Shown: in pieces, positions 1 to 15,182 of the stretch
Layout of the letters: each line of letters opens with the position of its first letter
Position numbering within the stretch: the stretch's first letter is position 1
Virus record (IMG/VR): IMGVR_UViG_3300028482_000024
Span: 1 to 15,182 of that record
Source of the DNA: a virus
DNA length: 15,182 nt
Strand: one strand, 5' to 3'
Translations under genes and position numbers: made by a program
The notes under the pieces: model-generated
The model's input: only the letters and a program-made list of their open reading frames with translations
Databases searched by the model: none
Told to the model about the DNA's origin: nothing

Positions 1-2
1 AT

Positions 3-1058
3 CGAACTACAAAAGCCTCTACATTTCAACTACTCTTGGATACCTTGGATTAGTTTGGCATTAGAGATAAATGTAGTATTAACCGCACGGATTTTACTAT
101 CACATTGCCGAATGGTTCGTCATTTTTATGTATGGGTCTTGACGACCCCGAAAAAATAAAATCTATTACAGGTTTGACGGACGCTTGGCTGGAAGAGGCG
201 ACCGAGTTTTCGCTTGACGATTTTAGTCAGGTGAATCTTCGTATAAGAGACCCGAAAGCCGAGGACCAGGAGGTTATATTATCATTCAACCCGGTCAGTA
301 AAGCGAATTGGTGTTATCTACAATTTTTCGCGGATAATGAAGAACTAACCGAGTTCCGCAAAACCGTAAAAATAGTTCATACAAATTATCTGGATAATCC
401 GTTCCTTCCTCCGGAGTATGTGTAGGCATTGTTATTGATGAAAGCAACTAACGAGGTCTATTACAAAATCTATGCTCTTGGAGAGTTCGGCAGTCTGGAT
501 AAATTGGTTTATAATAATTGGCAAAAGATGGATTTTGACCCGACATTAATTAAGGGCCAACTTCTATGCGGACTTGACTTCGGCTATACGAATGACCCAA
601 CGATGTTTATGGCATCAATACTGGTAGAAGAAGAAAGACGCATTTATGTGTTTAAGGAATGGGGAGGAACCGGTTTCTTGAACGACCAAATCGCAGATTA
701 GATAAAAGAAATGGGGTTCGCTAAAAGCCTCATTATGGCAGATAGTGCCGAGTAGAAATCAATTGATGAGATTAAGCGTAAAGGCATCGCCCGCATTAAG
801 CCCTGTGTAAAGGGGTAGGGTAGTGTGTTGTAGGGCATACAAAAACTTCAATAGTATGAAATCATAGTTCATCCATCTTGTCGCAACACGATTGAGGAAC
901 TTCAAAACTACTCTTGGAAGAAAGATAAGCAGACTAATGAGTATATCAACGAGCCCATTGACGCATTTAACCATAGCCTTGACTCGCTCCGATACTCGCT
1001 TCAATGTATCGACGCACGAGCACAATTGGCTTCTATGAATAAAGATTTATTGTTCTAA
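3..1058 (+). CDS. terL: Terminase large subunit (PBSX/Terminase_3-like), 5' truncated by the window edge; contains 7 in-frame TAG codons
   Basis: Frame 3 is open from the window edge to TAA 1056-1058 if the TAGs at 51, 423, 699, 753, 816, 831 and 852 are read as sense. The translation carries terminase motifs before and after the TAGs: DAWLEEATE (Walker-B-like), ILSFNP, GLDFGYTNDP, ADSAE-x-KSIDE, NYSWKKD and PIDAFNHSLDSLRY (nuclease domain). Track ORFs 105-425 and 429-701 are same-frame fragments of this gene. Confidence 0.9.
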
Positions 1059-1079
1059 TATTAAAAGGAGGACAAAAGA

Positions 1080-2447
1080 TTGTTTAGTCTAAATAATATT
1101 GAAGAATTAACAGATAAAGTAATCCGCAGAATTGTGGAGAATCATCGCAGTTCAGTGTTCCCTCGTTTGTAGAACTTGGAGAACTACTACAACGCGAAGA
1201 ATGTTATTAATAACAGACTTATGAAGGATAAGTCTAAACCTAATAATAAAATCGCAAATGCGTATGCGAGTTATATTACTGATACATTGGTTGGCTATTT
1301 TATCGGCGAACCCATTTCTTATACCTCAAATGACGACACCCTTTTGTAGGATTTAAGCATGATTTTTGAATATAATGACGAGGCTGATGAGAACGCTGAA
1401 CTCGCGAAGAATGCGAGCATCTACGGCGTGGCTTATGAGATGTTATATTTAAGCGAAGAGGATAAGATGATTAGGTTTAAGGCTCTTAACCCAAAAGAGA
1501 TTATTCCTATTTTTGATAAGACTGTGGAGCAGAACTTGATGGCAGTCATTCGTTATTATGATGATTATGATGTAGTTGATGATAAGACCTACACATTAGT
1601 TGAAGTCATCGATGGTTCGATGGTCCGCAGATATAAGATGGATAATTCTTTCTTACTTCTGGAAGAATATCCTCATTACTTTGGCATGGTGCCTATTGCT
1701 ATTTATAAGAACAATGAAGAAGAGCGTGGCGACTTTGAGGCTGTCATTAGTCTGATTGATGCGTATGATAAGATGGAGTCAGATACTTTAAATGATTTTG
1801 AATACTTTGTTGATGCTTATTTGGCTTTGTATGGCTTTACCGCAGAACCAGAAGATGTAGCACAGATGAAGGAGAATCGTATCCTACTCATGGATGAAGG
1901 CACCAGTGCTGAATGGCTTATCAAGCAGACCAGCGATACTTATGTCGAGAACATGAAGAACAGATTAGATGCTGATATTCATAAGTTCGCCAAGTGTCCT
2001 AATATGTCTGATAAGGAGTTTGCCTCTAACGCATCAGGCGTGGCTATTAAGTTCAAGTTGTTAGGCACAGAGAACCTCGTATCTATTAAGGAGCGTAAGT
2101 TCAAGCGTGGCTTACAGCAGAGATTAGAACTAATGAGTATGATTAATTCAGTATTACGCGAAGGCTTTGATTGGCGTGCTATTGATATTATCTTTACTCG
2201 TAATATCCCATCTAATGATACTGATATTGCTAACATGGTAAATACTTTGAAGGACATCGTTAGTGAAGAGACATTGCTGGCTCAAATCCCATTTGTCGAG
2301 GACGTTCAAGATGAATTAGAGCGTCTAAAACAAGAACGCGAAGAAAATAAAGAACTGAACCCATTTTTCCAAACAGGATTATCATATCAGACCAATGCTA
2401 TGGCTAACAGCACAGAGCAACAGGTTAAAGAGGAGGAGAAAGAATAA
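1080..2447 (+). CDS. Portal protein (SPP1 gp6-like), TTG start, 2 in-frame TAG codons
   Basis: AGGAGG at 1066-1071 lies 8 nt upstream of TTG 1080. The frame matches track ORF 1359-2447 and is interrupted only by TAG 1170 and TAG 1347. The restored N-terminus reads (M)FSLNNIEEL...FPRL-x-NLENYYNAKN...KPNNKIANAYASYITDTLVGYFIGEPISY, the typical gp6-family portal N-terminal region. The gene ends with TAA at 2445-2447 and encodes 455 aa, a typical portal size. Confidence 0.85.
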
Positions 2448-2836
2448 TGGGATTAGAATTATTGTTCCAGATTTTCGAGTTGTGTATTATTCCTCTATTA
2501 GCGGTGCTAACCGGCTATTTAGTTCAGTGGATTAAAGCAAAGACCGCAGAGGCAACAGAAAAGAACCAGAAGGATGTATTTGATAAATACATCACTATGT
2601 TGGGTGAAACGGTCGCCAAGTGCGTGTCCGCAACTAATCAGACCTATGTAGATGCGTTAAAGAAGGCCGGCTCATTTGATGCCGAGGCCCAGCAATACGC
2701 ATTTGATATGACCTTATCCGCAGTTATGGGCGTGTTGGGTCAGGATGCTATTGAATACTTAACCGCTATCTATGGTGATTTACACACTTATTTGACTACA
2801 TTAATTGAGGCCGAAGTAAAGGCACAGAAGGAGTAA
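2447..2836 (+). CDS. Small membrane-anchored protein (N-terminal TM helix; architecture reminiscent of LL-H-type holins); function uncertain
   Basis: Intact 129-aa ORF coupled to the portal stop (TAATG), with GAGGAGGAG upstream. It has the hydrophobic N-terminus LELLFQIFELCIIPLLAVLTGYLVQWI followed by a charged helical region ending LIEAEVKAQKE. There are no in-frame TAGs. Confidence 0.55.
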   Translation: MGLELLFQIFELCIIPLLAVLTGYLVQWIKAKTAEATEKNQKDVFDKYITMLGETVAKCVSATNQTYVDALKKAGSFDAEAQQYAFDMTLSAVMGVLGQDAIEYLTAIYGDLHTYLTTLIEAEVKAQKE

Positions 2837-2837
2837 T

Positions 2838-3746
2838 ATGAGTATCACAACAGTTCCAGAGGTTCCGCATTTTAATCGCTATGTTAAGCCGACTGTTGAG
2901 TTAGTCCTTCGACTATTGGCCGAGGCCTATGAAGACCAACACCTATTGGATAAGATACTAAAAGAAATTAGCGATGAAGTGTTCGCGGAACTGGCAAAAG
3001 AAATCCAACGGTTGGCTGATGATGGTAAAATTAATCTTGATAAAAAGATTGATTTATATAATAATCCCGCACTTCTCACCGCGTTAAAGCGGATTGAGGC
3101 GAAGTAGTTGTAGAGATTTACTGAATATTGTTGGATAGGATATCAGGTAATTGGGGAGAGTTTGGTGCGGGCTTACTCTACAACTCTCGCCGAGACTTAT
3201 CAGATGTTTAATTATACAAAAGGGCTTGACCCACATAACCTCTCTTCTGGACCAAAGTCGTATAATGTATATGTTTAGACAACTGACACTCATATTCGGG
3301 AGCAGGTGCTTAATGTGCCGTGGTGTCAGGATGGTAAGATTTATAGTGATAGACTCTGGGGACATGTAGCACAATTTCAATAGAAATTGAGTTATGTTTT
3401 AGAAGAGGGGATTAGTAAAGGTAGAGGTATGGAATGGATGATGTAGGCGTGGCAGAAATTGGCTGGTGGAACGGCGTATAACACTGCCCGCCTACTGAAA
3501 ACCGAGACAATGGCGATGTGGTCTCGGGCAACGAAAGACGCATATCTTGAAATGGGAATTGAATATGTCGCTATTGTGGGCGACGCAGAATGTGGAGGCA
3601 TTTGTCTGGATTATGTTGATGGCGAACCAATCCCATTGGCAGAGGCGGAGATTGGCGACCTACTCCCTCCATATCACCCGAACTGTGCTTGTAGTTTTGT
3701 GGCCTGGGAAGAGACTGTTGAAATCCCATTGGGCGAAGAAGTATAA
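2838..3746 (+). CDS. Head morphogenesis / minor capsid protein (Phage_Mu_F, SPP1 gp7-like), 5 in-frame TAG codons
   Basis: Track ORFs 2838-3107 and 3459-3746 share a frame and are joined by open sequence interrupted only by TAGs at 3105, 3111, 3276, 3381 and 3444. The joined protein (302 aa) shows the family hallmarks WCQDGKIYSDRLW, NTARLLKTETMAMW, and DAECGGICLDYVDGEPIPLAEAEIGDLLPPYHPNCACS (C-x-x-C ... PP-HPNC-C motif). It ends with TAA at 3744-3746. Confidence 0.85.
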
Positions 3747-3827
3747 ATCCATCGCTACTATTCTTAATATATTTTAGAAGGCTACAACTCAATGAGGGGT
3801 AGCAAATTAATTGGAGGTTTTATTTTT

Positions 3828-4418
3828 ATGGCTGAAATTGTAAATGATAAGGGTTCTGTTGTTGAATCTTCAACTGGCATTGAGACAGGGGAAGTCGCGG
3901 TTGAGAAAACTTATACTGAAAGCGAAGTCCAAGCATTATTACAACGCGAAGGCGACCGTAGAGTATCAAGTGCTCTGAAAAAGCAACAGAAAGAGTTCGA
4001 GAGACAAACCGCGGAGGCTGACAAGTTGAGAGATATGGACGAAAGTCAGCGTAAAGAGTATGAATATACTCAAAGGCTCCAAGAGTTAGAAAACAAAGAG
4101 CGAGAGTTCGCCATCGCCCAGAATAAGTTAGAGGCAACCAAAGTAATGGCGAACAGAGAACTCCCTATTGAGTTCGTTGATTATATCGTAGCAGAAGACG
4201 CAGAGACAATGATGGAGAATATCACCGCATTTGAACGAGCATTTAAGTCCGCAGTGGCCGATGCCGTAGCGAAGAAGATTGCGTCTCCCGCACCAAAGAC
4301 TGGGTCCGCTAAACAGACAGGTATGACAAAAGAGGAGTTCAGAAAGTTGTCAGTGGCACAACAGACTGAAATCTTCCGCACTAATCCTGAATTATATAAG
4401 CAGATGACCCGACAATAA
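3828..4418 (+). CDS. Capsid scaffolding protein (DUF4355-like)
   Basis: GGAGG at 3813-3817 lies 10 nt upstream of ATG 3828; the track start at 3792 lacks an RBS. The product is charged and coiled-coil-like: EVQALLQREGDRRVSSALKKQQKEFERQTAEADKLRDMDESQRKEYE...ELPIEFVDYIVAEDAETMMENITAFERAFKSAV. It sits directly upstream of the capsid gene and has no TAG. Confidence 0.8.
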   Translation: MAEIVNDKGSVVESSTGIETGEVAVEKTYTESEVQALLQREGDRRVSSALKKQQKEFERQTAEADKLRDMDESQRKEYEYTQRLQELENKEREFAIAQNKLEATKVMANRELPIEFVDYIVAEDAETMMENITAFERAFKSAVADAVAKKIASPAPKTGSAKQTGMTKEEFRKLSVAQQTEIFRTNPELYKQMTRQ

Positions 4419-4442
4419 CAAATATTAAAGGAGATTATAAAT

Positions 4443-5222
4443 ATGGCACATGTTATTTATGAAAACGAGATTTTGAGTAATAAACTGACTGACATTTTAA
4501 CTACTCAAATTGATATGAACGCTTACATGACCGTTGATACTTCCATGACCGAGCAGGCTGGTATGAAGAAAGTTATCAACACTTATGTCGCTTCTGGCGA
4601 TGTTGAAGAGTTGGCAATGGGCGAGGGCAATGAGACTGAAATCAGCGTAAGTTTCACTTCTGCCGAGTATGATGTTCTGACTTATCAGGGCTATTTCCAC
4701 TACTTCGACGAGCAGGCTATGACTGACCCCATGGTTGTTGATGCTGGCCTGGACGGTTCCGCAAAGACCATGGTTAATAAGTTCGTAGCAAAGGCAATTG
4801 AAGAGTTCGAGAAGGCAACTCTTGAAGCACCCGCATCCGCTTGGAGTTTCGAGGCTGTTGTTGATGCTATCGCAAAGATGAACCTTGAAGCAGAAGAGGG
4901 CTTGTTCCTGTTAATCTCTCCTGCCGACCAGGCTTCCTTCCGTAAGGCATTGAAGGACGATTTGAAGTATAGCGAAGGTTTCGTTCGCACCGGCTACATC
5001 GGCACTGTTTGCGGTGTGCCTGTCATCGTATCCAAGGCTGTTCCCGCTAATAAGGGCTATTTGGCTACCAAAGAGGCTGTTAGCGTATTCATTAAGAAGG
5101 ACACCGAAGTAGAGCAGGACCGCGACCCTGATACCCGTGATAATAAGTTCTGGGTTCGTAAGGTTGCTGTTGTCGCTCTGACCGATGCTACAAAGGCTGT
5201 TAAGATTAATATCGGTGGTTAA
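4443..5222 (+). CDS. Major capsid protein (HK97-fold type, short ~259 aa form)
   Basis: AAAGGAG lies 9 nt upstream of the ATG. The position after the scaffold, strong codon regularity and an intrinsic terminator directly downstream support the call. The sequence pattern (..GMKKVINTY..GDVEELAMGEG..FDEQAMTDP..) resembles small Firmicutes-phage capsid proteins that pair with DUF4355 scaffolds. No in-frame TAG. Confidence 0.8.
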   Translation: MAHVIYENEILSNKLTDILTTQIDMNAYMTVDTSMTEQAGMKKVINTYVASGDVEELAMGEGNETEISVSFTSAEYDVLTYQGYFHYFDEQAMTDPMVVDAGLDGSAKTMVNKFVAKAIEEFEKATLEAPASAWSFEAVVDAIAKMNLEAEEGLFLLISPADQASFRKALKDDLKYSEGFVRTGYIGTVCGVPVIVSKAVPANKGYLATKEAVSVFIKKDTEVEQDRDPDTRDNKFWVRKVAVVALTDATKAVKINIGG

Positions 5223-5247
5223 TCCACATTAAAAGATTGAATGAACT

Positions 5248-5293
5248 GGGCTTGCTTGTTCGAAAGGGCAAGCAAGCCCTTATTTTTATTTTA
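5248..5293 (+). terminator. Rho-independent terminator downstream of the major capsid gene
   Basis: A perfect 11-bp stem pairs GGGCTTGCTTG (5248-5258) with CAAGCAAGCCC (5269-5279) around a 10-nt loop, followed by the T-rich tract TTATTTTTATTTTA. Confidence 0.8.
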
Positions 5294-5308
5294 TTAAGGA
5301 GGATTTCA

Positions 5309-5605
5309 ATGTTAGACAAGATTAAACTTCTGTTGAGTAGATTAGATGATGACACCGCAGATGAACTATTGAATACTCTCATTTCTATGTGTAAAGAAGA
5401 GGCTTACATTTATTGTAATTTATCTGAATACGATAAGAAATTAGATAACATTGTTGTGTGTATGGTTATTGAAAAATATAACCGCATGGGTAGCGAAGGC
5501 ACTACAAGCCAGAGTTCTTCCGGCGTGTCCGCTTCTTATGACAGTTTTTACAGCGATAAGATTGTGCGTATGCTAAATAAGTTTAGAAAGGTTAAGATGG
5601 TATGA
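5309..5605 (+). CDS. Head-tail connector / adaptor protein (gp6-like, SPP1 gp15 position)
   Basis: AAGGAGG at 5296-5302 lies 6 nt upstream of ATG 5309; the track start at 5237 lies inside the terminator hairpin. The N-terminus MLDKIKLLLSRLDDDTADELLNTLISMCKEEAYIYCN matches the connector-family pattern (LK..L.i..d.D.ll..li..a). It ends with TGA at 5603-5605, overlapping the next ATG. Confidence 0.65.
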   Translation: MLDKIKLLLSRLDDDTADELLNTLISMCKEEAYIYCNLSEYDKKLDNIVVCMVIEKYNRMGSEGTTSQSSSGVSASYDSFYSDKIVRMLNKFRKVKMV

Positions 5606-5919
5606 TTAAAAGAGATACAATTCAGAGATATTCCGCCGTCCTAACCAAGGACGCGATGGGCGGGGATGTTGTTGATTTAGTTCCCGCAGAAAATGTAAGA
5701 GCACATGTTTCCATCAACTCTACTATTGGAGAAATCACCCAGTATGGGTTGAAAGAAGAAATGGTGCTACATGTTATAACCGATATCGAGTTAGATATTT
5801 ATATCCATACTCGTTATATGTATTCCGGTCGCCTGTTTAGATTAGTGCGTCAAATTAAGTAGGGTAATGAATATTATTCTACACTAATTGAAGTAAATGG
5901 AGGTAATGTAAATGCTTAA
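5602..5919 (+). CDS. Head closure protein (SPP1 gp16-like), extended 19 codons through TAG 5860
   Basis: The start is in an ATGA overlap with the previous gene. The standard-code ORF stops at TAG 5860-5862. Read-through adds [18 protein letters not shown] and ends at TAA 5917-5919, overlapping the next start by 8 nt. Size and synteny fit a head-closure protein. Confidence 0.55.
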
Positions 5920-6241
5920 CTATAATGCTGATACTAATGCCATTTCTATGATTGCGAAAGACACCGGAGATTTCGTAATTTCACTTGATAATTACTTACT
6001 TGCCGAGGGCGATAAGGTGTTTTTCACCGTGAATGATGGGTTAGAAAAGGAGCCCGCACTCATCTCTATCGTCGTTAGTGAGTTTGTTGATAATAAAGCC
6101 GTTATTCATCTATCTGCGACTGATACTAATTTGGCTCCTGGTAATTATTATTACGACGTTCAGGTAAATACTGCGGACGGTCGTATTGATACTGTATTGG
6201 GTCCAGCCAAGTTTAAAATCGCGGGAGGGGTGAAGTATTAA
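5912..6241 (+). CDS. Hypothetical beta-sandwich / Ig-like protein (first gene of the fibre block)
   Basis: GGAGG at 5899-5903 lies 8 nt upstream of the ATG. The ORF is an intact 109 aa. The C-terminal pattern [28 protein letters not shown] resembles Ig-like domains of phage baseplate/decoration proteins; this assignment is from memory only. Confidence 0.55.
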
Positions 6242-6735
6242 TGGCTAAAATTGAAGTTTTAAATAATATTGACGCAGTTGTTGAAGATATCCCTGTTATT
6301 AACACCTCTATGAGTAATGCCATTTATCGTGGCCCCAAAGGAGATAAGGGCGAGCGTGGAGATGTCGGCCCACAAGGTCCCCAGGGTATTCAAGGCGAAA
6401 AAGGCCAGGATGGTTCTATTGGACCCCAAGGCCCCGCAGGCAAAGATGGTGCCCCAGGTCCTCGTGGAGAGCGAGGCATTCAAGGTGAGATGGGACCACA
6501 GGGACCCGAAGGCCCCCAGGGACCTATCGGCCCCAAAGGCGAAATTGGTCCTATCGGTCCCGCAGGTAAAGATGGTGTTGATGGGGCCCCCGGACAAAAA
6601 GGTGATAAGGGCGAGCCCGGGGTTTCGGGCGTATATGTTGGAACTACTGCTCCTACTGATGAGAGTGTCGTGGTGTGGATTGATATTGCTGGCACAGGAG
6701 AAGATTTGGAGCCCGCAGAGGGAGGTAGTTATTAA
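6241..6735 (+). CDS. Collagen-like (Gly-X-Y) fibre protein 1
   Basis: There are about 33 uninterrupted G-X-Y triplets ([21 protein letters not shown]...GEPGVSG). The start is coupled by TAATG at 6239-6243, and the gene ends ...EPAEGGSY with TAA at 6733-6735 overlapping the next ATG. Confidence 0.9.
6331..6630 (+). repeat. Gly-X-Y collagen triple-helix repeat tract (9-nt periodic GGN-NNN-NNN)
   Basis: Direct reading of the translation, residues ~31-130 of the 6241-6735 product. This GC-rich periodic tract also generates spurious long ORFs in other frames and on the minus strand. Confidence 0.9.
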
Positions 6736-7865
6736 TGGCATTAAAGACTGTTAATGAAGAGAGTTTAGTGGCTCTTGGCAATGCGATTAGAGAAAAGACT
6801 AATACGAATGATTTGTTAGTATTTCCTAATGGTATGATTGACGCGATTAATTCTATTACTGGTGCTATTGAGGTGCCTGAAATTGAAATTAGTGGTAATG
6901 GTAATTATGCTTGTGCTGGTTTATCAGGTGAATATATTAATTTATTTGGAGATAAAATTAAGACGCGTAATTTAAGTAATGCGTAGTATATGTTCTCCTA
7001 TTGTAGTGCCCCTAATATTCCATTTGAAATTAATTTTTCTTCTTCTGCGAATATGTAGTATATGTTTAGAGGTTGTAAAATGAGAAATGTCCCAGTCATA
7101 AATAATGCGAAGCCATCATCATTATATAATTTTTTTGCTGATTGTTATTATTTAAGATATATTCCAGATAATTTCGGTGAAAATTGGGATTGGAGTTCAG
7201 TTAGTAATTCTTCTGCGAGTGTTTCTTATTTTTTTATTAATTGTTTTTCATTGAGATAGGTGCCAGCATTTTTTAAATAGCATTGTTGTGGGAAGCAGTC
7301 TGCTTAGCAGTGTTTATATTATAGCACTTTTCAAAATTGTTATACATTAGATGAAATTGTTGATTTGCCGGTTTATACGGCTACCGCTCTTACATCAAAT
7401 GTGTTTAATAGCACAGTTTCATAGGCTTCTCGTATTAAAGATTTTACATTTGAAGTAAATACTGATGGCACTCCAAAAATCGCACAGTGGAAGGGATAGA
7501 CATTCAATATGACTTATAATGTAGGATATTTATCATCATCTTATGTGGATACACTTACGGGATATAATACTGGTTTAACCAAAGATACACGTATTACTAA
7601 TGACGAGAATTATCAATTATTAAAAGACAATCCTGATGCTTGGACTGTTGATATAAAATATTCTCGTTATAATCATGATAGTGCCGTCCGCACCATTAAC
7701 TCTCTGCCTGATACATCTGCCTATCTCGCGTCTGCGGGTGGCACGAATACGATTAAGTTCAAAGGTGCTTCTGGCAGTGCGACGGACGGAGGGGCCATTA
7801 ACACATTAACCGAAGAAGAAATCGCAGTAGCAACCGCAAAAGGTTGGACTGTAAGTTTAGCATAA
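6735..7865 (+). CDS. Putative fibre tip / adhesin with BspA/DUF285-type FxxC leucine-rich-like repeats, 7 in-frame TAG codons
   Basis: Track ORFs 6735-6986, 7062-7259 and 7509-7865 share a frame and are separated only by TAGs at 6984, 7056, 7257, 7278, 7305, 7422 and 7497. The joined 376-aa protein has repeated YMFSYC / YMFRGC / NFFADC / YFFINC / TFQNC motifs, with WDWSSVSN in between. The N-terminal LGNAIREKTNTNDL motif is shared with the 8532 gene. The C-terminus reads TEEEIAVATAKGWTVSLA. Ends with TAA. Confidence 0.7.
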
Positions 7866-7876
7866 GGAGGCTAACT

Positions 7877-8068
7877 ATGATTAGTAAAGATTTTATTTTA
7901 ACACGCTATGATGCCGATGTCGGCAAAGTATTTGATTGGAAAGAGCCTCGTTATATTGAGGATGAAAATGGAAATCAAATCCAAGAGCATCTATATGTAA
8001 AGACATTATTTATCGGAAATAATGACACTATTGACAACTACATTGAAATTGAGGAGGTAGTTGAATGA
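7877..8068 (+). CDS. Small hypothetical protein (63 aa), paralog of the 9762-9932 product
   Basis: AAGGAGG at 7865-7871 lies 5 nt upstream of ATG 7877. The shared motif is F/Y-DW..P...HLYVK.LF...ND.I-D/E-NYI. It ends with TGA at 8066-8068 in an ATGA overlap with the next gene. Confidence 0.55.
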
Positions 8069-8532
8069 GTGTTTTAAGATTTAAAGACCCTGCTACTAAT
8101 GAGTGGAAAGAAATTACTACTATTATGGGACCTGCGGGTCCCCAGGGTCCAAAAGGTGAAGATGGCGGTATTAAGTTTGAAGAACTGACCGACGCACAAA
8201 AAGAAGAATTACGTGGCCCACAGGGTATTCAAGGACCACAAGGTGAAACCGGTCCGCGAGGAGAGCAAGGTCCTGCCGGCCCCGAGGGCCCACAAGGCAT
8301 TCAGGGTCCAAAGGGCGACACAGGGGAACAAGGCCCGATTGGCCCAGAGGGTCCCGCAGGCCACACCCCCATAAAAGGCACGGATTATTTTACAGAGGCC
8401 GATAAAACTGAATTAGTGGCTGATGTTGAGGCCATTATGACTAATAAAGGATATCAAACCGAGGCGTAGGTCAATGCGTTGATTACTACTGCTCTTGGTA
8501 ATATTGGTGTAGCGGAGGAGGGTTCTTATTAA
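8065..8532 (+). CDS. Collagen-like (Gly-X-Y) fibre protein 2, extended 21 codons through TAG 8467
   Basis: GAGGAGG lies 9 nt upstream of the start. There are 4 + 17 G-X-Y triplets, then [18 protein letters not shown], a motif common in phage collagen-like fibres. Read-through of TAG 8467 adds [20 protein letters not shown], reproducing the ...EGGSY C-terminus and the TAATG junction of collagen-like protein 1. Confidence 0.85.
8128..8367 (+). repeat. Gly-X-Y collagen repeat tract (two blocks separated by a 17-residue interruption)
   Basis: Direct reading: [12 protein letters not shown], then the interruption [17 protein letters not shown], then [51 protein letters not shown]. Confidence 0.85.
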
Positions 8533-9116
8533 TGAGTAAAGTATTTATTGAAGAAGAAACCCTTATTGGGATTGGTAATGCCATTCGTGAAAAGAACGGC
8601 ACTACGGATTTGATTGCGACTACTGATATGGCTACTGCGATTAGTAATCTGGCTACTGGAAATGGTAGTGGTAATTGGAGTGCCCCTGTGGCTCTAACGT
8701 GGGCGGATACTCAAATTAAAAATGGTGTCAAAGATTCAACAACAACTACTATAACATTTGATTTTTCTAATAAAATTGAGGCTTATGACTATGATTGGAT
8801 GTTTTTAACGTGTTGGGCGGTCTCTGGCTCTACAAAATATACGGTTGCGGTTATGCCTCTAACAACAGTTTTCCCCGACAATGTTGATACAGCAGTTAAG
8901 TTAGATAATTGTGGTGTTTGGTATATGTAGTATGGTAAAAGTGGCTCTGCCACTAACGCTAACGTAAATGCGTTGATTCCTTACTCCTTATACATCGAAG
9001 CATATTATAACCCTGCGACTTGTGAATTAAAATTACGCGGTTCAGGAATGTCAGAAAATCAATTTAAAAATTATGTTGATACAGTAGGCCAGTTGGTTCA
9101 TCGTAAATCTACTTAA
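8532..9116 (+). CDS. Putative fibre tip protein 2 (shares the N-terminal GNAIREK docking-like motif with the 6735 gene), 1 in-frame TAG
   Basis: The start is coupled to the collagen-like gene 2 stop (TAATG). The N-terminus EEETLIGIGNAIREKNGTTDLIATTDMATAISNL parallels NEESLVALGNAIREKTNTNDLLVFPNGMIDAINSI. The standard-code ORF stops at TAG 8928; read-through adds 62 codons, ending at TAA 9114-9116 just ahead of the next RBS. Confidence 0.65.
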
Positions 9117-9132
9117 TAAGGAGGTTTTGCCG

Positions 9133-9750
9133 ATGGGATTATATTGTGAGTTTAGTATAGTTGATGATTTAGGTTATCCGGCCGACTTGTCAGGCGGAGA
9201 TGAAAAAATCGGTGAGGCTTCGGTTTTTGTGAATTATTCCGCGGCGGTAGAAGCATTCATCACGACCTTTTTAGAAGTCGCTAATGAGTTAGTCCCCGTC
9301 GATACTGGATTTTTATAGAGCACCATTGATGCGGGCGGAGGTAGTGATTGGTGCTGGTGTGAAGCGACCGCAGACTACGCTCAATATGTAGAATACGGCA
9401 CAATTAGCATGGACGCATAGCCCTACTTTGAACCGGCTCTTATGGCAGGGATTGAGGCTCTTGGAGGAGAAGCAGAAATAGCCATAAGCGAAGCGTAGGA
9501 TGAATTAGAAGCCATACTGTCGAGTCTGATGGAGGCATCAATGGCGATGGCCGGTAGTTCAGGTGGTATGGGCGGTATGTTCTCCATGGGCTGGGGTCAA
9601 TTCTTTATGGGATTGGCGATTTTCGCGGCGATAACAATCATATTATTTCCGATTTTGGTAAATGTATATGCGATAATAGACTCATTAAGTTATAAGAGTG
9701 ATAGTGGTGGAGGCGGAGGAGGAGGCCTCCCCGAGGTCATTATTACATAA
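9133..9750 (+). CDS. HK97 gp10-like tail completion / head-tail joining protein (SPP1 gp16.1 position) with a glycine-rich transmembrane C-terminal extension, 3 in-frame TAG codons
   Basis: AAGGAGG at 9118-9124 lies 8 nt upstream of ATG 9133; the track TTG at 9127 is too close to the RBS. Track ORFs 9127-9318 and 9529-9750 share a frame, joined through TAGs at 9316, 9418 and 9496. Family motifs span the TAGs: VPVDTGFL-x-STI and ADYAQYVEYGTISMDA-x-PYFEPAL. The C-terminus reads GSSGGMGGMFSMGWGQFFMGLAIFAAITIILFPILVNVYAII...SGGGGGGGL. Confidence 0.7.
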
Positions 9751-9761
9751 GGAGGATTAAA

Positions 9762-9932
9762 ATGGCGAGATTAAGTAATCGTATGATTAAATACGAAGCC
9801 CCCGCAGGTTTCGTATATGACTGGGCCACTCCAAAAGATGATGGCAGTCATTTATATGTAAAATATTTATTTTTATCTAAAAATGATAAAATTGAAAATT
9901 ATATCCTGGTAAAAGACCCAAAAGAGGTGTAA
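9762..9932 (+). CDS. Small hypothetical protein (56 aa), paralog of the 7877-8068 product; below the ORF-track size cut-off
   Basis: AAGGAGG at 9749-9755 lies 6 nt upstream of ATG 9762. The translation is MARLSNRMIKYEAPAGFVYDWATPKDDGSHLYVKYLFLSKNDKIENYILVKDPKEV. It ends with TAA at 9930-9932, 2 nt before the next ATG. Confidence 0.5.
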   Translation: MARLSNRMIKYEAPAGFVYDWATPKDDGSHLYVKYLFLSKNDKIENYILVKDPKEV

Positions 9933-9934
9933 TT

Positions 9935-10351
9935 ATGTTAGAGAAATTAAAGACTGATTTTTACACAATGCTGGTTGAAGAACTGGGTTTAAATGTGCGA
10001 GATAACCGTAATTTCGAGGATGTCGAAAGCCCCTGGTTATTGCTTCGCACTAATGGATATCAACGCGTCCATAGTTTAGGGGTAAGGATGTCTAAAATTA
10101 CATTGGTATTAGATGTATTTTCCCAGTATAATGGCGAAAGAGAAATCATTCAAATCGTTGATAAAGTCGCAGACAGTATCGATGGATTTTTGGCTCAACA
10201 CCCCGAAGTATTATTTTGCCATCAAAGAACCGTTAAGATTTTGGATGATAAATCTACGGGAGTAGTTCGTAAGCACGGCGTGATTGCTTACGAGTTTATG
10301 ATGGGGGAGCATTTTGCTCTCGAAGGCGAGGAGGACCGCACTGATGAGTAA
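9935..10351 (+). CDS. Probable tail terminator / tail-to-head joining protein (SPP1 gp17 position)
   Basis: Intact 138-aa ORF between the gp10-like gene and the major tail gene. The call rests on size and synteny only. The TAA at 10349-10351 overlaps the next start (ATGAGTAA). Confidence 0.45.
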   Translation: MLEKLKTDFYTMLVEELGLNVRDNRNFEDVESPWLLLRTNGYQRVHSLGVRMSKITLVLDVFSQYNGEREIIQIVDKVADSIDGFLAQHPEVLFCHQRTVKILDDKSTGVVRKHGVIAYEFMMGEHFALEGEEDRTDE

Positions 10352-10730
10352 TGTAGCCCGCAGTATTGATACTGTAATTCGCCTAAATGGCGTGGCTCTT
10401 GGCGGACAGCAGGGAGCCAATCTGGTTAGACAGACCGAGGCCATTGATATTACTAATCATATTAATGGTGAATGGTCCGAGAGTCTCGCAGGTAAGAAGA
10501 GTTGGAGCATTGTGTGCTCTGGCTTATATATCACTAATGATAGAGCCTTTAACCTTTTGGATGATGCTTTTATGAATAATAAGACTGTTGAAGTTCTTAT
10601 TTCTTTTGGCTCAACTAAATTGAAGGGTAATGCCATTATCACTGATTTTCCTTTGAGTTCTGTGTTTAATAAGGAGTTTAAATATAATGTTAGACTCCTT
10701 GGCACAGGGGCACTTCTGCCGGAGGCATAA
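10344..10730 (+). CDS. Major tail (tube) protein, TP901-1/phi13 family type
   Basis: GAGGAGG at 10328-10334 lies 9 nt upstream of ATG 10344; the track start at 10314 is inside the previous gene. The 128-aa product fits the family pattern: LNGVALGGQQGANLVRQTEAIDITNHINGEWSESLAGKKSWSIVCSGLYI..AFNLLDDAF..KTVEVLISFG..LKGNAIITDFPL...KYNVRLLGTGALL. Confidence 0.8.
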   Translation: MSNVARSIDTVIRLNGVALGGQQGANLVRQTEAIDITNHINGEWSESLAGKKSWSIVCSGLYITNDRAFNLLDDAFMNNKTVEVLISFGSTKLKGNAIITDFPLSSVFNKEFKYNVRLLGTGALLPEA

Positions 10731-10731
10731 G

Positions 10732-11220
10732 ATGCTTCTACGAACCCATAGAAAAATCTATGAGTTCAATTTTGGTCTCAAAGGATTAATTATGATGCGA
10801 GAAAACGCAGATTTAGTGATGGCAAATGATAAGCATTTTATTTTATATTGTGGGCTTGTGAGTAAGCAACCCACAATTACATTTCAGGAAATTGATGAAA
10901 TTATAAATGAATGCGACTTATCGCAACTTGACATCACACCAAATATCCTTTCTTTATTCGAAGTTGAGGAGTTATACACGAAGGCCGTTGGCGAAATAGG
11001 TATAACTCCCAACGATTTTTACTCTATGACTCCTGGCGAGATTGACCTCGCTTATGAGGGTTATTTGAGAAGAAAAGAGACCGAAGCGAACTTAACCAAA
11101 ATGGCTATTATAACCAGCCAAGACGGTGAATTAATACGTTTAACAGAAGATAAGGGTTATTCCGTAGGCAGTAAGGCAGAACGAGAAAAAGTGTTTAGAT
11201 TATTAAATATTCAAGAATAA
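10732..11220 (+). CDS. Tail assembly chaperone (G-like N-terminal half and T-like C-terminal half in one frame)
   Basis: GGAGG at 10721-10725 lies 6 nt upstream of ATG 10732. The N-terminus KIYEFNFGLKGLIMMRENADL matches the TAC pattern, and the C-terminal GITPNDFYSMTPGEIDLAYEGYLRR matches the P..FW.lTp.El motif of chaperone T-type segments (from memory). It sits directly after the tail tube gene. Confidence 0.6.
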   Translation: MLLRTHRKIYEFNFGLKGLIMMRENADLVMANDKHFILYCGLVSKQPTITFQEIDEIINECDLSQLDITPNILSLFEVEELYTKAVGEIGITPNDFYSMTPGEIDLAYEGYLRRKETEANLTKMAIITSQDGELIRLTEDKGYSVGSKAEREKVFRLLNIQE

Positions 11221-11232
11221 GGGGGATTTTAA

Positions 11233-11403
11233 ATGAATTATAATGAACTCTTAACCCAGTTATCGACAAAGATGTCATCTGCGTCAATTAAAGCAAGTGG
11301 CTCCCGCACTGCTAATAACGCAGTATCGACACCGAAGGAAGATAACACCTCTACAATGTTGAATAAGATTGGATTAGAAGTCCAAAGACAAGGAGGATAT
11401 TGA
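11233..11403 (+). CDS. 56-aa hypothetical protein occupying the slot where a tape measure gene is expected
   Basis: AAGGGGGA lies ~6 nt upstream of ATG 11233. The translation is MNYNELLTQLSTKMSSASIKASGSRTANNAVSTPKEDNTSTMLNKIGLEVQRQGGY. TGA at 11401-11403 overlaps the next ATG (TGATG). It is below the track size cut-off, and coding status is not proven. Confidence 0.4.
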   Translation: MNYNELLTQLSTKMSSASIKASGSRTANNAVSTPKEDNTSTMLNKIGLEVQRQGGY

Positions 11404-14400
11404 TGCTAATTAATGGAATTGAATTAAGTAAGTTGGGCGTTCAGTTGTTTGACCGCGTGCTGTATAGCAACTCAATTGATACCGCACAGGAATGGTTAGA
11501 CGGCGACATTCAGCCTACATTTATTCGCCAGCAAGACCGCTTCAAGACCATTGAATTACAGTTTTTAGTTTTGAGTGCCGATGAAGATGAGGCATTTAGA
11601 CGCATTAGTAAATTAACCGCTATGCTAAAAAAGGCTACTGTAAAGTTCGATGATTTAGGTCTTATGTTTGATGTTAGCATTACTAATGTGGGCGAACCAT
11701 CTCGTCTAAAAAATGGCAACTTCGTTGTATCTTACACATTATCCAGTGGATATGCGAAGGGTCAGCGAGAGATTTACACCACAAATGCTAATATGACTAA
11801 CTCATTTAAATTAACTGTCGCATATTACAAGAACTCAACAACCTTACTATCAAGCGAGACTGTTGTAATTCGTGCTTCTGCTTTTGACAAGGAAAATCTC
11901 GGATTGGCGGATTTGGGAATTGATGTAAATAAGCATCAACCTGAATACCATAATAATGGTGTCGCAACCAATCTAAATGGTTTAGACTTAACCTATGAGA
12001 ACTTACAAAGTTTAAAGGTGTTAATTATTAATTACGCACCTATTAGTTATAACCTATCTGTTGTCTATTATATGGATAACGGTCAAGGTCTATATAACGA
12101 AATACTGAACCGCACGGTTTCATTTACGCAAGAAGGTTTATCAAATTATCAGACTATCGGCCAGTTGGTCGGAGTCAAGGATTATCGTCCAGAAGGATAT
12201 AAAGGTAAAGTATCTTACACCGGAGCATTGGAACTGAATGAACTATTGGCTCATGCCCCGATTTCTGTATTCTACGACAAGATTGAAACAGAAATGAGTA
12301 AGAATATTTTCATTGCCTATAAAGCAGAAAATGATGACGGAGGATTTGACACTATCCAGTCCGTTATTATTAATGTTAGTGAGGCTCAATTTTATGATGG
12401 TCTAACTCTCAAAGACATTATCAGCGTTGATGGTTATAATCCCAATCCAAGTTATTATAATGCGGGTTATATTGATGGATTCGCCTCTAATGCTCTTATT
12501 ACTTATGAGAATATTGAGACCGCGTATAGTGTCATTTATACCAAGGCTGTAAATACTGTTTATGTAGAATACTACGCAGGAACTTATCCCGATTGGTATA
12601 GATTATCAACTGCTACATTACAGACAAAGCATTTGGATAAGTATGATAGAGCGTTCAACGTTTTAACTGATTTGAACCTGGACTTAAATAAATATCATAC
12701 TGCCCCATATAATGATGGTGCGTTATATAATCAAGACATTTATCAGACTTATGATGATGTGCTGAACGCAGGCGTTTTACAAGTTTATTACACCGCTATT
12801 GATTATCCAATCACTGTTAATTATTATGTGGGAGACTTAACCGCTACTCCCGTTAGCGAGACCGTTAATATTAACGCATTAATGTTCTTCGGCAATCCTA
12901 TTTTGAGTGATATTATTCCTATTTTGGCACATCGTCCAGAAGGATATCAATTTAGTGAGAACTTTTCTTATAATGGCGAGGTAAGTTTGGAGGCATTGAC
13001 CCAGGCTTCACCTATTATGGTCGTCTATGAAGAAATCGAAGTGATGCGTTCAAAGAATATCATCGTCCGTTATAAGCAGGAATTGGCATCCGCATACTCA
13101 ACAATTACAACTAATTTAATTACTGTTAATGAGGCTGACATAATTGGTGGTGTGCGTTTAAAGGATGTTATCGCACTGGACGCGTATCGTCCTGAATACT
13201 ATGACAGTGGCATTATTGATGGTGCGAGTTCAACTGCTCTTATGACATTTGACACTCTTGGAGCGTCTTATGATGTATTATACGTAGCAAAGAGTTATAC
13301 TACTCCCGTCCGCTACTATATTGACGAGATTGATGATTTACATTGGATTGGTAGTGCTTCAATTAGTTATCGAGTAATTGATTTTGAGACCACTACTACT
13401 CTATTTGATTTTGGACTTAACTTAAATGCTTATAAGCCCTCTTATGCGGGTGATGGCGTTTTACAATATACTGGTCCTGTTATTTTCTCCGCTCTCTTGG
13501 ACGCACAATCCATTGATGTATTGTATTTAACAGAGACTACTCCACCTGACGAAGATGGTATTGACTATCCTCACCGTTTCTTGTTCTTACAGCATAACGA
13601 TTTGGGTAGTTATGAATATCTACATCCTGAATGGACTATGAACCACGCATTTATTAACACAGGCGTGTCCGCAGAAGATATGTCCCGTTTAACCGTGGTT
13701 ATGGAGTGTGCCCGAGCAGATGAAAATGTCCCCATGTATCAAGTAAATGCGGGATATTCTTATTTATTTGGTAGCACAGGAACCCAGGGCTCATTCTTCA
13801 TGAGATATAATAACCAGACAATGTATGGCGAGGGCCTGACAGGCGTAGATACTTACGAAGCCAAGGCAGGTAATTACAGCAACGCATTAGTGCTGACCGC
13901 AGACAGTGCCGTAGGATTTAGTGAGAATACAGGTATTTATAGTTCTCCACAAGAGGGTTATAGCCGTGCCACTTTCACTTACAGCAACCTTTTGGCAACC
14001 GACGGGGCTCCGATGACTTATCCATTGTATTTGTTCGCAAATAATAATTATGGTAGTTATTCTAACGGCATCGCAGGTGTAGGTATTTATAGTTGTCGTA
14101 TTTATTATAACGACCAAATCATCCGTGATTTCATTCCAGTTCAATTCTACGATAAGATTGGCGATTTAGTCGCACCAAGCAACTGCTTATACGATAAGAT
14201 TACCAAGACCTTCTTCGAGGATGGCACAGGATTAAATAGTTTTAATATTCGTGATGATGAACGTTATGAGGATACAAATCTACAACATAAAATCGGACAT
14301 TGTTATGTCAATTATTATAAGGGTCTCGACTTTATGAAGACTGTCGTCGTGTATTTCCGTGGCGATGAGTTTGACGATGGCGAGTTCGACCTTTATGAGC

Positions 14401-15182
14401 GTTTCGCAGTAGATGCGAATCAGCCACAATATACTTTCTCCGGCGAAATTAAAAATGTTAATAATATTAATGTATCTTTTGATGGATTAAATAATAAAAC
14501 ATTTGAGGTATATTATGAGCCGATTGAGACTCAAATCACTGTTAATTACTATAAGGTTGAAGACAATGGAGATAAAACCGTATTAGCAAGTGAAATTATC
14601 GCATTGAAGGAGAAGGATTTCTATCAGGTTCCTACTTTTGGAGATTTAGTTCGTCTAAATAAATATAAGCCTGATGGTTATGAAACTAACTTTAAATATA
14701 CAGGTAGCAAGGTGTCTTTGGCTCGTGTTGTTGAGGGTTCGCCTTATAACATCGAATACACCAAAATGACCGAGGACAAAATCCCATATTCTACTACTAT
14801 TAAATACATCAAAAAAGTATTTGGTGTGCGTGAATATGAGACTATCGGCACCAAGATTTTAACATTCGACCAGAGCGATTTCCGCGATGGTGAATACATT
14901 GATTTTTACATTGATAAAAATCTGATGAAACCTGAAAAATATTACGTGGATGGCACCACTTATCAATGGTATGAAATGGATGAGCGGTTAGATAAACCTG
15001 AAAATCTAAAAGAGTCTTACACCATTATGTATTCTCCTGAACGCCAATATTTAGATGTAAATTACTACACTGATGAGGTTGATGAGGAGAACTACATCGC
15101 AGGTATGACTTGGAGCCTGGCGATTGATGAATTAGACCCTCGCTTAACTTATAGCATCGTTGATATCTTCCCTAACGAGTAT
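11403..15182 (+). CDS. Giant distal-tail protein: Dit-like N-terminal domain followed by tandem ~83-aa MucBP-like beta repeats and a central jelly-roll-like domain; 3' end beyond the window
   Basis: AAGGAGGA lies 6 nt upstream of ATG 11403. Hand translation gave 1260 codons with no stop of any kind through the window edge; the ORF is absent from the track, presumably because it has no stop in the window. The N-terminus MLINGIELSKLGVQLFD...FDDLGLMFDVSITNVGEPSRLKNGNFVVSYTLSSGYAKG fits the siphovirus distal tail protein pattern. Repeats carry V.YY ... Y-K/R-P-E/D-GY ... V.Y motifs. Confidence 0.85.
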   Translation, partial: MLINGIELSKLGVQLFDRVLYSNSIDTAQEWLDGDIQPTFIRQQDRFKTIELQFLVLSADEDEAFRRISKLTAMLKKATVKFDDLGLMFDVSITNVGEPSRLKNGNFVVSYTLSSGYAKGQREIYTTNANMTNSFKLTVAYYKNSTTLLSSETVVIRASAFDKENLGLADLGIDVNKHQPEYHNNGVATNLNGLDLTYENLQSLKVLIINYAPISYNLSVVYYMDNGQGLYNEILNRTVSFTQEGLSNYQTIGQLVGVKDYRPEGYKGKVSYTGALELNELLAHAPISVFYDKIETEMSKNIFIAYKAENDDGGFDTIQSVIINVSEAQFYDGLTLKDIISVDGYNPNPSYYNAGYIDGFASNALITYENIETAYSVIYTKAVNTVYVEYYAGTYPDWYRLSTATLQTKHLDKYDRAFNVLTDLNLDLNKYHTAPYNDGALYNQDIYQTYDDVLNAGVLQVYYTAIDYPITVNYYVGDLTATPVSETVNINALMFFGNPILSDIIPILAHRPEGYQFSENFSYNGEVSLEALTQASPIMVVYEEIEVMRSKNIIVRYKQELASAYSTITTNLITVNEADIIGGVRLKDVIALDAYRPEYYDSGIIDGASSTALMTFDTLGASYDVLYVAKSYTTPVRYYIDEIDDLHWIGSASISYRVIDFETTTTLFDFGLNLNAYKPSYAGDGVLQYTGPVIFSALLDAQSIDVLYLTETTPPDEDGIDYPHRFLFLQHNDLGSYEYLHPEWTMNHAFINTGVSAEDMSRLTVVMECARADENVPMYQVNAGYSYLFGSTGTQGSFFMRYNNQTMYGEGLTGVDTYEAKAGNYSNALVLTADSAVGFSENTGIYSSPQEGYSRATFTYSNLLATDGAPMTYPLYLFANNNYGSYSNGIAGVGIYSCRIYYNDQIIRDFIPVQFYDKIGDLVAPSNCLYDKITKTFFEDGTGLNSFNIRDDERYEDTNLQHKIGHCYVNYYKGLDFMKTVVVYFRGDEFDDGEFDLYERFAVDANQPQYTFSGEIKNVNNINVSFDGLNNKTFEVYYEPIETQITVNYYKVEDNGDKTVLASEIIALKEKDFYQVPTFGDLVRLNKYKPDGYETNFKYTGSKVSLARVVEGSPYNIEYTKMTEDKIPYSTTIKYIKKVFGVREYETIGTKILTFDQSDFRDGEYIDFYIDKNLMKPEKYYVDGTTYQWYEMDERLDKPENLKESYTIMYSPERQYLDVNYYTDEVDEENYIAGMTWSLAIDELDPRLTYSIVDIFPNEY
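11802..13556 (+). repeat. Seven tandem divergent ~83-aa protein-domain repeats, including a higher-order ~252-aa (756-nt) duplication (about 12045-12800 vs 12801-13556)
   Basis: Units begin FKLTVAYYKN, YNLSVVYYMD, SKNIFIAYKAE, NTVYVEYYAG, YPITVNYYVG, SKNIIVRYKQE and YTTPVRYYID. Units 2-4 align in order with units 5-7, for example RPEGYKGKVSYTG...SKNIFIAYK vs RPEGYQFSENFSYNG...SKNIIVRYK. Confidence 0.7.
14283..15182 (+). repeat. Second array of the same ~80-aa repeat type (at least 3.5 units, continuing past the window)
   Basis: Units begin GHCYVNYYKG, TQITVNYYKVED (with NKYKPDGYETNFKYTG), YSTTIKYIKK and YLDVNYYTDE. Confidence 0.65.

Follow-up and report, generated by a model that had tools for sequence, protein, structure and literature searches.

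Reading frames, selection and homologue alignments show that TAG is translated as a sense codon in the phage represented by the window (the whole 15,182-nucleotide stretch of DNA analysed here), and that it stands at the Gln positions of homologues, as expected for genetic code 15, in which only TAA and TGA terminate. The window is the structural-gene block, arranged as a single plus-strand unit, of a small (~26 kb) tailed uncultivated phage of Gram-positive-type bacteria that is known here from DNA alone. Recoding of TAG to Gln is a known phenomenon, to which a first-pass annotation of this DNA had rightly assigned the phage; the novelty that it saw in the case was overstated, because Borges et al. 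(2021 preprint; 2022 Nat Microbiol) describe small TAG-recoded Firmicutes phages and clades of mixed code (four of eight mix codes 11, 15 and 4). Its warning that standard annotation would misread these genes is also out of date. The window is 100% identical to part of a public ENA contig, k141_465237 (25,994 bp), and the public terminase from that contig (P0001) is the window terminase with Q at every TAG. Table 11 does not yield this protein from the gene, and the public gene calls evidently treat TAG as Gln. The prodigal-gv gene caller of geNomad detects TAG recoding automatically.

All 27 in-frame TAGs previously reported in eight genes are present where they had been placed (Table 1), and the genes are full-length plus-strand frames that run over the TAGs with no frameshift. 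When frames are taken from stop to stop with only TAA and TGA as stops, the 2,143 codons of these genes contain 27 TAG, 0 TAA and 0 TGA, against a mean of 104 in-frame TAA and TGA in shuffled sequence (minimum of 70 in 200 shuffles). Because TAG makes up only 17% of off-frame stop triplets, the probability that 27 of 27 interruptions would be TAG is ~3e-21. The gaps between open reading frames under table 11 disappear once TAG is read through. Downstream of the TAGs, dN/dS is 0.03–0.09 (0.04 past the fifth TAG of the Mu-F-like gene), indicating strong purifying selection, and seven TAG positions are common to the window and a relative that is ~12% diverged.

The claim that family signal continues past the TAGs is borne out by single Pfam and PHROG alignments that run over them. 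In the terminase, Terminase_3 covers residues 1–161 and Terminase_3C residues 192–334; SPP1_portal matches the portal over residues 19–425 (E 4e-116); and phrog_115 extends across residues 36–296 of the Mu-F-like protein, which also matches phrog_2841 (E 1.5e-26) and, weakly, Phage_Mu_F. The label ‘gp10-like’ finds no Pfam match; in PHROG, residues 46–111 of the protein, a stretch that spans two TAGs, match phrog_5 (‘tail completion or Neck1’). Three other labels, for the head-closure, FxxC and second tip proteins, are without family support in Pfam or PHROG. The head-closure candidate has homologue alignments that continue beyond its TAG to residue 101 of 107, and the FxxC protein, for which PDB likewise gave no match, aligns with four relatives across 385–427 residues. 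Beyond the TAG of collagen-like protein 2, the C terminus (..EEGSY) matches the end of collagen-like protein 1 (..EGGSY). The stop-to-stop frames also include TAGs at 6726 and 9085, which lie upstream of start codons and outside the genes.

Table 1. Genes of the window, with the positions of TAG codons read as sense
Gene or product	Position	Strand	Sense TAGs	Remarks
Large terminase (terL), 5′-truncated by window edge	3..1058	+	51, 423, 699, 753, 816, 831, 852	Stop TAA
SPP1-type portal	1080..2447	+	1170, 1347	TTG start after aaaggagg; stop TAA
Holin-like protein, 129 aa	2447..2836	+	None	phrog_13712 holin, E 3e-29; 8 CAA/CAG
Mu-F-like minor head protein	2838..3746	+	3105, 3111, 3276, 3381, 3444	
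Scaffolding protein	3792..4418	+	None	DUF4355, Gp46 scaffold; 14 CAA/CAG
Major capsid protein	4443..5222	+	None	Phage_capsid_4
Head–tail connector (gp6-like)	5309..5605	+	None	TGA stop inside ATGA overlap
Neck or head-closure candidate, 105 aa	5602..5919	+	5860	
Collagen-like protein 1	6241..6735	+	None	
Cys-rich repeat (‘FxxC’) protein, 376 aa	6735..7865	+	6984, 7056, 7257, 7278, 7305, 7422, 7497	
Collagen-like protein 2	8065..8532	+	8467	
Tip-like protein 2, 194 aa	8532..9116	+	8928	
Neck1/tail-completion-like protein (earlier ‘gp10-like’)	9133..9750	+	9316, 9418, 9496	
Tail completion	9935-10351	+	None	TAG-free in the window's genome
Tail tube	10344-10730	+	None	TAG-free in the window's genome
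Chaperone-position gene, 177 aa	10687-11220	+	None	TAG-free in the window's genome
Tail ORF, 2,946 aa	11403..15182	+	None inside window	First 1,260 codons in window

Two comparisons support the earlier reading of amber as Gln. Against an 88%-identical relative, window TAGs align with TAG (7), CAG (5), CAA (2) and GAG (1), and one window CAG aligns with a TAG of the relative. Across 15 sites, the log-odds for Gln are +16.3 bits, whereas all other residues are negative (the next, Lys, at −6.4); the homologues scored were standard-code only, comprising 6 family members and 40 Bacillota prophage relatives without in-frame TAG. At individual sites, Gln is the commonest residue in the column of portal TAG 1170, and relatives have Q or TAG at position 9418 of the Neck1-like gene.

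TAG does not end genes in this phage. The 20 genes with 3′ ends visible in the window stop with TAA (17) or TGA (3, in ATGA, ATGA and TGATG overlaps) and none with TAG, as first reported. Among the 26 genes seen of the genome, the stops are 22 TAA, 4 TGA and 0 TAG, whereas TAG terminates 2–3 of the ~28–30 genes of standard-code relatives. These genes hold 34 TAGs against 211 CAA and CAG, or 14% of Gln codons, in 10 of the 26. The earlier description of TAGs across positions 1–9750 is correct but too narrow, as the 2,946-aa tail ORF carries seven more on the full contig, every one past the end of the window.

Of the phage's own genome, 23 of 26 kb was read, and the remaining ~2.9 kb, from the tail-tip gene to a Rep-like gene, was seen only through relatives of 82–94% identity. 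The family to which these relatives belong has genomes of ~24–27 kb, with the end overlaps typical of circular genomes on four related IMG/VR contigs of ~24–27 kb; the same proteins are present on contigs from several samples. Its members differ in code: some are TAG-sense, some are standard-code and one is TGA-sense. The Gram-positive-type ribosome-binding sites and SPP1-type portal noted in the first-pass annotation were confirmed. In a portal comparison (≤53% identity), genome-borne relatives are all from Bacillota with two exceptions: the closest match, a 10-kb contig binned as Bacteroides, and a contig of a Paceibacterota metagenome-assembled genome.

Decoding of these TAGs would call for a tRNA-Gln that suppresses amber (anticodon CUA), or for something equivalent. 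We found no suppressor tRNA, release factor or code-change gene in 23 kb of the phage's own genome, nor in TAG-recoded relatives, three of them complete and several partial. ARAGORN, including a relaxed (90%) threshold, gave no tRNA, and Rfam, at gathering and permissive thresholds, gave no tRNA-like match in the own genome (23 of 26 kb) or the complete relatives. The called genes include no release factor 2 or GlnRS Pfam domain, and no gene family is present in all TAG-recoded members but in no standard-code members. The first-pass annotation had proposed that the lack of a suppressor tRNA in phage and host would count against recoding. On the phage side this lack is what we see in 23 of 26 kb, and it leaves the recoding call unweakened, because a suppressor is detectable in just ~40% of TAG-recoded phage genomes (Borges et al.).

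In TAG-rich relatives, TAGs occur in nearly every gene, an HNH gene and, upstream of terS, a 211-aa ORF among them. This, together with the failure to find a decoding gene, suggests that the suppressor most probably comes in trans, whether from the host cell, from a resident prophage or from a co-infecting element, unless it is a non-canonical RNA missed by the tools. Family-wide, the major capsid (2% of Gln codons) and scaffold (3%) genes hold almost no TAG, and low-copy proteins are enriched in it. In seven TAG-recoded genomes, it accounts for 1/51 Gln codons in the capsid and 3/95 in the scaffold, compared with 48/90 in Mu-F, 21/41 in the chaperone and 66/165 in the terminase, a contrast for which gene-level Fisher tests count related genomes as independent and for which the grouping in the window was chosen after the data had been seen. 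Decoding of TAG probably competes with release factor 1 and would be costly, which would explain its near-exclusion from the most abundant proteins and, likewise, its concentration in the low-copy terminase, Mu-F, chaperone and HNH proteins. TAG may then gate or throttle late gene expression, as Borges et al. propose. Taken as a whole, a code-15 phage with TAG read as Gln, a suppressor probably acting in trans and TAG that may throttle late expression is an explanation that we hold with high confidence.

One alternative concerns only the step of supply in trans. Possibly, though we think it the less likely course, the phage encodes a code-change factor of its own, missed by the tools, TAG still being read as Gln. 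Such a factor might be a suppressor tRNA of non-canonical form, some other small RNA or a small protein inhibitor of release factor 1, whose action would let the near-cognate tRNA-Gln(CUG) read UAG. In that case the phage would drive the switch, as larger recoded phages do. Between the tail-tip gene and terS there are ~10 small ORFs whose function is unknown, as well as several intergenic stretches of 150–230 nt, and the ~2.9 kb of the contig that was not seen directly offers further room; Borges et al. themselves, with a suppressor evident in only 40% of TAG-recoded genomes, suspect that non-canonical ones go undetected. Against such a factor stand the negative ARAGORN and permissive Rfam searches (23 of 26 kb; complete relatives), the lack of a gene family specific to TAG-recoded members and the spread of TAGs through TAG-rich relatives: with most genes, among them those for HNH and the 211-aa ORF, already holding TAGs, the phage could make few products ahead of a switch.

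It is improbable that the host constitutively decodes TAG as Gln, its amber codon being reassigned or weak as a terminator, and that the phage mirrors the code of its host. We know of no bacterial lineage in which TAG is read as Gln. The lack of phage-encoded machinery (23 of 26 kb; complete relatives) and the presence of TAG in almost all genes of TAG-rich relatives would fit a matching host code, and code 25 phages do share a reassigned code with their host (Borges et al.). However, code-matched phages have the codon in ~90% of genes, against 10 of the 26 seen here, where TAG is 14% of Gln codons, and its marked scarcity in capsid and scaffold genes speaks for a costly codon and not a normal one. 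The integrase of a temperate relative (L013) is also TAG-free, as are the integrases of prophages in standard-code hosts (Borges et al.).

We regard as virtually untenable the reading of the window as a decaying prophage or assembly artefact with true nonsense mutations in dead genes, to which the fragmentation of genes under table 11 would lend itself: it is refuted by the TAG-only interruptions with no TAA, TGA or frameshift, by the low dN/dS after TAGs, by recurrence of the same proteins on contigs from several samples, by the circular-type end overlaps of related contigs, and by the TAG positions shared with a diverged relative. The earlier preference for recoding over decay was sound, and profiles that span the TAGs, the exchange with CAG and CAA, the Gln log-odds and the lack of TAG gene ends add to it. 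Hardly more credible is a TAG that encodes another residue, such as pyrrolysine, which is TAG-encoded in some Firmicutes, or an mRNA edited from UAG to CAG before translation, which by DNA alone would look the same as suppression: the columns of standard-code homologues favour Gln only, TAG swaps with CAG and CAA as synonymous codons do, no pyl genes are among the annotated products and, to our knowledge, U-to-C mRNA editing has no precedent in bacteria or phages.

Going by published descriptions, the closest counterpart to the family in what we compared is ‘Topaz’, a clade of small phages infecting Firmicutes that Borges et al. describe. Its genomes are 22 ± 3 kb, and the 25,994 bp here are at the upper edge of that range; both appear to share Firmicutes-type host signals and TAG read as Gln in structural genes that form a single block, and the mixture of codes 11, 15 and 4 in four Borges et al. 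clades recurs in the family of the window. The TAG-free integrase of L013 adjoins a tRNA-Thr, the attachment landmark reported for the Topaz prophage; no integrase was found in the 23 kb seen of the own genome or in the closest complete relative. Unlike Topaz, the phage has a 2,946-aa tail ORF, no recognizable tape-measure gene and only moderate TAG use. With the code-15 crAss-like and Lak phages (Ivanova 2014, Yutin 2021, Peters 2022, Borges 2022) it has in common that amber is Gln, that recoding clusters in late, structural genes and that TAG is never a terminator; published accounts refer to proteomic proof of TAG recoding in crAss-like phages. Those, however, are 100–550-kb phages of Bacteroidetes, for which suppressor tRNA(CUA) is reported as a group and release factor 2 in some Lak phages, whereas the ~26-kb genome here has Gram-positive-type ribosome-binding sites and, in 23 kb, neither tRNA(CUA) nor release factor 2.

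The gene order is canonical for an SPP1-like siphovirus head–neck–tail module: SPP1-type portal, Terminase_3/3C, Mu-F-like minor head protein, Gp46-type scaffold, gp6-like connector, gp17-like tail completion, tail tube, SPP1_Dit C-terminal domain and Prophage_tail tip protein are all shared. In contrast to SPP1-like phages, there is no recognizable tape-measure gene, a giant ORF occupies the TMP/Dit position, two collagen-like plus tip-protein modules interrupt the run of neck genes, and the gene for holin separates that for the portal from that for Mu-F.

Under table 11, the plus strand of the window resolves into short open reading frames (ORFs) with apparent gaps between them. When frames were re-derived from stop to stop with TAA and TGA as the only stops, an unbroken series of plus-strand genes was recovered across the window. 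All 27 in-frame TAGs that the first-pass annotation had proposed as sense codons in eight head and neck genes were found in these frames, at exactly the positions it reported. The 2,143 codons of the eight genes contain, in frame, 27 TAG, no TAA and no TGA codons, and about 104 in-frame TAA and TGA codons are expected from shuffles. TAG makes up 17% of the off-frame stop triplets, and the probability that 27 of 27 interruptions would be TAG is approximately 3e-21. Two extra same-frame TAGs lie 5′ of start codons, outside genes. No gene ends in TAG, as had been claimed: the 20 visible ends are TAA (17) or TGA (3), and the three TGA stops sit in ATGA, ATGA and TGATG overlaps. Gram-positive-type ribosomal binding sites were likewise recovered, with GGAGG-type Shine–Dalgarno sequences or shorter parts thereof before almost every start. 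The TTG start of the portal gene is backed by homologues and a strong aaaggagg binding site; relative to the ATG start of the public gene call, it adds 47 residues and brings TAG 1170 into the gene.

Features of the window and of related phage contigs, with in-frame TAGs in the window and TAG as a fraction of Gln codons in seven TAG-recoded genomes
Feature	Coordinates	In-frame TAGs	TAG/Gln codons
Terminase		7	66/165 (enriched)
Portal	start TTG 1080 (public gene call, ATG 1221)	2	
Mu-F-like protein		5	48/90 (enriched)
105-aa neck protein		1	
Cys-rich 'FxxC' protein		7	
Collagen-like 2		1	
Tip-like 2		1	
gp10-like protein		3	
Capsid			1/51 (nearly absent)
Scaffold			3/95 (nearly absent)
Chaperone-position gene			21/41 (enriched)
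HNH			15/33 (enriched)
Same-frame TAGs outside genes	6726, 9085		
Holin-like gene	2447-2836		
109-aa gene	5912-6241		
Two tandem collagen-like/tip modules	6241-7865, 8065-9116		
Giant tail ORF	11403-15182, on to 11060-19900 of L061		
TGA-split terminase and portal	~8724-11368 of IMGVR_UViG_3300031760_000671 (L008)		
tRNA-Thr(CGT) and integrase	4755-6070 of IMGVR_UViG_3300037249_000425 (L013)		
Direct repeats	~7820-7870 of family contig L001		

Profile alignments span the TAGs, as predicted in that annotation. Pfam Terminase_3 (1–161), Terminase_3C (192–334) and SPP1_portal (19–425, E 4e-116) match as single stretches across them; PHROGs align the Mu-F-like protein over residues 36–296, with all five TAGs inside, and match the gp10-like protein to phrog_5 (Neck1/tail completion) in an alignment that crosses two TAGs. 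Relative to IMG/VR UViG 3300012974_000005, which is 88% identical, dN/dS is 0.03–0.09 in the stretches that follow the first, second, fifth or seventh TAG. Such values indicate purifying selection, as expected of translated protein, and exclude gene decay as the origin of the TAGs. The element is a genetic code 15 phage, and its code had been recognized correctly. Annotation of the region needs table 15; otherwise, eight structural genes seem broken and the element seems to be a dead prophage.

With 100% identity, the window matches positions 970–16151 (phage orientation) of ENA contig ERZ27246352:k141_465237 (25,994 bp). In a public protein collection, this terminase is recorded with Gln in each TAG position, a protein that the locus does not yield under table 11. 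TAG had therefore been taken as Gln on this contig by an automated pipeline already; the prodigal-gv gene caller of geNomad does so by design. Across 21.7 kb of the contig and a further 1.3 kb taken from a sister contig identical to it, 26 genes were seen, with 34 TAG versus 211 CAA and CAG codons (TAG, 14% of Gln codons). The stops of these genes are 22 TAA, 4 TGA and 0 TAG.

Because many database proteins of the family were evidently translated with TAG as Gln, we tested the encoded residue using only homologues without in-frame TAG in their DNA: 6 family members and 40 GTDB prophage relatives, the latter nearly all in Bacillota genomes. The total for Gln across 15 usable sites was +16.3 bits, and those for all other residues were negative (second best, Lys at −6.4 bits), which bears out the proposed assignment to Gln. 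In control columns, the correct residue was recovered for each of the window's own Q, E, K and W. Database proteins 83–98% identical to the terminase were set aside as independent evidence for Gln, because at least the one of identical sequence came from a gene call that took TAG as Gln, and the rest may have too. In UViG 3300012974_000005, the TAGs of the window pair with TAG (7), CAG (5), CAA (2) and GAG (1), and one CAG of the window lies opposite a TAG; this is the pattern that a synonymous Gln codon a single C/T transition away would leave. Among standard-code homologues, conservation is lower in TAG columns than in CAA/CAG columns (1.09 versus 2.46 bits per site), suggesting that TAGs arose mainly at tolerant positions.

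TAG accounts for 26% of Gln codons overall in seven TAG-recoded genomes of the family, with the gene-level counts given in the table. In the window, TAG represents 0 of 45 Gln codons in the scaffold, capsid, connector, 109-aa, collagen-like 1, tail completion, tube and chaperone genes, compared with 27 of 113 in the remaining genes minus the giant tail ORF, a grouping chosen after seeing the data. Fisher tests overstate independence because the genomes are related. The most heavily expressed proteins shun TAG and low-copy proteins favour it. This bias by expression level fits slow or incomplete decoding, in which TAG would compete with release factor 1 and might throttle or gate late genes. 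The contrast between capsid and scaffold genes, which avoid TAG, and low-copy proteins, which favour it, makes the family a convenient test bed for whether recoded codons throttle expression.

Many relatives are present in IMG/VR, on contigs of approximately 24–27 kb; in four of these, the contig ends overlap by 123/127 bp, typical of circular assemblies. Of the first 17 loci, 10 (from eight or nine phage contigs) carry 5–16 in-frame TAGs per 1,000 codons and 6 carry essentially none, and TAG ends 2–3 of about 28–30 genes in three complete standard-code contigs. In another relative, L008, the terminase (75% identity) and portal genes are split at TGA; two TGA codons of the terminase align with Trp62 and Trp173 of the window, and 8 of 23 stops are TAG. 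One family thus includes standard, TAG-sense and TGA-sense members. These three code states are interleaved within a group of at least 76% identity in a rough neighbour-joining terminase tree computed without bootstrap, and the terminases of members with different codes are only about 20% apart. The TAG-recoded L013 has a complete tRNA-Thr(CGT) that adjoins a TAG-free gene for a 333-aa tyrosine integrase; no integrase was seen in the window's own lineage. In L001, two direct repeats (TAATAGTATTATCT) followed by TAATAGG occupy part of a long stretch of non-coding DNA immediately 3′ of a Rep-like gene with a weak Rep3_N match, and may be an origin with iterons.

We searched for the agent that reassigns the codon. 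ARAGORN at default and 90% thresholds detected no tRNA in the window or in the rest of the genome read, nor in the TAG-recoded relatives scanned (three complete, several near-complete), with the lone exception of the L013 tRNA-Thr(CGT); at an 80% threshold with introns, it returned only noise. Rfam searches at gathering and permissive thresholds found no tRNA-like element beyond the same tRNA-Thr, and no release factor or aminoacyl-tRNA synthetase domain was found among the called genes. Presence/absence clustering of 11 genomes identified no gene family that occurs in all TAG-recoded genomes yet is missing from standard-code ones; a 129-aa holin family and a 159-aa family were rejected as code-change genes, each being limited to one subclade. 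In TAG-rich relatives, TAGs occur in nearly every gene, the HNH gene and a 211-aa ORF 5′ of terS among them, so that little could be expressed before a phage-driven switch. From these failed searches and TAG-filled genes, we infer that the suppressor is most probably provided in trans, either by the host or by a further resident element, or else is a non-canonical factor. We tentatively raise the possibility, which we regard as rather unlikely, that this family, of approximately 26 kb and roughly 35 genes, reassigns TAG without its own tRNA or release-factor gene, through a trans-supplied suppressor or a new small RNA or protein that disables UAG termination. If the suppressor comes from the host or another resident element, the alternative code would be a dependency or a host-range lock. 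With terminases only about 20% apart across the three code states, the family would then offer a compact natural setting in which to find the minimal determinant of a code switch.

Borges et al. reported that codes 11, 15 and 4 occur together within clades, that TAG is shunned in integrases and that one prophage has tRNA-Thr at its boundary; they also described the 'Topaz' phages, which are small (22 ± 3 kb) and infect Firmicutes. The present family resembles these published descriptions in its mixed codes and small size and, through L013, in a TAG-free integrase beside a tRNA-Thr. Suppressors were detected in only 40% of the TAG-recoded genomes of Borges et al., and the absence of one here is therefore not new in itself. 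There are published accounts of TAG recoding, of its presence in small phages of Firmicutes, of clades with more than one code and of recoded phages that often show no suppressor, and the contig had been publicly translated with Gln for TAG. The case adds little to what is established for amber-recoded gut phages. The window had no Megablast match among GenBank phages (INPHARED). The value of the case lies in a very small, tRNA-less example from a family with all three code states: at approximately 26 kb, with no tRNA and with three codes among close relatives, it suits the question of what reassigns the codon, and could serve as a test bed for where the suppressor comes from in those recoded phages, roughly 60%, in which none is seen.

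Host signal was limited to the distant prophage relatives in, nearly always, Bacillota genomes. A first GTDB genome scan with a single portal protein gave no match, and a JGI metagenome scan with the L013 integrase, seeking an integrated copy with host flanks, returned only a 1.1-kb contig. Contigs longer than the genome that carry family proteins were also sought: among the matches listed, those of the public protein P0160 were free-phage contigs, and the 67.9-kb contig of another public protein, P0349, belongs to a different phage.

Several aspects of gene content were noted in passing. The giant tail ORF encodes 2,946 aa, occupies about one-third of the genome and lies at the tape-measure/Dit position; Pfam, PHROG and PDB sequence searches gave no match to it, and no tape-measure gene was recognizable in the genome. 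It is followed by a 118-aa ORF similar to the C-terminal domain only of SPP1 Dit, and then by a 342-aa Prophage_tail tip protein. The 129-aa holin-like protein (PHROG match, E 3e-29) has an N-terminal hydrophobic segment, and its gene, TAG-free in the window, is flanked by those for the portal and Mu-F proteins, an unusual location for a lysis gene; no endolysin was recognized in the parts of the genome read. The 'FxxC' protein has no family or PDB sequence match. In both tandem modules, a collagen-like protein precedes a 'tip' protein. The collagen-like proteins both end in ..E(G/E)GSY, with the ribosomal binding site of the next gene within that coding sequence, and both tip proteins begin with a common ..L(V/I)(A/G)(L/I)GNAIREK motif. 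The two modules look like the product of a duplication.

Follow-up and report, generated by a model that had tools for sequence, protein, structure and literature searches.

The region from 5912 to 9116 of the window (the whole 15,182-nucleotide stretch of viral DNA that was analysed) probably encodes parts of two virion-borne, two-component receptor-binding (adhesion) fibres. Each fibre would consist of a collagen-like stalk, which is presumed to be trimeric, and of a tip at its distal end that is translated separately. This tip would dock by a joint, one half of which is the stalk's C-terminal ~30 residues (...AE(E/G)GSY-COOH) and the other the tip's N-terminal ~43-residue predicted helix-loop-helix, followed by a flexible Gly linker. 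Specifically, fibre 1 would comprise the Ig-like g5912 in the role of anchor or adaptor, the ~29-nm stalk ColA and TipA, whose BspA/DUF285-type LRR domain would offer the variable binding surface and whose C-terminal domain is conserved, with SmA as a near-constant small partner that may serve as chaperone or cap. Fibre 2 would comprise ColB and the small, highly exchangeable TipB domain, and the different tips on the two fibres would confer two binding specificities.

The source, a small gut phage, translates TAG as glutamine and would carry two sets of two-piece fibres. Cultured relatives are lacking: its major capsid protein is ~25% identical to capsids of Staphylococcus and Streptococcus phages. 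In-frame TAG codons occur in terL and portal, seven times in tipA, and once each in colB, tipB and g5602, and at conserved positions they stand opposite Gln in TAG-free homologues (e.g. tipA Q255, 18 of 19). Once TAG is read as Gln, a sense codon, all features that the initial annotation had placed in 5912–9116 are present at their coordinates (Table 1), and our gene map equals the database gene calls for an identical 25,994-bp contig. The annotation had overlooked smA inside the region and the membership of g5912 in the cassette. In-frame TAG is common to the cassette and other late genes.

Table 1 Features of the fibre cassette and its flanks, in window coordinates
Feature	Position	Strand	Description
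g5602	5602..5919	+	Upstream flank; head-closure/stopper by position only
g5912	5912..6241	+	109 aa, Ig-like beta-sandwich; part of cassette
colA	6241..6735	+	Collagen-like stalk 1 (stalk A), type-A N-terminus
tipA docking motif	6735..6863	+	Residues 1–43, two predicted helices, then linker
tipA	6735..7865	+	376 aa; docking motif, predicted BspA/DUF285-like LRR-type repeats, conserved C-terminal ~85 aa
smA	7877..8068	+	63-aa protein between tipA and colB
colB	8065..8532	+	Collagen-like stalk 2 (stalk B), type-B N-terminus
Joint block	8412..8651	+	Spans colB/tipB boundary; ~30–40 last stalk codons and ~40 first tip codons
tipB	8532..9116	+	194 aa; docking motif (residues 1–43), Gly-rich linker, rare variable C-terminal domain
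g9133	9133..9750	+	Downstream flank; probable HK97-gp10-like/Neck1 protein by matches (both curated ones below cut-off) and position
smB	9762..9932	+	56-aa smA paralogue

The genes of the cassette are tightly packed. As noted initially, the same junction, TATTAATG, links stalk to tip in both units (6730 and 8527); a further copy at 6236, which had been overlooked, lies at the g5912/colA junction, where the stop of g5912 overlaps the start of colA. The window holds six copies of TATTAATG against 1.5 expected, a number reached by 1 of 200 shuffles. The stop and start codons of colB and tipB overlap as TAATG at 8530–8534, stalk and tip genes likewise overlap in unit A, and the stop of smA overlaps the start of colB (ATGA). 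The TAATG overlap would couple translation of stalk and tip. The cassette sits inside the late operon, and neither a promoter nor a terminator signal of its own above background was found; signal peptides, LPXTG and other anchors were likewise absent from the cassette proteins.

Both genes initially described as collagen-like match Pfam Collagen (PF01391, gathering threshold 27.2 bits), colA with an E-value of 3.9e-18 (65.4 bits) and colB with one of 2.2e-10 (40.6 bits). ColA contains 34 uninterrupted G-X-Y triplets, about 29 nm if triple-helical, followed by only ~30 non-collagen C-terminal residues, and ColB contains 5+17 triplets. The type-A N-terminus of ColA is common to the g5912-linked stalks of L017, L018, L022, L023 and L031, while the type-B N-terminus of ColB (MSVLRFK..W..I..I.G) is found alike in cassettes between terL and portal and in those between head-closure and Neck1. 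The shared E-G/E-GSY ending reported for the two stalks is present as ...PAEGGSY in ColA and ...VAEEGSY in ColB, and the C-terminal helix block of ColB is kept on collagenous and non-collagenous stalks.

The stalk end and the tip start together form a conserved joint. A BLASTP comparison of tipA with tipB aligns 13 of 23 residues as identical (E 1e-6) at the N-terminus and finds nothing else shared, in keeping with the described motif and the divergence beyond it; the motif covers ~43 aa. Our comparison set comprised more than 30 related loci. The two stalks of the cassette end in AEGGSY or AEEGSY; in the related loci the conserved C-terminus occurs on collagenous and non-collagenous stalks (206–781 aa), and the next gene always opens with the common helical docking motif, which an HMM places always at residues 1–44 of tip proteins (1–43 in TipA). 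In the AF2 model of TipA the motif is predicted as helices 8–22 and 32–40 (pLDDT 64–77), and Foldseek retrieves 42–52-residue matches to it, with 35–45% identity, in other uncultured siphophage proteins. Three joint classes occur, in which stalk end and tip start co-vary, a pattern that could reflect DNA linkage alone.

Beyond the joint, the tips are exchanged. Nucleotide identity around the tip ATG is 90–100% from −120 to +119; to L022 and L023 it is 83–100% in the joint block, falls to 57–43% over the next 30 nt and then to ~13–50%, that is, to random similarity, and this drop coincides exactly with the Gly linker. Among 51 tipB-type proteins with a common N-terminus, the C-terminal parts form at least 12 unrelated clusters; only 2–3 are full-length homologues of TipB, and the 48 others share only the N-terminal 22–54%. 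TipB has no match in Pfam, PHROG, NCBIfam or PDB. The fibre genes form a hypervariable island in clade genomes whose remainder (head genes, giant tail gene) is 87–98% identical. Tip swapping behind a conserved N-terminus, which the initial annotation proposed looking for in related phages, is therefore seen among them, and its modular stalk-plus-exchangeable-tip design is strongly supported by the sharp identity boundary and the at least 12 C-terminal groups in these sequences. We suggest that the joint block, lying across the gene boundary, also acts as a homology arm, so that recombination would replace everything distal to the Gly linker; recombination at this block would explain why closely related phages bear unrelated tips.

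TipA carries F..C-type repeats, and its AF2 model (pLDDT 92, pTM 0.83) matches BspA-family LRR surface proteins, phage-encoded ones included, and a 26-residue-repeat family in BFVD (Foldseek, E 1e-7 to 4e-4, TM-scores 0.27–0.38). Against PDB, Foldseek found nothing significant, the only hits being non-significant LRR proteins, and TipA itself has no Pfam match at E<=0.1, PF03382 (DUF285) and PF13306 (LRR_5) included. The family exceeds 5,253 proteins, one homologue of which carries PF03382; PF03382 or PF13306 is carried by homologues P0051 and P0291 and by the second tip of L031. Judged by the model, the repeat domain may be BspA/DUF285-like LRR in type. TipA resembles BspA, DUF285 and LRR_5 proteins in its repeats and model match, but falls below the Pfam thresholds. 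It further differs from them in the docking motif at its N-terminus, which is specific to phages, and in its conserved C-terminal domain, where its invariant residues are concentrated (positions 293–372).

The AF2 model of g5912 is all-beta (pLDDT 86), and its Foldseek matches are generic Ig-fold ones (~1,800), none BppU-specific. It matches the PF23148 Gp77 'fiber-tail adaptor' family below the 27-bit gathering threshold (E 0.017, 16.1 bits) and phrog_1084 weakly. It has 299 homologues, of which the 120 listed are all 109 aa long and 69–100% identical, and in L011 and L012 it accompanies the type-A stalk to other operon positions. A putative role for g5912 is that of anchor or adaptor of fibre 1. 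SmA is encoded after a tipA homologue in 22 of 25 loci that show one (exceptions L017, L027 and L028), and is paralogous to SmB (39% identity, E 3e-13), whose gene stands after g9133 in every member of the ~26-kb clade. The SmA family contains about 100 stand-alone representatives of 50–95 aa without annotation, and our searches returned no informative homologue or structure for SmA or SmB.

The general idea of a fibre built from two genes, with an adhesin that can be swapped and with collagen as spacer, is already known from other phages. In T2/T6/S16-type phages the long tail fibre shaft gp37 bears the distal adhesin gp38, the product of the next gene. This adhesin attaches by a conserved N-terminal part and also has Gly-rich segments and variable parts that bind the receptor and set host range. 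The present system shares the arrangement of a shaft and a separately translated distal adhesin in the next gene, and the conserved joint with its sharp boundary suggests that the tips may bind the distal fibre end through their N-terminal domain, as gp38 does. However, the present phage is a siphophage of Firmicutes type, its kind of shaft is collagen-like or varies in other ways, and exchange affects the entire C-terminal domain and not loops within one fold. Pfam, PHROGs and PDB sequence searches gave no gp38 homology, and no relationship in fold was detected. In Mu, P2 and lambda, fibre and Tfa (Caudo_TAP) are adjacent co-expressed genes, and Tfa has a conserved N-terminal part that binds the fibre C-terminus and a variable C-terminal part; the present tips far exceed Tfa in size and diversity, an LRR adhesin included, and there is no invertible segment. 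T4 fibritin (Wac) is a trimeric collar whisker made of a coiled coil and a foldon, a small C-terminal trimerisation element; its gene lies beside neck genes 13/14, it has no separate tip, and it acts mainly in tail-fibre assembly and sensing. The likeness to it is a trimeric fibre (presumed here) with its gene beside neck genes, and there is no homology. Phage collagen G-X-Y repeats are trimeric spacers, which in S. thermophilus phages flank a recombination-prone variable receptor-binding protein (RBP) region. In the collagen-like phage proteins considered here, collagen and binding domain lie on one polypeptide, and SPP1 gp12 has no tip; the exchange point here is instead a non-collagen joint block across two genes. 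Such collagen-like proteins include the SPP1 gp12 head decoration, S. thermophilus phage RBP-region repeats and E. coli prophage tail fibres (PMC3368898, PMC7533335). Additionally, the lactococcal P335 neck passage structure (NPS) and TP901-1 BppU/BppL are trimeric accessory devices by which siphophages of Gram-positive hosts adhere. In them an anchor made of a beta-sandwich bears a long trimeric stalk with interchangeable heads that bind carbohydrate, BppL being a separate polypeptide hung on BppU (PMC9692632). The NPS is a single ~700-aa chain of an N-terminal BppU-like beta-sandwich, a trimeric coiled coil and a CBM (PMC9692632), whereas here anchor (g5912), stalk and tip have separate genes and the stalk is collagen-like; searches that included Pfam and PHROG detected no NPS/BppU similarity for the cassette proteins.

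The place of the cassette in the operon was examined for what it says about the fibres. g5602, which has no family match of its own in Pfam, PHROG or NCBIfam, comes after the PF05135 adaptor g5309. g9133 matches PF04883 (E 0.015, 16.7 bits, cut-off 21.4), TIGR01725 (E 5e-5, 23.9 bits, cut-off 30.8) and phrog_5 (E 3e-9), which agree with one another, both curated ones being below cut-off, and with its position relative to L032. In L032 the adaptor, a 95-aa gene at the head-closure position (the equivalent of g5602) and the HK97-gp10-like gene have nothing intervening, so the cassette was rightly regarded as an insertion into the usual order; the cassette of L032 itself sits between terL and portal. 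Relatives show at least five positions: between terL and portal, before the scaffold gene (in L011, after the gp7-like gene), between adaptor and head-closure, between head-closure and Neck1, and where the structural block ends. In the human-gut siphophage MT835537, the same joint is found on a tailspike-like protein with a pectate-lyase beta-helix, whose gene has the canonical distal-tail position directly before the lysis genes holin and amidase. These varied positions, the occurrence of one stalk N-terminus type at different ones, and the MT835537 joint mean that gene position does not report the attachment site, and the earlier argument from position, which favoured neck/collar or head fibres over ones at the baseplate, is not supported. 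The term 'duplicated' also overstates the case. Two parallel units are indeed present, but no long DNA repeats linking them were found, the stalk N-termini fall into two classes, and past the joint the tips show no relationship; by these comparisons the two-fibre layout is old and common to the whole ~26-kb clade, not a recent duplication.

We consider it doubtful that the fibres are neck/collar whiskers or head fibres at the connector, like lactococcal NPS, T4 fibritin or phi29 head fibres, their genes lying between head-closure and Neck1. The cassette of this clade is always found between g5602 and g9133, the latter encoding a hypervariable Neck1-like protein (37–64% identity to clade members) with an odd hydrophobic, Gly-rich C-terminal extension, next to the SmA paralogue SmB. 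g5912 is a small Ig-like sandwich; sandwiches of Ig-like or BppU-like type hold the P335 NPS to the collar (PMC9692632) and are seen as decoration on the adaptor of R4C (PMC10276861). Neck fibres of ~29 nm could reach beyond the tail tip, given the apparent 56-aa remnant tape measure of the clade. Yet the g5912 fold match is generic, cassettes of relatives lie at at least four other operon positions, the type-B stalk N-terminus is of one class whether the cassette lies between terL and portal or between head-closure and Neck1, and the MT835537 joint has the canonical tail-fibre position. Moreover, in the known case the NPS is encoded behind the RBP gene and not among neck genes (PMC9692632), so that gene and virion position are decoupled even in this precedent.

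Direct downstream position and translational coupling, as in fibre/Tfa pairs, could also mean that the tips are mainly Tfa-like assembly factors, whose N-terminus nucleates stalk trimerisation and which the mature fibre would lack or not require. Collagen helices require a trimerisation nucleus, the non-collagen C-terminus of ColA is short, and L012 has two tips behind one stalk. We regard this as improbable: there would be no need for a chaperone to have at least 12 C-terminal domains of 100–190 aa that are unrelated to each other, or a 330-aa LRR adhesin-like domain, variability lies mostly distal to the joint, as expected of receptor-binding parts, and tipA, tipB and smA have no Caudo_TAP/Tfa match in Pfam, PHROG or NCBIfam. 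It is still more improbable that the cassette is non-virion cargo of the moron kind, whose collagen-like and BspA-like products (cf. Scl/BclA, BspA) would be adhesins on the cell surface and change the host during infection or lysogeny. The collagen regions do resemble Scl/Lcl adhesins at the repeat level, below cut-off, BspA-type LRR proteins are bacterial surface adhesins, and the cassette acts as a mobile unit; but its proteins lack signal peptides, LPXTG and other anchors, the search for a separate promoter or terminator found none, and its genes are tightly coupled in translation within the late structural operon and carry in-frame TAG as other late genes do, and the joint also occurs on a tailspike-like protein beside baseplate genes. 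The MT835537 case connects the module with genuine fibres of host interaction, in line with the two adhesion fibres proposed here.

A bolder and rather unlikely extension is that the joint is an undescribed, widespread 'plug-and-socket' of gut Firmicutes phages, combining any stalk (collagen, repeat fibre or beta-helix depolymerase) with dozens of tip domains in a position-independent cassette, and that in the TAG-recoded ~26-kb clade g5912-anchored collagen fibres at the neck chiefly determine the host range of a siphophage with hardly any tail, podovirus-like in function. In uncultured gut phages, nothing is harder to predict than host recognition. The operon position of a fibre gene is, as a caution, no guide to its place on the particle. 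The joint is conserved and easy to recognise, its signature being a stalk end ...GYQT.AQV..LI..AL..IGVAEEG.Y and a next gene start M.KVFIEE.TL..IG.AIR.K.G, and would serve to spot receptor-binding fibres and to delimit their exchangeable tips exactly. It would also be a natural splice point for host-range engineering, and would allow thousands of unannotated genes to be labelled and tip repertoires to be compared across viromes.

Under the standard bacterial code the genes of the window appear fragmented, and all breaks in the terminase, the portal, the minor head protein and the region of interest are TAG. Reading TAG as a sense codon yields a compact co-directional late operon: terL, portal, a 129-aa gene, gp7-like minor head protein, scaffold, MCP, adaptor g5309 (PF05135) and g5602, then the 3.2-kb region, followed by g9133 (HK97-gp10-like/Neck1), smB, tail terminator, major tail protein, a chaperone-like gene, a 56-aa ORF and a giant gene. 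The codon specifies Gln: TAG codons of the window align with Gln at conserved positions of homologues from TAG-free genes, as at TipA Q255 (18/19), portal position 31 (10/15) and g5602 position 87 (4/5). Additionally, public gene calls on an identical 25,994-bp contig match the TAG-aware map. The codon is unevenly spread, with seven copies in terL, five in the gp7-like gene and seven in tipA, and none in the scaffold, MCP, g5912, colA, smA/smB, terminator and major tail protein genes or in the giant gene up to codon 1,260. No tRNA genes were found in L017-L019, L023, L024 and L031, clade loci that between them span almost the whole ~26-kb genome; the host, a helper phage or the unsampled part of the genome are possible suppressor sources.

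The 3.2-kb region consists of six tightly packed genes, in which two collagen-like stalk genes (colA, colB) are each followed by a tip gene (tipA, tipB). The initial annotation is borne out in its description of the stalks, which match the Pfam collagen repeat (colA, E = 3.9e-18, 34 G-X-Y triplets; colB, E = 2.2e-10, 5+17 triplets) and end in AEGGSY and AEEGSY, respectively. As it also stated, the stalk stop overlaps the tip ATG in TATTAATG in both units, and the likeness of TipA and TipB is limited to the N-terminal ~25-43 residues (BLASTP E = 1e-6). The same octamer lies at the g5912/colA junction and occurs six times in the window (1.5 expected). The small gene smA, which had gone unmentioned, has a paralogue, smB, just beyond g9133 (39% identity, E = 3e-13). 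The cassette had also been called duplicated; long DNA repeats between the units are absent, so a recent duplication is not the case, and the inter-unit similarity comprises only collagen codons and a 23-nt junction at 78% identity. Fusion of stalk and tip by frameshift was likewise judged less likely: upstream of the tip ATGs the reading frames stay open for only 51 and 30 nt, and both tip genes have a start codon of their own that overlaps the stalk stop, an arrangement for which translational coupling is the simpler reading.

Coordinates of the features discussed, in the window and in related loci
Feature	Locus	Coordinates	Length
129-aa gene	window	2447-2836	129 aa
Hairpin with T-run	window	5248-5279	
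g5912, Ig-like protein	window	5912-6241	109 aa
colA, collagen-like stalk	window	6241-6735	164 aa
tipA, tip	window	6735-7865	376 aa
smA, small paralogue	window	7877-8068	63 aa
colB, collagen-like stalk	window	8065-8532	155 aa
tipB, tip	window	8532-9116	194 aa
g9133, HK97-gp10-like/Neck1	window	9133-9750	
smB, small paralogue	window	9762-9932	
Putative reduced tape-measure ORF	window	11233-11403	56 aa
Giant gene (runs past window)	window	11403-15182	
Third-class joint	L005	2671-4892	
Tandem tips	L012	8852-10031	
Tape measure and Dit	L012	12219-15917	

The comparison took in thirty-two related loci, drawn from IMG/VR, ENA assemblies, MAGs and a single GenBank record. The tip N-terminal docking motif (~43 aa) lies at residues 1-44 of every protein that carries it, and the gene before it, where visible, encodes a fibre-like stalk, the one exception being L012, in which a second tip comes after the first. 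These stalks are collagenous (up to 72 triplets) or wholly non-collagenous (fibre repeats of 206, 574 and 665 aa; matches only to PHROGs of unknown function), and both kinds end in a conserved peptide. Two classes of this joint carry the docking motif: in class I the stalk ends in ...IGVAEEG[ASV]Y, the genes overlap in TAATG and the tip opens with a 17-letter motif; in class II the stalk ends in ...LGVIENG[ST]Y, the overlap is 14-20 nt and the tip opens with MAL..KL..IG.AIR.KTG. A third class (L005-L009) does without the docking motif (AIR.K): its stalks end in ...TLPKY.GGVE, with a TAATG overlap; the gene that comes next opens MADVTLTYKGS, and the TipA homologue starts MADVTLTYKGSTIAEMNASG. 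The co-variation of stalk C-terminus and tip N-terminus between classes I and II is suggestive of docking and is not proof of it, because the two halves adjoin on the DNA. In L012, the tandem tips behind one collagen stalk both carry the docking motif but differ from each other, which suggests alternative or mixed tips per stalk type.

The initial claim of an exchangeable tip is directly supported. A TipB search returned 51 proteins, only 2-3 of them full-length relatives; the others share a near-identical N-terminal ~45 aa and a Gly linker, beyond which their C-terminal parts form at least 12 unrelated clusters. Around the tipB ATG (about -120 to +119), the nucleotide identity of the window to L022 and L023 is 90-100%; from +120 it is random. 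Even to L024, which has a more diverged backbone, identity in the joint is 87-100%; this suggests gene conversion or strong constraint. Members of the clade are 87-98% identical in head genes, g5912, SmA and the giant tail protein, while ColA is 46-55% and TipA 36-38% identical or replaced, and TipB is kept only at its N-terminus. Such a pattern is characteristic of host-recognition modules.

The cassette had further been described as inserted among head-tail joining genes and, by its position, as suggestive of neck/collar or head fibres. The former holds: L032 has adaptor, a 95-aa gene occupying the head-closure site and the HK97-gp10-like gene in uninterrupted order, relative to which the arrangement in the window is an insertion. 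The cassette is nevertheless mobile. It lies between terL and portal in L001-L009, L013/L014, L025, L029 and L032; before the scaffold gene in L011 (after gp7-like) and L026 (upstream side beyond view); between adaptor and head closure in L012; between head closure and Neck1 in the ~26-kb clade of the window (both flanks visible in L017-L020, L022-L024 and L031); and at the end of the structural block in L028. One class of stalk N-terminus, type B (M.[VI]L[KR].[KR]......W..I..I.G), is found in terL-portal and in head-closure-Neck1 cassettes alike, so the presumed anchoring end is unchanged by gene position. Moreover, MT835537, a human-gut siphophage using the standard code, has the joint on a pectate-lyase/beta-helix protein of 602 aa; its C-terminus is ...AAIGAAMEASY, and its gene overlaps the ATG of the gene for a 203-aa protein that opens with ...LSAIADAIRSKTGG. 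This pair lies 3' of a TMP-sized 995-aa gene and DUF6711, DUF859/Gp10_C and CBM5_12 genes, and directly 5' of holin and amidase, which is the canonical tail-fibre position. Together, these findings mean that a neck or head location cannot be read from gene position. The Ig-like gene g5912 moves with the stalk in L011 and L012 and is thus a member of the fibre system, not of the connector.

TipA, TipB, SmA, SmB and the upstream flank g5602 had zero matches in Pfam, PHROG and NCBIfam, and PDB sequence searches (TipA and g5912 profiles, a long stalk, TipB, SmA/SmB) gave no significant match. TipA belongs to a family of more than 5,253 unannotated proteins, typically on 25-26-kb contigs and most conserved in the C-terminal ~85 residues. 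In its AlphaFold model (pLDDT 92), two N-terminal helices, predicted less confidently, precede a repeat domain and an alpha/beta domain at the C-terminus. Foldseek found no PDB match at E<1; among predicted viral structures, TipA matched BspA-family LRR 'surface proteins' and a 26-residue-repeat (DUF285) family, and its first ~45 residues separately matched N-termini of other uncultured siphophage proteins. There are 299 homologues of g5912, and the 120 listed are each exactly 109 aa and 69-100% identical. The predicted fold is an Ig-like sandwich with ~1,800 generic, non-discriminating matches; one to an R4C adaptor Ig domain was followed up and found non-specific. SmA/SmB form a small orphan family (~100 unannotated representatives, nearly all stand-alone, 50-95 aa), for which an exhaustive profile search returned no informative fusion. 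SmA is linked to TipA and SmB to the Neck1 gene.

Around the cassette, the HK97-gp10-like/Neck1 protein g9133 is extended at its C-terminus by a segment that includes a TM-like hydrophobic stretch of ~26 residues and a Gly7 run, and its identity among clade members (37-64%) is as variable as that of the fibre genes. L016, L017 and L024 have a separate 72-80-aa TM protein directly 5' of Neck1; a weak, sub-threshold XhlA match of the L016 copy is the only hint from the small ORFs near the cassette. Between the portal and gp7-like genes, an unusual site for a lysis gene, the 129-aa protein has an N-terminal hydrophobic segment and matches PHROG 'holin' families (phrog_13712, E = 3e-29; putative label). 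A strong 14-bp-stem hairpin with a T-run lies directly 3' of the major capsid gene and 5' of the adaptor gene, and may be an attenuator setting capsid-to-connector stoichiometry.

No literature on this clade or joint was found, and neither megablast of the whole window nor tblastn of TipA matched any of 50,697 phage records, so that no cultured or annotated relative was found; the MCP is only ~25% identical to those of Staphylococcus, Streptococcus and Enterococcus phages. The only matches in a scan of bacterial genomes were whole-phage contigs (4-24 kb) placed in Clostridia, Wujia, Anaeroplasma and Bacteroidales MAGs, none of which has bacterial flanks from which to assign a host.

We propose that the cassette encodes two two-component adhesion fibres. 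The collagen-like stalk, presumably trimeric, would offer three C-terminal peptides as docking sites for the N-terminal helix-loop-helices of three tip subunits, with the Gly linker freeing the tip domains. TipA would provide an LRR-type binding surface, and SmA, almost always paired with it, could be a chaperone or cap acting probably through the conserved C-terminal domain of TipA; TipB would be a small domain swapped wholesale between strains. The TAATG overlaps would couple translation, and the joint block may be the left arm of homology through which cassettes are exchanged. That the stalks trimerise, that the tips dock on them, that the fibres are part of the virion and that they act as adhesins are all inferences here. 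That the tips are purely Tfa-like chaperones is unlikely, given their size and diversity. It is also unlikely that the cassette encodes non-virion 'moron' adhesins: secretion or anchoring signals are absent, no cassette-specific promoter or terminator rose above background, in-frame TAGs are common to the cassette and other late genes, and the joint also occurs on a tailspike-like protein.

Two-gene fibre systems are known from gp37/gp38 of T2/S16-type phages and from fibre/Tfa pairs, and collagen spacers from phage fibres and SPP1 gp12. The adhesion fibres proposed here are functionally closest to these two-gene systems, to TP901-1 BppU/BppL and to P335 NPS (PMC9692632), but none is homologous to the cassette, which does not match their defining family models. 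New here are the specific conserved two-gene joint, the range of stalk types on which it occurs, the size of the TipA family and the positional mobility of the cassette. Attachment of the fibres at the neck is possible but less likely than not, the remaining probability being shared by the distal tail/giant Dit-like protein and the capsid. The 56-aa ORF is apparently a reduced tape-measure gene, its C-terminus (...LNKIGLEVQRQGGY) matching that of the 986-aa L012 tape measure (...MNKLGLVLQRA). The gene that follows encodes a 238-aa Dit in L012 versus a product of ~2,930-2,960 aa in those four genomes of the clade with a full called length, and the C-terminal part of the giant product matches PF06605 Prophage_tail in L031. 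The reduced tape measure and giant gene predict a siphophage with next to no tail and a giant distal device.

Follow-up and report, generated by a model that had tools for sequence, protein, structure and literature searches.

The head genes of this phage contain many in-frame TAG codons and the tail genes that follow contain none, which raises the question of whether the genetic code changes within a single late operon. The original prediction placed a sharp recoding boundary at 9751 and proposed that the tail half, including a giant open reading frame, is a TAG-free module. The window analyzed here is the whole 15,182-nt stretch of viral DNA. With TAG defined as a sense codon, the window contains 21 collinear + strand genes (g01-g21), and the features used below are as follows; TAG counts are given relative to Gln-type codons.

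3..1058, + strand: terminase large subunit, 5' truncated by the window; matches PHROG terminase profiles; 7 TAG/20
1080..2447, + strand: portal protein; PF05133 SPP1_portal on the source contig; 2 TAG/14
2838..3746, + strand: minor head protein (SPP1 gp7 / Mu F-like); PHROG minor head matches; 5 TAG/14
3792-4418, + strand: scaffold; PF14265 on the source contig; 0 TAG
4443-5222, + strand: major capsid; PF25209 on the source contig; 0 TAG
6735..7865, + strand: g11, inside the hypervariable region 6353-10200; 7 TAG/12
9133..9750, + strand: g15, tail-completion / HK97 gp10-like; phrog_5 match; 3 TAG, the last at 9496
9762..11403, + strand: five small tail genes, g16-g20; 16-17 Gln-type codons in total, 0 TAG
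within 9762..11403, + strand: g16, a paralog of g12
9935-10351, + strand: tail terminator; PHROG terminator match; 0 TAG
10344-10730, + strand: tail tube; PHROG major tail match; 0 TAG
10732-11220, + strand: chaperone-like gene; 0 TAG
within 9762..11403, + strand: g20, 56 aa; 0 TAG
11403..15182, + strand: giant tail ORF, first 1260 of 2946 codons; 0 TAG in the window part
9499..15182, + strand: TAG-free stretch as windowed; extends on the source contig to window-equivalent 15773

TAG use within the window

The counts behind the prediction were reproduced. Genes g01-g15 (3..9750) have 27 in-frame TAGs in 3188 codons and g16-g21 (9762..15182) have none in 1805 codons; full translation of 9751-15182 gave no in-frame TAG. 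TAG accounts for 27/125 Gln-type codons upstream and 0/55 in 9762..15182 (Fisher p = 2.4e-5), and the contrast noted earlier between the terminase and the window part of the giant ORF stands at 7/20 versus 0/39. For the window alone, the probability of zero TAGs in 9762..15182 is 2e-7 by a per-codon binomial and 1.5e-6 per Gln-type codon, and the longest TAG-free run has a permutation p = 6e-4. The TAG-free stretch exceeds chance if TAG use were uniform. The earlier Poisson estimate of ~1e-7 was, however, too optimistic. TAG use also varies among the upstream genes (permutation chi-square p = 0.0045). TAG is missing from g03, scaffold, major capsid, g07, g09, and g10, and upstream TAG-free runs span 3453-5851 (25 Gln-type codons) and 1530-3006 (22 Gln-type codons).

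TAG is assigned to glutamine in head and tail genes

Alignments to relatives and PHROG profiles bear out the earlier reading of TAG as Gln, and on this basis TAG is assigned to Gln in all late genes of this ~25.8 kb phage (W), tail genes included. The PHROG terminase and minor-head profiles align straight across in-frame TAGs. With TAG readthrough, 86% of the + strand falls in ORFs of 150 codons or more, compared with 52% under the standard code. Of 25 aligned TAG sites in W, 20 lie opposite TAG, CAG, or CAA in the complete circular relative A, and TAGs of the relatives lie opposite Q in the window 54 times, compared with 11 for the second most frequent residue. Of the W genes, 22 run to their stop within the window or the source contig, and every one of these stops is TAA or TGA, none TAG. 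The 7 terminase TAGs correspond to three TAG, three CAG, and one CAA in A, and 3 of 8 terminase TAG sites are common to the two phages. The closest tail relative (L054) has TAG opposite a CAG in the W tube gene and a CAA in g15. TAG/CAG turnover is fast, and the phage is a typical representative of the TAG-to-Gln recoded phages already known. Sister lineages in the same capsid family use TGA as Trp or the standard code. Some members of the clade have TAG even in non-structural genes, and one TAG-recoded relative was binned with a Candidatus Gastranaerophilaceae MAG.

ARAGORN with default settings found no tRNA in the window, in A (a complete 25.7 kb genome), or in several further relatives, the search of W covering all but ~5.8 kb of its own contig. 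Relaxed settings returned low-scoring candidates only, none with a CTA anticodon, and Rfam gave no match in the window, A, or several further relatives.

The TAG-free stretch ends inside the giant gene

The source contig (L047; ENA ERZ27246352 k141_465237) matches the window at 100% identity over 13,950 nt and carries the operon past the window end. The giant ORF has 2946 codons with 7 in-frame TAGs among 87 Gln-type codons, and all 7 sit in the more variable 3' half. The first is codon 1458 (window-equivalent 15774), 197 codons beyond the window. The next tail gene, Tal, has 3 TAGs in its first 256 codons. The full TAG-free stretch runs from 9499 to 15773 equivalent (~2090 codons, 63 consecutive CAA/CAG), and its flanking TAGs lie at 9496 and, inside the giant ORF, at 15774 equivalent. 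Because it ends within a gene so placed, the stretch is a local trough and not a code boundary. The predicted sharp boundary did not survive the TAGs of the giant ORF and Tal.

On the extended contig, 63 or more consecutive Gln codons free of TAG arose in 1.5e-4 of uniform permutations and in 14% of trials when gene order was shuffled, so TAG-free tail genes adjoining the giant gene are unremarkable. What non-randomness is left falls within the giant gene (within-gene shuffle p = 0.004).

TAG use is gene-specific across the family

TAG and Gln-type codons were counted per gene in 12 TAG-recoded genomes. TAG-poor genes are scaffold (1/107), capsid (2/43), g08 (1/33), and the giant gene (83/902, 9%). 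TAG-rich genes are minor head (30/78), g15 (33/82), and chaperone (35/98), these three at 36-40%, together with terminase (17/58) and Tal (31/131). The TAG share of the giant gene is below that of the rest of the genome in 9/9 genomes with a complete or nearly complete copy, TAG being 2-6 times rarer there than elsewhere in each. A Cochran-Mantel-Haenszel test of giant gene versus rest over all 12 genomes gave p = 3e-13, a value that is optimistic because the genomes are related. Gene-specific TAG use conserved across the family is what is real in this pattern, and it agrees with one option raised originally, different selective regimes. Uniform or random TAG density was rejected, and the structure found follows genes with no module boundary.

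The tail genes are not exempt. Taken together, 11 TAG-recoded relatives carry TAG in the orthologous terminator, tube, chaperone, and giant genes, and these genes and g20 bear TAG among A, B, L040-L046, L053, L054, and L056. The trough is not conserved as a block, and the notion of a TAG-free tail module was not upheld. The chaperone gene has 3-6 TAGs in most relatives and none in W, A, and L054, so part of the trough is lineage-specific, beyond gene identity alone. Zero TAG across g17-g20 and the giant gene up to its 46th Gln codon has P = 6e-5 at family-wide per-gene rates and P = 0.005-0.01 at the rates of the closest relatives; both figures are post hoc because the stretch was chosen for its striking look. 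TAG fraction correlates with the use of G-ending codons in W (rho 0.71), a correlation absent in most relatives.

A single code with patchy TAG use

It is very likely that one code applies throughout, with no switch at 9751, and that the stretch is a trough in patchy, gene-specific TAG use. Three causes combine to produce it. The five small tail genes hold just 16-17 Gln codons, the giant gene is low in TAG in each family member with a complete or nearly complete copy, and the 7 giant-gene TAGs of W all fall in more divergent 3' segments cut off by the window. TAG and CAG can interconvert through single transitions, giving quick turnover, and selection may remove TAG where early termination is costliest. 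UAG decoding presumably competes with release factor 1, which would hit abundant virion proteins (scaffold and capsid) and the 2946-codon gene. We infer a selective cause of TAG depletion, either protein yield or termination cost. The giant protein probably belongs to the tail tip and is present in few copies. Its depletion therefore cannot be put down to abundance, and only the argument from length and termination cost would apply to it.

Alternative explanations

A tentative complement to the single-code reading, possible although doubtful, is a mosaic history within the giant gene. A conserved backbone (W, A, and L054) would be TAG-poor and variable cassettes, swapped or fast-evolving and perhaps serving host recognition, would bring or generate TAGs, the trough being the backbone. 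This view does not exclude the single-code reading. All 7 giant-gene TAGs of W lie where local identity to A is <88% (0/41 versus 7/46 Gln-type codons; Fisher p = 0.013, Mann-Whitney p = 9e-4), with the numbers small and the identity threshold picked after the data were seen. Four of the 7 oppose non-Gln codons in A, as amino-acid replacement at variable sites predicts, and 5 of 6 giant-gene TAGs in L054 come after codon 2300. However, the 2 giant-gene TAGs of A fall in the conserved part (codons 14 and 944), L056 has 4 within the first 1660 codons, and those of B, L045, and L053 are scattered over the whole gene.

Pure sampling noise, a chance gap under uniform TAG use noticed for its length, is unlikely. 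In favor of noise, the stretch was picked after the fact, the small tail genes are Gln-poor (P of zero TAG = 0.03 at the non-giant rate), and gene-order shuffling reproduces the run at the frequency given above. Uniform permutation of the extended contig rarely does so, the upstream genes differ in TAG use, and the TAG-poor and TAG-rich genes recur as such in up to 12 related genomes, which a uniform model cannot yield. These conserved per-gene differences reject sampling noise as a complete explanation.

A further original suggestion was that a standard-code source recently supplied the tail/adhesin module. In the form of a phage or prophage donor, with TAG yet to accumulate in the imported genes, it is very unlikely. 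Recombination does happen here: the region 6353-10700 is mosaic relative to A, the nearest complete genome, with 36-58% amino acid identity compared with 90-98% in the head genes. The TAG-poor chaperone-to-giant block is common to W, A, and L054, and the capsid family includes standard-code and TGA-recoded members. Against import, TAGs occur in the giant ORF itself and in Tal, and the relatives of the tail genes and giant ORF found in IMG/VR and a 5.8-billion-protein collection are all TAG-recoded. No standard-code donor for these genes was found in the three collections searched, and no standard-code relative was closer; standard-code contigs match only ~180-210 aa of the giant ORF at 31-33% identity. 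Divergence between W and A at 4-fold sites is 0.47 in the giant gene and 0.22-0.44 in the head genes, so the block is as old as the heads. The giant block is TAG-poor in both W and A while head TAG sites turned over, and the TAG-free stretch covers at least 3 segments that differ in W-A identity.

Composition gave no sign of an island or of a change point near 9.5-9.9 kb. Base use at 4-fold sites showed no break between the upstream segment and the patch (p = 0.07), between the patch and downstream (p = 0.41), or between the N and C halves of the giant gene (p = 0.54). Off-frame TAGs per 100 codons were 2.9, 3.1, and 3.2 in the upstream, patch, and downstream segments. Synonymous-site composition was not distinct, and the closer relatives were all TAG-recoded family members. 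Recent acquisition thus lacks a donor in the collections searched, a compositional break, and a shallow divergence.

The original option that the tail module must be translated before TAG decoding becomes available has a precedent in the proposal that in-frame stops delay late-gene expression and are avoided by some gene families (Borges et al., 10.1101/2021.08.26.457843), but it is extremely unlikely: a full-length giant protein requires reading of 7 TAGs, in relatives this gene carries TAG at codon 14 (A), 38 (L053, L056), or 44 (B, L045), terminator, tube, and chaperone genes also bear TAG there, the tail genes are collinear in one operon with TAG-rich head genes, and the complete relative genome is without a suppressor tRNA gene whose timed expression could be awaited.

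Implications

Had the boundary held, recoded phages would be built of modules with different codes within one late operon, which is not so here. As a caution, a run without TAG does not amount to a code boundary when the window is truncated. The positive result is modest: a reassigned codon occurs at gene-specific frequencies that are kept across a small recoded phage family, as would be expected from imperfect UAG decoding with selection tuning it for each gene. What is unusual in this family may be the source of its decoding rather than any boundary. If there is no cryptic suppressor, TAG-to-Gln decoding must come from the host or a helper. A combination of such outside supply with per-gene TAG density acting as a conserved dial on protein yield is speculative and rather improbable. 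If true, the supply would mean that some bacterial lineage suppresses amber codons constitutively, and the dial would be set near zero for scaffold and capsid, low for the giant gene, and high for terminase, minor head protein, and chaperone. With three codes represented among close capsid relatives and no suppressor tRNA, these phages could offer a compact setting in which to ask where the decoding comes from.

Comparison with known systems

At first sight the locus resembles the block-structured multi-code genomes described with Mgcod (10.1101/2022.06.29.495998), in which a long TAG region lies beside a TAG-free region. Unlike those blocks, the TAG-free region here ends mid-gene and is followed by more recoded genes, has no TAG terminators within it, and is not conserved in relatives, so it is not a standard-code block. 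A dual-code genome of this type was rejected because the stretch ends at codon 1458 of the giant ORF and the corresponding block of the relatives carries TAG.

The closer likeness is to the code 15 TAG-to-Gln phages of the gut and rumen (Borges et al., 10.1101/2021.08.26.457843; Peters et al. 2022, PMC9523058; Yutin et al. 2021, PMC7886860, for crAss-like phages), which have in-frame TAGs in structural genes, TAG opposite Gln codons, TAG never used as a terminator, and close relatives with other codes. Metaproteomics has been applied to crAss-like phages (Peters et al. 2022, PMC9523058). Preference for and avoidance of the recoded codon by particular gene families, as seen here, were reported, and suppressor tRNAs were detected in only ~40% of TAG-recoded genomes (Borges et al., 10.1101/2021.08.26.457843). 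The present family differs from those phages in that no tRNA was found and some clade members bear TAG in non-structural genes. Its complete relative is ~25.7 kb, unlike the crAss-like (~105 kb) and Agate (~127 kb) phages of the gene-level statistics. The genes poor in TAG here are scaffold, capsid, and a giant tail gene rather than integrases.

Highly expressed genes in organisms with reassigned codes, for example ciliates, avoid reassigned stop codons. A link to abundance or gene length would be a proposed one in this phage, and the likeness is that the reassigned stop is a disfavored synonymous codon whose frequency varies by gene.

The tail module of W is recoded throughout

The window, which belongs to a tailed phage, is a single late operon; with only TAA and TGA taken as stops, it has 21 tightly packed genes (g01-g21), all on the + strand. 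Reading TAG through raises the share of the strand covered by ORFs of 150 codons or more from 52% (standard code) to 86%. Matches in PHROG and Pfam support the gene roles.

Gene order in the window
3..1058, +, terminase large subunit, truncated
second in order, after the terminase, +, portal
third, after the portal, +, 129-aa gene
fourth, after the 129-aa gene, +, minor head protein
after the minor head protein, +, scaffold, then major capsid
after the major capsid, +, small genes of head-tail adaptor type
variable region, +, two collagen-like genes (g10, g13) and several genes with no assigned role (including g11 and g14)
9133..9750, +, g15, tail-completion-like
after g15, +, g16, 56 aa, paralog of g12 (39% identity, E 3e-13)
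after g16, +, tail terminator, tail tube, and chaperone-like g19, in this order
between g19 and the giant ORF, +, g20, 56 aa
11403 to beyond the window end, +, giant ORF

The giant ORF, g11, g14, g20, g16, g12, g09, and g03 had no family match in PHROG or Pfam, g19 had a single weak match to a PHROG of unknown function, and the window as a whole had no megablast match among 50,697 GenBank phages. A hypervariable block at 6353-10200 (g10, g13, g11, g14, g12, and g16) is flanked by conserved head and tail-tip genes. It is hardly alignable with A, the nearest complete relative genome (IMG/VR UViG_3300012974_000005; circular, 25,689 bp, 123-nt terminal repeat), and nucleotide identity to A is 88% to the left of the block and 84% over the giant ORF to its right.

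The terminase and minor head protein profiles run uninterrupted through in-frame TAGs, and none of the genes of W, the phage carrying the window, ends in TAG. Alignable W TAG sites face TAG, CAG, or CAA in A at 20 of 25 positions. Family-wide, the TAGs of relatives face Gln in the window far more often than any other residue (54; next residue 11). These alignments identify TAG as a sense codon read as Gln, in agreement with the 'code 15' known in gut phages (10.1101/2021.08.26.457843; PMC9523058).

The original prediction was a sharp recoding boundary at 9751, and its counts hold. Upstream, the 3188 codons include 27 TAGs; downstream, the 1805 codons include 0. TAG accounts for 7/20 Gln-type codons (TAG, CAA, and CAG) in the terminase fragment and 0/39 in the part of the giant ORF inside the window. 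Within the window, the difference in TAG vs CAA plus CAG is significant (Fisher, p = 2.4e-5), as is the longest TAG-free run (permutation test, p = 6e-4). The source contig (ENA ERZ27246352 k141_465237; 25,994 nt) was recovered by look-up of the g20 protein, and its locus, L047, matches window 1233-15182 at 13,950/13,950 positions. The complete giant ORF has 2946 codons and 7 in-frame TAGs, the first at window-equivalent position 15774, 197 codons past the window end. It is followed by a 118-aa ORF (TAG at 0/3 Gln-type codons) that consists only of a C-terminal Dit domain (PF22768) and by a Tal/Prophage_tail gene with 3 TAGs within its first 256 codons. The TAG-free stretch spans ~2090 codons from 9499 to 15773, starting in or just past g15. 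Because it ends within the giant gene and TAGs resume there and in Tal, the tail module is recoded as a whole and the boundary does not exist. What the window shows is a local trough in recoded-codon usage that differs from gene to gene, a pattern of a known kind, and the window end exaggerates the trough.

TAG use is gene-specific and conserved

Capsid and giant-ORF searches of IMG/VR and a 5.8-billion-protein collection retrieved a family of TAG-recoded genomes of roughly 25 kb each. TAG is present in the relatives' terminator, tube, chaperone, g20, and giant genes, and over 12 genomes each gene keeps a characteristic level of TAG use.

TAG/Gln-type codons by gene
Relatives pooled, W left out
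Terminator, 7/38
Tube, 12/60
Chaperone, 35/92
g20, 7/32
Giant, 76/815
12 genomes, TAG-poor
Scaffold, 1/107
Capsid, 2/43
g03, 0/15
g08, 1/33
g09, 0/16
Giant, 83/902 (9%)
12 genomes, TAG-rich
Minor head, 30/78
g15, 33/82
Chaperone, 35/98
Terminase, 17/58
Tal, 31/131

The giant gene is 2-6 times TAG-poorer than the rest in each genome where it is complete or nearly so (stratified test, p = 3e-13, an optimistic value because the genomes are related); the counts in W alone are 7/87 vs 30/154. The 15 genes upstream of the stretch also differ in TAG use (permutation p = 0.0045). Six of them, scaffold and capsid included, have no TAG, which accounts for the upstream TAG-free runs at 3453-5851 and 1530-3006. 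Shuffling gene order with internal patterns kept gave a run as long as the observed one in 14% of trials; thus, TAG-free small tail genes adjoining the giant gene are unremarkable. Within-gene shuffling gave 0.4%, and the non-random part is the location of all 7 TAGs of the W giant gene in its second half. If per-gene rates are taken from relatives, the probability of zero TAG over the stretch is 6e-5 with rates of the whole family and 0.005-0.01 with those of the closest relatives; both figures are post hoc.

Different selective regimes had been offered as one explanation, and the data support it as TAG avoidance that is specific to certain genes. TAG sites turn over fast: at ~88% nucleotide identity, W and A share only 3/8 terminase TAG sites. 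Rapid turnover combined with conserved per-gene densities speaks for a mutation-selection balance that is being maintained, and against frozen history. The cost would be premature termination through competition from release factor 1, and would weigh heaviest on the most abundant proteins and the 2946-codon ORF. General avoidance of G-ending codons was not adopted as the source of TAG avoidance; the two correlate in W, L054, and L056, and the correlation is absent in A, B, L041, L045, L053, and L044.

Recent import of the tail block from a standard-code donor is not supported. Neither the tail genes nor the giant ORF had a standard-code relative in IMG/VR or the 5.8-billion-protein collection, and matches to standard-code contigs are confined to the first ~200 residues of the giant ORF, at 31-33% identity. 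Fourfold-site divergence between W and A is 0.47 in the giant gene, not below the 0.22-0.44 of the head genes. Synonymous-site composition has no break, so that a change point in composition near 9.5-9.9 kb was rejected, and off-frame TAG is steady at 2.9-3.2 per 100 codons across segments. The closest relative in the tail genes, L054 (amino acid identity 91% in g16, 89% in tube, and 93% in chaperone), has TAG opposite a W CAG in tube and a W CAA in g15, and further TAGs in terminator and g20. Giant gene codon 14 is TAG in A and CAG in W.

The only drop in GC skew is at the giant ORF (~0.2 to ~0.05; window 11000-15182), with synonymous-site composition unchanged. This shift probably reflects the Tyr/Asn/Ile/Thr-rich composition of the giant protein, not foreign origin.

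A need to translate the tail genes before a suppressor is available is excluded by TAGs within the giant ORF of W itself and by those that relatives carry at its codons 14-44.

The giant gene is a candidate distal tail protein

All 7 TAGs in the W giant gene lie where local W-A identity is <88% (0/41 vs 7/46, p = 0.013), and 4/7 face non-Gln codons in A. This placement suggests an origin in those cassettes of the mosaic gene that evolve fast or have been exchanged. The asymmetry between the gene halves is not conserved; the two TAGs of A are in the first third, and those of B, L045, and L053 are spread along the gene. The first TAG of the W giant gene, codon 1458, shares an alignment column with a TAG in the distant relative B and a CAA in A. 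In L056, which is outside that alignment, codon 1459 of its own gene is TAG. The codon 1458 site may be old or recurrent. A functional 1457-aa product truncated at this codon was ruled out because the gene has TAGs at codons 14-44 in relatives.

The giant N-terminus had no match in a sequence search of the PDB. AlphaFold modeled the N-terminal 150 aa with low confidence (pLDDT 53), and in Foldseek this model weakly resembles Dit and baseplate proteins as its top matches (TP901-1 4v96, SPP1 Dit 2x8k; E only ~0.007-0.04), a suggestive similarity. There is no tape-measure-sized gene in window 10344-15182 or L047 10171-20171, and g20 is the only ORF between tube, g19, and the giant ORF. The 2946-aa giant ORF occupies about one-third of the genome. 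Its position before the 118-aa ORF and the low-confidence model suggest that the two ORFs could be a split, hugely expanded distal tail protein.

TAG decoding and host

ARAGORN (default and relaxed) and Rfam (gathering and E-value thresholds) detected no tRNA or suppressor gene in complete A (L039 + L001) or in L047, L043, L045, L053, L054, and L056; relaxed ARAGORN gave low-scoring candidates only, 0 with a CTA anticodon. TAG decoding must be supplied by the host, by a helper, or by some factor that escaped detection. Even non-structural genes (HNH endonuclease, small regulators) carry TAG in the B and L053 clades (17/45 and 18/47 Gln-type codons).

Other codes appear to be in use among capsid relatives at 54-69% identity. 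TGA read-through restores long ORFs in L009, L011-L013, L020, and L023-L026, where TGA faces Trp of window proteins at 10/22 sites, and L003-L005 look standard-code. Thus, three codes appear to coexist inside one capsid family.

One TAG-recoded relative, a 20.8-kb contig (L057; GenBank JAZNBJ010000071.1) with a 64% identical capsid, was placed by binning in a Candidatus Gastranaerophilaceae MAG, and this binning is a weak lead to the host. More distant capsid relatives are prophages in Clostridia genomes. Prophage relatives did not identify the host; bacterial-genome matches are distant capsids (51% identity or less), and the closer one is the short MAG-binned contig.

Comparison with known recoded phages

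Beyond the trough, the tRNA-less, fully recoded 25.7-kb genome, the three codes in one capsid family, and the giant split-Dit-like tail gene in a genome with no tape-measure-sized gene are intriguing leads. Mgcod formally treats genomes split into blocks of different codes, and the W locus does not have their defining features. Borges et al. (10.1101/2021.08.26.457843) described TAG- and TGA-recoded phages with close relatives using other codes, gene families in which the recoded codon is favored or avoided, and suppressor tRNAs detectable in only ~40% of TAG-recoded genomes. The W locus is a member of this group of recoded phages.

Follow-up and report, generated by a model that had tools for sequence, protein, structure and literature searches.

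A giant phage tail protein is probably an extreme, split Dit carrying a long adhesin-like array

The DNA window analysed here (15,182 nt, positions 1 to 15,182 of IMG/VR virus record IMGVR_UViG_3300028482_000024) ends inside an open reading frame that covers the 5' 43% of a gene encoding a tail protein of roughly 2,900 residues. We propose that this giant protein is probably an extreme and split 'evolved' Dit, in which the ring is continued by a very long adhesin-like array and the galectin-like domain is made separately. The module architecture is well supported. The domains were assigned from AlphaFold models based on shallow alignments (12-15 sequences), together with Foldseek matches that have E-values of 1e-4 to 1e-2 and low global TM-scores; no sequence-level link to any Dit, MucBP, LamG or CBM family was found.

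Results

The giant ORF is built from tandem repeats around a central domain

The giant ORF (11403-15182, + strand) is open over 1,260 codons and exits the window end without a stop. A ribosome-binding site precedes its ATG, which overlaps the TGA stop of a 56-aa ORF by one base. The features of the region are as follows.

10792..11217, + strand: chaperone-like gene, after the tail tube gene; upstream context, not part of the giant protein
11233..11403, + strand: 56-aa ORF directly upstream (from translation), a candidate for a vestigial tape measure or for an assembly factor
11390..11396, + strand: ribosome-binding site AAGGAGG, read from the sequence, 6 nt before the giant gene's ATG (11403)
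11403..11810, + strand: predicted N-terminal Dit-type ring domain, aa 1-136 (AF2 model and Foldseek)
11811..13526, + strand: seven predicted beta-grasp repeats R1-R7, aa 137-708 (repeat HMM, self-BLASTP, z-scores)
13527..14300, + strand: non-repeat domain A, aa 709-966 (258 aa), tentatively a LamG/ConA-like lectin (AF2 model and Foldseek)
14301..15182, + strand: three full repeats (R8-R10) and the initial 44 aa of R11, together aa 967-1260 (repeat HMM)

This layout agrees with the original prediction of a frame open throughout, with an N-terminal domain, repeats, a non-repeat domain and 3.5 further repeats. The repeats, about 80 aa long, were located with an HMM grown iteratively from one unit. 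R1-R7 were placed at residues 137-212, 218-292, 302-380, 386-464, 470-543, 553-627 and 634-708, and further units past domain A at 967-1039, 1045-1120 and 1131-1211, followed by a unit cut by the window end (1217-1260). These boundaries lie within about 30 nt of those first drawn from the sequence (seven repeats at 11802-13556, non-repeat sequence at 13557-14282), and the minimum of 3.5 units expected past the non-repeat domain was recovered as R8-R10 plus the partial R11.

Self-BLASTP offsets of the protein clustered at about 83, 167 and 251 aa, far above chance; the best pair aligned residues 285-397 with 536-645 (39.8% identity, E 2e-24). Shuffle z-scores grouped R2, R5 and R9 (z 10-16), paired R3 with R6 (z 24), with R10 joining at z of about 6, and also connected R1, R4, R7 and R8, as well as R7 and R11. 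R1-R7 are ordered as a c-a-b-c-a-b-c super-repeat with a three-unit period of about 750 nt, and short DNA remnants of the duplication are spaced 756, 747, 744 and 733 nt apart. The z-score groups and these remnants uphold the proposed 756-nt higher-order duplication of units 2-4 and 5-7. The triplet also recurs beyond the central domain, a feature absent from the original prediction.

The AF2 model of R1-R2 (pLDDT 81-95) has a beta-beta-alpha-beta-alpha-beta topology by DSSP. With the ring domain plus two repeats as Foldseek query, the best PDB match among the repeat-fold matches was YwfG (7yl4_B, Lec-Mbp-MubR1; E 1e-4), and the R. gnavus Ig-binding protein IbpA (7kpj) and ISG15 were matched as well; together, these matches indicate a beta-grasp fold. 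In the models, the repeats resemble MucBP/Mub adhesin domains at fold level. The suggested MucBP likeness did not extend to the sequence, since PF06458 was matched by none of the 54 repeat units, even when E-values up to 10 were allowed. The whole protein had no match in Pfam, and a search of PDB sequences with the repeat profile found no MucBP structure.

Domain A carries a ...RIYYNDQIIRDFIPV...LYDKITKTFFEDGTG motif, which had been noted as common in phage fibre and jelly-roll-type domains. A jelly-roll-type domain is in line with its AF2 model, a beta-sandwich (pLDDT 70, pTM 0.75) with a disordered 32-residue loop (131-162). Its best Foldseek matches were neurexin LNS2, laminin LG5, the NanB/NanC lectin domains and R. 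gnavus CBM40, all with weak scores (E 8e-3 to 4e-2, probability 0.7-0.9, TM 0.3-0.41), and its sequence matched no LamG or CBM family. Domain A is tentatively assigned as a LamG/ConA-like lectin jelly roll from its model. It has 91 invariant columns across 15 homologues. Full-length relatives contain an internal paralogue, a second domain around aa 1680-1760 in which the C-terminal strands of domain A are found again (iE 1e-9 to 4e-14).

The N-terminal domain is predicted to adopt a Dit-type ring fold

The model of aa 1-136 has a pLDDT of about 70-84 except in loop 24-46, and the domain has 37 invariant columns in an alignment of 18 homologues. When the aa 1-300 model was compared with the PDB, the best Foldseek match was the TP901-1 baseplate (4v96_AS, E 1.5e-4), and the monocin tip (9j1k_K) and a phage p2 baseplate chain (2wzp_P) were also matched. 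The Dit-containing baseplates 4v96, 9j1k, 9m8o, 2wzp and 8zdo matched at E 1.5e-4 to 9e-3; for the baseplate chains of TP901-1, p2, monocin, NF5 and Douge, E-values ranged from 1.5e-4 to 1.5e-2. In BFVD, the leading matches were predominantly entries annotated as 'Distal tail protein' (E 3e-6 to 1e-3). Tube proteins matched about 100-fold more weakly (lambda gpV, 7t4f, E 1e-2), alongside a T5 tail entry (8bcp; tail terminator p142, tube pb6) and the T4 tail terminator gp15 (4huh). The Dit-like belt domain first proposed for the initial ~133 aa was therefore retained as a predicted ring fold of about 136 aa, whereas no Dit family was matched at the sequence level in Pfam, PHROGs, NCBIfam or the PDB, and hhalign against TP901-1 ORF46 gave a probability of 1.7%.

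Full-length relatives encode the galectin-like Dit domain in a separate gene

In 10 related loci and 7 independent database proteins, the full-length protein measures 2,842-3,294 aa, so that the 'over 1,260 aa' first given for it fell well short of the actual size of about 2,900 aa. The closest relative (L004/L034) is 84% identical at the nucleotide level over 11173-15182 and encodes a protein of 2,931 aa. The architecture is kept at 45% to 90% identity over 30 IMG/VR loci, and the gene makes up about 34% of a complete relative genome (25,690 bp). At the C-terminus of full-length relatives, SH3b-like motifs can be read from the sequence, with a weak SH3_3 match (E 0.027) and a match to a PHROG amidase C-terminal region (E 8.5e-5). 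These proteins end in ...GWI...SEVL, and no sorting signal is visible in their last 15 residues.

In the 10 related loci, the giant ORF stops at TAA or TGA and is followed by the ribosome-binding site and ATG of a 118-139-aa ORF. In relatives, beyond the end of the window, the 118-aa ORF matches PF22768 ('Siphovirus-type tail component, C-terminal domain') across 1-97 of 97 positions (E 2e-9), and directly past it lies Tal, with PF18994 and PF06605 (E 1e-33). The galectin-like Dit domain is not on the giant polypeptide but has its own gene, of a minimal 118 aa. As a Dit gene consisting of the C-terminal domain only follows the giant gene, the Dit is split, with the ~2,800-aa array on the ring half.

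Tube, Dit and Hcp proteins all share the ring fold (PMC7291167), and the choice between a Dit and an additional ring hangs on the ranking of the structural matches and on the adjacent gene for the Dit C-terminal domain. The N-terminal domain could instead be an extra tube-like or Dit-like ring, distinct from the Dit of the phage: a tube paralogue that carries decorations, for instance, or a ring that serves as an adaptor above the baseplate. In that case, the arms would be side fibres, and the 118-aa ORF would encode an unrelated peripheral domain. Tube proteins and a tail terminator among the Foldseek matches (7t4f, 8bcp, 4huh) and the lack of a sequence match to Dit families speak for such a ring. 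We nevertheless consider it unlikely: Dit and baseplate chains score about two orders of magnitude better than tube proteins in the PDB and dominate BFVD, and a separate tube gene is present upstream in the window (PF06199, E 4e-15). Moreover, no other ring-domain Dit was recognised in the complete relative genome, yet a gene for the Dit C-terminal domain alone is directly next to the giant gene.

The giant gene occupies the tape-measure position

In the complete relative genome, the tube gene is followed by the chaperone-like gene and then by only a small 44-70-aa ORF before the giant gene, which in the complete genomes of relatives takes the slot where a tape-measure gene is expected. No tape-measure gene was recognised among the ORFs of the 25,690-bp genome. 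The position directly after the chaperone-like gene is an observation that sits awkwardly with a split evolved Dit. The chaperone-like gene itself matched PF09550 Phage_TAC_6 only weakly and below threshold (E 0.064). Of 15 related loci, 14 have the 44-70-aa ORF here; its N-terminus varies, its C-terminus is conserved (LLNxIGLEVQRxGG[YNI]), and it matched no family. In the window, it is represented by the 56-aa candidate for a vestigial tape measure or assembly factor.

The gene order and the missing tape-measure ORF would fit a giant protein that replaces or contains the tape measure and sets or starts tail assembly, with the adhesin modules added on. This is very improbable, because its modelled regions are beta-rich globular domains and not extended helices, the remaining full-length sequence is rich in Tyr, Asn, Asp and Thr and repeat-like with no helical stretch noticed by eye, the N-terminus is a predicted ring fold, and the tube lumen could not hold fifteen folded beta-grasp domains.

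A more speculative extension of the split Dit, which we regard as possible but rather doubtful, is a lineage whose tape measure has been reduced to the 44-70-aa peptide or lost, with a stub tail tube, a TAG-recoded 25.7-kb genome without its own suppressor tRNA, and six arms anchored on the Dit that would extend for several tens of nanometres and serve to reach the host. In a variant of this scenario, a recoded helper phage may supply the tape measure, the endolysin and TAG decoding. If true, a stub tube with long arms would be a virion architecture undescribed for siphovirus-type tails.

The lack of TAG does not mark the array as a captured bacterial adhesin

Upstream of the giant ORF, the window is TAG-recoded, with 27 in-frame TAGs against 112 CAA/CAG codons, whereas the giant ORF has no in-frame TAG against 39 CAA/CAG codons. 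At the pooled rate, the probability of finding no TAG at 39 Gln positions is about 2e-4. The 'total absence' of TAG initially described holds in frame (0 of 1,260 codons) but not out of frame, where the region contains 40 TAG trinucleotides (10.6 per kb vs 11.9 per kb upstream).

This absence had been taken as the signal of a host-derived adhesin grafted onto the tail hub, that is, of a recently captured bacterial MucBP-type surface protein on a phage Dit. Such an origin has in its favour that Gram-positive adhesin modules are alike at fold level and that TAG is used less in the giant gene than in the other genes of most recoded relatives. We now consider it highly implausible. Homologues in recoded relatives carry 2-33 in-frame TAGs inside the giant gene, an outcome that the original prediction had itself named as its refutation, and in-frame TAGs are likewise missing from the window's capsid, scaffold, terminator, tube and chaperone-like genes. 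The repeat profile matched only 44 cluster representatives among 1.84 billion, 7 of which are full-length-sized giants (2,842-3,214 aa), the rest being shorter and most below 600 aa; none of the seven matches scanned had an adhesin family domain. A query of the ring domain plus R1-R2 had no match in 185,579 species-representative genomes, no unit matched MucBP, and the architecture is conserved throughout the phage family, down to 45% identity. From these searches, the repeat family appears to be confined to these phage proteins.

Discussion

In canonical siphophages, six copies of the Dit ring domain assemble into a ring that joins the tail tube to Tal. In the split Dit that we favour, the N-terminal 136 aa would form this ring domain and, where a galectin-like C-terminal domain usually follows, would lead into a chain of about 2,800 aa. 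This chain would comprise 14-15 beta-grasp (MucBP/Mub-like) spacer or adhesin modules, 2-3 interspersed LamG/ConA-like jelly rolls and, last, SH3b-like modules, while the galectin-like domain encoded by the next gene presumably docks in trans on the ring. A ring of this kind would give the virion several, probably six, very long, flexible and multivalent arms radiating from the tail tip, each of which might reach several tens of nanometres when fully extended. Their targets may be glycans in the cell wall or capsule of a Gram-positive-type host. The arms could be the main adsorption device, because Tal in relatives is minimal (342 aa) and no separate receptor-binding protein gene was recognised downstream of Tal, where the small ORFs are largely unannotated.

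Judging from weak matches of its model (E 8e-3 or worse), domain A may have the beta-sandwich jelly-roll topology of LamG/LNS and sialidase-associated lectin modules (neurexin LNS2, laminin LG5, the NanB/NanC N-terminal domain, CBM40), which typically bind glycans; unlike members of these families, it has no sequence match to them. The MucBP/Mub adhesins (L. lactis YwfG, L. reuteri Mub, Listeria lmo0835) appear similar in their tandem, small beta-grasp-type modules, elongated stalk and lectin domain, as judged from the models. They differ in that the modelled N-terminus of the giant protein is a phage ring domain and not a secretion signal, and in that Pfam MucBP is not matched. YwfG combines lectin, Mbp and MubR domains (PMC9815576).

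With the classical two-domain Dits (SPP1 gp19.1, TP901-1 ORF46, p2 ORF15) and the ring-only Dit (lambda gpM), the giant protein shares the predicted ring fold, a long loop at the belt-extension position and the gene order Dit to Tal. Unlike in those systems, there is no detectable sequence similarity, the two Dit domains are on different polypeptides, and no tape-measure gene comes before.

Carbohydrate-binding modules are a feature of evolved Dits, which bind the host (PMC7291167). Such Dits occur in siphophages of lactic acid bacteria (Lactobacillus phage J-1, lactococcal skunaviruses, S. thermophilus cos/pac phages) and are expected to aid adsorption to saccharidic receptors (PMC7291167, PMC10688798). 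As in these proteins, the giant protein is predicted to retain the ring and to present additional modules for carbohydrate binding or adhesion at the tail tip, from a gene upstream of Tal. Known evolved Dits have one or two CBMs in galectin-domain loops of a single polypeptide (PMC7291167), whereas here about 2,800 aa of modules come directly after the ring, the galectin-like domain is a separate gene and no BppA-type CBM was recognised. An array of this size would make the protein a new, extreme variant of the evolved Dit. Long Dit-like proteins among the BFVD matches reach about 800-1,300 aa, compared with 2,842-3,294 aa here. The placement of the modules between the ring and the separately encoded galectin domain, unlike the loop insertions of known evolved Dits, is a further feature that does not readily fit a split evolved Dit.

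A repeat-built giant gene at the end of a head-and-tail module

The giant gene runs without a stop codon to the 3' end of the window, and the C-terminal ~two-thirds of its product lie beyond that end and are known from relatives only. The features around its start are as follows.

10792-11217, + strand: chaperone-like gene
11233-11403, + strand: 56-aa ORF
6 nt before the ATG at 11403, + strand: ribosome-binding site AAGGAGG
11403-15182, + strand: giant gene, 1,260 codons in the window

The TGA of the 56-aa ORF shares one base with the ATG of the giant gene (TGATG), a stop/start overlap that indicates translational coupling. Everything else in the window belongs to a head-and-tail module on that strand, with the gene order TerL, SPP1-type portal, holin, MuF, scaffold, capsid, connector proteins, two collagen-like proteins with globular partners, HK97-gp10-like protein, tail terminator, PF06199 tube protein and chaperone-like gene, some of these names being Pfam labels of homologous genes.

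An HMM grown iteratively from one repeat unit placed seven repeats at aa 137-708, a stretch without repeats at aa 709-966 (domain A), three further repeats at aa 967-1039, 1045-1120 and 1131-1211, and a last one cut by the window end (aa 1217-1260). Self-BLASTP of segments against the whole protein gave offsets clustering at ~83, ~167 and ~251 aa, the best pair having 39.8% identity (E 2e-24). Shuffle z-scores separated three unit types, a (R2, R5, R9), b (R3, R6 and, weaker, R10) and c (R1, R4, R7, R8, R11), which makes the array a c-a-b super-repeat, taken up again beyond the central domain. Remnants of the duplication at the DNA level are short and lie 733-756 nt apart. Together, these results agree to within ~30 nt with the original prediction, which had described the repeat array and its higher-order triplet duplication.

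The N-terminus and the repeats are recognised at the level of predicted fold

No part of the giant protein was recognised by any sequence method used. Nothing significant was returned when the window protein and five homologues were searched against Pfam, PHROGs and the PDB, when the repeat profile was compared with the PDB and Pfam or the domain A and ring-domain (aa 1-136) profiles with the PDB, or by an NCBIfam profile search. The ring profile gave no alignment with the TP901-1 distal tail protein (Dit) in hhalign.

The AlphaFold model of aa 1-300 (mean pLDDT 79, built on a 12-sequence alignment) contains a beta-sandwich-plus-helix domain with a disordered loop at 24-46, followed by two confident beta-beta-alpha-beta-alpha-beta units. 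Foldseek matches in the PDB fell into two groups. One comprised the L. lactis surface protein YwfG (E 1e-4) together with ISG15 and an immunoglobulin-binding protein from R. gnavus. In YwfG, the fragment that was crystallised has an L-type lectin together with an Mbp domain and a Mub repeat (PMC9815576). The other comprised the baseplate entries of TP901-1 (E 1.5e-4), a monocin, NF5, p2 and Douge, with tube proteins such as lambda gpV ~100-fold weaker. Among predicted viral structures, the name 'Distal tail protein' dominated the list, down to E 3e-6. The models come from shallow alignments. The Foldseek queries were multi-domain, hence the low TM-scores. From these models we assign, at fold level only, a Dit ring fold to the N-terminus and a beta-grasp fold of the MucBP/Mub type to the repeats. 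The proposed Dit-like N-terminus is borne out by its predicted fold. The proposed adhesin-like character of the repeats holds for their fold but not for their sequence, as 0 of 54 repeat units match Pfam MucBP.

The domain A model (pLDDT 70, pTM 0.75) had weak structural matches to LamG/LNS modules, pneumococcal sialidase lectin domains and a CBM40 (E 8e-3 to 4e-2). Since these matches are weak, we tentatively describe domain A as a lectin-like jelly roll.

The architecture is conserved in relatives

The same architecture is common to 20 database proteins and 30 IMG/VR loci (45-90% identity). With TAG read through, the giant gene has 2,845-3,295 codons in every locus long enough to show it, and seven proteins of 2,842-3,214 aa were found independently in the cluster library. 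Beyond the part seen in the window, relatives continue with R11 and then a domain of ~480 aa, paralogous to domain A in its C-terminal strands (iE 1e-9 to 4e-14). Two to four more repeats follow, and after them a ~900-aa region with SH3b-like motifs and weak SH3_3 and amidase C-terminal matches. At related locus L003 the C-terminal 960 aa are a separate ORF (15840-18722) that overlaps the upstream one by 8 nt; at the other loci, L001 and L004 among them, this region belongs to the giant protein itself. This L003 protein was considered as a tape measure and rejected, being the giant protein's C-terminal part. The architecture varies within the family in another respect: in locus L011 the giant ORF carries a ~290-aa insertion (aa ~815-1104) in a domain A loop that is disordered in the model.

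The family is without any family annotation. No match to the giant protein was found by tblastn in 50,697 GenBank phage records, and no relative of the ring domain with R1-R2 is encoded in the 185,579 species-representative genomes searched.

The two halves of a Dit are encoded by separate genes

At ten loci the giant gene stops with TAA or TGA and is followed by a ribosome-binding site and the ATG of a 118-139-aa ORF. This ORF matches PF22768, 'Siphovirus-type tail component, C-terminal domain', over the whole profile (E 2e-9) and is without a ring domain; a 342-aa Tal (PF18994 and PF06605) comes directly after it. The ring half of the Dit is thus supplied by the giant protein's N-terminus, and the peripheral half by the gene that follows. 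The reading of this ORF as a genuine Dit, by which the giant protein would not be one, was abandoned; it is the Dit C-terminal domain only.

To our knowledge, evolved Dits are modestly decorated and do not exceed a few hundred residues. Known examples have one or two CBMs in galectin-domain loops within a single chain (PMC7291167). Here, in contrast, the ring and galectin-like halves are on two genes. A literature search combining 'distal tail protein' with MucBP found nothing relevant.

A proposed multivalent adsorption arm

We consider it reasonably probable that the giant protein combines a Dit-type ring at the tail tip with a galectin-like protein docked in trans and one long flexible arm per subunit. 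The ring domain would assemble at the tail tip in the manner of a Dit, the galectin-like protein would dock onto it, and an arm of predicted beta-grasp spacers with lectin-like and SH3b-like binding modules would project from each subunit, so that cell-wall glycans could be captured multivalently. The four subdomains of YwfG28-511 span 180 A (PMC9815576); with ~15 such modules and the larger domains, the arm may therefore reach several tens of nanometres. Read differently, the giant protein could form an extra, non-Dit ring bearing side fibres, which we think unlikely.

As a Dit-based arm, the protein would be a Dit scaffold with ~2,800 extra residues, occupying two genes and a third of a very small genome, at the upper extreme of phage coding capacity spent on adsorption. 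It would offer a natural model for the growth of an adhesin array by a three-unit super-repeat, for the splitting of a two-domain baseplate protein into two genes, and for asking if siphovirus-type tails can be built when a conventional tape measure is missing. Its predicted beta-grasp repeats and lectin-like domains would be additions to domain databases and would help to annotate uncultivated phages.

TAG recoding and the origin of the repeat array

Many upstream genes would be interrupted if TAG were a stop; 27 in-frame TAGs stand beside 112 CAA/CAG codons there. Examples within positions 3-10000 are TerL (3-1055), MuF (2838-3743) and 6735-7862. Related loci L008, L014 and L024 are also recoded. 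TAG most likely encodes Gln, because Gln is the residue aligned to TAG sites of recoded relatives in 52 of 209 pairwise comparisons, eight times what is expected from the 3.2% Gln background, and because an L001 site reads SSWqVDDEG where L003 has TSWQVEE. ARAGORN, run on the window, the complete relative genome and three heavily recoded relatives, predicted no tRNA gene and therefore no suppressor tRNA; a host function or a helper element are possibilities for TAG decoding.

In the window, the giant gene has no TAG at 39 Gln positions (P ~2e-4 at the pooled rate). The absence of TAG, which the original prediction had taken as a hint of a host-derived array, is real in frame but not out of frame, where 40 TAG trinucleotides occur at the same density as elsewhere in the window. 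In recoded relatives the giant gene carries 2-33 in-frame TAGs, usually about half as often as in the other genes of these phages, and in the window at least five other genes likewise have zero in-frame TAG. Judged by the criterion set in the original prediction, close homologues with TAG in recoded phages, a foreign, unrecoded origin therefore fails. A recent host graft of the repeat array is very improbable: besides these TAGs and the lack of relatives in species-representative genomes, of 1.84 billion cluster representatives the repeat profile retrieved just 44, in which the long proteins are the giant ones and most others fall below 600 aa, and none of the seven scanned had an adhesin domain.

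Relatives L006 and L030 lack in-frame TAG in the giant gene altogether, so recoding appears to vary between close lineages within the family. Their other TAG counts are few and may come from spurious extended ORFs.

A compact genome in which no tape measure was recognised

Contig IMGVR_UViG_3300012974_000005 matches the window at 84-89% identity in two blocks and is circularly permuted relative to it, and its 123-nt terminal overlap closes it into a 25,690-bp circle; related contigs cluster at 24.4-27.2 kb. This relative is 95% coding on one strand, with ~30 ORFs, and its giant gene (2,931 aa, 8.8 kb) takes up 34% of the genome. Neither a tape measure nor an endolysin, DNA polymerase or integrase was recognised among its ORFs. 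Its only non-virion genes, named by reading their sequences, are an HNH endonuclease, small HTH-like proteins, a 240-aa winged-helix-like protein and TerS. Such a genome might belong to a strongly reduced phage or to an element that depends on a helper.

The giant protein as a tape-measure substitute was rejected as highly unlikely, on its predicted fold and a reading of its sequence. Only a small ORF lies between the chaperone-like and giant genes. Of 15 related loci, 14 have it; its N-terminus varies and its C-terminus is conserved (LLNxIGLEVQRxGG[YNI]). It had no family match, including in NCBIfam, and neither it nor the chaperone-like gene was linked to tape measures by PHROG or Pfam. As a vestigial tape measure or initiator peptide, the 56-aa ORF is the sole candidate. 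A literature search on siphoviruses without a tape measure found nothing relevant.

Other genes of the window

2447-2833, + strand: 129-aa protein with an N-terminal transmembrane segment, holin family phrog_13712 (E 3e-29)
6241-6732, + strand: collagen-triple-helix protein (PF01391, E 5e-18), ending in GGSY
8065-8529, + strand: collagen-triple-helix protein (PF01391, E 2e-10), ending in EGSY
9133-9747, + strand: HK97-gp10-like neck or tail-completion protein (PHROG_5, E 5e-9; TIGR01725, E 5e-5)

The holin-like gene lies between portal and MuF, an unusual site for a lysis gene. The collagen genes are followed by globular partners (6735-7862 and 8532-9113) with paralogous N-termini (L[VI][AG][LI]GNAIREK); these proteins are probably head or neck fibres, a second adhesin set in a small genome. 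Two small paralogous ORFs with the motif HLYVK.LF......I.NYI precede the second collagen gene (7877-8065) and the tail terminator (9762-9929). The HK97-gp10-like protein has a Gly/Met-rich C-terminal segment with a predicted transmembrane helix and a poly-Gly tail; in L034, part of the complete relative, this region is organised differently, as ORFs of 179 and 168 aa.
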